A stretch of 64,000 nucleotides of DNA from a virus, in the IMG/VR virus record IMGVR_UViG_3300008954_000002, positions 64,001-128,000 of that record; one strand, written 5' to 3'. The position numbers were made by a program, and so were the translations under genes. Positions 1 through 64,000 of this stretch are shown here, piece by piece. How positions within the stretch are numbered: position 1 is the first letter of the stretch; each line of letters opens with the position of its first letter. The notes under the pieces were generated by a model that was not told the origin of the DNA, did no database searches, and saw nothing but the letters and a program-made list of their open reading frames with translations.

Positions 1-44
1 CACTGGATCCGAACTTGATACAAATAGTTCTACTTCAGAAGAGG

Positions 45-323
45 ATGTCGTCATTAATCAGTGAGCAAGAATCAGTGAGTAAAGAGCCCGAACTACTTCT
101 TATTACTTGTGCAACATGCTCACGCGCCATATATACAGCTAAGCTAGAGAGTGGTCTTCGAACTAGACCCAATACTAGCTATGGCTTATGCAATGATTGT
201 GGCCACGAGTTTTGCCTAGACTGCTTAAACACAAAAATGAGCTGCAGTGACGACAAATGGCCTGTCGCCTATAGTGGCTTTAAATGCAAGGGATGCTATG
301 AGTCAAGCGAGAACGTACCTTGA
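45..323 (+). CDS. Small Cys-rich (RING/Zn-finger-like) protein
   Basis: CxxC pairs (CATC, CNDCGHEFCLDC, CKGC); ATG at 45 after GAAGAGG. Confidence 0.6.
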   Translation: MSSLISEQESVSKEPELLLITCATCSRAIYTAKLESGLRTRPNTSYGLCNDCGHEFCLDCLNTKMSCSDDKWPVAYSGFKCKGCYESSENVP

Positions 324-528
324 GTTAGAAGAAAAACACAAAACTAAGCAAGCTGACCTACAGCTTGCTCAACTACAAGCCCACTTCTGGAAGAATGCTT
401 TCTATGAACTTACAAATAGAATAGCAAGACTAGTTCCTGAAGCTAATATCGATCCCACATCCTATCTCCTAGAATGCGAAGCACACTTAAATAAGGAGAT
501 ACAGAGTGTCAAACTTAAAAAACCCTAG
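298..528 (+). CDS. Hypothetical coiled-coil protein
   Basis: ORF MSQARTY... overlaps both neighbours; ATG 298 chosen as the likely start. Confidence 0.55.
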   Translation: MSQARTYLELEEKHKTKQADLQLAQLQAHFWKNAFYELTNRIARLVPEANIDPTSYLLECEAHLNKEIQSVKLKKP

Positions 529-1819
529 CAATTTCGTACATTTACATGTCCACTATGAAACGAGTCTCCTAGATGGCATTAATAGAATAGATACACTGCC
601 TGAACATGTTAAAAGCCTTGGCCAGACCGCCCTTTCACAGACGGACCACGGTAATGTATCCGGTTCATATCGGTTCTTTAAGGCTTGCAACAAGGCTGGC
701 ATCAAGCCAATCATTGGGATGGAGGCCTACTATTCTGTCGAGGACAGGACTGTACGCGAAGCAGACGACCTAGAGCAGGCTTACTATCATTTAATCTTGA
801 TAGCTCTTAACAATGAAGGGCTACATAACCTGTTTAAGTTATCCTCTTATGCTTACACAACTGGATTATATAGAAAACCAAGACTCGATGACGATCTATT
901 AGGACAATATAATAAAGGTATCTGCGCCACATCAGCATGCCTTGGAAGCAGGGCATCCCAACTGATTCTTAGAGGCAGAAACCAAGAGGCCGAGAAGCTA
1001 ATACACCATCATGCAGCCTTGTTCTCGAATAGGTTCTTAATTGAACTTCAGCTACATGACGACCCAGAACAACAACTCGTCAATAGAGTACTTATGGATA
1101 TTGCCAAGCGCAACGATTACCCAATGGTACTCTCTAATGATGGACACTATACTCATGAAGCAGACAAGTATCTTCATGAAGCTGCTCTTTGCATGCAAAC
1201 CCGTTCAGTACTAAGTGATGAAAAGCGGTTTACATTCGGAGAGATAGATGTTCATGTAGCACATCATGATTGGATGTGGCATCGCGCAGACATGCAGGGT
1301 ATTCCCTATGAGAGTATTACAAATACTGTTGCTGTAGCAGATATGGTTGATGCAGATTCTTACTTTGAAGACAGAATTAATCGCTATCCAAAGTTTCAAG
1401 GACTGCCTCCAGAGCTTACTTCTGACAATGCCCTTGAAAGAGTAGCTAAAGAAGGTCTCTACAATCGTTTTGGAGAGATGCCTCCAACAGAGTATAGAGA
1501 GCGTCTTGATTCAGAGCTAAAAGCTATCAAGATCATGGGCTTCTCAGATTACATGTTAATAGTTTGGGAGCTTTTAAATGGTGCGAGGAGTGAAGGTGTC
1601 TTAACCGGACCAGGCCGTGGATCGGCAGCAGGCTCCTTAGTTGCATATGCCCTGAGGATAACAGAAGTAGATCCTATTGAGTATGGGCTTATCTTCGAGC
1701 GTTTTTTAAATAAAGGTCGATCTGCAACCCCAAAACTCTTCACTAGGCAAATGCTTGACCAGATCTTAGACAAAGACGAAAACAGTACCTTTGAAGAAAT
1801 AGAAGAGGCAGTAGGATAA
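506..1819 (+). CDS. dnaE: DNA polymerase III alpha, fragment 1 (PHP domain plus N-terminal palm up to FERFLN)
   Basis: FVHLHVH..SLLDG, TDHG, GMEAY, YHLIL, SACL, NDGHY (PHP); GPGRGSAAGSLVAYAL, FERFLN; AGGAG before the GTG start. Confidence 0.95.
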   Translation: MSNLKNPSNFVHLHVHYETSLLDGINRIDTLPEHVKSLGQTALSQTDHGNVSGSYRFFKACNKAGIKPIIGMEAYYSVEDRTVREADDLEQAYYHLILIALNNEGLHNLFKLSSYAYTTGLYRKPRLDDDLLGQYNKGICATSACLGSRASQLILRGRNQEAEKLIHHHAALFSNRFLIELQLHDDPEQQLVNRVLMDIAKRNDYPMVLSNDGHYTHEADKYLHEAALCMQTRSVLSDEKRFTFGEIDVHVAHHDWMWHRADMQGIPYESITNTVAVADMVDADSYFEDRINRYPKFQGLPPELTSDNALERVAKEGLYNRFGEMPPTEYRERLDSELKAIKIMGFSDYMLIVWELLNGARSEGVLTGPGRGSAAGSLVAYALRITEVDPIEYGLIFERFLNKGRSATPKLFTRQMLDQILDKDENSTFEEIEEAVG

Positions 1820-1834
1820 CCCTACTGCCTCTTT
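1803..1834. terminator. Hairpin/intrinsic terminator between convergent genes
   Basis: Perfect 13-bp inverted repeat AAGAGGCAGTAGG / CCTACTGCCTCTT with the dnaE-1 stop codon in the loop. Confidence 0.7.
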
Positions 1835-1858
1835 AGTCCTATAATAGCTATTTCTTAA

Positions 1859-2185
1859 CTAGAATAGTATTGAATCAATTACACGCCAGATACTAACACC
1901 ATCGCTTACAAGCCATAGCCTACCGCCATTTGCTGCTATAGCCTCAGAAGCAAATACTAGTCCCGATGCTTTTACAGTACCATTTACATCAAGCTTTTGT
2001 GCTGGTGCATTAGTGCCTATACCTGCGCGATCATTGGTGCCGTCAGAATATATGTTGTAAGCATCATTGTCAGTTTCTACTCTGAAATCAAAGTCTTCAC
2101 CAGGCTCATTGAATACTTCGTTCTTGCCTCCTTTGCGGAGATACTTCCTAGAACTATGGCTACTTGATAAAAAGCTTTTAGGCGT
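1859..2185 (-). CDS. Tail-fibre-like protein without a canonical start (ACG start or +1 frameshift from the upstream ORF)
   Basis: Hand-translated 108-codon open frame containing FNEPGEDFDFRVETD...DRAGIGTNAPAQKLDVNG, a repeat typical of phage fibres. Confidence 0.6.
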   Translation of the reverse strand, partial: TPKSFLSSSHSSRKYLRKGGKNEVFNEPGEDFDFRVETDNDAYNIYSDGTNDRAGIGTNAPAQKLDVNGTVKASGLVFASEAIAANGGRLWLVSDGVSIWRVIDSILF

Positions 2186-2186
2186 T

Positions 2187-2555
2187 TTAAAACACCGTAA
2201 TTGTTAGAGCAGCAGCTGTACTTGATACTATCTCAATAGAATGTATTTCTAAACCTGTATTACCATACTCATATACAGTGTCTCCGGTCTCTTCAAAAGT
2301 GGGGAAAGCACTGCCCGCTTGCCAAGCTTGCACAGTTTCATCAGGCTTGCTCTGGTTTCTCTTTACAACTCGTGCACAGTTGTTTATTCTAAAAGTAATA
2401 GTATCAGTAGAAGCGTCTGTCATTATCTTCATATTCTGAGCGGGTCTACCTAATACATCAAACATATCGATCTTGTCCCCCGCAGCTACAGCAGTAATAG
2501 CTGTGACCCTTGCAGGACTTAAAACATTACTTGGTACCTTAGTGTAAGTTGCCAA
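2187..2555 (-). CDS. Hypothetical, probably virion-associated, protein
   Basis: TTG start with a strong AAGGAGG Shine-Dalgarno; beta-rich, Thr/Ala/Val-rich. Confidence 0.75.
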   Translation of the reverse strand: MATYTKVPSNVLSPARVTAITAVAAGDKIDMFDVLGRPAQNMKIMTDASTDTITFRINNCARVVKRNQSKPDETVQAWQAGSAFPTFEETGDTVYEYGNTGLEIHSIEIVSSTAAALTITVF

Positions 2556-2572
2556 GGCTACCTCCTTTTGCT

Positions 2573-4162
2573 ATGGAGCTAAAATTGAAAGAGAATATTA
2601 ATAATTATTATATTCCTGAACGAGTATCAGAAGTCGATAAAGACTTCCTTACTTTTGAGGAAGATATGATATCTACATCTGATGTGCAGATGATACTTGA
2701 CATATTATCTAACAAAACCCATCTAGTAGGCAAGCTACCCAACCCTCATAATAGTATACTTCTCTATCTTACTGGTATAACAAATACTTTTGATAAAACC
2801 AAGGCACGATCAGATACAATAGATGGTAGTCCCCCCGATGTGGATGTGGATCTAGCCGCATTAGAAAGAGATAAAGTTATTCAGTGGATAGTTAATCACT
2901 GGGGAAGAGAACAAGTAGCTAATATTATTACTCATGGTACTTTTAAACCTAAGTCTCTTGCAAGAGCATACTATAGAGTTACTGAAGGTGACGGTGGCGA
3001 TCTAGCTAAGATACTTAAGATGATTCCGCCAGCAAAGTATGGCAAGGAAGCAACACTTGAAGAGATAGTAGAACTACACCCAGAATTATCTGAAGAAGAA
3101 TGCTATACAGAGTTCTATACTGCTGCACAGAAACTAGAGAATATGATCTCTAATTTTGGGATACATGCAGGTGGGTTAATAATATCTGACTTTCCTATCT
3201 CTGATGTAGTACCTATATGGAAGAATAGTAAAGCTGACGCTATTACTCAGTATGACAAGAATGAAACCGAAGAGCTCGGTCTGCTGAAGTTCGACCTACT
3301 TTCTATTGATACATTATCTATTATTAAAGATACATTGGGCCTGATAAAAAGAGATCTAGATATCGATATAGAACCATATACTATTCCAGATGGTGATACA
3401 AAAGCATACAAGATGATGAATGCTGGGCTACTTACTGGTGTCTTTCAAATGGAGACCTCTGGCAACGCAAAGAGATTATTCGAAGGTATCCAGCCACAAT
3501 CTATTAAAGAGCTATCTGATATTAGCGCCCTTAACAGACCTGGACCAGCTCAAGCTGGGCTTGATCGTACGTATATGGATAACAAGAAGAGAGGGTCGCC
3601 GCCCTCAGACCTACCAGAACCAGTTGCAGAGATTCTCAAGGGTACATACTGGACGCTTGTTTACCAAGAGCAAATAATGAATCTATGCTCTAAGCTCGCA
3701 GGCTTTACACTCCAAGAGAGTGACGATATTAGACGCGCATTAGGCAAAAAGAAGAAAGAGATCTTAGACTCTTATGAAAAGCAATTTGTTGAAGGCTGTA
3801 AAGAAACTGGTCTTGAAGAACTCTATGCTAAAAATTTATGGGAAGAACTACTAGGCTTTGCTGATTACTGTTTAGCCGGCGATACTCAAGTGCAAACAAG
3901 CGAAGGCTATGTGGCCATTGAAGATCTTATTAACAGGAACGACAGTCCCACCGTCTTATCTGTTGATAATGAAGGCAATCTCATCTATCAAGATATAGTA
4001 CAAAAACACAATAATGGCATTATGGGTCTATATGAATATACATTAGAAGACAACACTAGAGTTAAATGCACAAAGAATCATAAGTTTATGACTGCTACTG
4101 GTTCTATGATTGAAATAGACTCTGCATATAGATCTGAAGTAGACTTGTTAATAAAGGAATAA
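2573..4162 (+). CDS. dnaE: DNA polymerase III alpha, fragment 2 (catalytic palm/thumb/fingers) fused to split intein N-half
   Basis: PPDVDVD, HAGGLII, GLLKFDLL, GVFQME, ALNRPGP, VYQEQIM, DDIRRALGKKK, FADY|CLAG; ATG 2573 is the probable start but has no SD. Confidence 0.95.
   Translation: MELKLKENINNYYIPERVSEVDKDFLTFEEDMISTSDVQMILDILSNKTHLVGKLPNPHNSILLYLTGITNTFDKTKARSDTIDGSPPDVDVDLAALERDKVIQWIVNHWGREQVANIITHGTFKPKSLARAYYRVTEGDGGDLAKILKMIPPAKYGKEATLEEIVELHPELSEEECYTEFYTAAQKLENMISNFGIHAGGLIISDFPISDVVPIWKNSKADAITQYDKNETEELGLLKFDLLSIDTLSIIKDTLGLIKRDLDIDIEPYTIPDGDTKAYKMMNAGLLTGVFQMETSGNAKRLFEGIQPQSIKELSDISALNRPGPAQAGLDRTYMDNKKRGSPPSDLPEPVAEILKGTYWTLVYQEQIMNLCSKLAGFTLQESDDIRRALGKKKKEILDSYEKQFVEGCKETGLEELYAKNLWEELLGFADYCLAGDTQVQTSEGYVAIEDLINRNDSPTVLSVDNEGNLIYQDIVQKHNNGIMGLYEYTLEDNTRVKCTKNHKFMTATGSMIEIDSAYRSEVDLLIKE
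3869..4159 (+). other. Split intein N-fragment (97 aa), cyanobacterial DnaE-intein-like
   Basis: CLAGDTQVQT (block A), SVDNEGNL, YEYTLED, CTKNHKFMT (block B TxxH); ends at the stop codon. Confidence 0.95.
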
Positions 4163-4164
4163 TT

Positions 4165-4488
4165 ATGCCCGGCGAAGCACAGAGATTAAGAGCTGCTCTT
4201 TCAGCTGCTTATAATAATAACCCTGCCCAAACCACTGTTAATGTAAATCCTGATAATGTAAATGTAAAACTATATGATCTTACAAGTCAGATAGATGGCG
4301 TTACTGCCACGTTTACATTCTCTCCTACTCCAAGTGCCTTAAGTCCTATTGAGATAATTCACGATGGGCTTACCCTTAGAGAAGGAGCCGCCAACGACTA
4401 CACCTTAAGTGGTGTTACATCTATAACTCTTACGTATATACCTGTTGTAGGCTCTTCTATGCAGGCTAGGTACGCAGAACAGTCATAA
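4165..4488 (+). CDS. Small virion/fibre accessory-like protein
   Basis: QIDGVTATFTF..IIHDGL..GAANDYTLSG beta domain of a kind seen in phage tail proteins; AAGGA SD. Confidence 0.65.
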   Translation: MPGEAQRLRAALSAAYNNNPAQTTVNVNPDNVNVKLYDLTSQIDGVTATFTFSPTPSALSPIEIIHDGLTLREGAANDYTLSGVTSITLTYIPVVGSSMQARYAEQS

Positions 4489-4702
4489 CTATCAATTCTC
4501 CTTGTCAAGCTATATAAAAGCATAGTCACTTGGTTTTAAGGCTTCAGATCTATAAGATGAAGTCACATCTAAGGATATGAAAACCACGCTGATTCTTGCT
4601 GACACTCACCCCAACTCTTATGGGGTACTTGTATCTAAAGATGTATTCTTCTCAAAAGAAAATAATAATACATAATTACTTAATTACAAGGAGTAAATAA
4701 TT

Positions 4703-6436
4703 ATGGCTAAAACTCAAATTCGATCTGAAGCGATTAAACTTCAGACCGCTAAAAGATTAATTGGTGGTGTAGACGGCAGCGCAGACGCTGAAGAAGTAGC
4801 AGTTGATAGTACATACTTCGATCTTGCTGCTGTCAGCGGTACAGATACTCTTCAAATTGTAGCTGAAGGCTTCCAAGACCTAGTTGGTGCAATGTTAACT
4901 GATAATACTGAAAATGGTATTGCAGTAACTTATCAAGATACAGATGGAACTATTGATTTTGATGTCAACGATCCCATAATTTCTCTAACTGGAGCTGTTG
5001 CAGGCTCAGCGACAATGACCAATCTGGGTAATGTATCTATTACCACTACTGCTACATCTGATCCAACACTAACCCTCGATGGCGACTGTAGTGGTTCGGC
5101 AACCTTTACAGACTTAGGTAATGCTACTCTCACTGTAATAGTAGCAGATAACTCTCACTACCTAGCATCTAGCTATATTTCAGATGCAACCTCTGAAGCT
5201 ACAGCAAATGTAATTGTTAAGCGAGATGCTAGTGGTGACTTTGCAGCCAATAACTTATCAGTAGCTGGTATTACAGCAAATGGTAATATTTCAGCAGTTG
5301 ACATGACCTTATCTGGCGATCTCTTGGTTAATGGTACCCAGACTTTTATGGATACAACCAGATGGCTAGTTAAAGATAAGGACATGGTCCTAGGTGTTGC
5401 TGGTGGTGAACGTCTTGCAGTAAGTCGTACAAACGCCTCTCCATCTGTTTACTCACAAACTGCTCATGGCTACTCCACTAATGATTATATCTACATATGG
5501 GGTGATAGTGGTTCTGTTTCTGATGGTGTTCATCAGGTCACTTCTATCGACGCCGATAGCTTCAGCATTGCTGTAGACACAAGCGGAGACACTGGTTCTA
5601 AAAGCTCCAACATGTCCCTTAGTGCAGTAACAGAAGCTACTGCCAACGGCGGTGGGCTCCATGTTCCTGGTACTAGCTTGCACAAGCTAATTTACAATAG
5701 CACTAATGGCTGGGACTCTACTGATGATCTTAACATTGCCACCGGAAAGGTGTTTAAAATTGCTGGAAGTGAAGTACTTTCTGCAAGCAACCTTGACAAT
5801 GCTGTCAAGGTAGAAAACGCAAACTGGGATAGTACTACGAACAAACAACTAACAGTTACAAATGGTGGTACTGGACTACAAGCTGTTACACAGGGCGATA
5901 TTTTGTATGCTAGTGCTACAAATACCATTAGTGCTGCAGGGCCAGGATCTGAATCTAATGTACAAGCTTGGGATGCTGCTTTGGATGACTTTAGTGGTCT
6001 TATCCAAACCCCAAACAAGATCCCCTACTTTGACAGTGCTACCACTATGGATATGTTTGACTTCAAAGATGAAGATAACATGTCTTCTAACTCTGATGCG
6101 GCATTAGCCTCACAACAGTCTATCAAGGCATATGCTGATAATAGTGGTGGCGCAGCCTCCCTATTTGCACATAGTACTGTTGGTGCTGGTGGCGTAGCCT
6201 CTGGGGACACAACTGCACACGGCGCAACCATGGTTGCTGGCCTAGATGCCAGTGGCATTTCTAATGTGGGTGGCGATGAAACAAAGTATATGGTCTTTCT
6301 AGACGGTATGCTACAAGACAAAGGTGCAAACGATGACTTTAGTCATGTCTATGACAACGATAACGCGCTTACCATAAAATGGCAAAAAACACTTTATGAA
6401 GGACAAACAATTGTCATTCGTGGCGCTACAGTCTAA
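4703..6436 (+). CDS. Tail fibre / virion appendage protein
   Basis: Gly/Thr/Asp/Ser-rich with repeats (ISLTGAVAGSAT/LTLDGDCSGSAT), IVKRDASG, GDLLVNGT, GGTG, TAHGY module; AAGGAG SD. Confidence 0.8.
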   Translation: MAKTQIRSEAIKLQTAKRLIGGVDGSADAEEVAVDSTYFDLAAVSGTDTLQIVAEGFQDLVGAMLTDNTENGIAVTYQDTDGTIDFDVNDPIISLTGAVAGSATMTNLGNVSITTTATSDPTLTLDGDCSGSATFTDLGNATLTVIVADNSHYLASSYISDATSEATANVIVKRDASGDFAANNLSVAGITANGNISAVDMTLSGDLLVNGTQTFMDTTRWLVKDKDMVLGVAGGERLAVSRTNASPSVYSQTAHGYSTNDYIYIWGDSGSVSDGVHQVTSIDADSFSIAVDTSGDTGSKSSNMSLSAVTEATANGGGLHVPGTSLHKLIYNSTNGWDSTDDLNIATGKVFKIAGSEVLSASNLDNAVKVENANWDSTTNKQLTVTNGGTGLQAVTQGDILYASATNTISAAGPGSESNVQAWDAALDDFSGLIQTPNKIPYFDSATTMDMFDFKDEDNMSSNSDAALASQQSIKAYADNSGGAASLFAHSTVGAGGVASGDTTAHGATMVAGLDASGISNVGGDETKYMVFLDGMLQDKGANDDFSHVYDNDNALTIKWQKTLYEGQTIVIRGATV

Positions 6437-6481
6437 ACAACACAATATATAGACATTAAGTATCTTTCTAAGGTACAACCT

Positions 6482-6513
6482 AGTGCGGGGGGAGAACCCC
6501 CCGCACTTTCTTT
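6482..6513 (+). terminator. Rho-independent terminator
   Basis: 11-bp stem AGTGCGGGGGG-AGAA-CCCCCCGCACT followed by TTCTTT. Confidence 0.85.
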
Positions 6514-6526
6514 ATATGGAGAAAAT

Positions 6527-6952
6527 ATGATTAGAAAGGTAAAACAATTCTTTTATAGAACAAGGCTAATAATAAGACTCTTGTATCGATCAAGTATATG
6601 GAAGGAAGCGAATCTTATAAGAGACAATATGGAACTAAGAACTGGCGGTGGTAACTATAAAAAAGACTACCGACGATATTGTAATATACTCCGTGGTCGT
6701 ATAAGAACTGATAATGTGGGATGGGATGACATAGTAGGAGTCACTACTCTTTCTATTGTGGGAACAGCAGCAGAAGATAACGAACTACTTAAACAGCAAG
6801 CTCTTGAACTAGCATCTATCTCTACAGACCTATATGTTATGCTTTGTGAAAGAAAAGTAGATCACTCTGGCATTCGTGAAGAGGGTGAGGAAATTAAAAG
6901 CGAACACAGCACTCTAGTATTGATAGATACCAATACGGAAACAGAGCTATAA
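6527..6952 (+). CDS. Hypothetical protein
   Basis: ORF with GGAG SD. Confidence 0.7.
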   Translation: MIRKVKQFFYRTRLIIRLLYRSSIWKEANLIRDNMELRTGGGNYKKDYRRYCNILRGRIRTDNVGWDDIVGVTTLSIVGTAAEDNELLKQQALELASISTDLYVMLCERKVDHSGIREEGEEIKSEHSTLVLIDTNTETEL

Positions 6953-7129
6953 ATGTTCCTACAGCCTAAAGATATAACCTCAGTCATATTCTTGCTTTCA
7001 TCTACAATGTGGCTAGGAACTTTTATTCTTGCTATACTATCAGACAGCTCATTCTCAGAATGTTTTAAATTGCTGAGCCTATCAATATTATGTGGATATG
7101 TTTCTTACTATTTCCACTTCAACATGTAA
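6953..7129 (+). CDS. Small two-TM membrane protein (58 aa), not in the ORF track
   Basis: MFLQPKDITSVIFLLSSTMWLGTFILAIL...LLSLSILCGYVSYYFHFNM; starts immediately after the previous stop. Confidence 0.55.
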   Translation: MFLQPKDITSVIFLLSSTMWLGTFILAILSDSSFSECFKLLSLSILCGYVSYYFHFNM

Positions 7130-7149
7130 CAAGAGGATCTATCGACTAC

Positions 7150-7506
7150 ATGTACGAGTCACAAGAAAAAGAAGATAAAGATTATATAGCTGAAGTTGAA
7201 TACTGCCTTGATGGTATTATCCCAGAAGAGGTTATGCTTGTTGATTTACTAAGAAAACTAAAAATCCAAGCAGAAGATATTGAAGACTACTCTTTATCGT
7301 TTTCACCTGGAGAAAGAACAGAAGATTATGATTACTTTGTAATCACTTGCTCAAAGACTACTGCTTCACAGAGCGACTCTCACGAGTCTTCTCCCTACGG
7401 AGTAAGCCTGTCGCTTTATCAAGATAGAGTTTCAGAACTCACTTCATCTGAGCAAGACGATACTACTTTAGGAAATCAGCTACAGCTTATATTCTCCAAC
7501 GATTAA
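7150..7506 (+). CDS. Hypothetical acidic protein
   Basis: ATG 7150 after AAGAGGA; Asp/Glu-rich. Confidence 0.65.
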   Translation: MYESQEKEDKDYIAEVEYCLDGIIPEEVMLVDLLRKLKIQAEDIEDYSLSFSPGERTEDYDYFVITCSKTTASQSDSHESSPYGVSLSLYQDRVSELTSSEQDDTTLGNQLQLIFSND

Positions 7507-7520
7507 CCGTAAGGATATAT

Positions 7521-7625
7521 ATGAAGATTAAATCCCGAGAATACCTCGGGCTTGCACCAGTGTATGATATTGGTCTGCCCGACCATCACAATTTTGTTAT
7601 TCAAGGCGGTTTAGTTGCGGCAAAT
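7521..7625 (+). other. Split intein C-fragment (35 aa)
   Basis: MKIKSREYLGLAPVYDIGLPDHHNFVIQGGLVAAN followed by Cys+1 (CFN). Confidence 0.95.
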
Positions 7626-8714
7626 TGTTTCAATGCAAGCCATTCTGTCTCGTATTCAAAGCTTACTTACATATCCGCCTATTTGAAAGCAAACTATCCG
7701 GCACAATTCTTCTGTGCACTTATGTCTGTGCGCTCCAAGTCTTTGCAACCTAAGCTCTGGGCTAATAAAGCTCCTGAGTATATGCAGGAGGCAGGCCGTC
7801 TTGGTGTAACTATACATCCACCCTCTATTAATGGTTCTGAACTTGAATTCTCAGTAAAGAGCAATGATATCTACTTTGGACTCAATGCTATTAGAGACGT
7901 TGGTGTTGCTGCAGCTAGAGCCATTATAAAAGCAAGAGGTAGCCAGCCATATAAAGACATATACGACTTTCTACATAGGGTAAACCTTAGGAAAGCGACT
8001 ACTAAGACTTTTATAAGCCTTGTAAAGGCAGGCGCTTTTGACAAGTTGGGATATAGCCGCCCATCTCTTCTTGAACATACAGCCGCTTTATATGCTTATG
8101 TAAAAGATATTGTAGAATATGAACAAAGAAAGTTAGATATAGTCGCTAGAGACGAAGAAAATAGAAAGAAAACACTTCTCTTAGATAGAAAAAAAGAACT
8201 AAACAAACTATTACGAAAAGAGAAAAGAGAACCCACCTCCAAAGAAGAGGAGTTCTTAATTAGTATCAAAGGTCTTAGACGGTTACCCGCTCTTAAACCC
8301 AAGGCTTTTCCTGAACCACCAGAAGTAAAAAGAGCTAGCACTGTTGAACTCTCATTAGAAGAGATCATGGAGCAGGCACACTACATAGGTTGCTATGTAG
8401 GAGTACATCCAGTTATGCTCATCAACAACAACGCAGAGCGTCTGTGCAACCTATATACAGGTCAACATGCTAATGTCTGCGGAGTACTTAACAATGTCAA
8501 AGAAATCACAACTAGAAAGGGAAGACAAATGGCTTTCCTAGAAATAGATGATTCCACTGACATAGCTGAGGTAGTAGTTTTCCCAGCTGTATGGCGCAAG
8601 ACTAATCAGTCTTTAGTCACGCAGGGAAAGCTAGTAGAGTTAAGAGTTAAGGTTGAGCAAGAAGAACCAACCCTTAAGCTAATGGCTACTTCAGTCAAAA
8701 TATACGAGGAATAG
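7521..8714 (+). CDS. dnaE: Split intein C-half fused to DNA polymerase III alpha fragment 3 (fingers, HhH, OB-fold)
   Basis: ...AAN|CFNASHSVSY, AYLKANYP, PPSINGS, IYFGLNAIRDVG, LVKAGAFD, TRKGRQMAFLEIDD..EVVVFP. Confidence 0.95.
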   Translation: MKIKSREYLGLAPVYDIGLPDHHNFVIQGGLVAANCFNASHSVSYSKLTYISAYLKANYPAQFFCALMSVRSKSLQPKLWANKAPEYMQEAGRLGVTIHPPSINGSELEFSVKSNDIYFGLNAIRDVGVAAARAIIKARGSQPYKDIYDFLHRVNLRKATTKTFISLVKAGAFDKLGYSRPSLLEHTAALYAYVKDIVEYEQRKLDIVARDEENRKKTLLLDRKKELNKLLRKEKREPTSKEEEFLISIKGLRRLPALKPKAFPEPPEVKRASTVELSLEEIMEQAHYIGCYVGVHPVMLINNNAERLCNLYTGQHANVCGVLNNVKEITTRKGRQMAFLEIDDSTDIAEVVVFPAVWRKTNQSLVTQGKLVELRVKVEQEEPTLKLMATSVKIYEE

Positions 8715-8718
8715 TTAT

Positions 8719-9801
8719 ATGAGTAGATGGCAACCAGAAGAAGAACACTTACTTAGGCTTTTGCTACCTACAAATAGCCATACCGAGATAGCAGTAGAAT
8801 TTGAAAGGCGCTTCCAAAAGATGCTGCCTGGATTTACCTCGCTAAGATCTTCAGAAGCAATACGCAAGAAGTGTAACCGCGAAGAACTAACAGCTGATTC
8901 TATAGTAGGATACAGCGATCCCTATAAAGATCGCTGGGAATATATTAAGAGTCTTGGAAACGAGTACAAGCTAGACGCTGAGGAACTAACAGTAGGAATA
9001 GTAGACGATGTAGATAGAAAGATACTCACACTATCTGATCTACACTTTCCGTTTGCCCTAGAGGACCATATACATAGGGCACTACTCGATCATTCAGACG
9101 CAGATGTTGTCGTGCTGAATGGCGATCTACTAGACGGATATATATTCTCTACCTTTGGCAGAGCCAAACGAGTAGCCGCACTTAAAGAGTACATAGCTGT
9201 ATTTGAACTAGTTCGTTATATTTCAGACAACTTCCCACATGTTATTATTACAAGTGGAAATCATGATGTAAGGCCTGCAAGAGCACTTAGCAGATCAGAC
9301 TTCAACAAAGAAGCTACTCAAGTACTTAGACCAGACCTATTAGCTAGAATAGCTAATGGCGAAATGCTTGATGAATATGGCGAGATAGTAGAACTAGTCG
9401 GCATGGATAATGTTACATATCAAAAATATGACTCTTGGTATGTACGAGTAGGCAAAACAATATTCTGCCATCCATCTGCATGGCGGGGTAGCTATCCTGG
9501 AGGCACTGTAACTAAACTATGCGATTACTTTACCAACAGAATGGGCAGTGAATCTTTTGACTCTATAGTCGTGGGGCACACACACCGGATCTATATGGGT
9601 ATTGTTGGCAACAAACTACTAATAGAGCAGGGTGCTATGTGCGCTCGACAGCCCTACCAGCATAAAGATGATCTCAGATTCACACATGCCATGAACGGCT
9701 ATGCAGTAATATATCAAGACGCAGACGGCAATACAGACTTCAACCTAAGCGGCCCAATATATATTGGAAGCCAATTACCACCTAAAAAGGAAATACTATA
9801 A
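8719..9801 (+). CDS. Calcineurin-like metallophosphoesterase with an N-terminal HTH-like region
   Basis: SDLH, GDLLD, GNHD, H, GHTH motifs. Confidence 0.85.
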   Translation: MSRWQPEEEHLLRLLLPTNSHTEIAVEFERRFQKMLPGFTSLRSSEAIRKKCNREELTADSIVGYSDPYKDRWEYIKSLGNEYKLDAEELTVGIVDDVDRKILTLSDLHFPFALEDHIHRALLDHSDADVVVLNGDLLDGYIFSTFGRAKRVAALKEYIAVFELVRYISDNFPHVIITSGNHDVRPARALSRSDFNKEATQVLRPDLLARIANGEMLDEYGEIVELVGMDNVTYQKYDSWYVRVGKTIFCHPSAWRGSYPGGTVTKLCDYFTNRMGSESFDSIVVGHTHRIYMGIVGNKLLIEQGAMCARQPYQHKDDLRFTHAMNGYAVIYQDADGNTDFNLSGPIYIGSQLPPKKEIL

Positions 9802-10151
9802 TGTCTCTTGTAGATTCGACTGGTCGGCCAGTCTCAACAGAAGAAGGGATAAGCAATTCTGATCTTATCCAAGTGCTAACCTCTTTTAGAGTTAGAATGG
9901 ATGCTGCAAACGCTCAGATTGTTCAACTAGGACTACTACTTGAATATCTATATGAGCAGCTAGAGAAGAAGGGTATGGAAATACCTATGGAAGAATTCAA
10001 TGCTTGGGCTAAGACCCGCTACGAAGAAATCCAAAAAGAAGCAGAGAAGATGATGGAAGAAGGATTCGCTGACGACTTTGTTAAGCAGGCAGAAGCAGCA
10101 ATGCAAGACCTAACTAACATTGAACGCCAAGTGGATCTAACTGATGAGTAG
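9801..10151 (+). CDS. Hypothetical helical protein
   Basis: Coupled ORF (TAATG) with AAGGA SD. Confidence 0.7.
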   Translation: MSLVDSTGRPVSTEEGISNSDLIQVLTSFRVRMDAANAQIVQLGLLLEYLYEQLEKKGMEIPMEEFNAWAKTRYEEIQKEAEKMMEEGFADDFVKQAEAAMQDLTNIERQVDLTDE

Positions 10152-11181
10152 TAAATGGTCATTTATACAACACATAACAGACTACTTAGGGCGAGATAAA
10201 CTAGGAAATCAAAAGGCCCCCACTCTGTGGCCCTCTGAAGCAACAGCTATTGTTGCCAATGCACATGGTGAACAAGTTGCTGAGGGGAAATGTAGGCGAG
10301 CCACTTACTTCAGGTATATGTGTGATTGGTACTATTTTAATAGTGACGCATATGCACATTATCAACCTCTCGTAGAGCAGATCAAAGAGAAAAGCATTCC
10401 ACATGACGGTTACGTTCAGTGGATCTTCAAGCAGGGGAACCTATATGAAGAATCATGCTTGCAAGACTCTAAAGAATCAGGTATCTATATTGCCGATCAG
10501 ACACAAGTATATGTGCCTAGCCACAATGTCTCAGGCAAAGTAGATATCGTTGCTCTTAATCCAGTTACTAAGAACTATTCCATTGTTGAACTTAAATCCG
10601 TTTATGGATTCAATGGCAATAGTGTACTTGGTACTCCAGGTGAGAGAAAGAAAGGTCAGCTGGGTACACCACGCACAGGCCACCTTATGCAAATAGGCAT
10701 TTACCAATGGTGGTATGCTGGACAAGACGAAAGATTTGAAGAGGGTAGGCTAGTTTATGGTGCACGAGATACAGGCAGGTTTGCTGAATACCTAATTCAA
10801 ATACGTCCATACGATACAGATACTGGTGTACAAAATTTTATCTCTTACACAGGTAACTGTCCAAACAAAACAGAAGAAGTTGTAACAGACATTAGTATAG
10901 AGAACATACTTGAACAATATGCTCTCATTCTAAGATCCCTAGATTCAGGCGAAATACCCGAAAGAGATTATAGCTTGCAATACTCTGACGAACACATCTC
11001 AAAGCTTTATGATAGAAAAGAGCTACCTAAGGCCGACATGGAAAGGCATGGGAAGAGAACTCAGCAGCTAGCAGAGGGTAAGCGCCCTATTAAAGCTGTA
11101 GAGCGCGGCGACTGGCAATGCCGCTTATGCAAGTATAAAGACATCTGTTACGACGATAAAAAGAACCCAATAAACATATAG
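10144..11181 (+). CDS. Cas4-like PD-(D/E)XK exonuclease
   Basis: N-terminal C, GKVD, ELKS, QIGIY, C-terminal WQCRLCKYKDIC (Fe-S type). Confidence 0.8.
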   Translation: MSSKWSFIQHITDYLGRDKLGNQKAPTLWPSEATAIVANAHGEQVAEGKCRRATYFRYMCDWYYFNSDAYAHYQPLVEQIKEKSIPHDGYVQWIFKQGNLYEESCLQDSKESGIYIADQTQVYVPSHNVSGKVDIVALNPVTKNYSIVELKSVYGFNGNSVLGTPGERKKGQLGTPRTGHLMQIGIYQWWYAGQDERFEEGRLVYGARDTGRFAEYLIQIRPYDTDTGVQNFISYTGNCPNKTEEVVTDISIENILEQYALILRSLDSGEIPERDYSLQYSDEHISKLYDRKELPKADMERHGKRTQQLAEGKRPIKAVERGDWQCRLCKYKDICYDDKKNPINI

Positions 11182-11187
11182 GAACTT

Positions 11188-11442
11188 ATGGATACCTACT
11201 TCCTTGTGAAGATATGGGTAGACAATGAGCTAACAGTATATGGACCGTATCTAGAGTTGGATGATGCGGTCACTATGCTTATAGACCATTTGCCTCCCAT
11301 TGCATTGGCTCAAATACTCAAAAAGAAAGTAGCTAGGTACCTGGCCGAAGTGCATGAGTGCATACTTAATGCAGATGGAAGCTGGGATACTATAGCTATT
11401 AGAATCAAGGAAAACGAATGCGAACGCAGACCCCATATGTAA
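11188..11442 (+). CDS. Hypothetical protein
   Basis: ORF with AGGA SD. Confidence 0.65.
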   Translation: MDTYFLVKIWVDNELTVYGPYLELDDAVTMLIDHLPPIALAQILKKKVARYLAEVHECILNADGSWDTIAIRIKENECERRPHM

Positions 11443-12455
11443 ATCCATTACTTTCAGAAAACCTATCCGTTAACGATGTTCTATTGCTCCCAGCCAAAGG
11501 AATCCTTACCTCAAGAGCAGATGCAAAACTAAAGCCATTCATTTACAGCGCTCCTATGGACACTGTGACAGGCTATGGAATGTCTAACGCTATGGTAGCT
11601 CTTGGAGAGCATCCTGTAGTCTGTCGCTTCCTACATGAAGACTGGAACAGAACCTTTACCGAGCACATGGAAAACCCTAATGTTTTCTTTGCAATAGGTG
11701 CTAAAGAAGCCGACTTGGAGGACTTCCTATATAGACTCAATAACACTAAGCCTGCATATGGCTCAGTATCGGTATCCATAGACATAGCTCATGGGGACTC
11801 CGTAATGGCTCACAGTGCAGCTACATTGCTCTCTAAAAGCCCCTACATAGGGAACATTATGTCTGGCTCTCTCTGTACCCCTGAGGGGGCAGAGAGAGCT
11901 TGGGCTGCTGGGTGCACACACCTAAGAGTGGGTGTAGGCCCTGGAGCAGCTTGCACAACTAGGCTAATGACGGGCTGTGGCTATCCGCAGCTAAAAGCTA
12001 TCTATATTATAGCCAAATATCTAGAAGCAAAAGAGATAGATATAGAGATTATTGCTGATGGAGGAATCAAGTATTCTGGCGATGCCGTGAAGTATCTTGC
12101 AGCAGGGGCAGACGCCATTATGTTGGGCAGTCGATTTAGCTCTTGTATCGAAAGCGCTGGCTGGTTTGTAAACAAAGACAACAGAAGAGAAAAGAAATTT
12201 AGAGGACAAGCGTCCAGAGAATTTCAAATCTCACAGTATGCAAAAGATCCTGCTTGTCCCGAAGGAGCGTCTGGCCCCACCATTACTCCTAAAGGATTTT
12301 GCAAGAACATAGTGGAAGAGTTTAGAGGTGGTGTAGCGTCGGCTATCAGTTACCTTGGCCTTAGCTCAATAGAAGAGCTAAATCCTACAAATGTATACTT
12401 TGTAAAGATTACGCAAGCAGCCTATATAGAAGGCACGCCTCATGGTACTAAATAA
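11418..12455 (+). CDS. IMP dehydrogenase/GMP reductase family protein (no CBS domains)
   Basis: SAPMDTVT, IDIAHG, RVGVGPGAACTTR, IADGGI, MLGS, FRGQAS, PEG. Confidence 0.9.
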   Translation: MRTQTPYVNPLLSENLSVNDVLLLPAKGILTSRADAKLKPFIYSAPMDTVTGYGMSNAMVALGEHPVVCRFLHEDWNRTFTEHMENPNVFFAIGAKEADLEDFLYRLNNTKPAYGSVSVSIDIAHGDSVMAHSAATLLSKSPYIGNIMSGSLCTPEGAERAWAAGCTHLRVGVGPGAACTTRLMTGCGYPQLKAIYIIAKYLEAKEIDIEIIADGGIKYSGDAVKYLAAGADAIMLGSRFSSCIESAGWFVNKDNRREKKFRGQASREFQISQYAKDPACPEGASGPTITPKGFCKNIVEEFRGGVASAISYLGLSSIEELNPTNVYFVKITQAAYIEGTPHGTK

Positions 12456-13431
12456 ACACCTATTCTGTACTGGAGACCCCGTTATAGATATTTTCTATAC
12501 GGGGTCTCTTACTTCCGCCAACCGTTACACAACAGAATCTGTTGAGAGACGATATGGCGGAGCACTCAACACATGGAAAAATGCAGAAGCATTGATAGGT
12601 AAGAACACTGTACACTTCTTCTCTCCTACCGGCCCCATAGATGCCAATGTTTTATATAAAACAGAAGATATATATACCCTGCGCAGATATCTTCTATCGC
12701 TAGATAGCAAAATGCCAAGCAGCACACACATAGAAGCTAGTGGAATCCCTACAGATAAAAAGGAATTTATATACACACAGCCACAGCATATAGACGTCTT
12801 CATGACAATGAAGTCTTACTATCAAGAATTGCTATCCATCCATGGGCAGATAGAGGCTGCTCTTGTTATCGCAGATTATAATAAAGGTACAGTCAATACG
12901 CATCGCAAGGCTGCCAGTAGTATAAAAGACATAGAGAATGCTTTCGGCTTTTGTATAGTAGATTCTCGCAATAGAACACTAGATACATCTCTATTAAAAG
13001 CATCCAAGTTCAACATATGGCATGCAACAGGCAATGAGTATGAGGCAAACTTTAGCGATAACTTTGATATGCTATTGTGGACAAATGGCCCATACGACAT
13101 TAAGATAGTTAGAGCAGCCGATGGCGTGCATCATGAATTATCTATTAGTATTCCACCTGTAGACATAATAGATGAATGCGGCGCAGGTGATACTTTTACA
13201 GCAGCTGTTGCCGCCTACTTACTCTACCACCCGGCCAACATCAGCGAACTATCTGTTCTGAACTCTTTAGAACTGTGCAAGGACGCATGCGACTTTGCTA
13301 TCGCTTGTTGCAGAGATGTGATTCTTCAACCATTCACATCAGTAACCACACTTACCATGGAGGATCTATGTACATCACTAATCTCCAAGAAGTCATCCCA
13401 CTTCTCCGAGGACAGCTTAGAGAATACTTAA
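12442..13431 (+). CDS. PfkB-family sugar kinase, HldE/RfaE kinase-like
   Basis: GD..ID, GGALN, DYNKG, DECGAGDTFTA. Confidence 0.8.
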   Translation: MVLNKHLFCTGDPVIDIFYTGSLTSANRYTTESVERRYGGALNTWKNAEALIGKNTVHFFSPTGPIDANVLYKTEDIYTLRRYLLSLDSKMPSSTHIEASGIPTDKKEFIYTQPQHIDVFMTMKSYYQELLSIHGQIEAALVIADYNKGTVNTHRKAASSIKDIENAFGFCIVDSRNRTLDTSLLKASKFNIWHATGNEYEANFSDNFDMLLWTNGPYDIKIVRAADGVHHELSISIPPVDIIDECGAGDTFTAAVAAYLLYHPANISELSVLNSLELCKDACDFAIACCRDVILQPFTSVTTLTMEDLCTSLISKKSSHFSEDSLENT

Positions 13432-15851
13432 TAATCAAGCATAACATTAGATCTAATACAAGAAAGATGAATTGCTTTGCTCATGATGACAATAAGCCAA
13501 GCATGAGTTTTAATCCTAAGACTAATAATGAGACTGTCAAATGCTTCTCATGTAATTGGACTGGAGATATCTTTGATGTTGCTCATGTCTTAGAAAACCT
13601 ACCTACTTCTGGTAGCGAATGGCTTTCAGTAACAATTCCTGAGCTATGCAAAACGCTAGACATACCCTTGAGATTAGGAGAACCCTCTCATACCGACAAA
13701 GAGAGAGCACGCCAGCATAAGCTGACACAAGATATTGCAGACATCTTAGTGTTGCACGGTCAGATATCTAAATACATAACAGAAAGGAACTGGACTCAAG
13801 ATCACCTTTCGCTCGGCTCCATCGACGAAGAAGACCTCATGGCCAAGCTTGTTGAGAAGGGCTGGGATCCAAAGGAAATACTTAAGTCGTTACTAGTTAG
13901 AACCAGATACCACTCGTTCTTTGGAGACGATAAGCTTACCTTTGTCATTAGAAACGAAAGAAGTAGACCAGTAGGCTTCATCTCAAGAGCTCTCAATGGA
14001 GATGATTCTGTATCTAAGTATATAAACTCTCCAGAATCACACATATATGAAAAAGGCAAAGTATTACTAGGCCTAGACACTGCACTGAAGGCAGGTGATG
14101 CTAAGAAGGCAGGTATATATATAGTTGAAGGCCCAGGAGATCTAGCTCAACTCTATAGAGTAGGTGTGCTAAACGCCGCAGCAGTATGTGGTACAGCCTT
14201 TACAGAGCATCATCTGTTACTCTTAAAAAAGCTAGGAATTAGAAGTATATACCTAAGCTTCGACTGGGACAATGCTGGCTATATAGCTACTCAACGTGTA
14301 CTAGAGATTATACTTAAGGCCACAACAGGTATTTCTGCACACGTTGTGGCAGCACCCGAAAATAGCGAGTCAAAAGACCCAGACGACCTACTGCATGGTG
14401 CAGAAGACGCAGAGCCATACTTGTCGCTGAAAAAGCTACCTGCTTTTGAGTGGCAGCTATCTCAAGCCTCTAGCAATGACACGCCAGATACTATCTGTCA
14501 GAGAATGATACCTATTATCGCTACTGAAAGTGCAGCTGTAAAAAGAGAATTACTTACTCAAGCGCTTGCTAACTTTACAGGCATATCACCACAAGCAATA
14601 GGCTCTGATGTCTCATCGCTACGCAGTAACGACTATACAGAAAGAAAACGACAACTAGTAGCATCTGCAGAAAGCTATGTACAAGAAGTCTCAGAAGATC
14701 CTGATAATATTATCGCTACTATTGCTCAACATGAGCAACGCGTACTTACTATTGAAAGAGAGTACCAAAGAAATGTAACAGGTGTTAACTATCAGCTATC
14801 TAGATACGATGCAATCCAACAGCTACGCAGAGACTCTGATGATGGGAATGCAGCAACCTTTGAGATGAACTATTACTCTGGCTTTGCTGATGCTTTCTCA
14901 GGAGGCATGGACTGGACAAAGGGCTGCTTAATGTACGTTGGTGGAAGATCAAATTCGGGCAAAACAGCAACAGTACTAGCTTTAGGATGTGACATTGCGC
15001 TTTCAGATCCAAATGCAATTGTAATCATTCACTCTACAGATGATAGCTATCAGCAAATAGAGCCTAGAATCAAATCTAATCTTTATGCAATGGCCAATCC
15101 AACTGGCCCAACACTTACCATAGGAATGGTTGTTCAGCCTCACAAATACCTGCCCAAGAATGACAAAGCTACTATAGAGGCTTACAACTTAGCAGATGAA
15201 CTTTTCAAAGATCTGCTCGCAGATGAACGACTAGTCATATTAGATGCAGAAGACGGTAGTACTCTATCTGTGCTTGAAAGAAATGTTAAATATTACAGAA
15301 GTAGATTTCCAAGCAAGAAGATCATGATCATATGCGATAATACTCACAACCTTGCAGATTGGGGTCACATGGATCAAACCACTCGAATGACTATGATCTC
15401 TAATGCGCAAAAACATATGTGCGTTAAATACAGACTATGTATGATAGCTACTGCCGAATACAGAAAGAACATGCCTATAGATCAGTCTAAGATGAAGCTA
15501 CCTGTAGATGATGACTTAGCTGATGCAAGAGCACTGATGTATAGACCACTAGCAATTCTGCATGTATATAACGATCTTCATGATCGTAAAGATCATGCCG
15601 AGATATTCTGGACAAACGATGAAGGTACTGCTAGCCCAAGACTACTAATTAACTTTACAAAGAATAAGATATCTAGCTTCAAAGACAAGCTAATATTGGA
15701 TCTTGATACTAGGTCTGTTACACTAAAGCCAAAGTGTGTTAAGAATGCATTAAATGAAGCTGAGAATTATATAGACGCTAAGGAAGAGGGTAAAATAAAG
15801 TTAAATGGTAATGCAGTAGTATCTATTGCAGCAACAGAATACGAAATGTGA
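13368..15851 (+). CDS. DnaG-type primase fused to DnaB-like helicase
   Basis: CFAHDD..CFSC zinc finger, KYINSPE, VEGPGD and FDWD (TOPRIM), GRSNSGKT Walker A; ATG 13368 after GGAGG. Confidence 0.9.
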   Translation: MYITNLQEVIPLLRGQLREYLIIKHNIRSNTRKMNCFAHDDNKPSMSFNPKTNNETVKCFSCNWTGDIFDVAHVLENLPTSGSEWLSVTIPELCKTLDIPLRLGEPSHTDKERARQHKLTQDIADILVLHGQISKYITERNWTQDHLSLGSIDEEDLMAKLVEKGWDPKEILKSLLVRTRYHSFFGDDKLTFVIRNERSRPVGFISRALNGDDSVSKYINSPESHIYEKGKVLLGLDTALKAGDAKKAGIYIVEGPGDLAQLYRVGVLNAAAVCGTAFTEHHLLLLKKLGIRSIYLSFDWDNAGYIATQRVLEIILKATTGISAHVVAAPENSESKDPDDLLHGAEDAEPYLSLKKLPAFEWQLSQASSNDTPDTICQRMIPIIATESAAVKRELLTQALANFTGISPQAIGSDVSSLRSNDYTERKRQLVASAESYVQEVSEDPDNIIATIAQHEQRVLTIEREYQRNVTGVNYQLSRYDAIQQLRRDSDDGNAATFEMNYYSGFADAFSGGMDWTKGCLMYVGGRSNSGKTATVLALGCDIALSDPNAIVIIHSTDDSYQQIEPRIKSNLYAMANPTGPTLTIGMVVQPHKYLPKNDKATIEAYNLADELFKDLLADERLVILDAEDGSTLSVLERNVKYYRSRFPSKKIMIICDNTHNLADWGHMDQTTRMTMISNAQKHMCVKYRLCMIATAEYRKNMPIDQSKMKLPVDDDLADARALMYRPLAILHVYNDLHDRKDHAEIFWTNDEGTASPRLLINFTKNKISSFKDKLILDLDTRSVTLKPKCVKNALNEAENYIDAKEEGKIKLNGNAVVSIAATEYEM

Positions 15852-15879
15852 TAATATCACCTAGCATAACTATTTACTC

Positions 15880-16365
15880 ATGTCGAAAAGTAAAACGAGA
15901 AGAACATCAATTCAGAGGAGTCCGGGTGGCATTTTGCTGCCCGACTCCTCTGTTATTGAGCCAGAGCTTCCTATCATAATCCCAGTTGCAACAACTGGAC
16001 ATAACAGAGGAGCGCTAGGCGAGAGCGGTGATGTGCTTCCATTGATAGTTCCTAAGACTTGGGGCGAAGAACGACACTTTCAGAACAATGAGCTATACTG
16101 TCAAAAGCTTTTAATTATAAACCCCAATCAAGCTACTTCTATGCATTTCCATATAGAAAAGCATGAAACTATGCTGGTGGTTGCTGGCACTCTTTACATA
16201 GACATAATAGTAAATAAAAAGAGAACAACAAAAACTATAACTGCCTGGAATTCTTTCGTCATAGCGCCAGGCCTACCACATTCACTAAGAGCAACTTCTA
16301 CTGAAGTTCGCCTCATAGAGTCTTCTACACCATCTTATGACGACGACTCTATTCGCATATCATAA
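15880..16365 (+). CDS. Cupin (sugar isomerase-like)
   Basis: PKTWGEE, SMHFHIEKHET, PGLPHSL, ESST. Confidence 0.8.
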   Translation: MSKSKTRRTSIQRSPGGILLPDSSVIEPELPIIIPVATTGHNRGALGESGDVLPLIVPKTWGEERHFQNNELYCQKLLIINPNQATSMHFHIEKHETMLVVAGTLYIDIIVNKKRTTKTITAWNSFVIAPGLPHSLRATSTEVRLIESSTPSYDDDSIRIS

Positions 16366-16375
16366 GGAAACAATA

Positions 16376-16825
16376 ATGCGCGAAGATAGCCTAGGCATCT
16401 TTTGTAAACAAAACAAAACCTTTTATTATCTAGAGACTGGCGACAACTATGTTGGGAATACAGTCGATAGGATACGCAAGACTCTCATCTCAAGAGATCT
16501 TATTCACTATAATACTCGTGGCTTAATGAGCACAGATGACTTCACTGTATTGACAGTGAGAGACGCTAAGGTTGCCGATCATAAGCTACAGCCTATTTAT
16601 ATATCCAAGCATGTAGAACAAGTGTTGACATCCCCTGCAGAAAACTCAGAGGAAGCTAGCACTTCTAGCCACTGGGGTGCTAGTAAAACTCCCAAAGTCA
16701 AAACAAAGCCCAAGGCAAAAGCCAAGACAAGAGCCAAGCGCACTACAAAGAAGAAAGCAGAGCCTACTGCCCAAGTCGAGACCTCTAATATGGCTGCCAC
16801 CACAACTGAGAGCACAAGTGAATAA
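16376..16825 (+). CDS. Hypothetical protein with a Lys/Ala-rich (histone-like) tail
   Basis: KTPKVKTKPKAKAKTRAKRTTKKKA; AAGGA SD. Confidence 0.65.
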   Translation: MREDSLGIFCKQNKTFYYLETGDNYVGNTVDRIRKTLISRDLIHYNTRGLMSTDDFTVLTVRDAKVADHKLQPIYISKHVEQVLTSPAENSEEASTSSHWGASKTPKVKTKPKAKAKTRAKRTTKKKAEPTAQVETSNMAATTTESTSE

Positions 16826-17291
16826 GCAGACACAAGAAATACTATTTAGTTCTGACTCTGACGACTGGGCTACTCCACAGCACTTCTTTGATCTTCTCAA
16901 CGAAGAGTTTGGCCCGTTCACCCTAGACCCATGCGCTAATCAGTCAAATTATAAAACCCCACTCTACTTTACTGCCTCTGAAAATGGCCTAGAGCAAAGC
17001 TGGAAGGGCGATAATGTTTTCATGAATCCACCATATGGAAGGAAGATTGGAGACTGGATAAAGAAAGCTTACGACGAATCGCGCCAACCAGACACTCAGG
17101 TAACAATACTAATACCTGCTAGAACAGATACTAAGTACTGGCATAACTATGTCATGAAAGCTAGTGAGCTTTATTTTGTAAAGGGAAGGCTTAAATTTGG
17201 CAATGGCGACGGAAGTGCTCCATTCCCGTCAGCAGTAGCAATATTTAGAGCAGAAATCACTCCTCTAGAGGTGGGCACCATAGAGCCATGA
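16818..17291 (+). CDS. Phage DNA N6-adenine methyltransferase (Dam-like)
   Basis: DDWATP, FTLDPCA, NPPYG, LIPARTDT, GRLKFG, APFPS; GTG 16818 is the likely start. Confidence 0.9.
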   Translation: MNKQTQEILFSSDSDDWATPQHFFDLLNEEFGPFTLDPCANQSNYKTPLYFTASENGLEQSWKGDNVFMNPPYGRKIGDWIKKAYDESRQPDTQVTILIPARTDTKYWHNYVMKASELYFVKGRLKFGNGDGSAPFPSAVAIFRAEITPLEVGTIEP

Positions 17292-17301
17292 GAAAGCCCA
17301 T

Positions 17302-18141
17302 ATGGAAAACCTAGCTAAACAATTAAAAGCCTACATATACTTAAGCCTAATACTCCTATTTATATTTTCTACAGGCTATTTTGTAGCGAGTAAAAAAGCA
17401 TCCTCTGTATATAAAGCCCTATCTCTTGACAAGAGCACCATAGAGGGAGAACTGCAGAAGGCGAAGAACAAGACAAGTAGTCTAAACAAGCTCCTATCTG
17501 AGAGCAGCAAGGAAACTGAAGAACTAAAACAACTGATACAGGTCCTTGAAGATAGGCCAGCAGAGGTGCGCTATATTGTAAGAACCGAAACCATTATAGA
17601 GGGTGGTACTGAAACCACTGCTACCCTACCTGCATCATATCTTTATAGGTTTGATAGTGGGTTAGCAGTTGCACATTTCTTATCAGAAGCAACCTCATAT
17701 ACCTTTGAAATCTTTGATCTAAAGTTCAAGAGTCAAGTCTTAATAAGCGAAGACACTACAGGCGTACTTCTGTCAGCCACCTCTTCCTTTGAGCCAAGCA
17801 TAGAAGTGCCAATTCCTCTTAACGATATTACAGTTACAAAAGTTAGAGAGCATAATCTCTTTGAACCACATGTACTGATAAGTGGCACCTTATCGCTTCC
17901 TACACTAGACGCTTCTGTCTCACTGTCTACTTCGCTCATACACCCAACAGCCTACCTAGACATCCTCTCTTTAAGAGGTTCTGTCAGTAGAGATAATATT
18001 CGTATAGGTATAGATCCAGTAAGCTACAACATAGGGCATAAGCTCCCCATCATAACTGACTTATGGATAACTGGCGGAGCTTCTATAGGTACCGGTAGCA
18101 CCGTGTATAGTGGCGACCTAAGCATGGGGAGCAAGTTCTAG
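17302..18141 (+). CDS. Membrane-anchored coiled-coil protein with C-terminal beta strands (spanin-like?)
   Basis: N-terminal TM, coiled coil, amphipathic strands, terminal Phe. Confidence 0.6.
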   Translation: MENLAKQLKAYIYLSLILLFIFSTGYFVASKKASSVYKALSLDKSTIEGELQKAKNKTSSLNKLLSESSKETEELKQLIQVLEDRPAEVRYIVRTETIIEGGTETTATLPASYLYRFDSGLAVAHFLSEATSYTFEIFDLKFKSQVLISEDTTGVLLSATSSFEPSIEVPIPLNDITVTKVREHNLFEPHVLISGTLSLPTLDASVSLSTSLIHPTAYLDILSLRGSVSRDNIRIGIDPVSYNIGHKLPIITDLWITGGASIGTGSTVYSGDLSMGSKF

Positions 18142-18142
18142 A

Positions 18143-18889
18143 GTGCTTACCCCTGCAACAGCAGGCAAGACGCTGTCAGAGGAGCGTTTAAGAGCCTTTG
18201 TGAAGTGTTCTGAGTACTACTATAGAGGGGGTGAGCATAGAGGCTCTTTTTTCTTAGAGGTTGCCAAGGCTACATATGAGCGCGTTGTGGTGACCTCCCT
18301 ACGTAAACCGCATAGCATAATCGACTATCATAAAATCTTACTAAAGGTGATGGCACTCAAGGGACAGGAAGAAGATTTGCTTGAACCACAAATCAACGCC
18401 TATCTCAACCAGTGCACCTTATACTTAAAAGATCTATTTGAAGTGCTGCCTATACAAAACTATATACCTATTTATGGTCCTATAGCACCAGTAGTGCGTG
18501 TTTCCAAAACGCCAATACAGCTCCAGATATCTGGTCTATTGCGCTCACAAACCACCCAGACACTGCATGCAATTGCCTTTGTGCCAGCTAGCAATGCTTA
18601 CGAGCACTGTATAGCTAACGATCCGGCCCTACATTTAAAGCTAAAGATACTTAAACCATTTGTTGCCAAGCACATGAGATCGGGTAGGCCACAAGTAAAA
18701 ATGCATGTTTTTGCGCATGATAAGAGGAACCAAATGGTATACGAGTGCTACGACTCTAATCAGACCAACCTAACCCTTCTTAAAAGAATAGAAGGAGTCA
18801 TTAAAACAATAGAAACAGGGCATCATTATCCTGTGCTACCCTGTCTATATAAATGCCCATACAAATCCAACTGCTACCCTAATGAATAA
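18143..18889 (+). CDS. Degenerate PD-(D/E)XK/Cas4-like protein
   Basis: SEERLRAFVKC at the N-terminus and CLYKCPYKSNC at the C-terminus; no clear catalytic D/ExK. Confidence 0.55.
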   Translation: MLTPATAGKTLSEERLRAFVKCSEYYYRGGEHRGSFFLEVAKATYERVVVTSLRKPHSIIDYHKILLKVMALKGQEEDLLEPQINAYLNQCTLYLKDLFEVLPIQNYIPIYGPIAPVVRVSKTPIQLQISGLLRSQTTQTLHAIAFVPASNAYEHCIANDPALHLKLKILKPFVAKHMRSGRPQVKMHVFAHDKRNQMVYECYDSNQTNLTLLKRIEGVIKTIETGHHYPVLPCLYKCPYKSNCYPNE

Positions 18890-19200
18890 TGTCTAAAGCT
18901 TTTAGTACCAAATTTATCTTAGTCAATGATATCCAACAAGCGCTTGATCCCAATATATTCGGAGGAGGGCCTTGGATACATTTGGCAACCGTTGTGAGAG
19001 GATTCAAAGAGTATATCTGCTTTAAACATAGCAAGACAGATAAGATCTATATCGAACTAGTGGACCCTACTCACACAACACTCTTTAAACAAATAGATAG
19101 TCAAACAGAACTATACGACATTGAAAAATTCTTACAAGAAGCAGGAGTACTTAAACTACTGCCTGGCAAGGAGTTTAAACTTGCAGGACAAAAGAAGTAA
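18889..19200 (+). CDS. Hypothetical protein
   Basis: Coupled ORF (TAATG). Confidence 0.7.
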   Translation: MSKAFSTKFILVNDIQQALDPNIFGGGPWIHLATVVRGFKEYICFKHSKTDKIYIELVDPTHTTLFKQIDSQTELYDIEKFLQEAGVLKLLPGKEFKLAGQKK

Positions 19201-19615
19201 ATGGAAAACTCAATTTGATCTAACAGAATCTGCATCTCTATTCCATAATGAAGTAAGAGATATATTTGCTAACGACTTATTCTTTAAGCATTTACACTGC
19301 TTCCAAGAGGTCCCCGTATCTGGCATAGTAACCGGCTATCAGTATAACAACCACCATGTCGACTGGTATATTGATGAGCTAGGCACAGTACTAGAACTGC
19401 ATGGACGCCAACACTACAACATAACAAATTTTGGCAATAGCCCCTACCACAAAGCCAAATCTGATTTTCACCAAATGCAGCACAGAGACAACCTTAAAAA
19501 AACAGCCATTGAAGAGGCGGGGCTAGAGTATAGAGAGGTAAGCTATAAGCTCTCTGGCAAGCTAGATGGTAAAACACTAAAAGATATTATATTCAACAGG
19601 AGCTCTAATGGATAG
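19181..19615 (+). CDS. Vsr/DUF559-like endonuclease
   Basis: QEVPV..VDWYI..LELHGRQHY..RDNLK; TTG 19181 after AAGGAG. Confidence 0.75.
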   Translation: MQDKRSKWKTQFDLTESASLFHNEVRDIFANDLFFKHLHCFQEVPVSGIVTGYQYNNHHVDWYIDELGTVLELHGRQHYNITNFGNSPYHKAKSDFHQMQHRDNLKKTAIEEAGLEYREVSYKLSGKLDGKTLKDIIFNRSSNG

Positions 19616-20243
19616 TATACATGATGTCCTCGCAGAACTTGCCCAAGAAGAGCCTATAGAAATATGGAATCCAAGAGATATACTCTACTATGGCCCTGTC
19701 AGACGCACACTTGCTCTAGTGGGGGAAATCAACCAAGAGAGTGCCACACCCCTAATGTCCCAGCTGCTGGAGCTTGAGCATAGGGGGGCGGGCGAACCCA
19801 TCCGCTTGTACATCAATACAGAGGGAGGCGCTCTAACAGACACCTTTGCAATCTATGACGTTATGCGCGGCATAACGTCGCCAATCATAACAATTGCTAC
19901 AGGCATATGTGCCTCTGCGGGGTTGCTGCTCCTTTCAGCGGGCGATCTCCGTCTAGCAACACCCAATACTCTCTTTTTCTATCACCAGCCTATAATGCCA
20001 GTAGATGGCTTTATATCTAGAGAGCAGGTAGACGATGCCAAGCTGTCCTACTATAGAATGCAAAATTCTTATGATGAGCTTCTTGTAAAGCGTTGCAAGA
20101 TCAAGAAACGTGTTTGGACTCAAGAATTTGAAGGTAAGATTGCTAAGAACTTTAACGCCCAAGAGGCCCTTGAATACGGCTTCGTACATACTCTAATGCC
20201 AGAAGCTAAAAAGAAGAAACTAACCTGGAGTGACAATGGCTAG
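19608..20243 (+). CDS. clpP: ClpP-like protease
   Basis: LYINTEGG, AIYDVM, GICASAG (Ser), YHQP (His), AQEALEYG. Confidence 0.85.
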   Translation: MDSIHDVLAELAQEEPIEIWNPRDILYYGPVRRTLALVGEINQESATPLMSQLLELEHRGAGEPIRLYINTEGGALTDTFAIYDVMRGITSPIITIATGICASAGLLLLSAGDLRLATPNTLFFYHQPIMPVDGFISREQVDDAKLSYYRMQNSYDELLVKRCKIKKRVWTQEFEGKIAKNFNAQEALEYGFVHTLMPEAKKKKLTWSDNG

Positions 20244-20607
20244 TCGTGGACGAGGTGCCAGAGCAAAGGGTGCCAACTTTGAAAGAGAGCTTGCTAAAAT
20301 AATACAAGCTGCTACTGGCTTAGACGCTAAGCGCGGCTTAGCTCAAACCCGTGGTGGTGGAGCTGAAGTTTCCGATGTAGAAGTGGACTACATACACATC
20401 GAGGCCAAAAGACACAAGCGCTGCAACATCAAAGCTGCCCTTAGGCAGGCTATAACAGATTCTACCGTAAGTGGTAAGATACCTGTAGTGATAACAAAAG
20501 ACGACAGAGAGCCAATACTGGTCACTATGCTAATGGAGGACTGGATAGAGTTTTTCAAAGCACGAATAGCGCAAGACGATGTACAAAATACTACCAACAG
20601 ATGTTAG
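20236..20607 (+). CDS. Holliday junction resolvase-like PD-(D/E)XK nuclease
   Basis: KGANFERELA, SD, IEAKR. Confidence 0.8.
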   Translation: MASRGRGARAKGANFERELAKIIQAATGLDAKRGLAQTRGGGAEVSDVEVDYIHIEAKRHKRCNIKAALRQAITDSTVSGKIPVVITKDDREPILVTMLMEDWIEFFKARIAQDDVQNTTNRC

Positions 20608-21268
20608 GCCGATGCCACTAGTGGTGACTAGTGAGGAATATGCTCAGGAGTTTAAGCTAGCAGTCGCCTCCGCCGACTCAGACATCACAAAGCTATTAGA
20701 GGTTTCACAACCCTATTTAGATCAGTGGGAGCAACAACTCACGCATGTTGATACAGAAAAAGAACTAAACTATATTATCTTGTGCAGACTACTTTCCCCT
20801 AAAGAACCAGAAAAGGCGTTAGAGATGATAGCCGCATGGGTCAAGTGGGCAGAGACCTCATCTTCTGTTAAAGAAGAACTACAATACCTCTTCTTGCAAA
20901 GAATAAGAAGGTTTAAATATAGCCCTACCCTTGCCAGACCTGTCACGATAGAGTATGTAATAGCTAGGGATTTTAAATATGGTCTTCACCACTTCATTTC
21001 ATACGCATATGCCAAACGACAAAGAGATGCTCTAGACAGAGCTGAAAGCACAGATACTATTGAGCTTTCCTACGTACCAACTATTCCAGACTACTTATTA
21101 ATGAACAACATGAAGTTAAACAGATGGCAGTCCTATCTGTTCCAACTTATGCTAGATAGAGATACTTCTACTAGCAGAGCTAAACTATCTCACTATAAGA
21201 GAAGCAATCTCTTTCATGAGGAAAAGAAAATATGGCAATTACTAAACAAGAAGCTATCCGACAGCTAG
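20579..21268 (+). CDS. Hypothetical protein, possibly a divergent sigma-factor-like regulator
   Basis: Helical; C-terminal LNRWQSYLFQL..RAKL..SNLFHEEKKI resembles a region-4 HTH. Confidence 0.45.
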   Translation: MYKILPTDVRPMPLVVTSEEYAQEFKLAVASADSDITKLLEVSQPYLDQWEQQLTHVDTEKELNYIILCRLLSPKEPEKALEMIAAWVKWAETSSSVKEELQYLFLQRIRRFKYSPTLARPVTIEYVIARDFKYGLHHFISYAYAKRQRDALDRAESTDTIELSYVPTIPDYLLMNNMKLNRWQSYLFQLMLDRDTSTSRAKLSHYKRSNLFHEEKKIWQLLNKKLSDS

Positions 21269-21732
21269 ACCGTCCGGGTACGCTTACCCATCAGGAAGCA
21301 CTAGTTAGAAAGATAACTGACGCAGATACAAGAACCAAAATAATCAAGCGTCCTATCCCTGGCGGAAAGACTATGGCCTCACAGCTATCTGAGTCTAAGC
21401 TTCCAGGCGCTGTCTACAATTGGCTCAGGGGATGCCGCCATTTTACAGAAGCTACAATATCCCTTACCTCTGATATCTCTGCTCATGAGACTCGTGAGCA
21501 TACTGCTGTAGACTTTGACGCTAGTAGCAAACATCCAGAATGGGATCTAAGAGGCAAGCGTTGGCTTGCAGATCGTGTTGCTGAAACACTTGCCACTGAC
21601 AATCTCTTAGCAGTGCATATTAAACGCGAAGGAATAACTGCAGTAGTAGATACTGATGGAACATTCTCTCCAGAGGCAGAGAGCTGGGAACCCTATATTC
21701 AGTTCACAGTATTTAAGCCACCCGTCTTCTAG
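21232..21732 (+). CDS. Hypothetical protein
   Basis: ORF with GAGG SD. Confidence 0.7.
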   Translation: MAITKQEAIRQLDRPGTLTHQEALVRKITDADTRTKIIKRPIPGGKTMASQLSESKLPGAVYNWLRGCRHFTEATISLTSDISAHETREHTAVDFDASSKHPEWDLRGKRWLADRVAETLATDNLLAVHIKREGITAVVDTDGTFSPEAESWEPYIQFTVFKPPVF

Positions 21733-21740
21733 GCAGCCAA

Positions 21741-21902
21741 ATGACCAAAGAAGAAAGACTACAAGCCAGAATTGATATCCTATCGCAAGAAAATATAGAG
21801 CTTCAGAAAGAGCTCTATGTGCTCAAGACACAATATGAAGAGCTACTTAAAACAAGTCGGTCCTCACAGCCAGATGGAACTAAGCTAGTATTTAGAGATT
21901 AG
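21741..21902 (+). CDS. Small coiled-coil protein (53 aa), not in the ORF track
   Basis: MTKEERLQARIDILSQENIELQKELYVLKTQYEELLK...; fills the gap between genes. Confidence 0.6.
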   Translation: MTKEERLQARIDILSQENIELQKELYVLKTQYEELLKTSRSSQPDGTKLVFRD

Positions 21903-21903
21903 T

Positions 21904-22839
21904 ATGGCAAAAACAACTATTAAAGGATCAGCAATCTTTGACGACACCGTTACTGGTGATGACGTTAATGAAGACACTCTCATATTGTCCTTTATAAGAG
22001 ATGTTGATGGCGATACGAAGATACAATGTGAAGAAGCTGCTGATGAAGATACTATAAGATTCGACACAGCAGGCTCTGAAAGAGCAGTGATAACAAGTGC
22101 AGGTAGCGTTGGAATTGGGAGCGCATCTCCCGATAGAAAGCTAGACATATTAGATGCTACAGCCCCACAGCTAAGGCTTACCCACACAGACAACACCAAT
22201 TACGTAGACCTATTGTCAACAGATAATGGCGACTTTGAGATTACAGGCTCAGCTACTAACCCCAACTATAAATTCGTTGGCACTAACGGAAACGTAGCTC
22301 TGCTTGTGCAGTCTGATGCAACTGAGGGTGACGCTCAGCTGGGCTTCAGTGTAGACGCAGGCGCTACACTGGCTTTCTCTATCGGCGTAGACGATAGCGA
22401 TAGCGACAAGTTCAAGATTGGCAGCAGCCTTATAGATGTAGATACATCTGTAACTATAGACTCTTCACAAAATGTAGGCATTGGCACAACAGTTCCCCGC
22501 TCAAGACTAAGCCTTAAGGGTTCTTTTTCAAGAGTACTTAGATCTACAAATAGCAATACTACACTTACAATAAGTGACTCAACAGTTCTTATTGATGCTA
22601 GTGGAGGAAATGTAACTGTTACACTCCCCTCTGCCTCCGGTATTACAGGGCGTATGTACACAGTAAAAAGAACTGACACCACTGGAAGCTATACTGCAAC
22701 CCTAGCAGTCGCAACAGGAGACGCTTTAGAAGGCGTTACCAACGACACAGCTAGCATTGCCCAAGGGCAAGCCCTCACTGTGCAGTGCACGGGAAGTGGC
22801 TGGGTTATAACAGCAGAATATATAGCGCCCCTACCGTAG
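21904..22839 (+). CDS. Tail fibre-like protein
   Basis: DGDTKIQ, IRFDTAGSER, VGIG..P repeats, C-terminal DASGGNVTVTLPSA..YTVKRTD. Confidence 0.8.
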   Translation: MAKTTIKGSAIFDDTVTGDDVNEDTLILSFIRDVDGDTKIQCEEAADEDTIRFDTAGSERAVITSAGSVGIGSASPDRKLDILDATAPQLRLTHTDNTNYVDLLSTDNGDFEITGSATNPNYKFVGTNGNVALLVQSDATEGDAQLGFSVDAGATLAFSIGVDDSDSDKFKIGSSLIDVDTSVTIDSSQNVGIGTTVPRSRLSLKGSFSRVLRSTNSNTTLTISDSTVLIDASGGNVTVTLPSASGITGRMYTVKRTDTTGSYTATLAVATGDALEGVTNDTASIAQGQALTVQCTGSGWVITAEYIAPLP

Positions 22840-22852
22840 AGAGAGTAAATTT

Positions 22853-23413
22853 ATGCGAGTCTTAGTCGCTTGTGAATACAGTGGCACTGTTAGAGAAGCG
22901 TTTGCTAGAGAAGGCCACGACGCCATGTCTTGTGACCTCCTGCCAACAGAGATAGTTGGCAATCACTACCAAGGCTGTATATCAGATATACTTGATAACA
23001 AATGGGACATGCTGATTGCTTTTCCCCCATGTACACACCTTGCAAGTAGTGGGGCGCGGTGGTTTCCTGCGAAAAGAGCAGACGGAAGACAGCAAGCTGG
23101 TATTGACTTCTTCCTTTCCTTGGCTAATGCAAACATTCCACGCATTGCTATTGAAAACCCTATTGGTATTATGTCCACTCATTATCGAAAGCCAGATCAA
23201 ATTATCCAGCCTTGGCAATTTGGACATGGCGAGACAAAGGCCACCTGCCTCTGGCTTAAGGAGCTGCCACTACTTGTGCCTACCCAAATCGTTGAGGGAC
23301 GTGAACAACGCATCTGGAGGCTACCTCCTAGCAAGGATAGGTGGAAAATTAGAAGCAGAACTTTTCAAGGCATTGCTAATGCTATGGCGCAACAGTGGGG
23401 TAGCCACTTGTAG
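22853..23413 (+). CDS. Short phage C5-cytosine methyltransferase-like protein
   Basis: MRVLVACEYSG, SCDL, FPPCTHL, IENP, RSRTF. Confidence 0.85.
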   Translation: MRVLVACEYSGTVREAFAREGHDAMSCDLLPTEIVGNHYQGCISDILDNKWDMLIAFPPCTHLASSGARWFPAKRADGRQQAGIDFFLSLANANIPRIAIENPIGIMSTHYRKPDQIIQPWQFGHGETKATCLWLKELPLLVPTQIVEGREQRIWRLPPSKDRWKIRSRTFQGIANAMAQQWGSHL

Positions 23414-23421
23414 TACCCCTT

Positions 23422-23506
23422 GGAGGCATGACCGAGTGGCCGATGGTGGTGACCTGCTAAGTCACTGTAGCGAAAGCTACCGTAGGTTCGAATCCTACTG
23501 CCTCCG
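23422..23506 (+). tRNA. tRNA-Ser(GCT)
   Basis: Acceptor stem GGAGGCA/TGCCTCC, anticodon arm GTGAC-CTGCTAA-GTCAC, long variable arm GTAGC-GAAA-GCTAC, T arm GTAGG-TTCGAAT-CCTAC, discriminator G; CCA not encoded. Confidence 0.95.
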
Positions 23507-23525
23507 CCCCCATTCCTACTCTATG

Positions 23526-23556
23526 AAACAGGCTAGCAATGCTAGCCTGTTTTTTT
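23526..23556. terminator. Bidirectional intrinsic terminator at the junction of the two modules
   Basis: AAACAGGCTAGC-AAT-GCTAGCCTGTTT followed by a T run. Confidence 0.85.
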
Positions 23557-23570
23557 ACTTAAGAAGCTAC

Positions 23571-23795
23571 CTAATCCCCACCATGGGTCTTCCATAGGTC
23601 TATTGCCTCTTCATACTCGGGTACAAGCTCTTCCTCAAGCACTTCTTCAAGACAGCCAATACCAGCTTGCCGATAGTCACAGTACTCACACTGTTGTGGA
23701 TCCTGCATAGCGAGACCACAAAGAGGACAGTACTCAATCCCTTCTAAAAGATCATCTTTCTTCTTGCCATTGATAGGATACTTCATAAACTTCAT
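23571..23795 (-). CDS. Small Zn-ribbon protein
   Basis: CPLCG...CEYC. Confidence 0.65.
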   Translation of the reverse strand: MKFMKYPINGKKKDDLLEGIEYCPLCGLAMQDPQQCEYCDYRQAGIGCLEEVLEEELVPEYEEAIDLWKTHGGD

Positions 23796-23810
23796 TATAC
23801 TTCCCCTACT

Positions 23811-24035
23811 TTAAGTAAGAGGCTCTTCCTCAATCGCAGTTACACGCGCAGTGAGAGAAGTAAGAGTATTCTTTATGTCTTGCAAGTCTGTTTGCAAAAC
23901 TACTAGTAACTCTTGTACTTGATCAATAGTAGCAAGCCTATCAATAGCTACAACAATATTATTGTGATTCTCTTCTAAGGCAGTTAGCCGTGAAAGAATA
24001 CTTGTATACTTGGTCTCGTTAAATGTGAAAGCCAT
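23811..24035 (-). CDS. Small coiled-coil protein
   Basis: Heptad pattern; AGGAG SD. Confidence 0.75.
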   Translation of the reverse strand: MAFTFNETKYTSILSRLTALEENHNNIVVAIDRLATIDQVQELLVVLQTDLQDIKNTLTSLTARVTAIEEEPLT

Positions 24036-24043
24036 ACGTACTC

Positions 24044-24406
24044 CTAAGCAAAAACGAACTCTACCATCTTAGCAAGTGCAGCTACTATACCGCCACCAAG
24101 GCCACCGTAGAGCACCTTCTCGGCTAGAGATATTCTAACAGAGACTATATCTTTCTCCAACTCCTCTATCTTATCGTCTAGCTTAGTTACCTGAGTGTTA
24201 ATAGTTGACATTGCTTGAGAGTCTAACGACTGCTTCTCTTTAACATCACTTTGCTTTTCAATAAGCTCATCAATCTTGTTGATAAGACGATTAAGTGATT
24301 CTTCAAACTTCTTCTCTAATGCTTCAAGCCTAAACGCCATGACGGCAAGCTCAGCCATAAGCTTAGCCAAGTCTGCAGACTGATTCGGATCGTTATTCTG
24401 AGGCAT
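24044..24406 (-). CDS. Coiled-coil protein with C-terminal TM (holin/XhlA-like)
   Basis: Long coiled coil then VLYGGLGGGIVAALA; start at 24406 or 24424. Confidence 0.6.
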   Translation of the reverse strand: MPQNNDPNQSADLAKLMAELAVMAFRLEALEKKFEESLNRLINKIDELIEKQSDVKEKQSLDSQAMSTINTQVTKLDDKIEELEKDIVSVRISLAEKVLYGGLGGGIVAALAKMVEFVFA

Positions 24407-24842
24407 CTTGATCTGTACATCCAATGAGTTGATTTAGCTTATTAATTAAACCATTAACCTGGTCATCATAAGAAGCAGCTTTTACTGCAAAGGTCTCTAA
24501 AGCGACTTGACGCTTATGAATAATTGTCTCTACTGCATCAATAGCAATAGCAGGTATAGCCTTGTCATCAATATACATATCAGCAGCGGGCTTACCAAAA
24601 CAGATCTCATCATATTCAAAGCCCCACTCATCTAACTGATCTAAGGTAAGCTTACCAATTCTTGCTAAGGCTTCATTTACATTGCCAGCAGTGCGACCCA
24701 TTCCGCGAGCAGTATATATAATTACTACATGCCCCTCCTCTCTTAAGGATATAAGCAGCTCACGAGCCTTATCAAAGGGAGTAGCATCCTCATAAGGATG
24801 TCCTGTGCAAAGAGTATTATCTAAATCAAAACAAATACGCAT
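24393..24842 (-). CDS. HAD-family phosphatase (capsule-biosynthesis type)
   Basis: FDLDNTL, YTARG, GKP..DMYIDDK; TAATG coupling. Confidence 0.85.
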   Translation of the reverse strand: MRICFDLDNTLCTGHPYEDATPFDKARELLISLREEGHVVIIYTARGMGRTAGNVNEALARIGKLTLDQLDEWGFEYDEICFGKPAADMYIDDKAIPAIAIDAVETIIHKRQVALETFAVKAASYDDQVNGLINKLNQLIGCTDQDASE

Positions 24843-25354
24843 TAGCTCATCTCTCCGTACCACTTACTGTTCTGATCCTGAATATCAATAGAATTAAGTT
24901 CATAGCGTATACGATTGCTTAATTTACTAAGACTTCCTTTGGGATCTCTTACTATAGATTCATAACTTATAGCAGTGTAATTATAGCCCAAACTATATAA
25001 TTCGCTATATATTAAGTTGTATGCTCTCTTAATATTAGCATAGGCTTCATCCATATCTAGAACATGCTTATGGCTTACTTGTGAACAAGCAGTAGGGTAC
25101 CAATCTCTGTTGATAACTACAAAAGCAGGACTATACCCTTGATCTAAAATGCCTGTTGTCCAAGAATATACAGAAGGCCAGCTCTTAGCATGGGGAACAC
25201 TTCTTCGCCAAACTATGAATCGTCCTTGTAGGGGAGCATTATCCCACAGCTGAGTATGAGTAGCTTGCCCATCACATCCTGAAGCAATAAAGATCTGTGT
25301 CATCATCTTGGTACCAGACGACTCTGCTCCTATTATTAGAAAAGCTCTCTTCAC
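24842..25354 (-). CDS. Sulfotransferase-like protein
   Basis: IIGAESSGT (5'-PSB-like), INRD....S, SYESIVRDP. Confidence 0.6.
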   Translation of the reverse strand: MKRAFLIIGAESSGTKMMTQIFIASGCDGQATHTQLWDNAPLQGRFIVWRRSVPHAKSWPSVYSWTTGILDQGYSPAFVVINRDWYPTACSQVSHKHVLDMDEAYANIKRAYNLIYSELYSLGYNYTAISYESIVRDPKGSLSKLSNRIRYELNSIDIQDQNSKWYGEMS

Positions 25355-25395
25355 AGCTAAAAGATCCTTATGCGTTCTATCTAGTTCAAATTAAT

Positions 25396-27507
25396 CTATT
25401 TGTAGTTCATAGCCGCAAGCAATTTGTCTGCTGCATCAGCATAAGTCTCATTCTCTCGCACCCAATTGGCACAAGAAAGACCCCTATCTATAAGCTCATT
25501 TTTATTATCAGCAATAGATACTAAAACATCTACTAAGCTCTCTTGACTAGGCGAGGCCCATTGTCCAAAGTCTGATGAACCATAGTTATCTTCAATCAAG
25601 AGCTTATCATAAGGGGGATCATATATAGCGTCAACAAGATCATAATCTATACTATAGTTATAACTAGCATTCATTATAGGCTCCAGCCCAGCGAACCCAG
25701 CAGCTATCACAGGAATGCCTGTGCTCATTGCCTCTCTTGGGGGAAGTCCAAACCCCTCTCCTTTGGAGGGAAATAGTAAGCAATCAACACTATGCAAAAG
25801 CTCTACAAGCTGCTGCTGTAGAAACCGCCCACTTATAATCTTTACATTAGAAGCTTCAAGCACATACTTGGGAACATCACCGTGAGTAACCTTTAGCCAT
25901 AGCTCAACATCTTTGCGATCACCAAACGCCTCTTTGAAAGCATTGAACGCCATAGCATAATTCTTTCTACTAAAAGCCCATTCTACATTTGCAAAAAGAA
26001 GCAACCTTAACGGCCTGTTTGATTGCTCTCTCTTCTTATAGGGCCATAAAAGAGGATCTACTCCAAGTGGAACAACAACTATAGGAATGGATACTCCAGT
26101 ATCTTTAAATGCTAATGCAATTGTATTGCATGATACAAATAACTTATCAAACTCATTAACATGCTCAACCCAACTTAGAGGCACCCGAGTACTTTCAAAA
26201 GTTGTGTATATGTATCTACTGTCTGCTTTACTTGCTAAGGGGTAGAGTGAAGAGCCCAAACCTAGCGGAGCATAATAGCCAAGGTATATGTTGCCACTTC
26301 CCTTCCTTGTGACAAGAGCTTTTGTTTTTGAATGAGCAAATTGTTCCCAGTCGTGTGTAGTATTGCAAGAAGCATACCTTAATCCGTCTATATTGTCAGA
26401 CAAAGCTAATGCCATTTGCTCTGCAGAAGAACCGTACCCATCACAGGGATTTAAAACTGACTCAAATACAAAGGGTATGCGTACGCTATGTATTAATCGC
26501 CCTACAGCAGAAACAACCTCAGAAACATCTATCTCTTTCATACACTTGGTGTCATATGGACAAGGCTCATACCAGCAACCAAGACACTTTAAGTTAGATG
26601 CAGCAATTGCATGGTGTGTCGGATAATAGCTTAACCGCGCACCAGGAGGAATAGCTCCAAAAAGCACTACAGATTCTTTTTTCAGTGCACCTGCAAGATG
26701 CATTAGAGCCGAGTCAGGCCCTACAAAAACATCACTCTCGTTTATAAGCGCCGCCGCTTCCCTAATTCCTGCCCGCCCTATATTAACTATAGAGCTTGCC
26801 GGTATAGCTGCCCACTCCTTTTCTCCAAAGACACTATTGAAATCAGATACAACAACAAGTACATCTGGATATTGCTGATATAGCTGCTGAAGAAACTCTC
26901 TTTGACTGTCTACATGCCAGCTACGCTTTGAATCATTAGAAGCTGTATGTAAAAAAACAATAGGAGAAGATCGCTTAGGCCTGTGCCGCCTTATCAAGGC
27001 CCTTGCCCAAGCCTGTTCTTCGGGCTCAACCTTATAGAAGGGAAGTGGATTGCTTAGCTTTTGAAATCCAAGATAATTAGCAAAAATATCAATACGCTCT
27101 CTACTGGGCAGCTCTTTCCGCTCATAAGGGATACAAACAGAAGACAAGTCATAATAGAGATCATAATTAGATTCGACCACTTTGGTAGCGCAAATAATAC
27201 TATCTATAAATGGTACATTTTTAACTAAATTCCAATATATATCATTATCTGTGGAATATCTATCTACAGAAAAGGTTAGGTGCACATTAGGATGCCTATG
27301 TTTTATCTCCCTCAAAGTAGGCAACAGCATAATATTATCACCGAGACCGCCTCCGCGATGAATACAGATATGCTGAGCTTCATTAACTTTAAGCGAGGGT
27401 ATTAGACTGCCACCAATCCCTCGTCTAGAGCGCACCCTTACATCTCTCTTTTTATTAACTACTCGACTCTTAGTTAAGGATAGTTTATTGGCTTTGCGAT
27501 GTCTCAT
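25396..27507 (-). CDS. Bifunctional glycosyltransferase (GT9 heptosyltransferase-like + GT4)
   Basis: GGLGDNIM, GPDSALMHLAGAL, VVLFG (GT9); FPSKGEGFGLPPREAM (GT4). Confidence 0.9.
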   Translation of the reverse strand: MRHRKANKLSLTKSRVVNKKRDVRVRSRRGIGGSLIPSLKVNEAQHICIHRGGGLGDNIMLLPTLREIKHRHPNVHLTFSVDRYSTDNDIYWNLVKNVPFIDSIICATKVVESNYDLYYDLSSVCIPYERKELPSRERIDIFANYLGFQKLSNPLPFYKVEPEEQAWARALIRRHRPKRSSPIVFLHTASNDSKRSWHVDSQREFLQQLYQQYPDVLVVVSDFNSVFGEKEWAAIPASSIVNIGRAGIREAAALINESDVFVGPDSALMHLAGALKKESVVLFGAIPPGARLSYYPTHHAIAASNLKCLGCWYEPCPYDTKCMKEIDVSEVVSAVGRLIHSVRIPFVFESVLNPCDGYGSSAEQMALALSDNIDGLRYASCNTTHDWEQFAHSKTKALVTRKGSGNIYLGYYAPLGLGSSLYPLASKADSRYIYTTFESTRVPLSWVEHVNEFDKLFVSCNTIALAFKDTGVSIPIVVVPLGVDPLLWPYKKREQSNRPLRLLLFANVEWAFSRKNYAMAFNAFKEAFGDRKDVELWLKVTHGDVPKYVLEASNVKIISGRFLQQQLVELLHSVDCLLFPSKGEGFGLPPREAMSTGIPVIAAGFAGLEPIMNASYNYSIDYDLVDAIYDPPYDKLLIEDNYGSSDFGQWASPSQESLVDVLVSIADNKNELIDRGLSCANWVRENETYADAADKLLAAMNYK

Positions 27508-30489
27508 TTAGAGAATCACATAGTTCCAATTACTTCCGCTTGCAAGTGCTACTATTTTATAGATCCTAGTGCCTGTTGGTAATGTGACATCACTAGTACC
27601 TCCATCAATCAGATCAGATGCATCTTCTGTGGTGAATGTAATACTATATGAACCCATTACCTTTACATCAAATCTAAACGCTTGAAAAGGTGCATTTGTA
27701 AGTACAAACTTATTAATAGTACCTGTATCATAGTCTCGATCTAGGAGCAGGGTGAACAAGTGCTTGGATGTAGGCAGTATTATATCACCTGAGGCAGCTG
27801 TTAATGTTATCGCTTCAGCACCACCAAAGTAAGCCATGGTTCCGCCACTACTCATGCCCATCATCTTGCCGTTGATGCCCGCAGTATCTGGTAGAACCAA
27901 TGTGACAGCCCCACCCGAAACCACTGCAGGTGCCTTTAAGCCAACACTGCCGGATGTAGCGCCAGGCATTCTAAGCAAATCAGCATCAATAGTAGGAGCT
28001 GCAAGCGTTCCAGTAAATGTGGGGCTAGCTATAGGAGCTTTTAGATCGAGCTGTGCTTGCACTCCAGATGTAACACCTACCAGATGCCCTAGCTCTGCCG
28101 CAGTAACCGAGCTTGCTATAACTTTTCCAGTTGAGCTCACAGCTACTGCCTTGGAAGCTGTGAGATCTGCAAAAACAAGATCGCTAATAGCGCCTGTAAT
28201 AAGGGCTTGCTTTGTATTTATCTGAGTCTGCACATTGCTTGTTACGCTTCCAAGATAGTTTAGCTGAGCTGTCGAAGCCACTATTCCATCTAGGGTATTT
28301 AGCTCCCCAGCAGACGCAGTAAGATCAGTAATATTAGATACTAAGTGTCCATGAGTACTGGTAGCTAGGCCTGCTTCAGCAGCAGTCTGGTTCTTGTAGG
28401 CACCAGTAGTTGTGTCGTAAGCAAGCACTTCATTGTCAATAGCAGTATCTGTAGTCACATCTGTAAGATCATTCAGTACGCCGGCACCACCTCCACCAGT
28501 ACTTGTCTTATACAAGTCCCCGCTGGCATCAACAACTACATAGTCACCACTACCTGTCTGCAAATCATTGATTCGTACAGGCGGTATATCTGTGAGACCT
28601 TCCACATGAAGAGTTCTAACAGGGCCACCCGTAATACCAGCACCATGATGTATCCCTACTCGTCCAACTGTTATTGTCCCAGAGAGCGGAGTCTCAGTAG
28701 CCTTGTGTATAGAGAGGTGACTTTTGGTATTGTCAATAACTCCAAAGTGTAGCTGATTGGTAAGTGCTCCCCCACTATAATCAGTGCCATCATTAAGAGT
28801 AATGCGTCCCGCACCACTGGAGTTGACGCCAAGCACTAGGCCCTTTCCACTATCTGCCTGAGTGTTTGCAGCAGTAGTGTGCGCATTTACATGTGTAATA
28901 CCAATTGTTGTGCGCTGAGCTTCTACTACGCTGTTGCTGTAATGGGTATAGTTGCTTGTGTGTACATGCAGTCTATGCTTAGGTACATTCTTGGCATCCC
29001 CAGGATCCACCATAATTCCAACATTGTGGCTTACTCTAAGGGCTTCAAATGTTTCCCAGTTGGTGCTAGACCTTATACTGTCAAATTGTCCACCAACTAT
29101 AAAGCTAAAGTCACCACCACTCTTAGCAGTATCATTCCAAGCAGTAGGGGCTTCGCCCCTGTATATAGCTCTAACAGTAGGGTTCTTGGTTAGAGCCCAC
29201 TGCTGGTTAGCGGTCTGGTAGTTGTGTGAATCTTGCCCAGCAAAAACTATCTCACTAAGAATAAAGGCTCCCGTAGAAGAGCCTGGCTCCTGCCAGAAGC
29301 CCATATTTGTAATGGGGCTACCTGTATAATTGTAAGACTCAATATCACTCCATAAGAGTAACCCTGAGTACACTTCGTTCTGCCCAGTAGCACCAGTTGT
29401 GTTTACATAGTCGTTATAACTACTTCTTACTAGCATGCTAAAGTTGCGACTAATACTACCCATCTGGCCAGATACATGCTCGTTTTGTATCTCTACTCCA
29501 ACTCCAACAGGCCCCTTGGCATGAAAGACTCCAAGCCCAGCTTCAGGGCTAGTATCGTGGCTAGCATAAGTTTCTACACCACTGCTGTTTGTAGGAATTC
29601 CATACCAGTCAGAGTCGGCCTGTGCCGCTGGCTGGTTCTGATCCAGCTTGTAGATAGCGTCTTCTAGGCTGTCGCCAACAGCAACGATATTTAATCCGCT
29701 ACCATATGTGGGGGCACAATCGCCTAACCCTGTACTGCCTATAAAAGTGTATATGCAATTAAGATCATCTACTATAGTAGTACCTATAGCACCAGTGGTG
29801 GATTGGATTCCTAGAATAGGAAACAGCATGTCTAACGTTACGTTAGACAAAAGCACTTGGATGGATAGATTTGGAAAAGCATCGTAGCAAGAATGGTCTA
29901 AGCCAAAGTCAGGCCAACCAGTTACTACCTGACTAAGTGCTTGCAATGACTGGTAAATTCCATGAGGAACAGTAGGCGAAGTGCTGCAATTGAATGAATA
30001 GTCGCAAGATATTAAATTGGCAATGTGTTCAAGCTCTGCCTTGACACATCCATCGTCATATGTAGAAGCACTTGTTCCAGGCTGAAGTTGTGCAATCTTG
30101 TTTTCAAGTGAAGCAATAGTTGCAAGTATGCAAACAAAGGTTTCAAGGATTGTAGCAGGCTCGCTTCTATTAGATGCCCAAAAGCATTCAGGACCATACT
30201 GAGTAGCAGCAGTATCAGTAATTAAAGTACCAGCAAAAATACCATTAACAATAGCATCTATACGGCCATCACCAGGTGGATCGCCACTAGTAGGACTAGC
30301 GATAACTGCCCCAGCCTGCAACGCACTAGAGCTACTAAGCATTGGGTATACAACGCTATTCCATTGCTTGACTAAGCTTGATAAGTCTTGAACAACCTGC
30401 TTCTTAAACTGTACATCATCAGAACTAGTGCTAGCGGTTTGTACAACTTGTTGAATTAGATACTTAAGATAATCTTGATTAGCTGCCAT
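27508..30489 (-). CDS. Tail fibre / virion protein
   Basis: LNDLTDV, ELNTLDG..VTSNVQTQ / VTSGVQAQLD repeats, SPTFTG. Confidence 0.75.
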   Translation of the reverse strand: MAANQDYLKYLIQQVVQTASTSSDDVQFKKQVVQDLSSLVKQWNSVVYPMLSSSSALQAGAVIASPTSGDPPGDGRIDAIVNGIFAGTLITDTAATQYGPECFWASNRSEPATILETFVCILATIASLENKIAQLQPGTSASTYDDGCVKAELEHIANLISCDYSFNCSTSPTVPHGIYQSLQALSQVVTGWPDFGLDHSCYDAFPNLSIQVLLSNVTLDMLFPILGIQSTTGAIGTTIVDDLNCIYTFIGSTGLGDCAPTYGSGLNIVAVGDSLEDAIYKLDQNQPAAQADSDWYGIPTNSSGVETYASHDTSPEAGLGVFHAKGPVGVGVEIQNEHVSGQMGSISRNFSMLVRSSYNDYVNTTGATGQNEVYSGLLLWSDIESYNYTGSPITNMGFWQEPGSSTGAFILSEIVFAGQDSHNYQTANQQWALTKNPTVRAIYRGEAPTAWNDTAKSGGDFSFIVGGQFDSIRSSTNWETFEALRVSHNVGIMVDPGDAKNVPKHRLHVHTSNYTHYSNSVVEAQRTTIGITHVNAHTTAANTQADSGKGLVLGVNSSGAGRITLNDGTDYSGGALTNQLHFGVIDNTKSHLSIHKATETPLSGTITVGRVGIHHGAGITGGPVRTLHVEGLTDIPPVRINDLQTGSGDYVVVDASGDLYKTSTGGGGAGVLNDLTDVTTDTAIDNEVLAYDTTTGAYKNQTAAEAGLATSTHGHLVSNITDLTASAGELNTLDGIVASTAQLNYLGSVTSNVQTQINTKQALITGAISDLVFADLTASKAVAVSSTGKVIASSVTAAELGHLVGVTSGVQAQLDLKAPIASPTFTGTLAAPTIDADLLRMPGATSGSVGLKAPAVVSGGAVTLVLPDTAGINGKMMGMSSGGTMAYFGGAEAITLTAASGDIILPTSKHLFTLLLDRDYDTGTINKFVLTNAPFQAFRFDVKVMGSYSITFTTEDASDLIDGGTSDVTLPTGTRIYKIVALASGSNWNYVIL

Positions 30490-32519
30490 TAGATAACCCT
30501 TACTTTAAAGCTGTTAAGATGTGGCGTCTGAGAAGAATCATCAGTAGTTAGAGTTGCCTTAACGTAAAGAGAGTTAGAGCTACTACTGCATAGCAGGTAG
30601 CTAACTTCTACCTCTTCTGCTTTCCAAGAAGCATCAGAGGAATCAATTTTTACTTTAAAGTATAACTCATTGTCATAGTTTTCTATAGTGTAAATATATA
30701 GATTTCCTATATTCTCACTACTTCGAAACTCTTCTGGCGTTACATATTGTAAGCTTGCTCCATAGTATTCGTCAAACCCAGTATAGACTTGTTCCCCACT
30801 AAAGCCAGAAGGATAGGCATAACCCTCAACAATTAGCTTATGATTAAAGGGGTAAGCTGGATCCTTTTCCTCCATCTGGGTAGCTGTCATAATATCAGTT
30901 TCTACATCATGCCAGTTAGTATAGCTAGTCACAAATGCATGAGTTCCTTGAGAAACGTGTATCGTTCCCGACACAAGCCTGCCATCAAGATAGGCTCCAG
31001 TATTGCCAAGATTAATATAGCGCCCTTCAATAGACTCTACAGTAAAGGTACATCTGTATTGTGAATTGTTTGCATCTATAAACCATCCAGGTGAGGTGCC
31101 ATAGAGACTGCTTGCTGTACTAGTGGGTAAATTGCGTTTTACTATGCAGGTTCTCTGAACAAATCTATCTACATAGTCTGCTTTAACATATAGGTTGCAA
31201 AAAACTTCTTTACCATATTCTATCTCTACTGAAGGAGGAGAAGTGTCAGTAAGAGCAGTACTACTACCGCTAACTATATAGTCGTAACTGCCGTCAGGAG
31301 TAGTCTTTTCAAATCTAACAACGTCAAGAGAGTCTCCCCTCCAGTTTATTGGAAACCAAGTACTATTGTCTTTGCTCAAGGAGAAAGAAACACTAGTGCC
31401 TTCTGGCAGCGTGCAGCAGACATCTCCTGCTATCGTGGCGCTTGTAAAGTAAACAGGATTGCCCATCTCGTCCAGGACATTATAAGGCCCTGCATAGAGA
31501 ACTGATTTGCCTAACTTGGGCTCATCATACTTGTCGACAAAGACCTCAACCGAGTCAAGCGAGAATATATACAAAGAATCTGCGTTAGGATCTGATGGTA
31601 TATCGTCAGCAGAAGTTTTAGTCAGTAGAATACGTAATGCTTTAACATTGTCTACACCAACACTAAACTGATTTTCACCAACTTCAAACTCTCTTTCTAC
31701 TGGCTTCATAACTGTAAAGGTCTGACCATCTATGCTATAGAAAAGAGTAGCAGTCATTAAGGAATTAGAATTAGTTGGGTTGCCAGTTAGTCGCACATCA
31801 CCCACATAGATTCCATTCTCTTCCTCTGACTCCATATCTATAGCGCATATTACCTTGCCTGTGGAATTCGAAGTGTATACATGATATTCCCAAATAGAAC
31901 CATCTGACTCCTTAAGAGAATCTAAACTAGATACAGATCTAGTGAACTGAACAGGATTGGTCCCAAAGGAAGATACAGCAAAGTTCATCTCAGTAAGAGA
32001 AGCCTTGGTGTATCCCACCCTGCCAATAGTTACGTAACCTGCCTCTACTGAAGCAGTTGTCTCTTCAAGGTTTATATTCTCTTGGCTCTCAAAGGTTTCT
32101 TCTATTCCATAGATAAAGGCGTCTGTTCTGCCACTCAGCAAGAGCAAGTTATTCAGCTTCATATTCACTTGGCTAAGCATTCTGTTGCTGCGGGTAGCTG
32201 TCGCTTTAAACCCTCTAAAACTATCCTCAAGCAACTCTACTAGCTCTTCTACCCTCTCTCCTAAAACAACCATGTCGTCATAAAAAGCATCTCTGTTCTT
32301 GTTCTCCACTGCACTAGATGAATGCTCTTTTACTTTTAGCTTTTTGGTATCAGTACCAGAGAATCCAATATCACCAATATTTGGATAAGCAGCCGTATAG
32401 GTATTCATAAGCTCAAATACTTGCTCTTTAGACGGTGCTCTACTATTACTTCTTATGTAATCAAGAATAGCTCTCTTTTTAAGAGCCTTGCTATATTTGT
32501 CTGCAGGAATACTACTCAT
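30489..32519 (-). CDS. Virion structural protein (baseplate region)
   Basis: Coupled ORF in the structural operon; helical N-terminus plus beta domains. Confidence 0.65.
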   Translation of the reverse strand: MSSIPADKYSKALKKRAILDYIRSNSRAPSKEQVFELMNTYTAAYPNIGDIGFSGTDTKKLKVKEHSSSAVENKNRDAFYDDMVVLGERVEELVELLEDSFRGFKATATRSNRMLSQVNMKLNNLLLLSGRTDAFIYGIEETFESQENINLEETTASVEAGYVTIGRVGYTKASLTEMNFAVSSFGTNPVQFTRSVSSLDSLKESDGSIWEYHVYTSNSTGKVICAIDMESEEENGIYVGDVRLTGNPTNSNSLMTATLFYSIDGQTFTVMKPVEREFEVGENQFSVGVDNVKALRILLTKTSADDIPSDPNADSLYIFSLDSVEVFVDKYDEPKLGKSVLYAGPYNVLDEMGNPVYFTSATIAGDVCCTLPEGTSVSFSLSKDNSTWFPINWRGDSLDVVRFEKTTPDGSYDYIVSGSSTALTDTSPPSVEIEYGKEVFCNLYVKADYVDRFVQRTCIVKRNLPTSTASSLYGTSPGWFIDANNSQYRCTFTVESIEGRYINLGNTGAYLDGRLVSGTIHVSQGTHAFVTSYTNWHDVETDIMTATQMEEKDPAYPFNHKLIVEGYAYPSGFSGEQVYTGFDEYYGASLQYVTPEEFRSSENIGNLYIYTIENYDNELYFKVKIDSSDASWKAEEVEVSYLLCSSSSNSLYVKATLTTDDSSQTPHLNSFKVRVI

Positions 32520-35512
32520 TATTCAAACCTAAGCGCTATAGTACTAACAAGAGGGGAGAAGTACTCTCGCATCTCCTCTAAGGAGGTAGCAATGGGAGAC
32601 TCTGCCCATATTATCTTTACAGTTGAGTTAAGATCACTGAGTCCTTCAGTTGTTACTGTTACTACATTAGAGGATGGATCATAAGTATAGGCATTTACTT
32701 CAGCGCCTATCTGATATTCAACCATATAGTTAGATGCCTTATATGATATCTTGCCTGAATCAACCATATCTTCTGAAGAGTAGAAGATGCCACGCTTATA
32801 GTCTACAGAAAACAGATTGGCAGAATCAAAGTCAGGATCTCTATAGTAGTAATATAAATTGATACCACCAGGCAATGTTTTCCCTGTTTCCACCCAGACA
32901 GTAATGCTGCCCGTACCATTATCTATATGCCAATCACCAGTTCCTAGTACGTCGCTTGCAGAGTTCTTCTTATTGTTAAAAATTGTTGTGTTACTAAAGG
33001 TTATATCTAGATTACTATGATAAGCAGCACCAGCTGCAACAGTAAAGACAACCTTGTTAGACGCTCCTGCAGCAGTCTCCGCAGTGACTTCGTTTTCCAT
33101 TTGTAGCAAGCCTAAGAACTCTGCATAGCCATTAATATAGCTTACTTCAGAAGGAGCCTTGGTATTAGCACTATAGCCAAACAGTCCTGGGCTAACGACC
33201 ACACTGCCCCGCACAATATAATCTCTTGATAGGGCAAGAGCCCTATTGCTACCTGCGAAGCTGCTAGGACGAACCACACCTAGTCCAGTTCTAACATCTA
33301 TTAGATCTAAAAACTGTCCTCCTGCGATATCTTCTACAATGTCTGTAAGTGTTTCTGCAACTAAAGCATCTTTCGCTATACGTACCCCTAAAGGTCTTAC
33401 GCCGTCCATAATAAGATCAAACGAATTGTTACCAACCTTATTAGTGCCTTGATATTGAAACTTGACAGTAACAACTTGACCAGCAGTTAGTCCCTCATAT
33501 AGATGCAAAATACCGTTAACAGTATCTAAGAAGTAAGTGTTGCTACTAGTAAGTGATGCTCTATCATTAACCTTGGTTAGAGTAAGCCCTAGAAAAACAA
33601 TACTTCCATCTATTATGTTTCTATGTCCAAGATCAATCCTGCTAACTCCTCTTGGCAACACCATCGTCTTGTTGGATATTGAGCTGTTAAGACCTTCAAT
33701 TCTTATCCGCTCTTTTGTAGCATCAAAGAGATGCTCCATTTCATGGTAATAGCCATCTGACTTTTCTGTCAAAAGCATCCTCTCGGGATCCATGCTTGCC
33801 TTAATTGTTGAATTCGGATCTAGGCCACCAATAAAAGTGACTTCTGTATACTTCTCACGAAACATATACTTGCCGTTGCCGAGGCTATTTTCATCTGACA
33901 CTCTCTCCCATTCAAGGCCATTCACCCAGATATGGATCTCATCTGGATCTATGTCTTCCTCAATAATATCAATAGGAAATGGCAGAGTTGCAGAAGGTGA
34001 AGAACCATTGCGGCCCAATACTATTGCATCTCGCATTTTGCTGGCACGGGTTAGCAGGTTGGGCTGCAGTACGAAGACCTCATTATTATAGGGCTGATCT
34101 ACAAGGGGTATCCTTGCAGGAGAGAATAGTTTGGAAACACCCCTTACTATTGAATCTGTATCATACGCAATATCATCTTCAGTATATGAGTTAACTAATC
34201 GAAAAGCATCATCATTCCGGCTAAGCTGTAGCCGCCACATATAGCTCTCTTCATTGCCATTAAGTACTACGCTTGTACCCTCTGAGCTTGGGATGCCAAG
34301 TACATCTGTTTTCCATGACTCGCCTCCGTCAAAGGAGACATCAAGAGCTGCTTTGAATAAGCTTGCAGAACCAGGAAAGACATCTGCATGTGAACTACAG
34401 GCAAACAAGTTCCTTGGCAACTTGTCTTCAACACTACCAATTCCACCAGATGGCTGATACTTTGCTTGGTTAAAATAAAGATTCTTTATACCAATAGAGT
34501 ACCGGCTGCGCTCTACACTCCGCATATCTCTTGTTAGAGAGCGAATAATATACGAATGCTCTTGCTTGAGCTTCACAACAACTTCCTGACATTTAACCGG
34601 AAGAAAAGTTACTGCCCATTGTATATCATTCCCAACAGTCTTGACTGTCCAGAACTCTTCAGGCACTGTGCCTCTTACTAAGTCACGTAGAGAAAGCTCT
34701 TGTTCTCCACCTGCATTAAACAGAACATCGACTATTTCAAAGCTTACACCTGTGCCTAAAGCCGCAGGAGCAATAATAAATTCATTTATTATTGTGGGCA
34801 TACTAAACTCACAAAACACACTTAGCGTTAGAGGGCCAGTATCTAGCTTTTCATATTCAAACCAAGTGTCTGGATTTCCGTCCAACATAAAGCTAGGCCT
34901 TATGTTGTTAGTAGTTATATCCTCGTCAGAATTGCCAGGCTGCCCATTGCTGCTAGCGGCAATCTTGATCTTATGGGGAATCTTCTTAGACGAAGAGATT
35001 TTTGGAAGCGTTAGCACTCCCTGCATAGTATCTACCCAACATCTGCTACCTGTACCATGAGCAGTGTTAAGCTTATCTAGATTTAAGAAACCCTCTGCTA
35101 CTACATGCTTGAATAGGTTGTCGTCCCATAGAGCAAGAACAGCCTTCTTCTGCTTAGCTCTCCTAAGCCTACCAGTTAACTCTAACAAGGCAAGCTGTTG
35201 ATTGTTGTATAGCTCCAAATACATCTGGGTTAATGCTTTCAGCTTAGTAATATTGGCTACTAGAAACTGGCTAGCCCTATCCTGATCGTCAACAAAATCA
35301 CCTACAACAGGGTGAGCAAACTGAGTAACTGACTCAAGCTCATATGAAAGATCTAACAGTTTTCTAAAAGTAGAAAATGTGTCGGCCTCGATCTCGATTC
35401 GTTCACTTAGTGTATTCGCTAGATTCCACTGAGCTGCAAACGCTTGCAACAAGATCCTATACCCAGCAAGTTCCGGCAAATATTTACGGGAAAGAAGAGA
35501 ATTTATAGACAT
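32519..35512 (-). CDS. Large virion structural protein
   Basis: TAATG-coupled start at 35512; DGNPDTW (discoidin-like), repeated SVDY..G modules. Confidence 0.7.
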   Translation of the reverse strand: MSINSLLSRKYLPELAGYRILLQAFAAQWNLANTLSERIEIEADTFSTFRKLLDLSYELESVTQFAHPVVGDFVDDQDRASQFLVANITKLKALTQMYLELYNNQQLALLELTGRLRRAKQKKAVLALWDDNLFKHVVAEGFLNLDKLNTAHGTGSRCWVDTMQGVLTLPKISSSKKIPHKIKIAASSNGQPGNSDEDITTNNIRPSFMLDGNPDTWFEYEKLDTGPLTLSVFCEFSMPTIINEFIIAPAALGTGVSFEIVDVLFNAGGEQELSLRDLVRGTVPEEFWTVKTVGNDIQWAVTFLPVKCQEVVVKLKQEHSYIIRSLTRDMRSVERSRYSIGIKNLYFNQAKYQPSGGIGSVEDKLPRNLFACSSHADVFPGSASLFKAALDVSFDGGESWKTDVLGIPSSEGTSVVLNGNEESYMWRLQLSRNDDAFRLVNSYTEDDIAYDTDSIVRGVSKLFSPARIPLVDQPYNNEVFVLQPNLLTRASKMRDAIVLGRNGSSPSATLPFPIDIIEEDIDPDEIHIWVNGLEWERVSDENSLGNGKYMFREKYTEVTFIGGLDPNSTIKASMDPERMLLTEKSDGYYHEMEHLFDATKERIRIEGLNSSISNKTMVLPRGVSRIDLGHRNIIDGSIVFLGLTLTKVNDRASLTSSNTYFLDTVNGILHLYEGLTAGQVVTVKFQYQGTNKVGNNSFDLIMDGVRPLGVRIAKDALVAETLTDIVEDIAGGQFLDLIDVRTGLGVVRPSSFAGSNRALALSRDYIVRGSVVVSPGLFGYSANTKAPSEVSYINGYAEFLGLLQMENEVTAETAAGASNKVVFTVAAGAAYHSNLDITFSNTTIFNNKKNSASDVLGTGDWHIDNGTGSITVWVETGKTLPGGINLYYYYRDPDFDSANLFSVDYKRGIFYSSEDMVDSGKISYKASNYMVEYQIGAEVNAYTYDPSSNVVTVTTEGLSDLNSTVKIIWAESPIATSLEEMREYFSPLVSTIALRFE

Positions 35513-37500
35513 TACTGAGTACTCCCAGCAGTATCCCAAACACCAGTATAGCGCCGTGGCTTGAGAGGCTTGTCTTCTTTAGCCTCTTGCACTAGCAAAG
35601 TATACTCTCTTAATACAGAAGTTAGATATGGATGCAATGAACTAGTCCTAGTAATTAAAATAGTCTGTAGTGTACCCGTTGTATTACGTAGCTCTTGGTC
35701 GAAGGTCACTCTACCATTGTGAAGGCTTACTTGGCCGCAAGTGCTAAGCCCTTGGTTCTTGTACACTCTATATTCTATCCAGTAAATAGCTGTAGGATCT
35801 CTATCTGTTAGCCGTATATAGAATCGTCCTGCCTTGGCTTGTTTATGTAAGTCGTCAAAACTACTGTCAATAGGCCATATACTAATATATGTAGAACCGT
35901 TATCTATTGATATGGAGTAATCTGTTCCGAAAGCGAGTAAGGTGCCATTCCTATATATACTCATGGGATCGACAACTTCTGTCGCAGTAGCTGCCCATCG
36001 CAAATCTGGGAATAGCTTAACCCTACAATCGGTACCAATAGGAGATAAAAACTCTACTTGAGTTGGATAGGCGTCAGGCACTGGGATAATACTATCCAGT
36101 ACTACTGCTCCAGTCTGATTGCTAACAAGCCTTCCTCCCACATATGCCTCCTGAAAGATCTGATTGCCAGATCCTTCTCCAGGAGTATATACAATATTGG
36201 TACCATAGGCACTGATATTGCTGGTGGGCAATATAGCCTCACTTTCTTTTACAAGAGAGAGCCCAATTGGTGAGGATACCTCAATGGGTAAGCTCCTAAA
36301 AATACCTTTATTCTCATAAGCTACAATAAGAAACCTAATAGTATCAATAGAGAAATCATATACTCTGCCTGAAACTTCTTCGGTTGCATCTGAGTCCATA
36401 CGGGTTGTCCACCCACCAAGAGAGTCAACTAGCTTATTGATATTAGCAACTCTATGATCTCCTACGAGTACAGTACTCTTAGTTACAGGAGCGTATTGCT
36501 CAAATGTTAAGCTCACATATTTTGCATATACTGGCTCTGTTAGCAAAGTAGTAGATGTTTCAGCAGATATACGTATAAAGCTTAGTGAGATTTCTTCTCC
36601 AGCCTCATCGATATAGGTGATATCTTTTATATGCACAGAAGACGCTCCCAGTGGAGTAATATCTATCTGATTAAAGAAAACCGTATTCGCAAGCTCTACC
36701 TGAAGGGTACAGGTGGCTACACAATTATGTGGAAAGCTATCATATCCAAGAGCATCAGCAGTTCTTAGCTTATACTTTCTAGAGCTGCTGTCATGCTCTC
36801 GTCTTATAATTACATGTCTAAAAGTCTTGTTCTTGAGAAAGATATTACGGGGAGAGGTAGAAAGTATTGGCTTTCTAGTGTCGCCAAAGTCAGTACTCTC
36901 ACTTATCAGGTATGCATCACGTATAGGCAACTCTGTTAGCCCGCCTCTTTCTAGATGTGCTCCCCTAATAGGAAGGGTTAATCCTGCATTGGGCAACACT
37001 GTCATTAAAAACCGCTCTGGATATGCAAAGGATGTTTTAAAATCTTCTATCCAGGATCTGTCCTTGTACTGTAGTTGAAAATCCATCCTTCTTGAAAAGG
37101 CATTAAGATGCACTTTTGTCCAGCTGCCAAGCAACTTGATATTAGCTTCATCAACCTCGTTGTCTAAAGCAATGACCTCTCTTTGTAAGCTACGTAATCT
37201 TGCAAAAGTATCCTTAGCTGTCATCTTTATGAGTTCTGACAGCGTATTGCATTGGACGTTATTGACTGCTACTTGATACTTTCTGTCCTTCAGGTAGATG
37301 CTCTGAAATATAGACGCAACAGGCGCTCCTGAGCGCATAACGGGTGGAGTAAGACTAGAAGAGTTACCTATATAGTCGCTAGCTAAGACATCTAGCTTCG
37401 TATTCTTTTGGTACAGGTGGGCATTGTCAGCAACACGTTTTCTGGCTGCATCAAACATACTCCTCGTAAAAGAAACATTGTTTCTAAATCTTGAAGACAT
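35512..37500 (-). CDS. Virion structural protein
   Basis: Coupled ORF; IYRNGTLL.FGTDY module. Confidence 0.65.
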   Translation of the reverse strand: MSSRFRNNVSFTRSMFDAARKRVADNAHLYQKNTKLDVLASDYIGNSSSLTPPVMRSGAPVASIFQSIYLKDRKYQVAVNNVQCNTLSELIKMTAKDTFARLRSLQREVIALDNEVDEANIKLLGSWTKVHLNAFSRRMDFQLQYKDRSWIEDFKTSFAYPERFLMTVLPNAGLTLPIRGAHLERGGLTELPIRDAYLISESTDFGDTRKPILSTSPRNIFLKNKTFRHVIIRREHDSSSRKYKLRTADALGYDSFPHNCVATCTLQVELANTVFFNQIDITPLGASSVHIKDITYIDEAGEEISLSFIRISAETSTTLLTEPVYAKYVSLTFEQYAPVTKSTVLVGDHRVANINKLVDSLGGWTTRMDSDATEEVSGRVYDFSIDTIRFLIVAYENKGIFRSLPIEVSSPIGLSLVKESEAILPTSNISAYGTNIVYTPGEGSGNQIFQEAYVGGRLVSNQTGAVVLDSIIPVPDAYPTQVEFLSPIGTDCRVKLFPDLRWAATATEVVDPMSIYRNGTLLAFGTDYSISIDNGSTYISIWPIDSSFDDLHKQAKAGRFYIRLTDRDPTAIYWIEYRVYKNQGLSTCGQVSLHNGRVTFDQELRNTTGTLQTILITRTSSLHPYLTSVLREYTLLVQEAKEDKPLKPRRYTGVWDTAGSTQ

Positions 37501-37998
37501 TTATTCCACCACTATGTTGACAAATAGCCTTCTTGTACTTACTCCTGAAGGGGTCTCAACTCCAACCATAAACTTCCCTGTACTGCTTGCAGCCAGAAAG
37601 CCTGTCTGAGTGACACCGGCACTATCTACTCCAGATGGCAACAGAATTCTACTGCTATAGCCAGCGCCTACACTCCTGGTTATATACGTCCATGTAGCAC
37701 CATCGTCAAAGCTGATCTTCATTCCTCCTGCACTTGTGCTGTCACTAGCAGAAGCGGTGCCCCAAGTAAGTAGATCCTGGTAGTCTTTGCTAGGTGTGTT
37801 CTGGGCAGGGTTATCTACCCCTCCAACATTGGAAGCAGCCACTATGTATAACCCCAAGCCAGTAAGCTCATCGGCACCATAGTTAGTAACTCTAACGTGT
37901 CTTGTGCCTATGCTTGTGATTACATCAGTTGCAATCTGGTACGGATCATATATTGTTTCTTGCTCTTCATCAGAAAATCTAATATCACTAGTAGACAT
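37501..37998 (-). CDS. Virion structural protein
   Basis: Coupled, beta-rich ORF. Confidence 0.65.
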   Translation of the reverse strand: MSTSDIRFSDEEQETIYDPYQIATDVITSIGTRHVRVTNYGADELTGLGLYIVAASNVGGVDNPAQNTPSKDYQDLLTWGTASASDSTSAGGMKISFDDGATWTYITRSVGAGYSSRILLPSGVDSAGVTQTGFLAASSTGKFMVGVETPSGVSTRRLFVNIVVE

Positions 37999-40121
37999 TA
38001 CATCACCATTATGCCAAGCATATTACCAATTGGAAACTCATTAGAACTTTCAACTACTCTAACACCATAATAGTATATTTCTCCACTACTTAGAGCTGTA
38101 TCAGTATAAGTTACATTGCCCTCAGCAGGAGATACTATTGCTGTAATTAGAGCCCATTCATCAAGGGGATTCTGTCGGCGGTATATATTGTACGTCAGAT
38201 CTGGCCCTTCCCAAGTCATATTCAATTCTGCTTGGGTAGCCAGAAGAGACTGTCCAGTAAGTTCTACTTGGGGATAGCTCCAGTGAATTACTCCATATCC
38301 CATCTGGGGAATATAACTATTTAATAGCTCTTCGGCTCTTGTAGGCGACAGGACTCCTCCAAACTCTTCCAAGAGGGTGATGGGCGCCCTAATGAGCATC
38401 ACAGTGTTCTGAGGGAACTCTTGGCCAGTAGCACCATATCCTAGTCTAGATTGTAAAACTCTCTGGTTTGTTCTGATAGCATCTTCGAAATACTCCTCTT
38501 TGATGACATTGCCATCTCTGCGCACATCTACTACAAAGGAGTCTTCTGTTACAGCATTGTCTAGTACTAATACTTCTGCCAATATACAGTAGCCATGTGA
38601 ATTAGAATAGTTAGCAGTATAATTGTGTACAAATGTATTTGTATTAGAAACAGAACGATACTGAGTACCTATTAAGGTGCTTGGATTAGCAGTTCCGTCA
38701 GCCTCTGTTAGCTGAAAATTAGGGTGCGATCTACCTAGCCCTTGGGAGGCGTATGCAATTACACCATCCTTATCAACCCCAAGAACATGGATGGCTTTAT
38801 CATCACTATCTATATTTGGAATCATGTAATAGACCCACATATAGTCTAATGCTCGCTTATTCTGTAGAGGGTTTAAAGTTATGCCTGTATGCTCATAATC
38901 ACTAGCTTCATAGTAATAAGTAGCATAGAAGTTCCAATTAGGATCTATCTCTACGCCTAATGAAACAAATCCACCCTTGTTATCCCAAGAAGATATTGCA
39001 TCGCCCTCTATAAAGACATCTGTATCTGAGTATCGAGTACCATCTAAACTACTGTCTGTAGTTATGACCCTAATAAGTACATCATCCTCGTCTAGTATGA
39101 AGAGTTGGAAGTGCATTTTATCATCAGGGCTAATGGCTAGGTCATTTCTGGTGGCCACTAGAGTGCTTCTATTAACCCATAGCATCTTTCTGTAAGGAGA
39201 ATATATATACGGCTTGTAAGGAGAAAATGCTTGTCTATCATACTCTGGCAATGAGTATCGCCTTAAAGAGCCATTTACTACCGCAGTGAAACTCCCATTA
39301 GTAAATCGCAAATGCCAAGCATCCTCAGGATCCCTCCCAAAGGGCATTAGTGGTTTAATAGTAGAAGCTTCAATCGGCTTCATATACCAAGTTCCGCCAC
39401 CATTCATATGAAAGGTATAGCCTGAGCTATTTTCTTCTCTAGTATAAAGCGGGTAGGCAGTTGTAACCTTTCCGTAATTCGCACCTTCTAGAATGACATC
39501 TTCCCAAGTAGCCTCTCTAGCTACAGGTACTGGATTGAGCATTTCATGACTAGTGGCTACATCACCAGTCGCAGGATCTTCCTGTACAGAGCTTATAAAA
39601 TATAGTCTATAAGCACCAGTGTCTGGATTAAAGAAGTTCTTATAGTTTGTATATACTACATCCTTATCAGAAGTATTTACATCTACAATATAGCCGCTAG
39701 TAATCTCTTTAACTGCACCATCAGTTACAACATTGAGAGATACTTCTATTGTGTTCTTTGGCAAGACATGTCTAAAAAAGATCGGGCGCCTTCTACCGAA
39801 TGTATCTGTACCTAAGATATTTGTAACAGCTACTTCTTTATACTGGCTAGTAAATGACATGGAGTATATTTCCATCCATCCTGTATCAGTTCCAGAGTGT
39901 TCAAATACATTAGCAGCAACAGTATGAGATGCATCTACTATCTGTAGGTTTTTCCAAGAATCTAATTCTTCACTTTCGTAATAAGCTATAGGCACAGAAG
40001 TTTCTGCAATGTTATCTGTATAGATAAATCGTTCTGTGTACTTATGTACATGAGCAGTAACAGGTAGAATTTGATCCTGCTTAGGCCCATTTATAATGAG
40101 CTCTAAAGTAGCACTACTCAT
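37998..40121 (-). CDS. Virion protein with C-terminal FN3-like domain
   Basis: LNMTW..YNIYRR..YTD..YYYGV. Confidence 0.7.
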   Translation of the reverse strand: MSSATLELIINGPKQDQILPVTAHVHKYTERFIYTDNIAETSVPIAYYESEELDSWKNLQIVDASHTVAANVFEHSGTDTGWMEIYSMSFTSQYKEVAVTNILGTDTFGRRRPIFFRHVLPKNTIEVSLNVVTDGAVKEITSGYIVDVNTSDKDVVYTNYKNFFNPDTGAYRLYFISSVQEDPATGDVATSHEMLNPVPVAREATWEDVILEGANYGKVTTAYPLYTREENSSGYTFHMNGGGTWYMKPIEASTIKPLMPFGRDPEDAWHLRFTNGSFTAVVNGSLRRYSLPEYDRQAFSPYKPYIYSPYRKMLWVNRSTLVATRNDLAISPDDKMHFQLFILDEDDVLIRVITTDSSLDGTRYSDTDVFIEGDAISSWDNKGGFVSLGVEIDPNWNFYATYYYEASDYEHTGITLNPLQNKRALDYMWVYYMIPNIDSDDKAIHVLGVDKDGVIAYASQGLGRSHPNFQLTEADGTANPSTLIGTQYRSVSNTNTFVHNYTANYSNSHGYCILAEVLVLDNAVTEDSFVVDVRRDGNVIKEEYFEDAIRTNQRVLQSRLGYGATGQEFPQNTVMLIRAPITLLEEFGGVLSPTRAEELLNSYIPQMGYGVIHWSYPQVELTGQSLLATQAELNMTWEGPDLTYNIYRRQNPLDEWALITAIVSPAEGNVTYTDTALSSGEIYYYGVRVVESSNEFPIGNMLGIMVM

Positions 40122-42728
40122 CTACTTGATACCTATTGCGCAGAGTGGCTTCCCAAAAGTCTGTCCATCAGCTAGTTCTATTGTCTCCCAAACAGTGCCA
40201 ATTGCCTTCCTATATTCTTCGAATGATATATCAGAAGCAGGCCTTGCAACACAGTATGGTTCATTGTCTACAGGCAAGATATAGTCTCCCTCGGTAGAAT
40301 TGCCCTTTACTATTACAGGTAGCTGACCAATAAAAGATATAACTTCTCCAGCATAGGAACACTTTAGCAAGCTATCGCGCCACACCGGATCTCTTAACTG
40401 CTCCAGTGTCTTTTTTAGTTCACCTGTTGGTTCCTTTTGATAGCGAGCTTCTGTATCTTCTATTAAGCGAGCAAGAGTATTATCATTGTCTAGATCTCTA
40501 ACAAGCTTAATTTGAGCATTGCCAACACAGAGTGCTCTATTAGTTACTAGCATGGGAGTCCCTGGGCCATACCGATAAATGCGACACTCTCTTACATAAA
40601 CAAGTCTGCCCTCTTCAAGACCCCAGCTGCCTCTTTCTATAATGCTTGATAGACACTCTTCTCTTGTAGATTCCCACTCGTCAAGATCCCCGATCATAAG
40701 CCATTCACCAAAGTCAGCTGCTCCGCTTACGTACTGAACAGCACCATGAAAGTTGGTGACTATAGGATCTGGCTTTAGGGAGCTGTTAGTGAGAATATTA
40801 AGAAGAAAACTAGACCAATTCATTTGAGTAGATGCAGCAGAGTCCTGTATCGCACCATTAGAATTCGTAGTAACAAAGGCCTTGTTACCATTATACGCTC
40901 CAGTAATAGCCCCAACGCCAACATAACTCCCAGTGTTCTTGGCATACATAGATACAAAACGATTACTAGGACCAAGCCCTGCAGAGCCACTAGTTTCAGT
41001 TCCAAGCAAAAGTTCTAAAGCATCTGCTTGAACAGTTGTATTAAGATTCTCAATCGTTACAGCATGCCCTTGTCTGTCTGCAACTATCGTTGTTTTACCT
41101 GAAACAGTAGCAGCTATATTTACGTTGCCAGTAGTAGCAGTTATATTGACAGTATTGTTGGCAGCTATGTTTGCAAGGTCGCTAGCATATATGAAAACAT
41201 CATCAGCAGCAGTTAGAGTTATATCATCAGCAGCAGTTATACGCGCATCAGTACCTGCGTCTATATCTACTTCACTAGAAGCATCTATAGTTACATCACC
41301 GCCTTCATTCTTTATTGTTAATCCAGTAGAAGGATTGTCATAAATATAAGGTGCAGAAGCATCTGTAAAATACCCAAAACGCAACTTGAAGCTTGAGCCT
41401 CCTACAGACTGGAGATAATTGCCTGCTGTAGCTAAAGTAGTATCACCTGTATCTGTGTACTTAGAACCTATAACAAGATCCCCACGCATACAGTTGGCAT
41501 CATTTATATTGCCTAAATCTGTTGTACGAAAACCATCTCTATGCAAGTACTGCGGAAAGTAATTGCCCGCACCTGCCGAAAGAGTAAAAGCTCCAGACGC
41601 TCCTGCAACACTAGTAGCCCCGTCTAAATCTGCAACATTAATAGGAGATTCACCATGAGCTCGATTGTGAGAATGTGTGAACAACTTCTTTCGTATGTCA
41701 TCAATAGAAGTTGTTATGTCTGTACCTATAGTTAGTATAGAATAACTATCACTGAGTGGAAGCTCTACACTGCCTATGTTGAGAACCTTTTCAGAGTTGT
41801 ACCTATAGACAGCGTCTGTATAAGTTTCATTGGTTGTGTTATTCCTAAGGTATATAAACCCTTCTGGAATCACATCACCAGTAATAAAACTATCTGTTAA
41901 TACTGCAGGTAGAAGCAGCTGGACTCCCGTATTCACATCATTTGATTCGGTAAGAACAGAACTTGTATCTCCATAATTAGCTTGCTGATGAGTGACCACC
42001 GGCAAAGTTAAGTGATAGGTTCCATCTGCCTGTTGCGCAAGGGTTATTTTCGCAGTAGAATTCTCATTGACTTGGTTAGGATCTGGAATCTCATTAAAGC
42101 TAGCGCCTAGATAAGCAGGCCCACCTCGCCACTTGTTTGAGTTGATAGCATACTTACATGTGGTACTGCTTGTAGTAGCGGAAACCGTACTAACTGTTCC
42201 AGTACTATCAACATGATAGTCTCCTGCATTGCCAAGTAAACCAAGCGGGACTGCATTGCCAAATACTGTTGTGTCAGAAAAGGTAATAAATTGACCAGTA
42301 GAATCAATATTTGCAGTAGTATCAGGAACATACCGCAGGGTGAACTGATGTACGCCTACAGGAACTGCTTCACCATCAATAACATTCTCGCCTGCACTTG
42401 AGTCTAGGTGTCCTAGAATCATCGGATTTAAGTTTGAGGCAGGGCCAATTAGTCTAGCCAAGTTAGTAATACTTAGAGGTCTACCGTTTGCGCCTTGGAG
42501 CGAAAGACTTGTATTGTTGTTTGCTCTTCCCCAGCGTTGGGTTAGATATGTACCCGAGGAGCTTGAGTAAGGATGGCTCTCGCTTAGGATATCACCTACT
42601 GCCTTCTCAAGCTCGTAGAGCCCCCTTCTAACTTGAACACCAATTGCATTAAACTTGTCTGCAGAAGGCTGCTCACCAGCAACAAACTCTGGAACAACAC
42701 CAATACCGCTTTTCTTTTTATCTGCCAT
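40122..42728 (-). CDS. Tail fibre/spike with C-terminal autocleaving chaperone-like domain
   Basis: Beta-helix-like repeats (ITAADDITLTAADD), SGAADFGEW, GQLPVIVKG. Confidence 0.7.
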   Translation of the reverse strand: MADKKKSGIGVVPEFVAGEQPSADKFNAIGVQVRRGLYELEKAVGDILSESHPYSSSSGTYLTQRWGRANNNTSLSLQGANGRPLSITNLARLIGPASNLNPMILGHLDSSAGENVIDGEAVPVGVHQFTLRYVPDTTANIDSTGQFITFSDTTVFGNAVPLGLLGNAGDYHVDSTGTVSTVSATTSSTTCKYAINSNKWRGGPAYLGASFNEIPDPNQVNENSTAKITLAQQADGTYHLTLPVVTHQQANYGDTSSVLTESNDVNTGVQLLLPAVLTDSFITGDVIPEGFIYLRNNTTNETYTDAVYRYNSEKVLNIGSVELPLSDSYSILTIGTDITTSIDDIRKKLFTHSHNRAHGESPINVADLDGATSVAGASGAFTLSAGAGNYFPQYLHRDGFRTTDLGNINDANCMRGDLVIGSKYTDTGDTTLATAGNYLQSVGGSSFKLRFGYFTDASAPYIYDNPSTGLTIKNEGGDVTIDASSEVDIDAGTDARITAADDITLTAADDVFIYASDLANIAANNTVNITATTGNVNIAATVSGKTTIVADRQGHAVTIENLNTTVQADALELLLGTETSGSAGLGPSNRFVSMYAKNTGSYVGVGAITGAYNGNKAFVTTNSNGAIQDSAASTQMNWSSFLLNILTNSSLKPDPIVTNFHGAVQYVSGAADFGEWLMIGDLDEWESTREECLSSIIERGSWGLEEGRLVYVRECRIYRYGPGTPMLVTNRALCVGNAQIKLVRDLDNDNTLARLIEDTEARYQKEPTGELKKTLEQLRDPVWRDSLLKCSYAGEVISFIGQLPVIVKGNSTEGDYILPVDNEPYCVARPASDISFEEYRKAIGTVWETIELADGQTFGKPLCAIGIK

Positions 42729-42733
42729 AATAA

Positions 42734-45343
42734 TTAATCCATGTCAAATTGAACATTAAATGTATTGATTCCTTCAGCTTTTGGATTGATTGTAAGAAAG
42801 TTGCTTCCACCAATACCAGCACCTATATTGTGACTCTCGGTCGCAAATCTAAAGCCATAAGGAATTGGTAGCGCTCCATCAGAATCTACACCTTTCAGAT
42901 GAGGGGGCAGATCTAGACGCAACCTAAGACTATTAGATCTTATTAAGCGACCAGAAACTGGGTCTTTACCGTATGCATAAAGACTTACCATATCAGAAGT
43001 TACAACCATGTAACCACCCAAATTATTATCTCTATCTGTTGCGTTTGGAAGTGGAAGAGTTCTGCCTGCAAACACTAGGCGAGTCGAAGAGACTTCAGTA
43101 GGCCTAACAGGAAAGTAAGCTCCTGTAACAGAGACCCCGCTACTGTCTACATATTGAGGGTGAGGACTTCTGCCATAAATAGGATGTTCAACATCAGTAT
43201 TCCATTCGTAAAGGATAACTCTTGCACCATCTAAGAAATCTGTGTTGAACTCTTGAGCTCCACGCTCTATAAGCCAGCATCGAGCATTATTAAAATTGGT
43301 TGAAGACCCAGTTGGAAAATTGATCGAATCAAAGCTATTAACAGTAGAGCTAAAGATTAGCGTTTGAGTATTGCTGCCAACATTAGCAAAAGCGCCTACT
43401 ATTTCTCTTGTATGCGTAATACCATCATCACATACTATATGTGCTGTTCCACCTATATAAGTAGAATCTACATCACGAATATAGCCGTCAATAGTTATTG
43501 ATGAGCGCCCTATCACAGTAATGCTATTGTCATACTGAGGATCGTTTTCGCCAATTGTGACTGGAAACTCAGTACCCTTAGTGCCCAATATCTTGTCATG
43601 CTTTAACACTTGATAAACAACAATATCTTTAGCAGTAATGCCGGGCGGTATGGTTTCATCCATATCGAAGATAGTGTCACCACTGCTGTGGGTAACGCTA
43701 TAGACATCCTTTAATACAGATGCCCAATCATATGGTGCATTGTATAGTGCATATATCTGACCAGCAGAATTGCTAAGTGCAGTATATTGACTAAGCGTAC
43801 TGTTCAGACTTCCTACATTGCTTTCTAAAACAATTGTAAGCTCTATATCCTCTACAGAGTTTCCCATAGAGTCGTAAGCAGTAGCTATTAGTCGTGCTGT
43901 ATCTGTCCCATAACGAATAGGCCCATATAGCTCGCCACCTATGCTACCAACTTCAGGGCCAACAGCTAGAGTAATCTCTGAGAGGTGTGCCTCAACAGGT
44001 GAGATTTGTATTACGTTATTAGTTTCAACGTTGCTTATAGCCTTGATGTCAAGAAAGCCAGTCTTGTTTGCCGTTCTAGAACAATCGCTTAGAACCTCAT
44101 ACTCTACTCGTGGAGTAGCAGTATAAGATGCATATATAGTCTGGCTAGACTTAGTGCCTTGACCATGCTGTATGTCGCTTACAATAGTGCCTGCATTATG
44201 AATGGCTGCTACTGTGTTGTTGTAGCCGCGCACACAATCATAAAAACGATTACGGCTCTTTCCATAGTAAAGTATATACTCGTTCTCTATAACAAGAATG
44301 CCCTGATTAGGGTAGGAGGCAAATACATCATCATCTATATAGCACTCTACTTCAGTAGTCTCGGGATCAAGACCAAGCTTTAGGTATAGGTCTGGCGCTT
44401 GATATCCACCTAAGCGAACAATACCTAAATCATAATCAACAGAGTAGGCTTGCTCACTAGGTTCACTAAAGTTGAGAGTAGCTACTTCTTTAAGCTTTGT
44501 TACTACGCCTGAAGAATTTATAGCATACATCTCTACAGAGTCGTTAACCACTGGAAAGAAATTTAAGTATACGTCTCTTCCTTCAGGGTTTCCCTGATCT
44601 TTGTTTTCTAAAAACTTATCAGCAGTCTCTGCGTTAATCTCACCAGCAAATCCATTATCAATAGTTAGATCTTGATTTGTGTATATGTAATCAATACCAT
44701 CTTTCTTTACAAGAGTGTACTCATACTTTCTGTCAGAAAGGCTACTCCACAGAACGTTGCCATCATCGTCAGTAGTACTTAGCCTACTATTACCATTGGT
44801 ATCTAGGCTACCGGTAAATTCATCTACATAATTGAGCTTATGATAAGCTCTGCGTATCATATTTGCATCTCTATGAAAAAGAGCTACCTCAATAGAAGAC
44901 AGCATGCAATCAGAACGCAACTCATGAACCATGACGCCATTGCTATTTAGTAAAGGGTCTATTCTCTGACTTATAGAATGATCAGAAAATAATCTGCGCT
45001 CATTCCAGTAAGTTGAGTAATGTCCGCACTCTACCAATGGTGTCCAAGTGAGTGAATCAGAAACAGGATGTTCCACTATGCTAAGAAACTGGAGACCATC
45101 TATAGCTCCTGACTGCCAGTGATTTAGTTGGGTACCATCTTTGAGCCCTGCCGCATGCCCACCTATATACGTATTGTATCGGGTAGAAGATAAATCCTTA
45201 TCCTCTATCCGACGCTTATCCCATTGCCAACCTTTTATCTCTTCCTCAACAGAATAGACCCCTGTTAAGGGTACATAGTCCTTAGAAGTGCTAACTACAC
45301 TCTGCACGGACAATAATATATCTTCATACTTAGGGGTGGGCAT
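42734..45343 (-). CDS. Virion structural protein with Ig-like domain
   Basis: SVDYDLG, RGYNNTVAAIH, ATAYDSMGN..SNSAG. Confidence 0.7.
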   Translation of the reverse strand: MPTPKYEDILLSVQSVVSTSKDYVPLTGVYSVEEEIKGWQWDKRRIEDKDLSSTRYNTYIGGHAAGLKDGTQLNHWQSGAIDGLQFLSIVEHPVSDSLTWTPLVECGHYSTYWNERRLFSDHSISQRIDPLLNSNGVMVHELRSDCMLSSIEVALFHRDANMIRRAYHKLNYVDEFTGSLDTNGNSRLSTTDDDGNVLWSSLSDRKYEYTLVKKDGIDYIYTNQDLTIDNGFAGEINAETADKFLENKDQGNPEGRDVYLNFFPVVNDSVEMYAINSSGVVTKLKEVATLNFSEPSEQAYSVDYDLGIVRLGGYQAPDLYLKLGLDPETTEVECYIDDDVFASYPNQGILVIENEYILYYGKSRNRFYDCVRGYNNTVAAIHNAGTIVSDIQHGQGTKSSQTIYASYTATPRVEYEVLSDCSRTANKTGFLDIKAISNVETNNVIQISPVEAHLSEITLAVGPEVGSIGGELYGPIRYGTDTARLIATAYDSMGNSVEDIELTIVLESNVGSLNSTLSQYTALSNSAGQIYALYNAPYDWASVLKDVYSVTHSSGDTIFDMDETIPPGITAKDIVVYQVLKHDKILGTKGTEFPVTIGENDPQYDNSITVIGRSSITIDGYIRDVDSTYIGGTAHIVCDDGITHTREIVGAFANVGSNTQTLIFSSTVNSFDSINFPTGSSTNFNNARCWLIERGAQEFNTDFLDGARVILYEWNTDVEHPIYGRSPHPQYVDSSGVSVTGAYFPVRPTEVSSTRLVFAGRTLPLPNATDRDNNLGGYMVVTSDMVSLYAYGKDPVSGRLIRSNSLRLRLDLPPHLKGVDSDGALPIPYGFRFATESHNIGAGIGGSNFLTINPKAEGINTFNVQFDMD

Positions 45344-45367
45344 ACAAACAGCCTTCAGTGCAGAACA

Positions 45368-46249
45368 TTATTTCCCCCACTGAAGTGGGTGGACAGAGAG
45401 AATTTCATTAACTATCTTAGCACCATAGGGCTTCAGTAACAATCTCTCCTCTTCACCTTTTGTATCCTCCAATAAGTTATCTTTTAGCAGATGGTCTATA
45501 TCCCCGTCATTGAGAGGCACTGCCTTAATAGGCTGCCACCACACTGTATAGGGGAAATCTCTATACGAGAATGTGCAATCACCTGCAGCTAGGTCTCGGC
45601 TCCACAAAACGCCATTAGTCTTATCAATGAAATAATCGCCTGGCTCACTTAAGCTCTCTTGAGTTGAGACCACATTGTCAAATATTTGAGGCAGTGTAAA
45701 CAGGATATCTCTGATATACCTCTGCTCTAAATTTACCATGCCACTGGGACCAAGAGAGCGCCTATAGACCTGTCCATCTGTATTGCCATAAGCTAGATTC
45801 CAAGATCTTAGATACTCATAGCCACTAGCCAATACGCTTGTAGATAGAAATGTAAGACTATTTAAAGCATTATAAACTTGATAAAGAAAGTAGCCGGCAC
45901 CCCTCTCCCATATGTTTAGCTCTAAATCCAGAACATTGTTATTGTAATCAGACCACACATAGATATGTGTAGAGTTGATCTCCACTCTAGGGTCTGCTGC
46001 TATGGGCTCTCCACTTGAATCAAGTACTAGATCTATTGAGAACATTCTCTGCTCAAACTGTCCAACAGTTCTATTAAGTGTTTTGATATAGTCTTGTTCC
46101 GACGCACCGGGTGGCTTTCTTGCTTGCAGTAAAAGCCTGTTTCTATAGCTAGGCAGAGACTCTTCTGGGAGTCTTGGCATCGACAGGTGAAGCCCAAGCT
46201 CATCAAACGGTACTGCAGATGGATAACTATCCGGCGTATATTTAGCCAT
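45368..46249 (-). CDS. Baseplate wedge-like protein
   Basis: DELG...RLPEE...YRNRL motif; gene context. Confidence 0.6.
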   Translation of the reverse strand: MAKYTPDSYPSAVPFDELGLHLSMPRLPEESLPSYRNRLLLQARKPPGASEQDYIKTLNRTVGQFEQRMFSIDLVLDSSGEPIAADPRVEINSTHIYVWSDYNNNVLDLELNIWERGAGYFLYQVYNALNSLTFLSTSVLASGYEYLRSWNLAYGNTDGQVYRRSLGPSGMVNLEQRYIRDILFTLPQIFDNVVSTQESLSEPGDYFIDKTNGVLWSRDLAAGDCTFSYRDFPYTVWWQPIKAVPLNDGDIDHLLKDNLLEDTKGEEERLLLKPYGAKIVNEILSVHPLQWGK

Positions 46250-47819
46250 ACTGAATTTCTACCTCATCATAAGTTTCTCTTACTATAATCTCATTCATAT
46301 CTACATCAGCAAAATAAATATCAGCCACAAGATCATACGACGCATATTGGCTACCCTTTACTACACAAAGCTCTCCATCATCAGAGAAGAAGATGCCGTC
46401 TGGGCTGCTAATCCCAGTAATTAAATCTTTAATAGCTGTAAGGTGGTCACAAAGAATACCAATATGGCTAACTGCACCACTTACTTTGAAAAGATCATGC
46501 TCACAATAAAAGTCCCATTGCCCTAGCTCGTCAAACGTAGAAGAAAAAGTAATATCATTCCATGAAGTCTCTGGCAGGCTGTCTAGCGCATTACCCTTCC
46601 ACTTGTAGACTCCGCTTGCCCAACTACCATCTGCCTGCAGATATGTAACAACACCTGAAGGCGAGCTACGCCTTATCTTGACCTCCTCTACCGGAGCCCT
46701 AAGAGCACGAAACCAAGTCCTTAAAGTTATGGCTTCTCCCAAGTAGGTTCTAGACTTAAGAGACACAATATCCATATAGGTTTCTTCAGTCTCCTCTGAG
46801 GCTGAGGGAGAAAACTCACCAGGTGAATGCTCATATACGTGGATAACACCACTATCGTCTACGACATATAGACGACCATCAGATGGAGAGACTGCTAAAT
46901 CAACAGCACTGTAGGCTGCAGCGTTAGCATCATACAAGCGTTGTGTTGTTATTGTTTGAAAGTTGAGATCATCATCAATACTTACAGCTCCGCCTCGACG
47001 GTAGCTGCGACCAGAAGTAAATCTCTGAGTAAAGGATTCCATTGCACTGTCACTATTAATGTTAACTAACTGTAGAAATAGCGGGCTTTCTATATCAGGC
47101 AACACTCCCGCTTTAAACTTATCTTTAATAAAACTAAAACCATGGCCATATGAATATATGTTTACATCCCCATTGAATCCGTCCCAATAAACTTCTGTAA
47201 GCTCACTAAAAACATTCTGTGTCCGATATGCTCCATCGTCACTGACTGAAATCACTTCAGTAATTTCTACTTGATTGGGATCAAAGCCTTGGAGAACAAT
47301 CCTAGAGTGTCCTCCAAAAAATGGCCTGTCATACCTATTGTAGTAGGTATTTGAGTTAACAACTTCTATCACAAGACGATCATAATTATCTATTGCTTTT
47401 ATAGTATTTGATGTACTATCGAATACCAACCAGTTAGCTATTGAGACATCTGCAATCTTTGACAACCTAGTTGGCACAGGGTAAAGAAAGTCGCTAGTAG
47501 TATCTACTCTCTCTAAAGTGTAAACAGTTGTGCCTGTTGTGCCAGTAACTGTTGGATAGTTAGATATAACAAGGCGGTCGCCTTTCACTTCTAGGGGAAA
47601 TTCATCTGCCTCTGTAAGTTCAATCCTGTTGAAATATCCACGCCCATGATCGTCCGTTAACAGAGACAAGAGATTACTCAGCTTGACCCTGTTGACTTGA
47701 TCAACTTCAAACAACTCGGCCCAAGATGAAAGTACTCTTTGGCCTGCCGAAGATGGATCTGCCCTAATCTTAGACCATGTCGGATATCTATTTGCAAATC
47801 GTTGTGTTAGATAAGGCAC
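46242..47819 (-). CDS. Baseplate-associated structural protein
   Basis: Directly downstream of baseplate J. Confidence 0.6.
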   Translation of the reverse strand: MPYLTQRFANRYPTWSKIRADPSSAGQRVLSSWAELFEVDQVNRVKLSNLLSLLTDDHGRGYFNRIELTEADEFPLEVKGDRLVISNYPTVTGTTGTTVYTLERVDTTSDFLYPVPTRLSKIADVSIANWLVFDSTSNTIKAIDNYDRLVIEVVNSNTYYNRYDRPFFGGHSRIVLQGFDPNQVEITEVISVSDDGAYRTQNVFSELTEVYWDGFNGDVNIYSYGHGFSFIKDKFKAGVLPDIESPLFLQLVNINSDSAMESFTQRFTSGRSYRRGGAVSIDDDLNFQTITTQRLYDANAAAYSAVDLAVSPSDGRLYVVDDSGVIHVYEHSPGEFSPSASEETEETYMDIVSLKSRTYLGEAITLRTWFRALRAPVEEVKIRRSSPSGVVTYLQADGSWASGVYKWKGNALDSLPETSWNDITFSSTFDELGQWDFYCEHDLFKVSGAVSHIGILCDHLTAIKDLITGISSPDGIFFSDDGELCVVKGSQYASYDLVADIYFADVDMNEIIVRETYDEVEIQYG

Positions 47820-49048
47820 TAGACACGTTCCACAAAACTAATCTCAAGGGACCCTAATGAAGCATACTCATCATCTTCAAGGGTATATGTAGTTCCAAGA
47901 AGGAGACTCCGCTCTGAGGTAGTCCCCGAGATAACTTTCCTGACATATATAGCTTTGAAAATATTTGCTCCTGACCTCCTATCTAGAAGGCCAACAACAC
48001 TGGGAGCGTTTGCCAATATCATTTCTTTTAAAGCAGCAAAATCAACAAGATTGGTAACTGGACTTTGACGAGAAAGGAACTGACTTATTACTCGTCGGAC
48101 ATCTCTTTTAAGAGCAGTTCTGCTGGCAGCTGTAACAAGCCCCTTTGCCTGCACTTCTACCTCTATGTCAAAAGATACATCTATCCCTGGAATCGCTATC
48201 AGCTCCATACCTGGAACCTGTATAACATTGAGTCGCTCTTGAGTTCTCTTTGCAAGGTCTGTATTACTAATCCCCCCTGCACCGAACACTATCACTGCGC
48301 ATGTGCCAATGCCATAGTATCCAGGGATAGGCTTTGCTCTTAAGACTCCAGGCACAGTCATTGACCTTAAGCTAATATTGGCCACATTAGTAGTAGCAAG
48401 AGTTCCGAACATATTAGATATGCGAAACCTAAGACTATCATCTGTTTCTAGATTTCTACCGTTAACAATAGGATACCGATTAGTAACCCTTAAGGTCCCA
48501 TTGGAAACATCAGCATAAGATGTGAAGCTATGTGTAGTGAGCGCATGTGAAGCTATGTTATGTGTAGCACCCATAGTGGCAGCTCTTGCAGAGCAATATA
48601 CAAAGTTGGCACCTGCAGCACCTGTGTATTCTGCAGTGGTAATATATTTGATAACAGTATCATCTTGAGAGTTAGATACAGTTATCTCAGTTCCTTCTGG
48701 GATAACGATTGATGCACCATTGTTAATCGTGCCAAAAGTTGTATCTGTAAAGAACATTAAACTGCGCTCAGTCCAATCTACCTGTGCATAAGTGGGCGGT
48801 AATCTTGATACACCATACGTAGTTCCAAGACGTTCCAGCGCTTTCCCAATGGCTGACCCTACTTGTAGATCCGCCACGGTTCTTCTAAGAGAGTTCTGTG
48901 TTATATATATTTCAGATACAAGAGAATCAGTAAGCGATCTAACTGTTGAGTCATAACTCCAGTTGGTAATACCAGCTCGTCGCTCTAAGTTGGTTCTGAA
49001 CCCCTTAGTAAGTGTTGTTAAGTTTTTAACGTTCGGTACTTTAGCCAT
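47819..49048 (-). CDS. Baseplate J-like wedge protein
   Basis: SAIGKALERLG..GVSRL, IPEGT, NGRNLETDDSLRFR, VPGV. Confidence 0.85.
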   Translation of the reverse strand: MAKVPNVKNLTTLTKGFRTNLERRAGITNWSYDSTVRSLTDSLVSEIYITQNSLRRTVADLQVGSAIGKALERLGTTYGVSRLPPTYAQVDWTERSLMFFTDTTFGTINNGASIVIPEGTEITVSNSQDDTVIKYITTAEYTGAAGANFVYCSARAATMGATHNIASHALTTHSFTSYADVSNGTLRVTNRYPIVNGRNLETDDSLRFRISNMFGTLATTNVANISLRSMTVPGVLRAKPIPGYYGIGTCAVIVFGAGGISNTDLAKRTQERLNVIQVPGMELIAIPGIDVSFDIEVEVQAKGLVTAASRTALKRDVRRVISQFLSRQSPVTNLVDFAALKEMILANAPSVVGLLDRRSGANIFKAIYVRKVISGTTSERSLLLGTTYTLEDDEYASLGSLEISFVERV

Positions 49049-49476
49049 TAAACCACCCTAGGGACAAGCTTATTATCTCTTAAATCATAGCTGAATTGTA
49101 TGACAAGTGGAGCTTCCCTCGAAAAGGGAACATTAATTGTAAGCAATATTAGCAGTTCAGTATTAGATAATGGAAGTATAGTCACTTTTAAGTGTCGTGC
49201 ATCTATTACTCCTTCCCGAGTAAGCGCAGTTTTTAGCTGGGCTTCAACTATAGATGCAGTCTCTCTTGTGTTAGGCATACCTGCAAAAGTTGATAGTGAT
49301 GCGCCCAACTGCTTATGTAGTGGCCAATCTCCTTCAGTAGACTGTAGTATTTTAAGAACAGTCTGTCGTAGCAGTCTCCTGTCATCATTAGATACTGCTT
49401 TCAGATCTCCCTTGTCTGCGTCTATTCGAATATCGCCGTTGTTGCTAAACCAAAGATCAGTCTTATGTGTGGGCAT
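49048..49476 (-). CDS. gp25/W-like baseplate protein
   Basis: GDL...Q..L.STEGDW..H..LGASL; upstream of J. Confidence 0.75.
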   Translation of the reverse strand: MPTHKTDLWFSNNGDIRIDADKGDLKAVSNDDRRLLRQTVLKILQSTEGDWPLHKQLGASLSTFAGMPNTRETASIVEAQLKTALTREGVIDARHLKVTILPLSNTELLILLTINVPFSREAPLVIQFSYDLRDNKLVPRVV

Positions 49477-49480
49477 GTTG

Positions 49481-49816
49481 CTATCCTACCAAGGCAGTAA
49501 GGGCCATGGCAGCTTTAGCCAAGGTTGGCAAGTTTTCAAACATAGCTACATTGGGAAGCTGTCTTGGAGGAGCATAAAAAGAAGCTAACATGCTCATGGG
49601 CCAAGGCGTATCTCTTACAAAGGAGACATATGCTGGACTCAATGTCCCAAGGGTAACATTGGAAGGTGTACCCCCGTAGAGAGAGATACCCTTACCAGTC
49701 ACTTGCAGAAATGCACTATTAGAGGCAGCGACAACTACCTCTTTTTCTCGCAAAGCAAGAAAAGTACTTGAATCATCCCAAGGATCTAGCTGCCATATCT
49801 TTTGTTTAGTACCCAT
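49481..49816 (-). CDS. Putative baseplate spike-related protein
   Basis: Lies between hub and gp25; short beta strands; start at 49816 or 49840. Confidence 0.5.
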   Translation of the reverse strand: MGTKQKIWQLDPWDDSSTFLALREKEVVVAASNSAFLQVTGKGISLYGGTPSNVTLGTLSPAYVSFVRDTPWPMSMLASFYAPPRQLPNVAMFENLPTLAKAAMALTALVG

Positions 49817-49818
49817 GC

Positions 49819-50322
49819 TTATTCTTCCTTTTTGTTCCATGATTCATTGGCAATAGCTGCCGCATTTGTAGGCATGTTGCCTACTAGTCCATCCATACTA
49901 TACATTGCAGTAACTAAATCTGAACTCTTTACAGCTGCTCCTCCGGGAGTAGAAAACGAATCACGTATTCTTGCTACTGCAGAATGTTCTAGATTTGACA
50001 TATGATCTCCATGAGCAACAACAGTGCAAAACTTACCTATCAGGTTAGCTGGATTGCCATGAGTCATATTAAGTTCAGCTACAGAAGACTCAGAACGTAC
50101 TACTGCCTCTTGGCCGCTAGGCAGTCTGACTCTTAGCCATACGCCAGTCACTTGCCTACCGTCTTCCGGCTCTTCTGTGTCTTCGTCAGCAGGACCACGA
50201 ACTGCAAGTATCTCACATGGCTCTATATGTTTAAGACCGGGCCTATGAGTACTGATAGGCTCTGTTTGCTTGAGTATGGTTTCTTGCAGCCTTGTAGCAA
50301 ACCTACCTTTACGCTCTCTCAT
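49819..50322 (-). CDS. Putative spike OB-fold-like protein
   Basis: Follows the hub gene; beta-rich core. Confidence 0.5.
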   Translation of the reverse strand: MRERKGRFATRLQETILKQTEPISTHRPGLKHIEPCEILAVRGPADEDTEEPEDGRQVTGVWLRVRLPSGQEAVVRSESSVAELNMTHGNPANLIGKFCTVVAHGDHMSNLEHSAVARIRDSFSTPGGAAVKSSDLVTAMYSMDGLVGNMPTNAAAIANESWNKKEE

Positions 50323-50332
50323 TCTCTTCTCC

Positions 50333-53300
50333 TTACTCTGGTATTCCCGTCATTCGATTGGCTCTTAGTCCAGTCCAAGGCGTCCGCCATATTGCATCTT
50401 TCCAAGCGGTCCATTCTCTTGTCACGTCATCGATACCCCACATAGTATCATCTATTATATTGGTTACATCTCCAAAGATATTGCGCCAAATAGCCATTGG
50501 GTCACCTTGTTGTAGGCCAGACACAATTGGTCTACCACCCTTTGTCAAAGGAACAACAGCTACTGTCTCTTCTTGAAGACACTTAGCGAAAAGAATAGGA
50601 CCTGCAACAAGCCAGCTAGCGCCTAGGTTATTAAAGACATTATCCAGCTTGTTCCATGCCCAAGTGCCTCCCTTTGCAGTTCCCCCAATCCCTATTGCTT
50701 TAGCAATGCGTGAGCTCCAGATACCGTTAGCAGCTGAGATACCTACCTTTCCAAGCGCTGCACTTGCAAGCCCTCTAGTCCCAAAAGCTAAACCCGTAGT
50801 TACTCCACCGACAAGCAATGCTGCTGTAAGACTTGCCATGTTGTGGCCTGGCAGTCTACCTTCTGTAAAACCACCTGTTATATCTGGATCGTCTGGAAGC
50901 ATTTCGCTCATAAACTCTTCGAAATCAAATCCCTCTTGAAAGATGCCTCCATACTTCTTAGCTAAGCGCGCCTTGTAGTCGGGATCGGTAACTGCCGACT
51001 CCCACCAGTGACTACTCCCACCCCCATCTCTAGGAATACCATCAGGGCCTACAGTGCCTGTGCCTTGCTCTTTGTCTCTAACGGCCATACAGTATAGCTT
51101 TAGTCCTTCTAGAACAGGCCAAGTAGAAATTTCATTAGCAAAGACTACTGCGTTAGGCTTTATCTCAGTTAAGAAACCTGTTTCATATGAAAACATATGT
51201 ACTACTTGCTCTACCTCAATAGGGCCAAACATATCATTATAGTCATCTAGTAGATAGCAGATATCCCAAGGCTTGATCCTAGGGTTGCCTAGCACTAGCA
51301 ACTCACCACGGTACATCTTTTTAAGACCATACATGAGCGAGCTCATACCATATCGCATTGCGGCTTTCTTCCCAATGACATTCGAGAAAGATACTGGCAG
51401 TACGTTTAGGTCTGGCTCTTTAATAAAAGAGCTTGCCTTCATAGGAAGTGTTTTGCTAACTAACCGATCTCTATCATGATACAAAACAGAGACTGCGTTA
51501 ACAACATTGTGCTCTGAACCCATGATGTTGTTGGATACAATATCTGTTTCAGATCTAAGCATATGGTAACGCCTAAAGGGTACAAATCTATTTTCAAGAC
51601 CTTTAAGATACTCTTCCATTACCTCATTAGTAAAGCGTAAGTTTAGATGGTCAAGAGAAGCACTTGCAGCGTATGACTCTGGCTTCTTTACATAAGATTG
51701 GAAATTCCCATCTACATCTGATATATCTTCAATATTATTAGGGTTGAAAGGATTAAAAGATTCGCCTAACTCGACATAAGATTCTGGCAAACTGCTACTA
51801 GAATCAATTCTTTCTTTAATCTCAAAGGAAAAAGCATCTTCTATTTTCTTCAAAGCAACTGCACCATAAAGCTTTTCGTAGATATCTCTATTAATGTTGC
51901 CATCTTCTAAATGCTCTCTAAGAGTGTTCATCCTATCTACAAAGTTATTAGTTGCGGGCTTAGACCAATACCTTTGACCTGGAACACCAAAGAACATTGT
52001 ATACCTAAGAGATGTACCATAAGGTCTTGGTCCATATATCCAGCCAGGATGCCTTAGAGACATCTCATGGAATAAATCCCATATAGTAGAGTTCTGTACT
52101 TGGTAAAGGCATTCACTTGGCAGCAATTGTTTGTTAGTTTGCCATTTGTCAGGTTGAGTCCATGCATCGTACCATTCACCTACCTTATCGGCTGTACCTG
52201 GGACACCCATAAGAGCTCCTGCAAAGCCTCCAGCGACCACAGCACCAAGGCGTTTTATAGTACTCCACTCCCAAAACTCAAACTCTAGGGTCATGTAATC
52301 CTTAGGATTGGGAGGGTAAAGGTTATCGTCTTGAGGGCTTAAGAAGAGCGATGCTTTCTTTCTAGTGTAATTGCGTTTGACTTCGCCAATCGTAATATCA
52401 TAACCCCAACCTAGTACATCAGCTGCAGCCTGCAACCCAATACTTGCTGCAGTCGCAGCTAGAAAAGCTCGACTATTAATAGCAAGTACTCTTCCAAAGA
52501 TATTAAAGCCACTGCCAGCGATCTGCTGTGCCCCTTGGAAAAAGGTAAGCCCACCAAGATTTGCACCTGAATATCCGAGCACTAGACCTCTGACTCGTGA
52601 TGTCTCACTTTTGGCAAGGGTAGTAAATGCTGTTTCTATTTCTGCAAACACTGCTGTCTTTTCAGCCTTCGTGGTAGTTCCAGCAAGTTTTGTAAGCAAT
52701 GGTCTCAGCCCTGCCTTCCTAATGCTCTCAGAAGAAACACCCCCACTATGGAGAAACTTATTCACTACGCTGCCCCTGCTACCGCCCTTGGCCATGCCTA
52801 TAGCCGCACCTATTCTTTGGTTGATACCTTTAGCTGTGACAGCTAGATTCTTGCCAGCAAATCCTCCCCATGTTGAGCCTCCTCCTATCTTTGCAGCTGC
52901 TCCACCCATTAGTCTGCTTACTATCCCTTTAGATGCGCCTGCAGCCGCGCCTGCTCTGCCCATAGGAGTTATAGAAAGCGCTGCAATACCAATTGCTATG
53001 CCTGTAGATATAACTGGATGAGTCTTCATAAACTTCATCATTTTTCCTGTGAAGCTAAACCAACCCCAGAAATCTTTTTCTGAATAGTCTACAAAATCCA
53101 GCCTAGCGTCTTTAGACTCTCCGTACTGAAAGAGTTGTCCTATTTTCCATCTACCAAAATGAAGGACTTCTGGCTGCAACATCATAGAGCTTAAAAGCTT
53201 ATGAGTGGTTTCGAATACTAGTGCTTCATCATTCTCGCCATAGCGACCATCATTTCTGCCTTTGATATCAGCTGTTAGCTCGACTCCAAAAGATTGTACA

Positions 53301-56300
53301 GTCAGCTCGCATAGATCACCCTGACTGTTCCACATGACATCCACTACTCTGCCAGAGATAAGCACTTCTAACATATTAGGATCATTAGAATATCCAGCCC
53401 TAAGTTGAATATTCATTCCAGGGCGCATTACTACGGCAGAGAATGGTTGGTGTCTACCGTCCTCTACCTCGGGAACATTGTTATGCGCTTGAGTGCTGTC
53501 GTTTAACTCCTTTATCTTTGCAGCTCTTTCTCTATCAAAGTAATCTAAATCGACAACGGCTTCTCTTTTAGTGCCGTCTAGAGAGCCAGATACATTTTGC
53601 AAAACAATAGTTGCTGTATCAGCTGCACTTTCTCTACTCTGAACAACAGTAAATTCTTTTACTCCATTATAAGTATAGAAATCATCAAAATTAAGAAGCC
53701 TGCTATTGAGCTCATCTTCCTCAATAAGCATTAATTTAAAGGTTGGGTATGCACGCCTTAGGGTAAGCTTCTCAGAGATGATGTCATGAGCAGAATCATT
53801 AGTAAGGTTTTTGAGCGATTCAGGATCAAAGGCATGTGTATACGTATCCATCGCGGCAAGTCTAGTATCTTCAACAGAGTCTACTGTATTAGTAGCTGTC
53901 TCATCAGTGAGATACTCTCCTAAGTAACCAGCTTTAGAGCCAAACATCGCCTCACTTTTAGCAACTTTCTGAACAAGATCCCGATATACATTTGCATCTA
54001 CTCTCGCTTGATCACTGCCAAGGATTCCATCTGTAAGCGAAAGGTAGGGAATAAGTGGCTTAAGTCCGCCCTCAGTCGATATTGTCTTAAGCCTTGCCAG
54101 AACTGTCTTTGCATTATCTCTTGCCTTCTCCTGCTCTTTGGTACCTCTAGGCATATTCTTAATTTGCTCTGATAGCTTTTTGATCTGTTTCTCTACATTG
54201 GCAGATCGCTGTACGAAGCTGTCTGGATCCCAAAAAGCAACCTCCATAGGGTTGAGCTCTGCCTCTTTCAGGTAATCCCACCTGCCCCCTATCTTGGTAA
54301 GAGAATCTACATCATCAGTTCCGGTTGGATGATGAACTAGTGCAGACATAATAGGCGATTGAGCAGTAGCTCCCGTAGTGAGCCCCTTGTCATCTTTGCT
54401 GCGTATGCCTGAACCCTGCATCTTCTTGAGATGGTCATAAGAGCCGTTTATCTGTGCAGCTAAATTGTCTTGTAAGTCTTCTACAATTGCTGCGCTTACT
54501 GCACCTGGAGCATCTTCGTAAATGCTCCACATATAAAAGTCTGGATTAGTAGCATGTAGACGATCTGGATAGTAAGGGTGAGCAGGCAAATCCATATCTG
54601 GGTAACATTGAATACCAGACCAATTTGCAACGCCACCACTAAGATCAGTTGTAGCCAACTCTTCTAGCCCAAACAGTGATAGCAAAGGCATGTTGCTTAG
54701 CAATCTATCTGCTAGATCAACCAATCCAGAGCGTATCTTTTTAATCTTGTTTTCTTCATACTGGATTGAGGTCTTTATAGGGGGCAATGTAGTCCGCTGA
54801 TAAGTATAGTTGCCTTGCTCAACGCTACCTTCAGATTGTAGATAACGTGGCGGTAACGACCACCATGCAAGGGCTGCTAAGTGCCCTTTAAAGCCTAAAA
54901 AGCTAGTATCTTCAACACTCTCTATGAACTTTTTAAAGGGAGCCAGTATAGTATCTGAAGCACTCATTAGAATCTGATCATGCAGCGGCATGATGTCATT
55001 AATATATAGTTGGACTACAGTCTCAACATCAGCCTCTGCTTCCTTTCTATTGTTATCTATTGTGGTTGTTCCTTCTCCTGCCCAAAAGGGAACATCAGTG
55101 CTACCGTCACTGTCTATAGAGCCAATAAAATGGTCAAACATAGTGGGCTTATCATTTCTTCTCAAGATCTGCTGCCACTGGCTGCCGTCTCCTCTTCTGC
55201 TCTCCATAGGCGTAAGGAAGTTGACTGCACTATCTACAGCCAATGCTGTGTTATCGATAGCGCCAAAAGCTATGCGTTTGATACCCCTCCATGGGCCACT
55301 CATTACAACAGAAGTGGTGTGTTTAATGCCTACATATCCAAACCCAAGGCCATCATCAAGTCGTGCCTTGAACTCTGCCTGTGTGCTCCACGGGTTGACT
55401 CCTAAAGATTTTATCTCAGCAGGAGCATAAGCGCCAAGGTTCTTGCTTAGCCAAGCGCCAACACTGTCAGCTTTTAACCAATCGCCATATCTCCACTTAA
55501 CATAAGCATACATCCAGTAGCCAAAACGCTGCCACATCTCTTGCTCTAGATTAGGAAGATTGTATAGCTGTTCTTTAAAGTGTTCTTCAGTAACTGCTCC
55601 TGGAACATTAGGTTCTGATACAAGACAGTTAGCTTCCTGAATAAGTCCAAGTAAGAAAGCGTGGTAGTGTCTGACAATTTCTATATCTACATCTTGTAGT
55701 CTTGGGTTTGCATAATGAAATTGAGTTACATCTACAAAGGAGGCGTCAACAAGAGTCGCTTTAATAGCTCTACTCTCAATATCTTTAATAATTCGTGCAG
55801 ATTCTGCCATGCTGTGCGCTTGATCTATGCCTCCAAGTGAAAGAGCAGCTCTAGGAGTCCCAAGCGGATCAACAGGATCAATATAGCCTGCAGCTTCTAG
55901 CTGAGCAGTAGTCAACTCAATATCACTAGTTAAGTCACCCCCTGTCCTATCCAAGTAGTCTGCCATAATGCTTTTGTTAATTACATACGCATCTTGTTCC
56001 GTATCCTGAATTAACTCTCGTATCCCAGCATCAGAATTCCCAACATCATATAGATCGGCACCCCTACCTGGCACTTGGTACTGCTTAGCTCTTTCAAAAG
56101 CCTCATCACCGAAACTAGTTCTTATTTCTTTCTCTGTCATCATGAAGCTATCGCTACCATCTGCTCTTATAAATGGAGCAGCACCTACAGCTTCAAACAT
56201 GTTGACTTGTTTTAAAGCAGTCTCACCAAAGAGCTGAGAGTAGAACTTGTCTTGACCAGTTACAGATATGTCTTGGTCAAAGACAGCCACTCTTGACGCA

Positions 56301-59221
56301 TACCTCTCGGATATGCCAGCATCCATACGACCTCTCATTAGTTGTTCTGGCATGTTCTCCGAGTCAAACTCAAACTGTACCTCGTTTGCATTTTGCAAGA
56401 GTAATGCTGCAATACCTTCTTCTGTAAGCTCTAGGTTGGCTAATGCGTGCAGTACTTTCTTGCGTCGATCATCGATATCAGGCGAAGCGGTCGGTACAGC
56501 AATGATCTCTTCTTGTACATAAGGATTAGTTTCACTTACTTCAAAAACCATTGAGGATAGGCCAGGATTCCCTTCCTTTGTTTCGCAAGTAGCCCGAGTG
56601 ATACACGAACGCTTACGTAGTGCTGATTGATTACTTTCATTAATCTTGTAATCGGAGTCACTATATGTGCCGAACAATCTAGTAATAAAGTTGTCTGTAC
56701 ACAATGCATGCCCATCAAGTACGGGTCTAAATGCACGAGCATTATGCTGTAGCTTCTGACGCATTTCCTCCATAGATCTGCCGGGCAAAGGTATGCCTGT
56801 TAGCTTGTCATCTATTAAGGCAAACTCCATCATGTAGGATGGCTCAGTTGAGCCAAGATGCTGATGCGTAGGAAACTCAGAACCTAGAATTGGAATGCTG
56901 GCAATGTTGTGCCGCATACCGCCTGCAACGCCAATGAGTACAGCACCATCTCTAAGCAGAATCTTTTTAGTATTGAGAGCGCCATACTCTTCAGTGCCAC
57001 TTACATCGGACCAGTCAAGGTCATCATTGCCTGTGAGTATCGACAAGGTAATAGTACGACGCCAAACATTTACTACATCGCTGCGAGCGTCATAGTACAT
57101 GAAGCCAAGATTTGCTAAGTCTTTGTAATCGTTAAGTATCCCTTCTGCTTCTTCTTGAGTTAACCCTATGCTATCAAGCTGATCCTCGGTTAGCAGAGTC
57201 TCCTCTTGTCCATCTGGCTCTACTACTGTAATAGCTGCTGCTTCTCCAAGCTCTGGATCTGCGGTTGTCGGAGTACTGGTAGTGCTTGAGCTGGGATATG
57301 GGGCATTCTTCTTGGCAAGCTTTTGATCTTCAGAAGTCATGCCCTGGATTACATCCTGCATATATTGCGTATTAGGAGTTTGCCCATCGCGGGCATTTAG
57401 CCACGGAACAGGATTGAAAGGCATCTCCGACGTATTCTCTTGTAACTCAAAATGTAGGTGAGCCCCGGTTCCATAGGTTCCAGACAAGCCTATGGGTTGT
57501 CCTCTCGTTACTACAGCTCCCTTGTTAACATCCGTCTTAGATAGGTGTCTATACACACTTGTCATATTGAGATCAGAGTGGAGTATATACAAGACGCTAC
57601 CCGTAGCAGAGACTACTGTTCCATCCTCAACTGCATATATAGGTGTTCCCTCTGGGATAGGGATGTCGATCCCTTCGTGAGGTCTTTGCACATGCGCAGC
57701 GGGGTGATCCCAACGCCAAGAGAAATGATCAGATAGTCTAAAAGCATTTGGATCATCGTCAACTAGGCAAGGCCTATGCAGTATTAACTTGTGCATGTCC
57801 TTGCGCCGCCACTGGCTTAGCCGAGTGTGACGACCTTCTCCAGGAGCATAGGTTCTACGTTTATGTTGTCCGCGTATCTCTATAGCAGGCAGAGATGAGG
57901 TAGCGCCAGTTCTTTCTTTGCTTTGAGTTTCAACTGCTGCCTCTTGTAACTTCTTCTGCGCATCGCTGAGCTTGGCAATAATATCTGGGGTAAGGTTGAG
58001 AGTTCTATAATCTTCGTAATGAAAGATAGTTCTCTTCATTGTTGAGAGGAATGTCGACACCCATCGTTGCCTAAGTACTGGAGGTACTCCTCCAGTGTGA
58101 AGTCCAGTCACATATCCGGTAGCCTCGTCCATGGAGGTAAAGGAGGCAACGCTTTTATATAGAAGACCTGCACCTGTAGTAGAGCCACCCGGAAATTCAA
58201 AAATGTCTTGGTAGACATCAATCCCAAAGTTATCATATAAGGACTTTGCCTGTAGCGAGTTAATAAATCTTACATAGATGTTGGATAGGGCGGGCGTCAC
58301 TACCCATGCACTAGCTTGCATCCTGCTTGGGAGTGGTAGCAGATCAAAGACGCGACCAGCATGAGTTCTCTCCATGTCGTGTAGGGTCATAGTCTTTGAA
58401 GAGCTTCGTTCAATAGCTTCAAGAACAACGCTAAATGTTTCACGGGCTGGGTCTTCTTGGCGAGGACCCTCTTCCCCTGCCCTGTATTGGCTTTGGTTAA
58501 AGTTAGAGAAACCCTCTACACCTCTAATGATTGTTGGTAGCCATCCCTTCTCTCTCCCTTCGTCTTCGCTCTTCTCTGTGTACCATGAGTTAGCTTCCTT
58601 TTCATGCCCAACCATACTCTCTATGAAAGGGCCAATCCAAACAGGGATACTATATCTAACTGTATCTGTCACCGCAGACGAAGAGGACCCCTTAGATCCT
58701 GCACTAGGCACTTTTATGCTTTCTGTTGCCCACTCTCTTCTAAAAAGGAAGTTGACAGCATAGGGAGCATAATTAAACCAGCGCAGATCTATCTCGCATG
58801 CAAAAGTGCCTGGCGTTCCCTTCATAGGAGAGACATTGATAGAAGACATTGTAAAGGCCATTTGCTGCCAGACTTCCCAGCGTGGGACAATAGTCTCACG
58901 TAGATAGTCGTTCTCAATCCAACAGAAGGGAGAGTGCTTGAACTGGACTATCAGCCTGTGCAGAGACAATAGCATGTCTGGTGTAAAGATAATATTAAGG
59001 CTTACCTGTACAAGCCCATGCCCGCTAGGAACTTTAGTAGAGACTCTTGAGCGTAGGGTGTTCCATTGCCAATACATATCCTCCTTACGAACAGAGATCT
59101 GAGTAGGCGGAATTACTAGCTCTATGTCGTTGATGGTAAATACAGCATTAGGATCCGATGCGTCTTTACCATCCCGATATTCCCAGCTGCGGTCGGCTGC
59201 GCCTCTAATAATACCTGCCAT
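50333..59221 (-). CDS. Giant (2962 aa) tail/baseplate hub protein with an M23 peptidase domain
   Basis: HEGID..GTPIYAV..YRHL..HLHFE (M23, ~57400-57690); hub-like IQLRAGYS..SGRV and GNPRIKPWD..VEQVVH; hydrophobic Gly/Ala segments. Confidence 0.85.
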   Translation of the reverse strand: MAGIIRGAADRSWEYRDGKDASDPNAVFTINDIELVIPPTQISVRKEDMYWQWNTLRSRVSTKVPSGHGLVQVSLNIIFTPDMLLSLHRLIVQFKHSPFCWIENDYLRETIVPRWEVWQQMAFTMSSINVSPMKGTPGTFACEIDLRWFNYAPYAVNFLFRREWATESIKVPSAGSKGSSSSAVTDTVRYSIPVWIGPFIESMVGHEKEANSWYTEKSEDEGREKGWLPTIIRGVEGFSNFNQSQYRAGEEGPRQEDPARETFSVVLEAIERSSSKTMTLHDMERTHAGRVFDLLPLPSRMQASAWVVTPALSNIYVRFINSLQAKSLYDNFGIDVYQDIFEFPGGSTTGAGLLYKSVASFTSMDEATGYVTGLHTGGVPPVLRQRWVSTFLSTMKRTIFHYEDYRTLNLTPDIIAKLSDAQKKLQEAAVETQSKERTGATSSLPAIEIRGQHKRRTYAPGEGRHTRLSQWRRKDMHKLILHRPCLVDDDPNAFRLSDHFSWRWDHPAAHVQRPHEGIDIPIPEGTPIYAVEDGTVVSATGSVLYILHSDLNMTSVYRHLSKTDVNKGAVVTRGQPIGLSGTYGTGAHLHFELQENTSEMPFNPVPWLNARDGQTPNTQYMQDVIQGMTSEDQKLAKKNAPYPSSSTTSTPTTADPELGEAAAITVVEPDGQEETLLTEDQLDSIGLTQEEAEGILNDYKDLANLGFMYYDARSDVVNVWRRTITLSILTGNDDLDWSDVSGTEEYGALNTKKILLRDGAVLIGVAGGMRHNIASIPILGSEFPTHQHLGSTEPSYMMEFALIDDKLTGIPLPGRSMEEMRQKLQHNARAFRPVLDGHALCTDNFITRLFGTYSDSDYKINESNQSALRKRSCITRATCETKEGNPGLSSMVFEVSETNPYVQEEIIAVPTASPDIDDRRKKVLHALANLELTEEGIAALLLQNANEVQFEFDSENMPEQLMRGRMDAGISERYASRVAVFDQDISVTGQDKFYSQLFGETALKQVNMFEAVGAAPFIRADGSDSFMMTEKEIRTSFGDEAFERAKQYQVPGRGADLYDVGNSDAGIRELIQDTEQDAYVINKSIMADYLDRTGGDLTSDIELTTAQLEAAGYIDPVDPLGTPRAALSLGGIDQAHSMAESARIIKDIESRAIKATLVDASFVDVTQFHYANPRLQDVDIEIVRHYHAFLLGLIQEANCLVSEPNVPGAVTEEHFKEQLYNLPNLEQEMWQRFGYWMYAYVKWRYGDWLKADSVGAWLSKNLGAYAPAEIKSLGVNPWSTQAEFKARLDDGLGFGYVGIKHTTSVVMSGPWRGIKRIAFGAIDNTALAVDSAVNFLTPMESRRGDGSQWQQILRRNDKPTMFDHFIGSIDSDGSTDVPFWAGEGTTTIDNNRKEAEADVETVVQLYINDIMPLHDQILMSASDTILAPFKKFIESVEDTSFLGFKGHLAALAWWSLPPRYLQSEGSVEQGNYTYQRTTLPPIKTSIQYEENKIKKIRSGLVDLADRLLSNMPLLSLFGLEELATTDLSGGVANWSGIQCYPDMDLPAHPYYPDRLHATNPDFYMWSIYEDAPGAVSAAIVEDLQDNLAAQINGSYDHLKKMQGSGIRSKDDKGLTTGATAQSPIMSALVHHPTGTDDVDSLTKIGGRWDYLKEAELNPMEVAFWDPDSFVQRSANVEKQIKKLSEQIKNMPRGTKEQEKARDNAKTVLARLKTISTEGGLKPLIPYLSLTDGILGSDQARVDANVYRDLVQKVAKSEAMFGSKAGYLGEYLTDETATNTVDSVEDTRLAAMDTYTHAFDPESLKNLTNDSAHDIISEKLTLRRAYPTFKLMLIEEDELNSRLLNFDDFYTYNGVKEFTVVQSRESAADTATIVLQNVSGSLDGTKREAVVDLDYFDRERAAKIKELNDSTQAHNNVPEVEDGRHQPFSAVVMRPGMNIQLRAGYSNDPNMLEVLISGRVVDVMWNSQGDLCELTVQSFGVELTADIKGRNDGRYGENDEALVFETTHKLLSSMMLQPEVLHFGRWKIGQLFQYGESKDARLDFVDYSEKDFWGWFSFTGKMMKFMKTHPVISTGIAIGIAALSITPMGRAGAAAGASKGIVSRLMGGAAAKIGGGSTWGGFAGKNLAVTAKGINQRIGAAIGMAKGGSRGSVVNKFLHSGGVSSESIRKAGLRPLLTKLAGTTTKAEKTAVFAEIETAFTTLAKSETSRVRGLVLGYSGANLGGLTFFQGAQQIAGSGFNIFGRVLAINSRAFLAATAASIGLQAAADVLGWGYDITIGEVKRNYTRKKASLFLSPQDDNLYPPNPKDYMTLEFEFWEWSTIKRLGAVVAGGFAGALMGVPGTADKVGEWYDAWTQPDKWQTNKQLLPSECLYQVQNSTIWDLFHEMSLRHPGWIYGPRPYGTSLRYTMFFGVPGQRYWSKPATNNFVDRMNTLREHLEDGNINRDIYEKLYGAVALKKIEDAFSFEIKERIDSSSSLPESYVELGESFNPFNPNNIEDISDVDGNFQSYVKKPESYAASASLDHLNLRFTNEVMEEYLKGLENRFVPFRRYHMLRSETDIVSNNIMGSEHNVVNAVSVLYHDRDRLVSKTLPMKASSFIKEPDLNVLPVSFSNVIGKKAAMRYGMSSLMYGLKKMYRGELLVLGNPRIKPWDICYLLDDYNDMFGPIEVEQVVHMFSYETGFLTEIKPNAVVFANEISTWPVLEGLKLYCMAVRDKEQGTGTVGPDGIPRDGGGSSHWWESAVTDPDYKARLAKKYGGIFQEGFDFEEFMSEMLPDDPDITGGFTEGRLPGHNMASLTAALLVGGVTTGLAFGTRGLASAALGKVGISAANGIWSSRIAKAIGIGGTAKGGTWAWNKLDNVFNNLGASWLVAGPILFAKCLQEETVAVVPLTKGGRPIVSGLQQGDPMAIWRNIFGDVTNIIDDTMWGIDDVTREWTAWKDAIWRTPWTGLRANRMTGIPE

Positions 59222-62200
59222 TAGTCACCCATCAGTCTGTCAATATAGTTAGGAGTCAGTGGTCTCCTAGTGTCATTAATTCGTATTGAGCCAGAACCTC
59301 TAATGCCTGCAAGAAAATCCATAGAAGCTCTTACTCCACTAGTAGAGGGTACCTCACCTCTAATTTGATAAGCGTTTTGTCTTGAGAAATAAGTTTCTCC
59401 AGTGTTTACAGGCCTATGCATCATATCATTGTGTGGTCCCCCACCCAAGCTTTCTGGGGTGGGCATGTTGTCTTCTCTTGGTGCAAACAGCTCTCCTCTT
59501 CGTATAGCTGTTGCTACTCCAGAGTCCATTACTTCACCAGCAGACAACATTGGAGTAGGTGAATATCCTTCACTTCCCATAACTCCTTTAAGTGCTAAAG
59601 TAATACCTACACCTGCAGCTACGGGACCAAGGAATCGTTTGTCTAGCTTCTGTGTAGCGCTTGTAATGCGATTAGTGGTTGCAGCTATCTCATCCATGGT
59701 GCCTGCAAGACCAGTAGTAGTCTCAAGGGCAAGTCCTGCTTCCATAGCATGTCTTTGTTCGACCTGAAGAGCAAAGGCTCTCCGTGTTGCAGCTTTCTCA
59801 CCTTTGAACATTTGGGCATTCTGATAGGCAGTCCCACTAAATTCTGCACCTGTCTCGTGTACATAGCGCGCAGCCATACGGCCAGACTCAACTAAGGAGC
59901 CAACACTAACCGCTCTGCCTTCTTGCAGCAGTGACTTGTTGAGCTGCTGCATTATTTTGGCTTCTTCTCCGGTACCGCCCAGCCCCCCCAGTTGCTGGGC
60001 TAGCATATCTTTATTGAAGCCAGTAATTCTAAGACCTTCCTTCGTATTTATGGCTGAGCCTTCAAAGATGTCTTCTAGAACTTTCTGGTACTTAAGTGAG
60101 CCTGCTTCAGATCCACCAGTTCGGATCATCTCATTAGTAGCTTCAATAAGATCTCCTGCCATATTTTTATAATGTGCATGGTGTTTGGCTTTGATTGCTA
60201 CAATCTCTTCTATAGCAGTAAGACCAGCTAGCCCCTGCTGGGCAGCACTATATCCCATCTCTGCAGAAGTTTGTACTGTCCCCAACCTAAGCTTGTTAAG
60301 CGCCACATCAATTCTGCCAATGTCTTTAGCAGTAGCTTCTTTCATAACCTCATGATAGCGAGCTTCTTGAGGTGAGAGCTCACCTAATGCGCTTACTTCC
60401 ATTTGAGCAGTCTTCTTGATAACTTCTGAAGCCTCCTCCATGATAGCGCCTACTTCAGCCCTATACCTAAGGGCTTCATTTGAAAACATCTCTTTTGCTG
60501 CAGAGGATTTCTGGAAGTAACCACTAGTGCCTTTCTTTGCAGAGGGAAAGAACAGCTGATAGTTATCGCCATCAAAGTCACCAATCATTCCAGCAGCAAA
60601 ACTAAGGTTTAGCTTTATGCCCTTCTTCCTGTTGTTGTAGTGGACATCTACTTCAAAGTTGGGAATATAAACCTTGCCTCCGCCCTCTGTCGGTGCCAAA
60701 GCACTTATGTTTCTAGCCATGCTCTGGAAGAAGTCACCCATTGCTCCCCCTGCCTTCCGTCTAAGCCCTTTCTCTGTGCCAGGAAGCGCCATCCGTCTCA
60801 TCTCTTGGAAGCTAGATGGCCTCCTACCTGTAGCAGCCTCAAACCTAGCAAGAGCAGCTTTACCTTCTGGAGTGCCTCTAGTGAACTTGCCAAACATTAC
60901 ATCCGCCCGACCTGTTTCAGGTGCATATCTGAATGTCTGGGCAGGGGCTACATGCCCTGGGCCAAGCACTGGATCTCGACCTAGGATAGTTTCAGTTCCC
61001 TCTGTAAGTCTCGCTTCCATTCCAAGGAAGTAAGACTGGAATCGAGATCCCATTTCTTCCATGGCAGCACCCTTAGCTTTCCCACCTGTCATACCTACCG
61101 CCTCATAAGAAGCAGTAGCTCCACCCATGTATCCACGCATTGAATCTAGAAAGCGTTGTGTATCGGCAAAAACCGCACTGCCACTAGAGCGCTTAAAAGC
61201 AAGCTGGGTCCGTGACAACTGTGCCTTGGTAAGCTCAGTGGTTGGAAATTCACCTGCTATCTGAAGACTAGCACCCAACCCATAGGAAGAGCCTCTAAGC
61301 TTTCCTCTTAGGACACTATTGTAAGTATTCCCAAATAGCTCACTAATGCCTGCCTTCCATTCGCGCAGTAAGTCGGCGTTTGCACCCGCGTCCACAGACT
61401 GCCTAATGGTATTCAAGTTGTCGGATAGAAGATGTATCTTTCGTGTGTACTCCCCATGTATTGGCTTTGGTCCCTCAGCAGTTTTAATTTCAACACCCCT
61501 CATAAGTGCCATAGTGTTACCGCCAGCAATTCTAATTTGTCGAGTTCCAAGTGCAGCTTCTGCAGCTCTTCCTGTCTTATCTCTTACTCCACCAAGGTCA
61601 AGTATAAAGCCTTCCTTATGCTGTGCAAGCAATTCGGTCATGGCTCGTGTATCACGCGATCCTTCGAGAAAGGCGTCTACGCCTATAGTAGTAAGCTTTT
61701 GGGATGCTTTATATCCAGCAACTACTCCCTCTCGTCCACTAAGCGTGAGCTGCATCTTGGAAAGATCCTGAACAATCTTCAAGTGTTCAGCTGCTCCTCT
61801 TTTACGAGCAAGAACCATAGCCATAAAGTCGTTGGCCTCATTAGCGGGCATTCCGAGATTAGCTACTTGATGCTGAAGGAACTGGTAATAGCGCGGCTCT
61901 ATAGAAGACTCTGCTGATCGAAGTATCTGAGAAAGTGGACCTGGAGTAATAGTATCAGCACCAAGAGCTGTTCCTCTCTTAGCTGATGCGATAATTTTCC
62001 CAGCAAGAGGCCCTGCTTCTCCTTTGATAAGGTTAGCCACTGCTGTCTGTGCTTCACCCTTTGCACCAAACCCATATAAGTCTGCGTGCTTGTAAAGCCC
62101 AGCCATAACCATGCCCATCTGCCCGGTTCTTGCTTCTGCATTAGGCAGTGCAAGCATTTTCTTCAAGGTAAGGCTTGCCATGTTCTCAAGATAAGCCCGG

Positions 62201-63999
62201 TCTCTAGCTACCTTTGACATGCCCTTATAGGCTGCGTCAGGGAGAGCGTCCTTATCCTTATTAATGGTGTTGAATAAACTATTCCAAGTTTTGTCTTTTG
62301 TTCCATAGCCCGCCATGAGACCCATACCGGTAACCATCTGTCTAGCTACTGCTCCTGAACCCTTCTTGAGCATGCCTCCACCAGAGAGCATTGTCTGTTC
62401 TGCTCCAAGCCCCAGCGCTTGGACCTCGCTAAGAACCCCGGCTCTACCCAGCATCTCGCGTTGCATTTCCGGTGTCATTCCCTTAGTAAAAGATTTTGTA
62501 AGTGTCGAGAAGGCTTTGGCAGAACTCGTATCTATAACTACGCTGCCACCAAAATGAATCCTAGGTGTACCCATAACATTAGAGGCACTCTCAAATGCAA
62601 GATTAAGCTCTTGCATGCCTGTGTAATGTGCAAGCTCTGCTCCTTGCCCTATCTGAGAAAGAGTATTGCCGTACTTGCCAAAGAACTTAGCTATCTCTTT
62701 CTCACCACTCACACTAATCTTACCTGCTCCAGAAGACCAAGCAGTCTGTCCTTCAAGAAGCTCATTGAGCAGCTGGGTAGATGGAAGATCCAATGCCGCA
62801 ACGTCCAGTACAGACTTCTGTATTGCTTGCCTAACTCTTGCCTTGCCTCCAAGCCAAGCTTCACCTGGCCCAAGAGAAAAGACATTCTTACCACTAAGAT
62901 CCATGACGATAGCTTTATTCATACCACCTGTTAGACCATTAGACCACCCTACGTTTTGGCCAAACTGCTGAAAGGTTCTTGATGAGCCGAGTGTACTTTC
63001 TACTGGATTTGCAGGCTGGACAAACATGCCTTCCCTACCAGTAACCTGCCTAATACGCATTGTTGCTGGTAGTGTACCTCGATCTGTTAATCCAAGTGGT
63101 GTAATTTGGCTTAGAGGACTGTTGGCACCTAGTCCAATTCGCGTCCAAGAGCCTCCGCCGGGAAGCCGCTTTACTTCATGGCTGCCACCAATATCAAAAA
63201 GACCTCCCTCTGCATACGCAAAATACTTTCTAAGCTCAGTCTGTGCCTTTAGATCAAGAGCGTCCCACCCAGCGATAGTCATGCTTGAATGACTAATAGC
63301 TTGTTGTGCTAACAGGTGCCCCCTCATAGGAGAAGAACCCGGTATTGATACAGCCCTGCTTTGCGATGTGCCAAAGCTCCGTTGGAATTTGCCAACAGTA
63401 TCTGCATTAATCTTGCTTGCATTGCCGCCAACAGCTTTCAGTCTATTGAGAAAGTCATTGGCAAAGAAATCAGTTACACTCCCGATGGCACCTGCCTTCT
63501 TAAGGCGACCGATACTATTTTGATCCCAGACTGCTGCACCAGGAGCACCCGTCTTTCTAAATTCGTTTAACAGCTTTGTTGCATCTGCAAATAAAATATC
63601 AGCACTATACTGTGCAGTACTTTGAGCACCTACTCTAAAAACAGGAACGCCACTTGGGCTGTTCAGGCTTAGAGGTATGCTTGCTCTGAAGGTACTACGG
63701 TTGCGCCCCTTGTTATATATGTGGGCATAAAGATCATCTCCTTGCCCCTGCATAATCCTGACCTCGCCAGTGCCCCTCATTGCTTTCTCAAATTGCCCCT
63801 TCCATGCTGCTATCTTGGGAGATAGTTCTCCTGAGAACTCAGTGAAATTAGGGTTGAGTCCTCTTAGATTATACGTAGGAGCCTGTAGCTGCTCTCGCAT
63901 TCCTTGGTTTCTACCCAGCAAACGATGGAATGTAGCTTGGGCTTCTGGAGTGCCACTCTCTAAAACCGTATTCACAGTACTCTGTACTATTTTGGCTGC
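59221..63999 (-). CDS. Large structural-operon protein with two-barrel RNA polymerase motifs (5'-truncated by the window edge)
   Basis: AGMIGDFDGD (DFDGD at 60565-60579), ILGRDPVL, LRGKLRGS; frame is open to the window end. Confidence 0.75.
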   Translation of the reverse strand, partial: AAKIVQSTVNTVLESGTPEAQATFHRLLGRNQGMREQLQAPTYNLRGLNPNFTEFSGELSPKIAAWKGQFEKAMRGTGEVRIMQGQGDDLYAHIYNKGRNRSTFRASIPLSLNSPSGVPVFRVGAQSTAQYSADILFADATKLLNEFRKTGAPGAAVWDQNSIGRLKKAGAIGSVTDFFANDFLNRLKAVGGNASKINADTVGKFQRSFGTSQSRAVSIPGSSPMRGHLLAQQAISHSSMTIAGWDALDLKAQTELRKYFAYAEGGLFDIGGSHEVKRLPGGGSWTRIGLGANSPLSQITPLGLTDRGTLPATMRIRQVTGREGMFVQPANPVESTLGSSRTFQQFGQNVGWSNGLTGGMNKAIVMDLSGKNVFSLGPGEAWLGGKARVRQAIQKSVLDVAALDLPSTQLLNELLEGQTAWSSGAGKISVSGEKEIAKFFGKYGNTLSQIGQGAELAHYTGMQELNLAFESASNVMGTPRIHFGGSVVIDTSSAKAFSTLTKSFTKGMTPEMQREMLGRAGVLSEVQALGLGAEQTMLSGGGMLKKGSGAVARQMVTGMGLMAGYGTKDKTWNSLFNTINKDKDALPDAAYKGMSKVARDRAYLENMASLTLKKMLALPNAEARTGQMGMVMAGLYKHADLYGFGAKGEAQTAVANLIKGEAGPLAGKIIASAKRGTALGADTITPGPLSQILRSAESSIEPRYYQFLQHQVANLGMPANEANDFMAMVLARKRGAAEHLKIVQDLSKMQLTLSGREGVVAGYKASQKLTTIGVDAFLEGSRDTRAMTELLAQHKEGFILDLGGVRDKTGRAAEAALGTRQIRIAGGNTMALMRGVEIKTAEGPKPIHGEYTRKIHLLSDNLNTIRQSVDAGANADLLREWKAGISELFGNTYNSVLRGKLRGSSYGLGASLQIAGEFPTTELTKAQLSRTQLAFKRSSGSAVFADTQRFLDSMRGYMGGATASYEAVGMTGGKAKGAAMEEMGSRFQSYFLGMEARLTEGTETILGRDPVLGPGHVAPAQTFRYAPETGRADVMFGKFTRGTPEGKAALARFEAATGRRPSSFQEMRRMALPGTEKGLRRKAGGAMGDFFQSMARNISALAPTEGGGKVYIPNFEVDVHYNNRKKGIKLNLSFAAGMIGDFDGDNYQLFFPSAKKGTSGYFQKSSAAKEMFSNEALRYRAEVGAIMEEASEVIKKTAQMEVSALGELSPQEARYHEVMKEATAKDIGRIDVALNKLRLGTVQTSAEMGYSAAQQGLAGLTAIEEIVAIKAKHHAHYKNMAGDLIEATNEMIRTGGSEAGSLKYQKVLEDIFEGSAINTKEGLRITGFNKDMLAQQLGGLGGTGEEAKIMQQLNKSLLQEGRAVSVGSLVESGRMAARYVHETGAEFSGTAYQNAQMFKGEKAATRRAFALQVEQRHAMEAGLALETTTGLAGTMDEIAATTNRITSATQKLDKRFLGPVAAGVGITLALKGVMGSEGYSPTPMLSAGEVMDSGVATAIRRGELFAPREDNMPTPESLGGGPHNDMMHRPVNTGETYFSRQNAYQIRGEVPSTSGVRASMDFLAGIRGSGSIRINDTRRPLTPNYIDRLMGD

Positions 64000-64000
64000 A

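Follow-up and report, generated by a model that had tools for sequence, protein, structure and literature searches.

Among the closest described counterparts of the locus reported here is the cyanobacterial split DnaE intein, which in its Ssp and Npu forms divides the gene into DnaE-n and DnaE-c (Wu et al. 1998; Caspi et al. 2003; both cited in PMC2677866). Fractured genes have also been reported from environmental phage-like DNA (Dassa et al. 2009; PMC2677866). In addition, phage genes can lie in pieces with no intein involved: gp43 of T4-like phages is divided into 43A and 43B, and nrdA of Aeh1 is split by mobE (Petrov, Karam; Edgell; summarized in PMC2677866). How an essential enzyme made as one chain could come to be split, with no lethal intermediate on the way, is an open question that has been raised for cyanobacterial dnaE (PMC2677866).

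Here, we describe a phage DNA polymerase III alpha subunit (DnaE) that is encoded as three collinear plus-strand genes. The source is a marine phage genome of 161 kb, complete and with terminal repeats, where searches turned up neither PolA nor PolB and no second DnaE; the window analyzed is a 64,000-nucleotide stretch of this record. A first-pass annotation had placed DnaE motifs on three separated plus-strand ORFs (506-1819, 2573-4162 and 7521-8714, hereafter fragments 1, 2 and 3, with break 1 and break 2 between them), and the Pfam and PHROG matches are indeed collinear across them, with other genes and hairpins in the gaps (Table 1). The domain order is canonical, running from PHP through a Pol-beta-like palm with its Asp triad and the fingers to HhH and OB, and together the three ORFs carry the features of a C-family, DnaE-type polymerase. 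In the alignments that the annotation had proposed, the pieces match the alpha subunits of E. coli, Taq and Mtb alike. Its description of the motifs as intact holds for the PHP metal ligands of fragment 1 and for the D89/D91/D241 triad and K239 of fragment 2, as does its assignment of separate SD sequences to fragments 1 and 3 (AAGGAG and TAAGGA, each seven bases 5' of the start codon, which is GTG in fragment 1). A clear SD was not seen at the start of fragment 2 (ATG 2573). The collinearity of the motifs stands, but the pieces overlap, so that fragment 2 does not simply carry on where fragment 1 ends.

Table 1. Features of the three-piece dnaE locus, in window coordinates.
Feature	Position	Strand	Description
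dnaE fragment 1 (437 aa)	506..1819	+	PHP exonuclease-type domain and N-terminal palm part
Canonical dNTP-binding segment, fragment 1 residues 368-405	1607..1720	+	GPGRGSAAGS...FERFLNKGR
Fragment 1 tail, residues 406-437	1721..1819	+	Degenerate catalytic-strand copy, then variable acidic end
14-bp hairpin, terminator-like	1803..1833		Over fragment 1 stop, convergent junction with minus-strand genes
114-codon open frame, gap 1	1859..2203	-	Without ATG/GTG/TTG start; cargo
122-aa gene, gap 1	2187..2555	-	Strong AAGGAGG SD; cargo
Fragment 2 head, 85 aa	2573..2827	+	Clade-specific conserved N-terminal module, predicted helical
Fragment 2 polymerase core	2828..3868	+	SPPDVDVD strand, remaining palm, thumb, fingers, to N-extein end GFADY
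Split intein N-half, 97 aa and stop codon	3869..4162	+	Cys1 = CLAGDT..., block B TKNH
Cargo between intein halves	4165..7506	+	Five ORFs: 107, 577, 141, 58, 138 aa
Strong hairpin terminator, gap 2	6482..6507		Within the cargo region
Split intein C-half, 35 aa, ends ...VAAN	7521..7625	+	Own TAAGGA SD
C-extein of fragment 3	7626..8714	+	From Cys+1 (CFNASHS); finger end, HhH domain, OB fold

Break 2 had been attributed to a split intein, and by sequence it is a genuine one, of the cyanobacterial DnaE type. Both halves are homologous to the Npu/Ssp inteins: phmmer matches the N-half to the Npu/Ssp DnaE inteins 4lx3, 4qfq and 2keq (E 2e-18) and the C-half to solved DnaE inteins (E 5.5e-8). Cys1, TKNH and the N/C junction are all present (a slash marks the splice point), the C-half ending ...GLVAAN/CFNASHS with its terminal Asn followed by Cys+1, and the insertion site ADY/CFN is that of the Npu and Ssp DnaE inteins. 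The intein-less relative L004 is contiguous at this site (GFADYCFNKAHS), and a further relative, L012, is likewise uninterrupted (FANYGFNKSHS). Fragment 3 has Pfam matches to HHH_6 (8e-27) and OB (1.6e-7) and covers PHROG 405 positions 790-1065. Of the 120 top-ranking homologues of fragment 3, out of at least 310 clusters, 117 open with the same intein half, and an intein-bearing third piece is common to at least 300 protein clusters. The intact catalytic residues, together with purifying selection on the halves (pN 0.09-0.30 vs pS 0.49-0.65; C-half pN 0.09), suggest that the intein is competent for trans-splicing, and fragments 2 and 3 are probably joined in this way. Going by homology to proven inteins, the halves would associate and splice at ...GFADY/CFNASHS..., yielding a product of ~794 residues with head, palm, thumb, fingers, HhH and OB. 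Among the five ORFs that separate the halves, the 577-aa ORF is fibre-like and rich in Ser, Thr and Gly. The 107-, 141-, 58- and 138-aa ORFs gave nothing usable in Pfam (E up to 5) or PHROGs, and no GIY-YIG, HNH, LAGLIDADG or Vsr match was recognized in any of the five (Pfam E<=5, PHROGs). The relative L003 carries a similar cassette.

Fragment 1 matches the Pfam PHP family (2.3e-42) and PF07733 positions 2-102, covers PHROG 405 positions 39-443, and aligns to E. coli alpha 5-414, across the catalytic strand. Across 32 relatives, none of its nine PHP metal ligands varies. Its most conserved stretch is GPGRGSAAGS...FERFLN.GR, which is invariant or nearly so within the clade; when fragment 1 is modelled without a partner, residues 370-374 and 397-412 have a pLDDT below 50. 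The alignment to contiguous DnaE extends across PDFDVDF, and the strand copy in the tail of fragment 1 has no aspartates, its clade consensus A-x-P-L-I-F being kept in 120 relatives. Fragment 2 comprises PF07733 100-259, the finger domain and the intein N-half, and covers PHROG 405 positions 441-790. Its polymerase core aligns to E. coli alpha 398-754, and D89, D91, D93, K239 and D241 are invariant in relatives.

The head of fragment 2 was seen only at the N-terminus of ~800-aa proteins in a search of 1.84 billion representatives. It is under constraint (pN 0.20 vs pS 0.59), with R17, E29, N57, N60, S61 and G85 invariant and R79 invariant or nearly so; it carries NS where GS is canonical and is without GRGS and FERF. 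AF2 predicts an all-helical head (pLDDT 82-94), its model of fragment 2 matches E. coli alpha 326/328-754 (Z 12-19), and in fragment 2 modelled alone the protein's own head occupies the canonical position with high confidence. When aligned with hhalign to the corresponding segment in 115 unsplit DnaEs, the head gave P=0.0056 over 72 columns, in a register that agrees with the structural alignment; against the clade's own fragment 1 it gave P=0.06. BLASTP of the C-terminal part of fragment 1 against the head found no significant match (E 7.9), a head-only HMM reached at best E 1.6 among 123 DnaE or fragment 1 proteins, and head-only BLASTP against one contiguous phage DnaE was not significant. 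tblastn alignments extending into the head (residue 7-23) were discarded as unreliable because composition-adjusted BLASTP begins only at residue 86. An NPHN/S motif in the head was considered as an intein C-terminus and dropped: it aligns with the position of the GS motif instead, and fragment 1 stays canonical DnaE beyond the matching point. On the models, the head is likely a second N-terminal palm copy that has diverged, a relationship that is weak by sequence, and fragments 1 and 2 likely overlap by a duplicated, diverged palm segment of ~100 residues.

The gap at break 1 holds genes on the opposite strand, and these vary among six relatives. The 114-codon frame corresponds to a single unit of a fibre-like protein built of GIGT..P..L.V.G repeats, of which L003 has a 322-aa version. 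The 122-aa protein is conserved (75% identity in L003, 24% in L004); no family was found for it in Pfam (E up to 5) or PHROGs, and an Atlas look-up returned viral hypothetical proteins only, with scores <=0.89.

A complex of fragments 1 and 2 was modelled with an ipSAE of 0.93, compared to 0.00 for the best of three controls. Three runs shared at least 91% of contacts with a partner pLDDT of at least 89, and of 80 solved complexes, 58 reached this mark, as did 2 of 110 mismatched pairs. The predicted interface is formed by residues 363-374 and 393-421 of fragment 1 and residues 24-64 and 79-95 of fragment 2, with P409 of fragment 1 in contact with T82 of fragment 2. Since the pieces are halves of a known fold, this score may reflect the model's memory of single-chain DnaE structures, and it is silent on which copy of the GS helix occupies the active site. 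The proposal of the first-pass annotation, a trans-spliced chain of fragments 2 and 3 with fragment 1 bound non-covalently, gains support from the intein homology and from the complex model.

We consider the best overall reading, and a likely one, to be a three-polypeptide replicase in which spliced 2+3 binds fragment 1, probably with an active site built from two chains. Fragment 1, with the PHP domain and N-terminal palm, would never be covalently joined; it would dock through a large interface and thereby recreate the single-chain DnaE fold. The split would have had a single origin, in an ancestor from which a large clade of ~150-190-kb uncultured phages descends. Break 1 would have arisen by insertion of foreign genes together with a duplication of ~100 codons of the N-terminal palm, which left a stretch of shared homology between the two genes. 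Both copies would then have diverged in a complementary manner: fragment 1 would have kept the GS loop and the arginine of FERF while losing the catalytic aspartates, and fragment 2 would have kept the Asp triad while its copy of the upstream segment became the clade-specific head, whose main role is probably docking. Later on, the break 1 gap would have become a landing place for varied cargo genes. It is this complementary divergence that makes a two-chain active site probable; the dNTP-binding loop of such a composite site would come from fragment 1, the head copy being without GRGS and FERF. The fullest version of this scenario is an obligate heterodimeric C-family replicase, in which fragment 1 supplies the GS loop and FERF arginine and 2+3 the three metal-binding aspartates, with the duplicated palm segment as docking module and the gap as cargo landing site, a state long fixed in a large marine phage clade. 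In this complete form we regard the proposal as evenly poised.

Alternatively, spliced 2+3 could polymerize alone, with fragment 1 as a detachable PHP 3'-5' exonuclease subunit whose palm remnant only docks. We think this unlikely. A self-sufficient 2+3 polymerase is possible on the models because the head fills the canonical position alone and N60-S61 and R79 are invariant or nearly so; fragment 2 by itself is modelled as a complete core (E. coli alpha 326/328-754), and the invariance of all nine PHP ligands would suit a separate proofreader. However, GRGS and the FERF helix are gone from the head, and a segment that only docks would have no need of the precise catalytic GS loop and the FERF arginine seen in bona fide DnaEs, yet these belong to the most conserved part of fragment 1.

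Break 1 had been described as free of any recognizable intein, intron or endonuclease, and the Pfam and Rfam searches there were likewise empty. A covalent repair of this break, by an atypical or degenerate split intein (the 32-aa tail plus the 85-aa head) or by RNA trans-splicing, is very improbable in our judgement. Excision of tail and head would give a canonical FERFLNKGR-SPPDVDVD junction and a Ser directly follows the head, but the residue before this Ser86 is the invariant Gly85 rather than Asn, the conserved block A or B motifs are absent, and the head is helical (pLDDT 82-94) with no HINT beta fold. No Pfam intein match was found in the fragment 1 tail or the fragment 2 head; the only one, at residues 454-522 of the TTG-start fragment 2 frame, corresponds to break 2. 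The site adjoins the catalytic aspartates, a typical mobile-element target, and a group I intron sits after PPD in L012. In positions 1-9000 of the window, however, no Rfam intron was detected at E up to 1, and the positive control returned two group I introns in L012 (86.8 and 67.6 bits). Opposite-strand genes in the gap also argue against covalent healing.

Stand-alone homologues of fragment 1 are 415-465 aa long, 61-78% identical and all split. Among unsplit DnaEs, the closest to fragment 1 has at most 44% identity, and the long matches that come closer are fragment 1 plus an intein. These relatives were drawn from protein collections only: megablast of positions 1-9000 found no match in the phage collection, tblastn matches there were all below 60% identity, and a back-translated pattern scan of viral_contigs found no match. 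The annotation had suggested looking for the same layout in related phages, and L003, an independent assembly from another sample, has the same three-piece order with proteins 72-78% identical to those of this phage. The three-piece layout is shared clade-wide by hundreds of metagenomic phages and is not peculiar to this genome; sequence comparison marks break 1 as an old split common to a large clade of uncultured phages. A literature search yielded no account of the clade, nor of a DnaE divided at its active site without an intein. Judged by selection, break 1 is not decay, as the annotation had held: all pieces are under purifying selection and conserved across the clade, with pN far below saturated pS in every part, including head, tail and both intein halves. 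Misassembly, which it had named as a way for its reading to fail, was not borne out by the bridging contigs and the independent assembly of L003. Logan contigs of run X1, which may be the source sample, bridge 400-4737 and 4910-8800 without differences; 4737-4910 is spanned by no single Logan contig, and depth there rises from ~8 to 350-960. A chimeric assembly or the dying gene of a defective phage is scarcely credible as an explanation, even for a metagenome-derived record whose Logan assemblies break inside the cassette: contigs cross break 1 and most of break 2, independent samples agree, the pieces are intact as ORFs in hundreds of clusters, and the complete genome has no other polymerase that we could find.

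The genes at break 1 keep overlapping, complementarily degenerated copies of one segment, which is the footprint expected of a split via partial duplication; by such a route both halves would have been complete around the cut from the start. The hundreds of relatives constitute a natural experiment on which DnaE active-site residues can be supplied in trans. The clade is also a source of new DnaE-type split inteins and may provide a non-covalent docking pair, and the wide circulation of the well-known cyanobacterial DnaE split-intein allele among phages bears on its origin and spread.

DnaE is likewise annotated as two ORFs without an intein in the Mycobacterium phages MrMiyagi and Fowlmouth (gp83+84) and in Rossellomorea phage phiT1 (gp20+gp18). 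Unlike here, those breaks lie ~570-600 residues in, and the two ORFs, which share a strand, lie next to each other or overlap, with no opposite-strand genes between them. As in gp43 (43A/43B) and Aeh1 nrdA, an essential replication enzyme is divided into two genes by inserted DNA, with products that in those systems are thought to assemble non-covalently (summarized in PMC2677866). In contrast to them, the enzyme is a C-family polymerase rather than a B-family polymerase or RNR, searches of the gap showed no endonuclease, the split adjoins the catalytic aspartates, and the genes overlap by a duplicated, diverged segment of ~100 residues, for which we found no earlier description. The fractured genes of Dassa et al. 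2009 (PMC2677866) resemble break 2 in that a replication gene, DnaE included, is interrupted at a single locus by a split intein whose halves have other DNA between them; their three DnaE loci have other insertion points and new intein types, and their gaps hold a free-standing GIY-YIG or Vsr-like endonuclease, whereas the five ORFs here include none that is recognizable. The Ssp/Npu DnaE intein shares with ours the host protein, the insertion site (..Y/CFN.SH), homologous halves of similar length (~97 and 35 aa), Cys1, the T..H block, the terminal Asn, Cys+1 and the lack of a penultimate His. The phage N-half is ~35-40% identical to that of Npu, by a rough reading of the alignment rather than a computed value, and therefore does not look like a recent transfer. 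Unlike its cyanobacterial counterparts, whose halves lie at distant loci, this intein is phage-borne with its halves 3.3 kb apart on one strand, and its extein carries a second, intein-free split.

The dnaE gene of this virus lies in three pieces (fragments 1, 2 and 3) that are real, functional-looking and conserved in its clade, and the two breaks between them are mechanistically different. Pfam, phmmer and the full-length phage DnaE profile PHROG 405, which fragments 1, 2 and 3 cover at 39-443, 441-790 and 790-1065, agree on the collinear DnaE motifs that the first-pass annotation had spread over three plus-strand ORFs. In phmmer alignments to E. coli alpha, fragment 1 covers 5-414, and residues 86-432 of fragment 2, counted from its ATG, cover 398-754. 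The complete genome holds no match to PolA, PolB or a further PF07733, so the three-piece DnaE is its only recognisable DNA polymerase. Good SD sequences precede fragments 1 and 3, as had been claimed, and no good one was seen for fragment 2. This piece and a 122-aa minus-strand gene stand back to back with starts 17 bases apart (window 2555-2573), so the promoter of each must lie inside the coding sequence of the other; the AAGGAGG found here serves the minus-strand gene.

Coordinates and content of the dnaE pieces, the L012 introns and the break 1 gap (between fragments 1 and 2) in the window and in relatives' contigs
Feature	Source	Position	Strand	Content
Fragment 1, 437 aa	window	506-1819	+	PHP domain, PF07733 positions 2-102 (Pfam)
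Fragment 2	window	2573-4162	+	PF07733 positions 100-259, finger domain, weak intein match
Fragment 3	window	7521-8714	+	HHH_6, OB fold
Group I intron + LAGLIDADG ORF	L012	5262-6300		Rfam 86.8 bits; between PPD and IDIDF of catalytic motif
Group I intron + LAGLIDADG ORF	L012	7232-8370		Rfam 67.6 bits; inside RRAMG/KKK
Break 1 gap	window			122-aa minus-strand gene and start-less fibre-like frame
Break 1 gap	L003		-	two genes, 322 and 122 aa
Break 1 gap	L004 and L005		-	single 123-aa gene
Break 1 gap	contig with protein P0120		-	four genes
Break 1 gap	L012		-	six genes
Break 1 gap	L006		+	single 81-aa gene

The assembly across the locus is sound. The source record (161,098 bp), of which the window covers bases 64001-128000, has direct terminal repeats and is rated 100% complete in IMG/VR, and the samples in which this DNA occurs, runs X1-X6 among them, are marine and seawater metagenomes. 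Logan contigs from sequencing run X1, a possible source sample, cover 400-4737 and 4910-8800 with zero differences from the window, crossing break 1 as well as the right-hand side of break 2 (between fragments 2 and 3); the sole hole is a short, very-high-depth segment within a 577-aa gene. The three genes recur at 72-78% protein identity in L003, which was assembled independently from another sample. Both results speak against the misassembly that the first-pass annotation had considered. Within the ORF at 4703-6436, contig depth rises at 4883-4965 from about 8 to 350-960 in four marine runs, and the Logan assemblies are interrupted at this point; far more abundant sequences in the same samples seem to share the N-terminal part of the fibre-like protein. 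Contigs from runs X3 and X5 (two studies) match the window up to 2612 and continue with 85 bases unlike it, and stem from a co-occurring strain that differs sharply within the region coding for the first 85 residues of fragment 2 (the head).

The dnaE pieces belong to a replication module, with RecA-like genes preceding them in relatives. Downstream come genes for an Mre11-like phosphoesterase, a Cas4-like nuclease, an IMPDH-like dehydrogenase and a DnaG-DnaB primase-helicase, and then a minus-strand structural module. The 360-aa Mre11-like metallophosphoesterase (window 8719-9801) comes directly after the last DnaE piece, as such a gene does in all relatives read that far (L003, L004, L005, L012 and the P0120 contig), and it may accompany the polymerase module as a fixed partner.

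By its sequence, break 2 is a split intein at the cyanobacterial DnaE site, as had been proposed. Fragment 2 ends in GFADY followed by CLAGDT and a TKNH block, while fragment 3 starts with 35 residues running to VAAN and then CFNASHS. Both halves match the solved Npu and Ssp DnaE inteins (phmmer E 2e-18 for the N-half and 5.5e-8 for the C-half). In L004, a single 807-aa gene reads GFADYCFNKAHS uninterrupted at the intein site, and L012 has FANYGFNKSHS there. The split allele is common: stand-alone homologues of fragment 3 (E <= 1e-20) form at least 310 clusters, and of the best 120, 117 open with this intein half and a [SH]N/CFN junction. Comparison of the window with L003 shows purifying selection on both halves. 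The gap of 3.3 kb holds five ORFs, one of them for the 577-aa Ser/Thr/Gly-rich fibre-like protein, and none matched a homing-endonuclease family in Pfam or PHROGs.

Break 1 is an old split that is found throughout the clade and has no intein. Among homologues close to fragment 1 in length, the best 120 share 61-78% identity with it and measure 389-497 aa, except for one of 762 aa that carries an intein; many lie on contigs of 100-187 kb. Among longer proteins, the close matches (63-67% identity) are fragment 1 plus a LAGLIDADG intein, and unsplit DnaEs reach 44% identity at most, so every close relative found is split. The gene content of the gap differs among relatives, and in L007 fragment 2 was not found within the 6 kb read downstream of fragment 1. 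The first-pass annotation saw no intein or intron at this break, and our searches bear this out: Pfam finds no intein domain in the head or in the C-terminal end of fragment 1 (the tail, 406-437), and intron models searched at E up to 1 match nothing in window 1-9000 but do recover both group I introns of L012. Within the gap, the minus-strand frame at 1859-2203 has 114 open codons and no ATG, GTG or TTG start; it opens 16 bases ahead of the stop codon of the 122-aa gene upstream, in a different frame. It corresponds to a single unit of a GIGT..P..L.V.G repeat protein (322 aa in L003) and may be a truncated pseudogene, have an unusual start or be read by frameshift.

The two genes at break 1 also appear to overlap in what they encode. 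Fragment 1 extends beyond the start of fragment 2's canonical homology: after FERFLNKGR comes a clade-conserved motif, consensus GR-x-A-x-P-L-I-F, which aligns with ERVSMPDFDVDF of contiguous DnaEs but without the aspartates. In fragment 2, SPPDVDVD is preceded by the head, whose R17, E29, N57, N60, S61, L64, G68 and G85 are invariant in 31 sequences and which occurs only at the N-terminus of ~800-aa proteins or their fragments (65 matches among 1.84 billion representatives). All three reference alphas, E. coli, Taq and Mtb, could be aligned: in the AlphaFold2 model of fragment 2 (pLDDT 88), structural alignment to the E. coli chain starts at residue 27/28 on residue 326/328, and at equivalent points in Taq and Mtb alpha (Z 12-19). 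With hhalign, the head profile matches the corresponding segment of 115 unsplit DnaEs over 72 collinear columns (P=0.0056), placing N60-S61 on the GS motif and GIT on a conserved IT, and the two registers agree to about one residue. Since weaker tests were not significant, homology of the head to the N-terminal palm segment of DnaE is only probable. Fragment 2 would then start where the PHP domain gives way to the palm, with ~100 palm residues encoded twice, once in each gene.

The two palm copies seem to have degenerated in complementary ways. The stretch GPGRGSAAGS...FERFLN.GR is almost invariant in fragment 1, and we take it to hold the equivalents of the Pol-beta-type GS motif (E. coli G363-S364) and R390, which in Pol III alpha hold the incoming dNTP. 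In the head, NS replaces GS, and GRGS and the FERF helix are missing; D89, D91 and D241 are found in fragment 2 only. Decay of the pieces, already doubted from their intact motifs, finds no support in substitution patterns. Compared with L003, the window is nearly saturated at synonymous sites (pS 0.49-0.82), while pN stays at 0.09-0.30 across all parts (head 0.20, tail 0.22, IntN 0.30, IntC 0.09, cores 0.14-0.16).

An active enzyme formed by spliced fragments 2+3 with fragment 1 bound non-covalently, as originally proposed, holds at the level of prediction. Fragment 1 modelled with the extein part of fragment 2 gave ipSAE values of 0.93, 0.92 and 0.93 in three runs (shared contacts >=91%, partner pLDDT >=89), against 0.00 for the best of three control pairs; at the score mark used, 58 of 80 solved complexes pass, as do 2 of 110 mismatched pairs. 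The prediction supports binding, although the model may be remembering a fold, since the chains are halves of one solved as a single chain, and the score should be read as likeness to a known fold and not as proof of binding. Besides the PHP-palm contacts expected from a single-chain DnaE, the predicted interface includes residues 363-374 and 393-421 of fragment 1 and head residues 24-64 and 79-95 of fragment 2, with T82/I83 of fragment 2 contacting the invariant N292 and P409 of fragment 1. Modelled alone, fragment 1 has pLDDT <50 at exactly 370-374 and 397-412, which fits segments that would become ordered only on the partner. Alternatively, spliced 2+3 could be a self-contained polymerase, with fragment 1 a separate PHP subunit. 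The probable palm segment in the head of fragment 2 accords with this, its missing GRGS and FERF helix do not, and we consider it unlikely. Between this and an active site built from both chains, the main uncertainty in the models is which GS helix faces the aspartates.

In this clade, as judged from relatives, dnaE is a hot spot of mobile-element insertion. L012 has, in order, fragment 1, the gap genes, a head exon ending in PPD, an intron, an IDIDF exon, a second intron and a last exon; because the two group I introns interrupt dnaE, its DnaE is in four pieces of three kinds. A full LAGLIDADG/Hint intein also sits within fragment 1 itself in six homologues (P0110 and P0331-P0335; ~760-817 aa). 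An L012 intron site is only a few residues away from break 1, which makes an origin of the break by insertion of a mobile element or cargo at active-site codons plausible. The duplication points to unequal or illegitimate recombination over clean homing. At their very C-termini, fragment 1 homologues can be sorted into classes. In many, an A-D-x-x-x stretch precedes a terminal [LI]PF, a possible peptide-docking or clamp-type motif; the window's genome yielded no beta-clamp domain. Many others end in Cys/His-rich runs (C.H.H or C.HKHKC.C) that look like metal sites, and the C-terminus in the window is acidic.

The split-intein principle of break 2 and the other individual principles are already known, and we found no paper describing the arrangement at break 1. 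The fractured genes of Dassa et al. 2009 differ from break 2 in the gap, whose five ORFs here have no homing-endonuclease match, and their three DnaE loci have other insertion points. T4-like gp43A/B and Aeh1 nrdA are, like break 1, intein-free genes in pieces, and the two-ORF DnaEs of Fowlmouthvirus and phage phiT1 are intein-free as well but broken elsewhere. Break 1 is set apart by four features: the enzyme family, the position in the catalytic palm, the lack of a detected endonuclease and the overlapping duplication. Here nature has divided an essential polymerase next to its active site, and a trace of a possible route to the split is still visible.

Follow-up and report, generated by a model that had tools for sequence, protein, structure and literature searches.

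The sole DNA polymerase of the 161-kb marine phage IMGVR_UViG_3300008954_000002 is encoded in separate genes and one of the breaks crosses the catalytic palm, which raises the question of how an active site is obtained from two open reading frames. We addressed it in a window of 64,000 nucleotides (positions 64,001 to 128,000 of the record), whose numbering is used throughout. The first frame (fragment 1, 506-1819, plus strand) encodes 437 amino acids of a Pol III alpha subunit and comprises, according to Pfam, a PHP domain (PF02811, E 2.3e-42, aa 12-184) and the N-terminal half of the palm. Positions 2-102 of the palm model DNA_pol3_alpha (PF07733) match aa 309-409 of this frame, with FERFLNKGRSATP as the last residues, and positions 100-259 match the ORF at 2573-4162, starting at PPDVDVD; the cut therefore falls within one palm domain, between the half that carries the GS motif and FERFLN and the strand that carries DxD. 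The initial annotation had drawn the break through the polymerase active site, and the division of the Pfam palm model over two ORFs puts it in the same place. The genome is complete (161,098 bp, with terminal repeats) and holds just these two PF07733 matches and no PolA or PolB, so that the split enzyme must work. Its catalytic core does not lie on one polypeptide, as a stop codon, a terminator hairpin and genes of the opposite strand stand between the two ORFs, and its PHP domain, GS-loop palm with three Asps (over two ORFs) and fingers, HhH and OB domains are those of a DnaE-type family C polymerase.

The palm half in fragment 1 (1430-1732, plus strand) extends to the Pro that precedes the catalytic Asp of unsplit enzymes and contains the GPGRGS (1607-1624) and FERFLN (1694-1711) motifs, both on the plus strand. 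The frame had been annotated as ending at ...SATP, but it continues for 28 residues (1733-1816, plus strand), a tail delimited from the alignments of relatives, in which P-x-[LI]-[FL]-x3-M is the only element held in common and the remainder is variable, being Cys/His-rich or ending in ...PF. The start of fragment 2 (2573-4162, plus strand; 529 aa) also had to be moved, from DFLTFEE to an ATG at 2573 (MELKLKEN...), 23 residues earlier. This fragment consists of a head, the C-terminal half of the palm with the catalytic Asps, thumb, fingers and the N-terminal half of a split intein, which starts at C433 (nt 3869), and Pfam recognizes DNA_pol3_alpha (100-259), DNA_pol3_finger (PF17657) and Intein_splicing in it. 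Pol III alpha structures from the PDB can be aligned to it from aa 86 onward, which identifies PDVDVD (2834-2851, plus strand) as the catalytic Asp pair equivalent to E. coli D401/D403; the third catalytic Asp is D241 (3293-3295, plus strand), the E. coli set being D401, D403 and D555 (PMC3919608). D89, D91, D93 and D241 are invariant or nearly so. The C-terminal half of the intein opens fragment 3 (7521-8714, plus strand) and is followed by HhH (HHH_6, PF14579) and OB (tRNA_anti-codon, PF01336) domains.

Could the two palm halves be reunited in one mature chain, through trans-splicing of an intron, a split intein that has decayed or is atypical, or readthrough of the stop codon? Inteins and introns abound in the genome and its clade: a split intein occupies the second break of this very gene, the relative L014 carries a group I intron at the PD/IDID codons, other relatives have a full intein within the PHP domain, and in the deep relative L023 a TAA alone parts the frames. 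The gap itself speaks against such joining. A perfect 13-bp hairpin (1803-1833) lies across the stop codon of fragment 1, between convergent genes, and resembles a terminator, and what follows is encoded on the opposite strand: an open frame of 114 codons from stop to stop (1859-2203, minus strand), with a tail-fibre-like motif, no ATG, GTG or TTG start and weak PHROG tail/tail-fibre matches (E 8.5e-5 to 1e-3), and a 122-aa gene (2187-2555, minus strand) that begins with TTG behind a strong Shine-Dalgarno site. The latter is conserved between both polymerase pieces in many relatives (tblastn matches in 11 loci), is 45% identical to a 137-aa gene of L006 and has no match in Pfam or PHROG; no homing endonuclease was matched by it or by the 114-codon frame in Pfam or PHROGs, although an unrecognized one may be present. 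Rfam gave no match within positions 1-10000 at E up to 1, while the Intron_gpI of L014 was detected with 89.8 bits, and the coding strand at the first break shows no catalytic RNA core of a group I or II intron. At the protein level, neither the head nor the fragment 1 tail matched a HINT family at E up to 10, the head is predicted to be made of helices whereas HINT folds are rich in beta strands, and the break shows neither HINT halves with the Cys/Ser of an N-terminal junction nor the Asn followed by Cys/Ser/Thr of a C-terminal one, the fragment 1 tails having no conserved Cys/Ser nucleophile. NPHN/S in the head was considered as an intein C-terminal junction and rejected, as H59 varies (Y/F/N) in a helical segment and the junction would also require an intein N-part built of canonical DnaE sequence. 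Fragment 1 lies more than 3.5-6 kb away in some relatives, and a joined product would contain the segment twice. The break is thus free of inteins, as had been annotated, with neither a HINT nor an intron match at the site; RNA-level joining, which had been put forward as one of two findings that could overturn the initial interpretation, finds no support in the blank Rfam search and the opposite-strand genes and is unlikely, and a single mature chain produced by any of these routes is very improbable.

The split is ancient. The uncultured phages that share it amount to 70 clusters at 50% identity and form a clade, monophyletic with respect to bacterial DnaE with support of 100/100, and the head stands at the protein N-terminus in 70 of the 70 cluster representatives; neither a word-index search for longer proteins nor an exhaustive head-profile search of 1.84 billion proteins found a fused protein carrying it. 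A fragment 1 gene lies upstream on the same strand in 28 of 33 related loci, with a gap of 0 to ~4 kb, and the genes between the two pieces vary among relatives in identity and strand. In L023 no other gene intervenes, and the two pieces meet at TAA-ATG in a single frame; the clade tree does not resolve its deepest nodes and L023 sits on a long branch, so that this layout could be derived by deletion.

Fragment 2 opens with a conserved 88-residue head (2573-2836, plus strand). Helices are predicted at residues 2-10, 15-18, 23-32, 35-45 and 62-67, and AlphaFold models the head as helical with pLDDT above 90. Across 58 sequences, with identities down to 26%, no change is seen at R17, E29, N57, N60, S61, L64 or G85, and R79 is nearly invariant; the invariant core (N57, N60, S61, L64) is NPHNSILLYLTGIT (2741-2782, plus strand). 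The initial annotation had called the beginning of fragment 2 degenerate. It does lack GRGS and the FERFLN helix, but the segment is under strong purifying selection, and in that sense the term does not apply. The head alone has no match in Pfam or PHROGs, and its profile finds just chance matches (E 0.8 or worse) among PDB sequences. In an AlphaFold model of aa 1-260 (pLDDT 93), the core at aa 85-260 superposes on Taq Pol III alpha 459-637 with an rmsd of 2.3 Å and on the canonical DnaE1 structures (E. coli 2HNH, Taq 2HPI/3E0D/4IQJ, M. tuberculosis 5LEW/7PU7) with 2.3-2.8 Å, rising to ~11-12 Å once residues 1-85 are counted, which leaves the canonical GS/FERFLN site free in the model. The phage enzyme thus shares with these proteins a complete and ordered set of domains and the three Asps, and differs from them in the cut that parts the FERFLN helix from the DxD strand and in the extra 88-residue module placed ahead of that strand.

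Where does the head come from? The initial annotation had aligned it by eye with the end of fragment 1 and proposed that a duplication preceded the fission. HHalign recovers the same register, with HNSILLYLTGIT against AGSLVAYALRIT at P 0.009-0.03, and chooses it, with HNSILLYLTGITN against AGSLVAYALRITE, in every run, but the similarity is weak. Thin profiles give E 0.19, a 55-sequence head profile against 23 fragment 1 tails P 0.027, and the head against 114 canonical DnaE P 0.009-0.026, a score equalled or exceeded by 5 of 200 column shuffles; the HHalign probability for the head against the palm segment is 2-5%, below any database-level threshold. The profile similarity is to the canonical GS-helix SAAGSLVAYALGIT and is marginal, a single helix, with NPHNSILLYLTGIT the sole stretch of the head involved, and in an anchored run the Viterbi alignment stops at SPP and does not extend upstream. 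A BLASTP comparison between the head and the fragment 1 end finds nothing (E 6.2, in a different register), and a HMMER forward comparison of 55 heads with a canonical-segment HMM does not rise above shuffles, 33 of 300 column shuffles reaching the same level or more. The lack of significant profile similarity that had been named as counting against a copy is therefore nearly what is seen at the sequence level.

Other observations are consistent with a copy. The two segments have the same order of secondary structure elements and similar lengths (77 vs 80 residues). In the ESM-Atlas, every structure neighbour of aa 1-88 is a Pol III alpha cluster, some of these PHP-bearing, at TM 0.64-0.75; such scores carry little weight for an 88-residue helical piece, and they come from a language model whose fold may take its DnaE shape from context. 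BLAST alignments with two actinophage DnaE proteins, chosen from the top of a coverage-ranked list, continue collinearly across the head. Register, length, structure neighbours and the L023 layout together make a duplication before fission a plausible proposal, with profile similarity confined to that one helix. The head may instead have entered the loop ahead of the catalytic strand as an unrelated insertion, or have arisen there de novo, with the same two-piece palm and docking head and the S...Y..GIT resemblance due to chance or convergence. This would agree with the blank results of BLASTP, Pfam, the PDB hmmsearch and HMMER forward, with the exhaustive profile search, which matched no canonical DnaE, with an HHalign signal of one helix, and with the DNA, where no repeat between the two segments exceeds chance. 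Against it, the collinear register gives the best local alignment in every profile pairing, length and helix order agree with the palm segment, the structure neighbours are uniformly Pol III alpha, and the L023 layout is the remnant expected of a tandem copy followed by a stop codon. We regard an unrelated head as possible but rather unlikely. That the head began as a tandem duplicate of the ~80 palm residues with which fragment 1 now closes is about as likely as not; after such a duplication, a stop and a start codon would have divided the gene, and other genes would have entered the gap later in most lineages. A fuller version of this history is tentative and falls somewhat short of an even chance: the head would be a paralogue of fragment 1's palm end, the sister copies would pack against each other as the interface, and the clade would have kept the steps of a fission by internal tandem duplication, with abutting TAA-ATG cistrons in one deep lineage and a gap later colonized by unrelated genes elsewhere.

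The sequence conservation of fragment 1 bears on how the enzyme works. All 23 distinct fragment 1 relatives, those on the deepest branches included, retain GPGRGS, the Arg of FxRFLN and GR..P without change, and selection thus acts on both overlapping segments, the palm end of fragment 1 and the head. Identity to full-length bacterial DnaE amounts to ~42% for fragment 1 and to 34% for the core of fragment 2, in a bacterial set picked by similarity to fragment 1, and the ratio for the corresponding segments in pairs of bacterial DnaE is ~1; separate origins for the two fragments were considered from this comparison and dropped because the set is biased towards fragment 1.

The initial annotation had offered two ways of completing the palm. 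Completion of the active site in trans by fragment 1 is the better supported and, given the invariance of the dNTP-site motifs in all 23 relatives, the most likely. From fragment 1 would come the PHP domain, together with the strand, GS loop, GS-helix and FERFLN helix that make up the opening half of the Pol-beta-like nucleotidyltransferase core, and fragments 2 and 3, presumably joined by the split intein, would supply the strand with two catalytic Asps, the third Asp, thumb, fingers and the DNA-binding tail. The head, a clade-specific module under strong selection, may dock fragment 1 onto fragment 2, perhaps aided by the short conserved P-L-I-F stretch past the last canonical residue of fragment 1. 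The other proposal was a remodelled palm in fragment 2, with fragment 1 as a separate proofreader. Spelled out, such a palm would be self-sufficient, the N57/N60/S61 helix and R79 of the head would replace the GS loop and the arginines, and fragment 1 would be a PHP proofreading or pyrophosphatase subunit with its palm remnant as a handle. The invariant N-x-x-N-S and its helix lie 28 residues before DxD, where the canonical GS lies 33 before, and the near invariance of R79 would fit. A mere handle would not need dNTP-site motifs that are invariant across the clade, the missing GRGS and FERFLN helix of the head are hard to reconcile with such a role, and the modelled head lies ~20 Å from the canonical position, an estimate derived from the rmsd values; we consider this reading improbable. 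The interpretation that we favour, as rather more probable than not overall, is a true ancient fission of a family C replicase, with the palm built non-covalently from two chains, the head as docking element and a tandem copy as its origin.

Comparable fractures are known from other phage enzymes. The family B polymerase gp43 is split in T4-like phages (Aeromonas phages 25, Aeh1 and relatives; Petrov and Karam, 2004; Petrov et al., 2006; PMC2677866) and resembles the present case as a phage replicative polymerase in two genes with inserted DNA between them, no intein and presumed non-covalent association; one of those inserts encodes a GIY-YIG homing endonuclease (PMC2677866), whereas none was recognized in the gap here. 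That enzyme further differs in belonging to family B, the present one being of family C. To our knowledge, neither a conserved extra module nor an overlapping copy has been reported at the gp43 break. NrdA of phage Aeh1, interrupted by mobE, a gene for an HNH endonuclease (Gibb and Edgell; PMC2677866), is likewise described there as an intein-less fracture of an essential phage enzyme whose function is rebuilt from two chains, but it is a different enzyme, the homing endonuclease gene both causes and still occupies the break, and the event is recent and not clade-wide. The split-intein DnaE proteins of cyanobacteria and metagenomes (PMC2677866; PMC3919608) belong to the same family, and a break of their kind separates fragments 2 and 3; their pieces are ligated into one chain by protein trans-splicing, whereas the first break has no intein parts.

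Intein-less splits of polymerase genes are thus already known for family B in T4-like phages. Our literature searches turned up no account of a family C replicase split in this way, none of a nucleotidyltransferase core in which the cut separates the dNTP-binding loop from the catalytic aspartates, and none of a break of this kind that carries an additional conserved module. Automatic annotation will misname or miscount the polymerases of this marine phage group. If the two chains do assemble as we infer, the break would mark a site at which nature has divided Pol III alpha and evolution has tested the result, and the head would be a compact candidate for a docking module. Intermediate stages of gene fission are seldom observed (Dassa et al., PMC2677866), and on the same condition the clade would offer a rare series of them in an essential gene.

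Within its opening 8.7 kb, the window encodes a single DnaE-type polymerase spread over three plus-strand ORFs. Fragment 1 (506-1819, 437 aa) carries a PHP domain (Pfam, E 2.3e-42) and, at aa 309-409, positions 2-102 of the 260-position Pfam palm model DNA_pol3_alpha. Fragment 2 (529 aa, from the ATG at 2573 to 4162) takes up the model at positions 100-259 from residue 86 and continues with the finger domain and an intein N-half, and fragment 3 (7521-8714) provides the C-half of the intein along with HhH and OB domains. A search of the complete phage genome (161,098 bp, direct terminal repeats) returned exactly these two palm matches; the catalytic palm itself is thus interrupted by the break between fragments 1 and 2, which separates ...FERFLNKGRSATP from PPDVDVD, in agreement with the initial annotation, which had placed the break in the polymerase active site. 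No family A or family B polymerase was found in the same genome. Alignment to PDB chains puts the break, in E. coli numbering, immediately before D401, and the catalytic residues of E. coli Pol III alpha are D401, D403 and D555 (PMC3919608). The fragment ends first assigned had to be moved, as fragment 1 continues 28 residues beyond ...SATP and fragment 2 starts 23 residues upstream of DFLTFEE. We refer to the conserved 88-residue N-terminal segment of fragment 2 as the head.

A perfect 13-bp hairpin (1803-1833) spans the stop codon of fragment 1. The gap that follows holds, on the minus strand, a gene for a 122-aa protein that reads from 2555 down to 2187, starts at TTG behind a strong ribosome-binding site, AAGGAGGT, and matches no family in Pfam or PHROGs. 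Its stop overlaps by 17 nt an open frame of 114 codons (1859-2203, minus strand) without an ATG, GTG or TTG start, in which there are a motif resembling those of tail fibres (DFDFRVE...RAGIGT...KLDVNG) and weak matches to PHROG tail families; this frame may be translated from an unusual start, result from frameshifting out of the upstream gene, or represent a remnant. At its place, relatives carry a 152-343-aa gene. Only 17 bp separate the starts of fragment 2 and of the divergent 122-aa gene (2555-2573), and therefore either the two promoters must lie within each other's coding sequence or fragment 2 must undergo leaderless translation; no ribosome-binding site is visible before the fragment 2 ATG (2573). 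At the DNA level, no repeats were found to connect the two polymerase segments.

It is unlikely that fragments 1 and 2 are joined as RNA or as protein, given that the genes between them are on the opposite strand, that a terminator follows fragment 1 and that the pieces are far apart in some relatives. An Rfam search of window positions 1-10000 (E up to 1) gave no RNA family except one chance-level leader match elsewhere, yet a group I intron was detected in the related locus L014 (89.8 bits, 7037-7252), where it lies with a LAGLIDADG gene exactly between SPPD and IDIDF (6250-7300). The head, being helical and without a match to HINT families, is not an intein half. Other interruptions were observed among the relatives. 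A second LAGLIDADG gene in L014 (8460-9470), for which no intron RNA was detected, occupies the GFANY site, which is that of the window's split intein. The fragment-1 homologues P0020-P0024 (800-817 aa) have a complete, LAGLIDADG-bearing intein inserted in PHP, after SND of the ND.HY motif, and still end at the same break. In L016, L017, L021 and L033-L035, an early stop limits the fragment-2 ORF to 313-397 aa, and these are further interruptions at other sites; the remainder of the gene resumes 0.5-1.2 kb downstream in L016, L017 and L021, and no continuation was found within L033-L035.

Using fragment 2 residues 1-95 as query, we found 17 relatives, all beginning with the same head, some of ~530 aa with an intein half and others of 800-850 aa in which fragment 2 is fused to fragment 3. 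An exhaustive head-profile search of 1.84 billion representative proteins gave 70 clusters at E 0.001 or better, and in all but the last, a repetitive 328-aa protein (E 1e-4), the head begins no later than residue 16; the many matches of 80-98 aa are explained by an intron at SPPD/IDIDF of the kind seen in L014. No canonical DnaE among these proteins matched the profile, and longer, fused proteins with the head were searched for and not found. The fragment-1 gene lies upstream on the same strand in 28 of 33 related loci from assemblies and IMG/VR, with gaps of 0 to ~4 kb; L027, L028 and L032 have less than 2 kb of upstream sequence in this count, and no such gene was found in the 3.5 kb upstream in L009 or in the 6 kb upstream in L013. 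The gap may be empty; otherwise it contains either a minus-strand gene of 122-137 aa, sometimes accompanied by a second gene, or, in L010, three small genes on the plus strand. In L023 (IMGVR_UViG_3300013121_000008, 5990-6010), fragment 1 ends ...IPLIFDEE and TAA, and fragment 2 begins with the very next codon, an in-frame ATG, the two pieces being adjacent cistrons with zero genes between them. This locus is a deep, long branch of the clade, which is monophyletic with respect to bacterial DnaE (100/100) and whose base is not resolved in the tree. Judged from these sequences, the split is old and clade-wide.

Both sides of the break are conserved. The 23 distinct fragment-1 relatives retain GPGRGS, the Arg of FxRFLN, GR..P and the hydrophobic L-I-F after it, with variation confined to the last 10-60 residues, often Cys/His-rich or ending ...PF. 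Cys/His-rich C-termini occur in L004, L006-L008, L014, L015, L017, L021 and L031 (e.g. ...PCSHSHQSH, ...CASHCQCDKH) and a Cys/His-rich N-terminal extension in L029; these may bind metal, and the window's fragment 1 has neither. Across 58 fragment-2 relatives, down to 26% identity, seven head residues (R17, E29, N57, N60, S61, L64 and G85) are invariant and D22, D24, L26, D37, P58, Y65, G68, F73 and R79 nearly so. The head had been described as a degenerate copy of the fragment 1 end, and such invariance means that it is not a decaying relic; conservation indicates that both overlapping segments are under selection.

The proposal that the head arose by duplication rested on a similarity seen by eye, the register of which, HNSILLYLTGITN against AGSLVAYALRITE, was chosen by HHalign in every run. 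The sequence evidence is nevertheless marginal, with E 0.19 (17 vs 6 sequences), P 0.026 for the head against 114 canonical DnaE, P 0.027 against 23 fragment-1 tails and P 0.0089 with a 55-sequence head profile, where 5 of 200 column shuffles scored as high. At a low posterior threshold the alignment extends collinearly, without added score, to pair D-F-L-x-F-E-E with the R-L-D-x-E-L helix, the next helix with Y-M-L-I-V and, as originally noticed, K-A-R-S with K-G-R-S. When fragment 2 was aligned by BLAST with the full-length DnaE proteins of Streptomyces phage Samisti12 and Mycobacterium phage MrMiyagi, the alignments, selected as the top rows of a coverage-sorted list, spanned the head in the same register. 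BLASTP of the head against the fragment 1 end gave no match, HMMER forward scores were not higher than those of shuffles, and anchoring the alignment at the DxD strand common to both gave no extension upstream of SPP. The head matched nothing in Pfam or PHROGs, and its profile retrieved no Pol III alpha from PDB sequences.

An AlphaFold model of fragment 2 residues 1-260 (58 sequences, mean pLDDT 93) places head helices at 2-10, 15-18, 23-32, 35-45 and 62-67, with the catalytic strand next at 89-95. The order of elements matches that of the canonical Pol III alpha segment (helix, helix, strand/loop, helix), and the spans are similar, 77 residues from Y12 to P88 in the head and 80 from Y330 to P409 in fragment 1. 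In an ESM Atlas structure search with residues 1-88 alone, which relies on the language-model fold of a short helical stretch and on scores not calibrated for parts of proteins, the named neighbours were all Pol III alpha clusters (TM 0.64-0.75 over 84-88 residues), including PHP-bearing bacterial and viral clusters without this head. The modelled structure is suggestive of duplication, and overall we regard it as an even call whether the head is a duplicate of the fragment 1 end.

Intein-free splits have been described for the family B polymerase gp43 of T4-like phages and for NrdA of phage Aeh1, and DnaE genes fractured by split inteins are known (PMC2677866); the splits mentioned in a survey of Pol III alpha across some 2000 bacterial genomes are confined to those by inteins and to frameshift fragments (PMC3919608). 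Whereas gp43 belongs to family B, the polymerase described here is of family C and is cut without an intein inside the palm. Our literature searches returned no description of such a family C polymerase, or of any break of this kind with a conserved module.

The modelled core of fragment 2 (aa 85-260) superimposes on Taq Pol III alpha 459-637 with an rmsd of 2.3 A over 168 residues, and alignments including the head against E. coli 284-574 give 11-12 A; in the model, therefore, the head does not lie where the GS loop and helices are found in canonical enzymes. These elements are present in invariant form in fragment 1. The GS loop and the FERFLN arginine bind the incoming dNTP in Pol III alpha and PolC ternary structures. 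The initial annotation had allowed either for completion of the active site by fragment 1 in trans or for a remodelled, self-sufficient palm in fragment 2; the latter is disfavoured, as it leaves the invariance of the fragment 1 motifs unexplained. Completion in trans is favoured, and the simplest and most likely reading of the model and the conserved motifs is that fragment 1 would supply the GS loop and helices to fragment 2 and that the head, perhaps aided by fragment 1's P-L-I-F stretch, would keep the two chains attached to each other.

Follow-up and report, generated by a model that had tools for sequence, protein, structure and literature searches.

A split intein of the Npu/Ssp DnaE family in the three-piece DNA polymerase of an uncultured phage

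Judging from its sequence, an uncultured phage very probably has a functional mini-intein, naturally split and of the Npu/Ssp family, at insertion point a of DnaE, its only DNA polymerase. We analyzed a window of 64,000 nucleotides from a 161,098-bp IMG/VR virus record with direct terminal repeats, which bears out the original prediction that this intein resides in a phage. We observed homology to the Npu/Ssp intein, the shared insertion site, conserved catalytic residues, a layout kept across a phage clade, and no recognizable endonucleases. Our literature search found no paper on a phage site-a DnaE split intein, on its clade, or on the endonuclease that, as described below, phages and cyanobacteria share; that shared endonuclease is new here.

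Three-piece DnaE and the intein halves

DnaE is encoded in this genome not by two ORFs but by three: A (506-1819), B (2549-4162), and C (7521-8714), the parts of which are listed in Table 1. Pfam matched piece A to PHP (E 2.3e-42) and to positions 2-102 of the DNA_pol3_alpha profile, piece B to positions 100-259 of that profile and to DNA_pol3_finger (E 1.5e-42), and piece C to HHH_6 (E 8e-27) plus an OB fold. The break between B and C therefore has DNA_pol3_finger on one side and HHH_6 and the OB fold on the other. Pieces A and B gave the only DNA_pol3_alpha matches in the complete genome, and neither a family A nor a family B polymerase was found there. Because the DnaE pieces are the only polymerase, we take DnaE to be essential. 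The A-B break carries no intein: piece A, which is 57 to 71% identical to piece A of relatives, ends in FERFLNKGRSATP followed by an acidic tail. The small ORF in the A-B gap was recovered by tblastn at 31 to 42% identity in the same position in five relatives (L030-L033 and L041) and has no Pfam or PHROG match.

Table 1. Features of the polymerase region (window coordinates)
Feature	Coordinates	Strand	Remarks
DnaE piece A	506..1819	+	PHP domain and first ~100 positions of palm (NTPase) domain
122-aa ORF, A-B gap	2187..2555	-	position kept in relatives
DnaE piece B extein	2549..3868	+	~93-aa conserved leader, remaining palm (from PPDVDVD), fingers; C-terminal LGFADY
IntN, 97 aa	3869..4159	+	Cys1; block B T68-x-x-H71; stop codon 4160-4162
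Gap ORF 1, 107 aa	4165..4488	+	2 nt past ORF B stop; kept in relatives' gaps
577-aa mosaic tail-fiber-like protein	4703..6436	+	variable gap core; phrog_30390 at residues 25-118
Terminator-like hairpin	6482..6507	+	11-bp stem, 9 GC pairs, T-rich tail; 3' of fiber-like gene
Orphan ORF, 141 aa	6527..6952	+	107 aa from internal Met of public gene call
Acidic ORF, 138 aa	7090..7506	+	last gap gene; 118 aa from internal Met
IntC, 35 aa	7521..7625	+	block F VYDIG...HNF; block G VAAN, terminal Asn35, penultimate Ala
DnaE piece C extein	7626..8714	+	Cys+1-Phe-Asn, then HhH and OB domains

ORF B ends in LGFADY followed by IntN (CLAGDT...TKNHKFMT...DLLIKE), and ORF C begins with IntC (MKIKSREYLG...VYDIG...HNF...VAAN) followed by CFNASHS. 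With slashes marking the junctions, the splice site thus reads LGFADY/C...N/CFNASHS in the window and FAEY/C...N/CFNKSHS in cyanobacteria. When compared with PDB sequences, residues 1-94 of IntN matched Npu DnaE IntN (4lx3 and 4qfq, E 2e-18) and IntC matched Ssp and Npu DnaE IntC chains (E 7.5e-8 to 8e-7), similarities far beyond chance; Pfam Intein_splicing gave a sub-threshold match on IntN. The original prediction had placed halves of 97 and 35 aa at FADY/CFN, and its coordinates proved exact. The HINT splicing blocks (Cys1, T-x-x-H, C-terminal Asn, and +1 Cys) are all present, and IntC has Ala rather than His at its penultimate position. The Npu/Ssp DnaE intein (PMC4760082, PMC2677866; PDB 4lx3, 4qfq, 1zde) has the same PolIII-alpha insertion point a (Y/CFN), the same split point, halves of ~100 and ~35 aa, the same catalytic residues, and a penultimate Ala or Ser rather than His, so the predicted match in site, split position, fragment sizes, and missing penultimate His was upheld in full. 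These sequence comparisons confirm the element as a genuine split intein, allelic with the Npu/Ssp DnaE intein. The two differ in that the halves of the latter lie at separate loci in a cyanobacterial host (PMC2677866), whereas those of the window are on the same strand of a phage genome, separated by 3.4 kb, and in that the window DnaE has an extra second break without an intein.

C1, T68, and H71 do not vary among 121 phage IntNs, which have a median pairwise identity of 38%. An alignment of 12 loci (A5) likewise has invariant V14, D16, I17, H23, F25, and N35 in IntC and C36, F37, and N38 at the start of the C extein. Because the catalytic residues are invariant in phage IntNs that are otherwise about 38% identical, selection appears to act on splicing chemistry. 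The same invariance bears on a second reading, in which the intein halves are a high-affinity dimerization module that holds B and C together with no peptide bond. This polymerase tolerates noncovalent assembly, since piece A evidently needs no covalent link to function, and the model of the IntN-IntC complex informs on association alone. However, dimerization would not require Cys1, T-x-x-H, the terminal Asn, and Cys+1, which are specific to the chemistry and are kept in such diverged copies, and we regard this reading as very unlikely.

The complex prediction for IntN and IntC scored 0.74, compared with 0.00 for the best of three controls, with contacts agreeing at ≥93% between runs and a partner pLDDT of at least 72; 58 of 80 solved complexes attain this mark, as do 2 of 110 mismatched pairs. 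The prediction speaks to likeness to Npu/Ssp rather than to binding, and the pass may reflect memory of the solved Npu/Ssp complexes. The net charge of IntN is -8 and that of IntC is 0, with +2 in IntC residues 1-12 only. Npu IntC is clearly basic, and electrostatic steering is known for Npu. Because IntC of the window has no net charge, steering may be weaker for its halves than in Npu.

Splicing itself, which we infer from these features, would start from separately translated B-IntN (about 530 aa) and IntC-C (397 aa). The acidic IntN would zip with IntC into a HINT fold, Cys1 would form a thioester, Cys+1 would attack, and Asn35 would cyclize. The spliced B-C product would be about 795 to 802 aa (the B extein of 440 aa and the C extein of 362 aa sum to 802 aa), the size of the fused intein-less alleles of relatives, and piece A would join it noncovalently.

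The gap and the phage clade that shares it

The gap from the ORF B stop to the ORF C start (4163-7520) spans 3.36 kb and holds five same-strand ORFs, none with a nuclease match in Pfam or PHROG. Its first and last ORFs have positional homologues in relatives. By phmmer, the first matched gap ORFs near IntN in L122 (1e-10), L141 (3.8e-7), and L034 and L130 (~7e-4); it clusters in a 14-member group that includes large fiber-like ORFs and probably belongs to the fiber module. The 577-aa protein has 722 homologues, which share 10 to 41% of its length at 38 to 73% identity, and none in relatives' gaps. Among the 120 best listed, several have Peptidase_S74, Mtd_N, PTR (phage-tail-repeat), Peptidase_G2, or T4 gp36 domains. 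Homology thus supports a fiber-like assignment, and "tail fiber" as used here denotes this mosaic homology together with the collagen and lectin domains in relatives' gaps. The hairpin behind this gene is the top terminator-like site within 1700-8900, where 18 such sites were found and 4.3 were expected. Because so strong a hairpin lies between the halves, piece C is presumably not simply cotranscribed with piece B, and coexpression of both intein halves is not guaranteed.

The two ORFs downstream of the hairpin carry no annotation, and either might be a cryptic homing endonuclease, in which case the gene would be fractured in the ordinary way. The last gap ORF is kept immediately upstream of IntC in two relatives (phmmer, L122:15216-15530, 8.4e-16; L030:15260-15649, 2.1e-5), a plausible position for an endonuclease, and new endonuclease families were earlier discovered through such gap genes (PMC2677866). 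However, neither ORF had a Pfam or PHROG match even at E 10 or an Atlas neighbor, and the LAGLIDADG endonuclease found in relatives (see below) has no match in the whole genome (best E 5.6). By eye, no HNH, GIY-YIG, or LAGLIDADG motifs were seen, and the last ORF is strongly acidic. The 141-aa ORF has no homologue in other loci's gaps and no nuclease signature, and its Atlas model is of low confidence (pLDDT 0.38), as is the model of the last ORF. Given these results, we consider a cryptic endonuclease unlikely, and the predicted gap content, fiber-like and orphan genes with no homing endonuclease recognizable by Pfam or PHROG, was borne out.

The arrangement is not the singular case that it had been taken for. 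Piece B has 800 metagenomic homologues, of which the best 120 include at least 109 with the same IntN, and the same three-piece layout is common to hundreds of metagenomic phages; the window belongs to a very large clade of phages that are uncultured and mostly marine. The gene order RecA, A, B-IntN, gap, IntC-C, and Metallophos onward is repeated in independent contigs from JGI, Logan, ENA/Tara, and IMG/VR, which rules out misassembly. Across 13 loci the gap measures 2.2 to 9.4 kb and all 91 ORFs in it lie on the + strand. Pfam matched these ORFs only to Collagen (5 ORFs), Peptidase_M15 (3), and Laminin_G_3 (1), and to no endonuclease family. The 3.4-kb gap of the window lies where inteins normally hold a homing endonuclease, which this clade lacks in recognizable form; it is very probably instead a slot on the same strand, with edge genes that are conserved and a tail-fiber-like core that changes fast.

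In 11 relatives (P0015, P0021, P0034, P0037, and others; loci L041, L123, L127, and L134), B and C form one fused intein-less gene of 800 to 832 aa that keeps the Cys (GFADY-CFNK[A/S]HS). These alleles resemble the window in their piece B exteins (63 to 69% identical) and in their neighboring genes but have neither intein nor gap. In one of them (L041), the A-B break is filled by a 9-kb block of large opposite-strand ORFs. The fused alleles form two groups adjoining the window's lineage on the extein tree, which implies at least two gains or losses.

Two further known systems are comparable. Dassa et al. (2009, PMC2677866) described fractured genes in phage-like metagenomic loci (gp41-1, NrdJ-1, IMPDH-1, and DnaE-1 to DnaE-3), likewise essential phage replication genes that a split intein interrupts; their halves are neighbors on the same strand, with further genes lying between. 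In those loci, however, the break holds a free-standing GIY-YIG or Vsr-like endonuclease and insertion into DnaE is at sites other than the cyanobacterial one, whereas the window has fiber-like cargo, no recognizable endonuclease, and the cyanobacterial site. In group 2.2 jumbo phages (Iyer et al. 2021, PMC7824862), the split "minimal" Pol III alpha resembles the A-B break in that separate proteins must reassemble without an intein. It consists of minimal catalytic modules alongside a family B polymerase, unlike the window's DnaE, which is a full PHP-palm-fingers-HhH-OB protein, the only polymerase, and carries a split intein at its second break.

Relation to cyanobacterial DnaE inteins

IntN of the window is 38 to 40% identical to cyanobacterial IntNs, about its distance from most phage copies. 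The 80 best cellular loci recovered with the IntN alignment are 39 to 46% identical to it, and all are cyanobacterial records except one 5.8-kb contig from a MAG labeled Acetobacteraceae. On the IntN tree, the window and P0002 (support 97/98) fall outside a 15-row clade that contains all of the cyanobacterial rows; forcing the window in with the cyanobacterial inteins was 42.5 lnL worse, with a borderline AU p of 0.046. The intein of the window thus appears to be a divergent phage lineage outside the cyanobacterial clade, subject to that borderline value, and the original term "cyanobacterial-type" holds for family and site but not for clade. The exteins are 31 to 38% identical to cyanobacterial DnaE and no nearer to cyanobacteria than to other phyla; for piece B, the polymerase core, DnaE of Mycobacterium, Thermus, and E. 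coli gives about the same score.

These distances bear on whether a cyanophage recently captured its host's split dnaE, extein and intein together. The nearly exclusive cyanobacterial origin of the best cellular IntN loci is consistent with such a capture, as is another phage-like lineage (L149 and L154) that lies nearer cyanobacteria, with exteins 37 to 42% and IntNs 61 to 67% identical. However, the low identity of the window's exteins and IntN, the position of that IntN outside the cyanobacterial clade, and a three-piece layout common to hundreds of phages all argue against it, and no psbA was found in the phage genome. We judge a recent capture highly improbable. The terminase is only 25 to 29% identical to those of Moorella, Acinetobacter, and Bacillus phages, and nothing points to a cyanobacterial host. 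With no sign of such a host, the cross-splicing with host DnaE once suggested is pure speculation.

A free-standing HTH-LAGLIDADG endonuclease lies between the DnaE halves both in the phage-like contigs L149 and L154 and in the cyanobacteria Laspinema olomoucense D3b (L153) and Microcoleus (L155). All four share the insertion site and intein family of the window, and L149 and L154 also share its Metallophos neighbor after the C-half; they differ in the LAGLIDADG gene in the break, which the window genome lacks. This gene encodes 259 to 274 aa and matches Pfam LAGLIDADG_3 (E 1.9e-10 in L149 and 5.7e-11 in L153), and the L153 and L149 proteins are 40% identical (E 9e-55). The IntNs of L149 and L154 have their 61 to 67% identity to that of Microcoleus, whose own IntN is thus the reference for that figure; between the L154 extein and that of the window, identity is only 30%. 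Because a homologous LAGLIDADG endonuclease lies between the halves in both, the phage and cyanobacterial elements are tied together. The absence of a recognized endonuclease from the window's gap stands, but it distinguishes the window less than first thought: cyanobacterial split DnaE halves normally have none nearby either, and relatives with an endonuclease occur in phages as well as in cyanobacteria. The shared endonuclease lends weight to the suggestion that the phage element bears on how the cyanobacterial split dnaE arose, through transfer that may have run in either direction.

Tentatively, we propose two linked events, a possibility that we rate as less likely than not: a phage-derived mobile element shared with cyanobacterial dnaE, and an endonuclease loss that left a slot for fiber cassettes. 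The element would be the site-a split intein plus the free-standing HTH-LAGLIDADG endonuclease, moved between phage DnaE and cyanobacterial dnaE, and the much more diverse phage pool would be the source from which cyanobacteria obtained their split DnaE intein. In the large marine clade, the endonuclease would have been lost and the break may have become a protected slot for tail-fiber (host-range) cassettes, which would be exchanged through recombination in the conserved polymerase flanks.

A replicase gene broken by a split intein

Three same-strand ORFs in the window, which covers bases 64001 to 128000 of a 161,098-bp virus record with direct terminal repeats that is rated complete, together encode DnaE. 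Piece B ends in one half of an intein, IntN, and piece C begins with the other, IntC. IntN matched the Npu DnaE IntN chains 4lx3 and 4qfq in the PDB (E 2e-18 across residues 1-94), and IntC matched the Ssp and Npu IntC chains there (E 7.5e-8 to 8e-7). The interval 3869-7625 spans Cys1 through Asn35 exactly, and judging by the ORFs and the PDB matches, the original prediction of split intein halves in this interval was right in all particulars, the penultimate Ala included.

Features of the DnaE locus in the window
Feature	Position	Description
DnaE piece A	506-1819	PHP domain and palm-profile positions 2-102 (Pfam)
DnaE piece B	2549-4162	Palm positions 100-259 and fingers, then 97-aa tail; CLAGDT directly after LGFADY
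First gap ORF	4165-4488	107 aa; starts 2 nt past piece B stop
Fiber-like core ORF	4703-6436	577 aa; no Pfam domain
Terminator-like hairpin	6482-6507	Very strong; 11-bp stem, 9 GC pairs; 3' of fiber-like gene
Orphan ORF	6527-6952	No family match
Orphan ORF	6953-7129	No family match
Last gap ORF	7090-7506	Positional homologs immediately upstream of IntC in two related loci, L122 and L030 (phmmer)
DnaE piece C	7521-8714	35-aa head to VAAN, then CFNASHS, HhH motif, OB fold

The phage genome yielded neither a family A nor a family B polymerase, and DNA_pol3_alpha matched solely pieces A and B, so the broken dnaE is the sole detectable replicase of this phage. Megablast of 500-8800 against GenBank phages gave no match, tblastn of pieces B and C never exceeded 36.7% identity, and the 577-aa protein encoded between them was unmatched by tblastn; thus, the GenBank phage collection holds no cultured close relative. 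For piece B, at least 800 homologs were found in metagenomes, and 109 of the best 120, in which the presence of IntN was scored, end in IntN at GFADY/C (the slash marks the insertion point). The window's intein is therefore one member of a large clade and not a singular case.

Among phage IntNs (n = 121), whose median pairwise identity is 38% versus 61% for the cyanobacterial copies, Cys1, Thr68, and His71 are invariant. IntC keeps V14, D16, I17, H23, F25, and the terminal Asn in 12 of 12 loci, as it does the extein Cys-Phe-Asn that follows. The predicted ligation product of 802 aa (440 + 362) matches the length of fused, intein-less B-C proteins, which are found in 11 relatives at 800 to 832 aa. 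Additionally, a complex prediction for IntN and IntC scored 0.74, the best of three controls scoring 0.00, with contact agreement of at least 93% between runs and a partner pLDDT of at least 72. Among solved complexes, 58 of 80 attained that mark, as did 2 of the 110 mismatched pairs. Because the Npu and Ssp complexes are solved, the predictor may have learned them, and this pass shows likeness only. The main alternative is that IntN and IntC associate without ligation, which would leave the invariance of residues needed for the chemistry only unexplained. We consider it highly probable that the window's intein performs genuine trans-splicing, and the split intein is almost certainly real and functional, as predicted from these data.

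The break between pieces A and B has no intein. Piece A ends in ...GSLVAYALRITEVDP...FERFLNKGRSATP plus an acidic tail, and the conserved leader of piece B (about 93 aa) bears a degenerate second copy (NPHNSILLY.TG.T...KARSDT) ahead of PPDVDVD, with N65, N68, S69, L72, F81, and R87 invariant in 23 relatives. A search for intron remnants with Rfam over window positions 1-9000 at E 0.1 returned nothing. The genome is otherwise intein-rich: upstream of the window, a 1393-aa ORF at G000:C1:55496-59872 (L036, L038) has two further Intein_splicing matches, one of them above the Pfam cut-off (E 2.4e-13), and C1:63495-63587 is the C-terminal intein piece of a split RecA.

Genes within the break and alleles of the site

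The gap between the piece B stop and the piece C start (4163-7520) holds five same-strand ORFs. The first has homologs among the IntN-proximal gap ORFs of four relatives (phmmer, E 1e-10 to 8e-4). A tblastn search against the relatives (E 1e-3) had suggested that the gap ORFs were wholly unconserved, which the phmmer homologs of the first and last ORFs overturned. Segments of the 577-aa protein are 38-73% identical in 722 proteins, and among its best 120 matches listed, several carry Peptidase_S74, Mtd_N, phage-tail-repeat, Peptidase_G2, or T4 gp36 domains. By these matches, the putative fiber protein shows the mosaic pattern of tail fibers. Terminator-like sites are over-represented in 1700-8900 (18 seen, 4.3 expected). 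No nuclease family was detected in the window's five gap ORFs by Pfam or PHROG, even at E 10, and the ESM Atlas gave no usable neighbor for the first orphan ORF or the last gap ORF, whose models had pLDDT values of 0.38 and 0.45, respectively.

Across 13 distinct related loci, the gap measures 2.2 to 9.4 kb, and all 91 gap ORFs of at least 70 aa lie on the + strand. Pfam matches to these 91 were solely Collagen (5), Peptidase_M15 (3), and Laminin_G_3 (1), and the PHROG tail-fiber matches in related gaps came from collagen-bearing members. Two further loci lacked IntC within 10 kb downstream. No recognizable endonuclease lies in the gap anywhere in the window's clade (the window and 13 loci). 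Taken together, the edge homologs, the fiber-type core, and the lack of a nuclease match describe a gap with conserved edges and a variable, apparently fiber-like core. The original prediction of fiber-like genes and no recognizable homing endonuclease between the halves is borne out by the homology of the 577-aa ORF and the Pfam and PHROG negatives.

On an extein tree (exteins are the polymerase parts flanking the intein), the 11 alleles without an intein fall into two groups next to the lineage of the window, implying at least two changes of state. Cys at +1 is kept in all 11, and a distant intein-less relative, L147, also has it (FADYCFNLSHS); the site in L140 reads canonical HYGFNKSHS. The +1 Cys of intein-less alleles may be the trace of a lost intein or a landing pad that was already there.

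Related loci carry other interruptions. At L140:11204-11532, a group I intron (RF00028, 62.2 bits, above threshold, E 3.7e-15) breaks DnaE at RRAMG/KKK. Piece B of L143, L144, and L146 has an extra interruption of about 1.3 kb (about 10970-12230) upstream of IntN, immediately 3' of the SAISAIN segment at the ALNRPGP motif. A large related phage, L148 (from a 186-kb contig), has inteins in its RNR gene, in piece B (LAGLIDADG_3), and in piece C (Intein_splicing E 2.3e-9, weak HNH matches), plus the split intein at site a, the DnaE insertion point of the Npu/Ssp split intein; its gap encodes a 915-aa CBM_4_9 protein.

Relation to cyanobacterial inteins and a shared endonuclease

An exhaustive IntN search returned 421 proteins at E 1e-3 or better, the flanks of which sort into four groups: cyanobacterial FAEY/CLSY... 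(Okeania, Phormidium, Laspinema, Stigonema), phage GFADY/CL..., and inteins at the DnaE sites YGFNK/C and PDID/C. Cellular genomes were scanned with the narrower IntN alignment (A2), the broader one (A1) being too diverse for scanning. The 80 best loci showed 39-46% identity to the window's IntN, and all lay in cyanobacteria-named records but one, a 5.8-kb contig of a MAG labeled Acetobacteraceae. Between the window's exteins and cyanobacterial DnaE, identity is just 31-38%, and the score of piece B is roughly the same against Mycobacterium, Thermus, and E. coli DnaE. This low and unspecific extein similarity, set against the affinity of the intein, implies that the histories of intein and polymerase differ.

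In a careful IntN tree (64 rows, 102 columns), one clade (support 95/92) takes in all cyanobacterial inteins and five phage-borne copies (P0146, P0123, P0055, P0174, and P0159). Outside this clade, in the unresolved base of the tree, lie the window and P0002, its nearest relative, and forcing the window into the cyanobacterial group was borderline-rejected (AU p 0.046). On this placement, the window's element shares the family and site of the Npu/Ssp inteins but not the cyanobacterial clade, and "cyanobacterial-type," as it had been called, applies in the former sense and not in the latter. The best tree, built on about 100 columns, draws the cyanobacterial inteins nested within phage inteins; because a single clade of all phage-borne inteins was not rejected (AU p 0.089), we do not claim this nesting. 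The direction of transfer is likewise not readable from these trees, given about 100 columns and a root that hangs on inteins at other DnaE sites.

Novikova et al. (2016) reported insertion point a as the commonest and widespread among Cyanobacteria, with every known intein there split, and published accounts treat it as essentially cyanobacterial and the split as one ancient, irreversible break (PMC2677866, PMC4760082). Two RefSeq proteins, P0283 (Laspinema sp. D2a, 1785 aa) and P0275 (Oscillatoria sp. HE19RPO, 1787 aa), carry a contiguous site-a intein in cis, a mini-intein with IntN and IntC fused in frame and without an endonuclease; these contradict the statement that all site-a inteins are split. 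Laspinema D3b, a sister strain of D2a, has N-half, LAGLIDADG gene, and C-half instead.

A free-standing HTH-LAGLIDADG gene lies exactly between the IntN and IntC genes in two phage-like contigs, L149 (7 kb; order UDG, B-IntN, endonuclease, IntC-C, Metallophos) and L154 (taken from a 135-kb contig). The L149 protein matches Pfam LAGLIDADG_3 beyond the family cut-off (E 1.9e-10). The same layout occurs in the chromosomes of Laspinema olomoucense D3b (L153) and Microcoleus (L155). Here dnaE-N and dnaE-C are adjacent, with the LAGLIDADG gene between and overlapping them in a fractured-gene layout, whereas the dnaE halves of Synechocystis and Nostoc are described at separate loci. Full-length identity between the Laspinema and L149 endonucleases is 40% (E 9e-55), and the family has 270 homologs, some named from Ancylothrix, Gloeocapsopsis, and Aerosakkonema. 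L154 and Microcoleus share 67% identity in IntN and 42% (N-terminal part) and 32% (C-terminal part) in their exteins; identity between the L154 extein and that of the window is just 30%. A focused tree did not separate L149 and L154 from the cyanobacterial inteins. A further homolog, in L142 (36% identity to the Laspinema protein, E 2e-17), occupies the same DnaE site with no intein halves. The relatives' LAGLIDADG endonuclease had no match in the window's genome, and 80 loci, mostly of Nostocales, had neither DnaE-C nor the endonuclease at a distance of up to 6 kb from IntN. The simplest reading of these sequence comparisons is that one endonuclease family targets site a of DnaE and would have moved the split intein between phages and cyanobacteria; under it, the window's clade would have lost the endonuclease and be an offshoot that is either older or evolving faster.

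At L142:11140-12080, the intein site (GFANYG/FNK...) bears a 231-aa LAGLIDADG ORF and a group-I-intron-like RNA (RF00028, E 1.3e-4; its 27.5 bits fall short of the gathering score, 50). Endonuclease homologs also lie in the intein-free A-B gap at L148:9420-10000 and L142:8993-9736 (tblastn E 3.6e-12 and 3.6e-17), the L148 ORF matching Pfam LAGLIDADG_3 (E 1.1e-11), which suggests that the A-B break is likewise endonuclease-associated.

Host, known systems, and significance

Assemblies from Tara Oceans, together with JGI and other public metagenomes, supplied the relatives. Nothing points to a cyanobacterial host: psbA was not found in the phage genome, an absence that is no proof against such a host, and the large terminase shows 25-29% identity to its counterparts in Moorella, Acinetobacter, and Bacillus 0305phi8-36-type phages. 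Cross-splicing with host DnaE is therefore unsupported speculation.

The founding member of the natural split inteins is the cyanobacterial DnaE one, which also serves as the workhorse of protein ligation. No account of a phage split intein at site a of DnaE, or of a LAGLIDADG gene between cyanobacterial dnaE halves, came up in full-text literature searches, whose coverage was incomplete. The phage-type fractured DnaE loci of Dassa et al. 2009 (PMC2677866) are broken at other DnaE sites and have endonucleases in the break, whereas the window's locus is broken at site a and has fiber-like genes and no recognizable endonuclease there. An IMPDH/GMP-reductase-like gene lies a few genes 3' of DnaE-C (window 11418-12455), with synteny kept in relatives. 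Because IMPDH is among the fractured-gene hosts of Dassa et al. 2009 (PMC2677866), their GOS loci may come from phages related to the window's.

This analysis adds the intein-less alleles, the topology tests, and an endonuclease common to phages and cyanobacteria. The phage clade holds far more diverse allelic split inteins, presumably active, and is thus a natural library of Npu-like split inteins and a source for orthogonal or faster ligation tools. The natural intermediates of the element (endonuclease in the break, none, fused in cis, and intein-less with Cys) make its origin and mobility testable and bear on the origin of the cyanobacterial split dnaE. In the phages, the break that a split intein makes in an essential gene holds putative host-range genes, a different and unusual use of a fractured gene, and our findings agree with swappable tail genes for which the intein break would be the slot.

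Follow-up and report, generated by a model that had tools for sequence, protein, structure and literature searches.

Does a giant gene lying among the tail genes of an uncultured marine contractile-tailed phage (161-kb genome) encode an RNA polymerase (RNAP) and, if so, what would such an enzyme do there? In the window, i.e., the whole stretch of 64,000 nucleotides that was analysed, the corresponding open reading frame (59221–63999, minus strand) has an open 5' end, and the original prediction recommended recovering it in full. The complete gene (G000:C1:123221–128488, i.e., window 59221–64488) begins with GTG and encodes a protein of 1,755 aa (P0002), and its stop codon overlaps the ATG of a downstream 2,962-aa gene (TAATG), which bears out the predicted coupling to a giant neighbour. 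The features to which we refer are the following:

59221–64000 (minus strand): gene under study, residues 164–1755 of the 1,755-aa protein; it runs past the window edge to 64488
63034–63066 (minus strand): conserved loop with R478, Q481 and G484-R485, N-terminal to the first barrel (model residues 51–61); ATMRIRQ, residues 475–481, is at 63046–63066
About 62854–62931 (minus strand): GGMNKAIVMD..LGPGEAW
62473–62922 (minus strand): predicted first double-psi beta-barrel (beta-like, DPBB-B), residues about 523–672, from the strand pattern of the model and alignments of beta-like subunits
62491–62520 (minus strand): lysine pair K658-x-F660-x4-K665, from conservation counts, in AKAFSTLTKS (residues 657–666)
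61309–61908 (minus strand): predicted helical connector of ~200 aa between the barrels, residues about 861–1060 (helices at model residues 441–635)
60547–61311 (minus strand): predicted second double-psi beta-barrel (beta'-like, DPBB-A) with two helical insertions, residues about 1060–1314 (model strands 638–652, 741–763, 848–870 and 885–889)
61288–61311 (minus strand): GKLRGS, first strand of DPBB-A (compare beta' GKRVDYS; model strands 638–640 and 643–652), in LRGKLRGS (residues 1060–1067)
60952–60987 (minus strand): R1171-D-P1173 ... H1179 (compare beta' NRxPTLH), from conservation counts; ILGRDPVL, residues 1168–1175, is at 60964–60987
60565–60582 (minus strand): G1303-D-F-D-G-D1308, metal-binding aspartate triad, in AGMIGDFDGD (residues 1299–1308, 60565–60594)
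60385–60504 (minus strand): predicted 40-residue helix right after DPBB-A, residues 1329–1368 (model helix 905–944)
60094–60372 (minus strand): helices that follow the bridge-like helix, in which K1383/E1384, E1428, K1433 and K1435 are conserved (alignment and model)
59578–59634 (minus strand): C-terminal hydrophobic Gly/Ala-rich segment, residues 1619–1637 (Kyte-Doolittle 1.62 over 19 residues)
59224–59391 (minus strand): conserved C-terminal module (D1739, R1741, P1743 and Y1748, in 107, 103, 100 and 92 of 111 family representatives)
50333–59221 (minus strand): downstream 2,962-aa protein, translationally coupled to the gene under study and its neighbour in all relatives; it contains an M23 metallopeptidase domain as well as two hydrophobic segments

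The hydrophobic Gly/Ala segment noticed earlier at the C-terminus (residues 1619–1637) is a putative membrane segment, with a comparable one in 83 of the 111 family members, and another hydrophobic segment lies at residues 33–51.

Sequence Searches and Conserved Motifs

At the sequence level, the protein has no match in Pfam, PHROGs, PDB sequences or GenBank phages, nor any match to PF05183 (RdRP/QDE-1/YonO) above the cut-off, while a profile of the family core retrieved no RNAP from all PDB sequences, the gp96 structures of phage P23-45 (8H2M/8H2N) being included in our PDB copy. The assignment to RNAPs rests on the predicted structure and on the motifs. The protein is the founder of a large family (111 representatives at 50% identity or less) that sequence searches do not link to any known polymerase, in line with the suspicion that it belonged to a new one.

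The six motif strings behind the original prediction are all in the translation where they had been reported, and their conservation was computed from a MAFFT alignment of the 111 full-length representatives, clustered at 50% identity or less. The three aspartates of the DxDxD triad (D1304, D1306 and D1308) are each found in 110 of 110 aligned representatives and the RxP motif is nearly as constant (R1171: 107/111; P1173: 109/111), i.e., the homologues keep the two motifs singled out beforehand as decisive. Owing to barrel insertions, the distance from RxP to DxDxD ranges from 110 to 1,493 aa. Position 1179 is H or N in 101/111 representatives, and the glycines of GKLRGS are common to most (G1062: 103/111; G1066: 107/111). 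The matches on the beta side had been deemed weak, a judgement that the alignment overturns: R478 (109/111) and Q481 (110/111), as well as K658 (107/111) and K665 (106/111) of the lysine pair K-x6-K, are among the best-conserved positions of the family, with F660 in 109/111 and a K658–K665 spacing of 7 in 102 of 104 members. The R478/Q481 loop possibly corresponds to the NMQRQ region of beta; K658 and K665 are candidates for the active-site basic residues of DPBB-B. As judged from the sequences, the motif matches are more than chance.

Predicted Fold

An AlphaFold2 model of residues 425–1465 (1,041 residues; pLDDT 86, pTM 0.86) was submitted to an exhaustive structure search against 48,161 PDB chains, the best 18 of which are all two-barrel RNAPs. 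Among the single-chain enzymes, QDE-1 (7y7p_A: Z 10.8, 366 aa, rmsd 4.4), RDR2 (Z 10.1), P74-26 gp62 (Z 9.9, 318/592 aa), P23-45 gp96 (Z 7.7, 331 aa) and phi14:2 gp66 align over the whole model, while the subunits of multi-chain RNAPs share it out: the second-largest (beta-like) subunits of bacterial, archaeal, eukaryotic, pox, phiKZ and AR9 enzymes align to model residues 1–436 (Z 8–10), and the largest (beta'-like) subunits to residues 494–1041. Moreover, model residues 640–918, over DPBB-A, are matched (Z about 6) by designed DPBB proteins, including 7dww_A and 7dbo_B (642–892), and by the DPBB domains of VCP-N. In a Foldseek search of the PDB, about 47 of the best 50 matches are RNAP large subunits, all with E-values above 0.001, and 10 of the 10 nearest fold sets in the ESM-Atlas are RNAPs. 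For a predicted model of 1,041 residues, Z-scores of 8–11 are moderate.

According to the model, the chain would be ordered as an N-terminal region, a beta-like barrel with the lysine pair, a helical connector, a beta'-like barrel with DxDxD and a bridge-like helix. The GKLRGS, RDP..H and GDFDGD motifs all map to DPBB strands or loops, the last one between helix 873–876 and strand 885–889 of DPBB-A, so that a barrel is indeed predicted around DFDGD. The connector, which holds the conserved E864-P865-R866 (R866: 110/111), occupies the position of the clamp; its structural matches are helical bundles, among them a clamp fragment of an archaeal RNAP (3qqc_A, Z 6.0). The modelled helix of residues 1329–1368 is a candidate bridge helix, past which the alignments of beta'-like subunits and QDE-1 reach on to model residues 1037–1041, and the helical region that follows may have a trigger-loop-like function. 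Altogether, with its predicted beta-like N-terminal and beta'-like C-terminal halves, the protein conforms to the single-chain two-barrel RNAP originally proposed, and this fold and active site are well supported by model and motifs.

Genomic Context

The gene lies between the tail tube/chaperones and the baseplate, with the sheath, the tube and a tube paralogue upstream and a baseplate wedge downstream, in a tape-measure slot shared by three giant genes. The same order (sheath, tube, four small genes, ~1,400-aa protein, polymerase-like protein, ~3,000-aa M23 protein) is observed in 7/7 related metagenomic contigs and in the cultured Acinetobacter phage ME3, all of which also have tail chaperones along with the ~1,400-aa protein upstream. 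The context suggests that the 2,962-aa M23 protein is a hub, lysis or tape-measure-like partner. In ME3, the family member gp036 has the lysine pair, the RxP and a DHDQD, and the phage further encodes a 798-aa look-alike devoid of any DxDxD. The gene had been described as tape-measure-like, which holds for its slot but not for its product, in which no tape-measure domain or profile was found in Pfam or PHROGs; the location of the protein in the tail lumen is thus a guess from gene order. In 0305phi8-36, the nearest studied relative (portal 32% identical, tail synteny), the positional counterpart gp146 is present in virions by mass spectrometry (its GenBank note), which lends indirect support to packaging of the protein studied here. 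None of the 0305phi8-36 proteins syntenic to the polymerase-like protein has a DxDxD, which implies that a polymerase is not obligatory in this slot.

The same genome encodes a second polymerase at its early end, P0010 (952 aa), which is QDE-1/YonO-like (Foldseek E 6e-14 and Z 19.7 with QDE-1; Z 17.4 with gp62) and is the only protein touched, weakly (13.4 bits), by a PF05183 search of the whole genome. The two polymerases show no profile similarity to each other, and both types co-occur in the two complete genomes examined (2/2). Directly upstream of P0010 is a repeated 15-nt AT-rich motif, confined to the genome junction and promoter-like; it could serve the host RNAP instead of the tail-encoded enzyme. 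No sigma-70 region 2 was found in the genome.

Proposed Role and Alternatives

Taking these results together, we consider it rather likely that the protein is a divergent, catalytically competent single-chain two-barrel RNAP, delivered by the virion for pre-early transcription before a second RNAP acts. Synthesised late, along with the tail proteins, the enzyme would become part of the virion, most likely in the tape-measure slot of the contractile tail, beside the giant M23-peptidase protein. Delivered into the host at infection, it would transcribe a few pre-early genes located at the end of the genome, including that for P0010, which would take over later transcription. Its hydrophobic segments at the N- and C-termini may fix it at the entry pore and, in doing so, couple transcription to DNA entry. 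It is probably carried in the virus particle so as to start transcription on entry: packaging and ejection are suggested by the gene position, the tight coupling to tail genes and the hydrophobic segments, while activity, DNA-dependence, place in the virion and promoters of the enzyme are likewise deduced. Against packaging, a narrow tail tube would have to let through a folded enzyme of ~190 kDa that includes a ~200-aa connector, a passage that P23-45 gp96 is thought to achieve by being flat and clamp-less.

At face value, the fold and the active site would fit equally well an active two-barrel RNAP that never enters the virion and merely resides in the tail operon, e.g., for very late transcription or RNA-primer synthesis, all the more as the syntenic proteins of 0305phi8-36 indicate that the slot needs no polymerase. 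We regard this as unlikely: every relative has the gene nested among tail and hub genes and translationally coupled to them; a polymerase produced only alongside late structural proteins would arrive too late to drive the infection in which it is made; P0010 already provides a separate RNAP from the early region; and the terminal hydrophobic segments and conserved C-terminal module fit an ejected, membrane-inserting protein. It is less probable still that the protein is a structural, tape-measure-like tail or ejection protein descended from an RNAP, in which the fold was kept for architecture or DNA binding without polymerisation. Its slot would agree with this, as would its protein language-model neighbours, which include minor-tail and tape-measure clusters (weak scores, 0.83), its best BFVD match ("Minor tail protein") and the ME3 look-alike, proof that relatives without activity can occur. 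Yet, over >100 lineages at about 20–30% identity, the aspartate triad, the RxP, K658/K665 and other charged residues stay invariant, a pattern that argues for selection on catalysis rather than on a scaffold.

About as improbable, and marginally more so, is a virion-delivered two-barrel polymerase with another chemistry, either RNA-dependent RNA synthesis (QDE-1/RDR2-like) or DNA synthesis (archaeal PolD-like). The top structural scores do belong to QDE-1 and RDR2, and QDE-1 works on both RNA and DNA templates (PMC9508822). However, PolD is absent among the top PDB matches to the model, and early DNA-dependent transcription is an obvious requirement for a dsDNA phage. YonO acts as a DNA-dependent RNAP. 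The phage relatives of this clade that the cited sources name as characterised, phi14:2 gp66 and P23-45 gp96 and gp64, are also DNA-dependent RNAPs (PMC10770324; PMC7824862).

Extending the virion-delivered reading, we tentatively envision an unrecognised RNAP family, widespread in the ocean, in the contractile tails of 0305phi8-36-like myoviruses: one of three giant proteins of the slot, it would be ejected through the tail tube, lodge in the host membrane by means of its terminal hydrophobic segments and transcribe AT-rich pre-early cassettes during DNA entry, thereby switching on a second, sequence-unrelated two-barrel polymerase. If true, tail-delivered transcription would be a general strategy of long-tailed phages and not a curiosity of one Thermus siphovirus.

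Comparison with Known Systems

The precedent originally invoked was the single-chain virion RNAPs with DxDGD of crAss-like phages. One of them, phi14:2 gp66 (PDB 6VR4), is indeed a large, packaged, single-chain two-barrel enzyme with a DxDxD-type motif that can be aligned over 380 aa, but it is the weakest single-chain match (Z 5.7), has no sequence similarity and belongs to podovirus-like phages. The closest functional precedent is instead P23-45 gp96 (PDB 8H2M/8H2N), a virion RNAP paired with the non-virion RNAP gp64 (PMC10770324). Like our protein, gp96 is a single-chain two-barrel RNAP that carries DFDGD and is a product of the tail module; each is linked to membrane segments and to a metallopeptidase, and each is accompanied by another two-barrel RNAP, a non-virion enzyme whose gene is one of the earliest. 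In our best reading, the marine enzyme would be analogous to this tape-measure-fused RNAP, as a separate gene in a myovirus. The two differ in several respects: they share no sequence similarity, P23-45 is a siphovirus, and in gp96 the polymerase takes up the N-terminal ~1,100 aa of a 5,002-aa chain in which it is fused with tape-measure, membrane and metallopeptidase modules, whereas here the polymerase is a 1,755-aa gene of its own (catalytic centre at residue 1304) and the M23 peptidase an adjacent overlapping one. Furthermore, gp96 lacks a clamp, while our model keeps the ~200-aa helical connector, and gp96 clusters with gp64, while our protein and P0010 lack profile similarity.

P74-26 gp62 and P23-45 gp64 (PDB 8F5M, 8F72) share the minimal single-chain two-barrel fold, but are small early non-virion proteins, whereas ours is three times longer, late-encoded and fitted with terminal hydrophobic segments. 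QDE-1 and the eukaryotic RDRs (PDB 2J7N, 7Y7P, 7W84; PF05183) provide the best structural matches (Z 10.1–10.8, 366–368 aa, both barrels) and the same domain order, in a different biological context and with no PF05183 match on our side. YonO of SPbeta and the YonO-like enzyme of 0305phi8-36 (E 1e-20 with PF05183) are also phage single-chain two-barrel RNAPs, but correspond to P0010 and not to the tail-module enzyme. Finally, the virion RNAP of N4 is a functional analogue, i.e., a giant polymerase that is injected along with the DNA and transcribes early genes, built on an unrelated T7-like (palm) fold (PMC7824862).

Genomic Setting of the Target Gene

The gene that the original prediction described as a candidate single-chain two-barrel RNA polymerase (RNAP) extends past the edge of the window, and its complete product (P0002, hereafter the target) is 1,755 aa long. 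The six polymerase-like motif strings that had been read from the sequence were each found in the translation where they had been placed, the stop codon does overlap the start of the downstream gene as TAATG, and the hydrophobic Gly/Ala segment announced for the C-terminus lies at residues 1619–1637, while an additional Gly/Ala-rich hydrophobic segment occupies residues 33–51. The genes concerned are:

Window 59221–64488 (genome 123221–128488), minus strand: target gene
Window 50333–59221, minus strand: 2,962-aa protein with an M23 peptidase domain at residues 514–599 and two hydrophobic segments
Gene order around the target, minus strand: sheath, tube, tube paralogue, three small proteins, 1,387-aa protein, target, 2,962-aa M23-peptidase protein, small protein, baseplate wedge protein

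This locus corresponds to the slot that tape-measure and hub genes take in a myovirus. The C-terminal region of the 2,962-aa protein matches the PHROG “endolysin” and large virion-protein families, and this protein is likely a hub, cell-wall-piercing or tape-measure component. The virus record is 161,098 bp long, and the window covers its bases 64001–128000. At the scale of the genome, the minus-strand half carries the terminase, portal, protease, major capsid protein and tail sheath genes, and the plus-strand half the replication and early genes (split DnaE, primase-helicase, intein-bearing ribonucleotide reductase, Lon-like AAA protein, tubulin-like protein). The portal shares ~32–38% identity with its counterparts in Bacillus phage 0305phi8-36, Moorella phage MTATph1 and Acinetobacter phage ME3. 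An affiliation to the “moraphage” lineage (PMC12619734) was ruled out, since moraphages are T4-like and have a sigma factor.

Three further features of the record deserve mention. Two plus-strand regions, window 506–6436 and L004:15151–19332, encode a DnaE-type DNA polymerase III alpha subunit, split into two or more ORFs that retain intein remnants, and a class II ribonucleotide reductase (1,393 aa) that bears intein and LAGLIDADG endonuclease domains. Finally, the “direct terminal repeat” at the ends of the record is an exact 119-bp overlap. Instead of marking the true physical ends, it could stem from the assembler's k-mers, as an artefact of a circular or permuted assembly.

A Divergent Family with Conserved Charged Residues

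No Pfam or PHROG family matched the target protein, phmmer with this protein and hmmsearch with the family core retrieved nothing relevant among PDB sequences, and tblastn with the target and three divergent family members found no match in 50,697 GenBank phage records. Feature searches of a protein atlas with the target and the upstream 1,387-aa protein returned weak leads only. A word-indexed search with the target yielded seven homologues, and the core profile (residues 425–1465), run against 1.84 billion cluster representatives, recovered 192 proteins (141 with E < 1e-30), which puts the number of metagenomic sequence clusters in the family at 192 or more. Its members are mostly 1,650–1,830 aa long, with a maximum of 3,265 aa.

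When 111 full-length representatives are aligned, GDFDGD keeps its three aspartates in 110/110 aligned sequences, and further near-invariant positions are R478, Q481, K658, F660, K665, K709, E864, R866, G1062, G1066, R1171, P1173, K1383/E1384, E1428, K1433 and K1435. That such a set of charged residues persists across sequences only ~20–30% identical to the target argues for catalysis as its putative role. The distance between the RxP and DxDxD motifs ranges from 110 to 1,493 aa (median 128), because insertions sit inside the barrel. In the long family members (P0008, at L012:2361–9254, as well as P0017, P0023, P0031 and P0084), the insertions between the two motifs reach from hundreds to ~1,400 residues.

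Predicted Fold of the Target

An AlphaFold2 model of residues 425–1465 (model residue 1 being residue 425), computed from 45 sequences, has a mean pLDDT of 86 and a pTM of 0.86. No Foldseek match of this model in the PDB reached an E-value of 0.001 or better, while RNA polymerase large subunits made up about 47 of the 50 best chains, and the assignment to RNAPs depended on this enrichment together with VIA-align. When the Foldseek candidates were aligned with the latter, QDE-1 came out best (7y7t_A, Z 10.7, 341 aa, rmsd 4.3, model 48–1037), and beta-type subunits reached Z 9–10 on model 1–436.

An exhaustive search of 48,161 PDB representatives, independent of Foldseek, placed two-barrel RNAPs in the 18 best ranks out of 18, led by QDE-1 (Z 10.8), plastid beta (10.2), RDR2 (10.1) and P74-26 gp62 (9.9), followed by the beta-like subunits of Pol I, vaccinia, phiKZ and AR9. 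Archaeal and eukaryotic largest subunits map to model 494–1041 (Z ~8), P23-45 gp96 and phi14:2 gp66 obtain Z 7.7 and 5.7, respectively, and designed double-psi beta-barrel proteins appear at lower ranks on model 642–892. In a shape search of the ESM-Atlas, the ten family sets closest to the model were RNAPs in 10/10 cases, among them single-chain Rpb2_6+Rpb1_2 fusions of phages (TM 0.51 by target, 602 aa aligned). Altogether, the four structure searches agree on RNAP as the predicted fold.

Around the motifs, the model shows a strand ending in R, a P-x-L-x-x-x-H loop, a strand, the insertion, two or three strands, a short helix, the DxDxD loop and a strand, an order that is, as modelled, the pattern of the beta' barrel. 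We consider it very likely that the target folds as a two-barrel RNAP and that its active site is intact.

A Second Polymerase and AT-Rich Cassettes

A six-frame scan of long ORFs for DxD[GA]D returned one other strong candidate besides the target, close to which short cassettes are found:

G000:C1:1849–4707 (L002:1849–4707), plus strand, outside the window: P0010, a 952-aa early protein with TRYP...GDDDGD
G000:C1 160307–161098 and 1–4783, plus strand, outside the window: short cassettes, with a GC-rich hairpin and its T-run, then the 15-nt AT-rich motif TTTTTATTTTAATGG

The AlphaFold2 model of P0010 (pLDDT 80) matches QDE-1 (Foldseek E 6e-14, Z 19.7), P74-26 gp62 (Z 17.4) and gp96 (Z 11.9), and its sequence gives a weak match to PF05183, with no Pfam match above the cut-off. 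P0010 is a second two-barrel RNAP, of the QDE-1/YonO-like type. Two relatives, one complete (183.5 kb) and one 73% complete, carry P0010 homologues along with members of the target family, and a repeat profile search for P0010 relatives brought no additional sequences. In the 183.5-kb relative, the homologue (L041, G003:C1:10819–13485, minus strand) contains two in-frame TGA codons, for which recoding, an interrupted gene or sequencing errors are possible explanations. A search of the genome for the T7-type RNAP family found no match, but this result carries no weight, as the controls went unmatched too. A recent duplication at the origin of both the target and P0010, as proposed for the two polymerases of P23-45, is unsupported, since hhalign finds no similarity between the two families.

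At up to two mismatches on the plus strand, TTTTTATTTTAATGG occurs in six copies (at 1220, 1457, 1804, 160307, 160779 and 160979), of which the one at 1804 lies 45 nt upstream of P0010. Further copies are truncated at base 1 or looser (near 4755), whereas the rest of the genome holds two loose matches only, against 1.5 in shuffled genomes. In a relative, the P0010 homologue is preceded by two copies of a variant of the motif. These cassettes are a candidate pre-early promoter/terminator set. The cassettes ahead of P0010 mirror an arrangement described for P23-45 (PMC10770324): there, pre-early genes have AT-rich promoters that are read by the tail-fused virion RNAP (vRNAP), and the non-virion RNAP is the product of one of these genes. 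To name the target or P0010 as the polymerase of TTTTTATTTTAATGG would be speculation.

Relatives and Place of Action

The gene order around the target is retained in 7/7 metagenomic relatives examined and also in ME3 (cultured Acinetobacter phage vB_AbaM_ME3), where the corresponding gene is:

NC_041884.1 33172–37983 (L017:19173–23984): gp036, 1,603 aa, annotated as hypothetical, between gp035 and the gp037 peptidase

This protein has K-x-F-x4-K at 632, RxP at 1174 and DHDQD at 1217, positions comparable to those of the target, with an RxP-to-DxDxD spacing (43 aa) far below that of the target family, and both of its halves are matched by the target model (Foldseek, BFVD). A local HMM of 111 family members gave no significant score against ME3 gp035–037 or 0305phi8-36 gp145–147, and therefore the link to gp036 consists of synteny, motifs and Foldseek; we regard gp036 as a candidate polymerase of the target's kind from a cultured phage. 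The P0010 family profile matched nothing in ME3 or 0305phi8-36. ME3 also encodes a 798-aa protein (minus-strand ORF starting at 226849 of NC_041884.1; BFVD A0A172Q0S6; Foldseek E 3.6e-7), closer to the target model than gp036, yet devoid of DxDxD; it may represent a paralogue that resembles an RNAP but is inactive, or else a beta-like piece.

In 0305phi8-36, the counterparts in the target slot are gp145 and gp146, both entered as present in virions on mass-spectrometric evidence. DxDxD is absent from both and the target family profile has no match in this phage; therefore, either the slot predates the polymerase or the polymerase was lost there. Elsewhere in 0305phi8-36, there is a clear PF05183 RdRP/YonO-like ORF (L018, NC_009760.1 209484–211547, minus strand, E 1e-20, in a 1,246-aa frame). 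Microcystis myoviruses have genomes of ~162–169 kb, and large proteins of two Microcystis phages, Ma-LMM01 (BFVD A0A7J4_2) and MaMV-DC (A0A075BUT7_2), are weak structural matches to the target model (E 1.8e-4 and 2.7e-2, respectively).

Three features point in one direction: the presumed expression late and alongside the tail proteins, the TAATG overlap with the downstream gene, and the hydrophobic segments near both termini. The most economical reading would be a target packaged in the virion and ejected from it. The full reading, in which the target would act as a virion-delivered early transcriptase, is one that we favour with moderate confidence.

Comparison with Known Systems

So far, tail-associated two-barrel virion RNAPs have one experimentally studied case, P23-45 (2024), and the target family, which has no sequence link to known polymerases, suggests the same logic for contractile-tailed phages. 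If true, a group of large marine phages, and probably ME3 too, would be partly independent of host transcription; current descriptions of this group give no RNAP or one only. Bench testing is made feasible by ME3 being in culture.

Viral two-barrel RNAPs have been surveyed by PSI-BLAST together with an [RK]xP-x(20-100)-DxDxD filter, in a published study whose supplementary files make no mention of ME3, 0305phi8-36 or Microcystis phages. Such motif surveys would miss the target family because its spacing of 110–1,493 aa exceeds the 20–100 window. In a comparative study of jumbo phages, the only ones reported to encode RNAPs were group 1 phages and two phages of group 3, 0305phi8-36 and Clostridium phage c-st; ME3 was placed in group 2.2, outside this set. 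The crAss-like affiliation to which the original prediction had turned for comparison ranks below P23-45 and QDE-1-like enzymes (phi14:2 gp66, Z 5.7).

A virion-associated single-chain two-barrel RNAP encoded among tail genes is known from P23-45, as gp96 (PMC10770324). By sequence, the target falls neither in the gp96 family nor in any other. Unlike gp96, it comes from a lineage with contractile tails and has a gene of its own, next to the one that encodes the peptidase. It also differs in keeping a ~200-aa helical connector and in the large insertions of its catalytic barrel, and stands as an extreme case of divergence and insertion tolerance in two-barrel polymerases.
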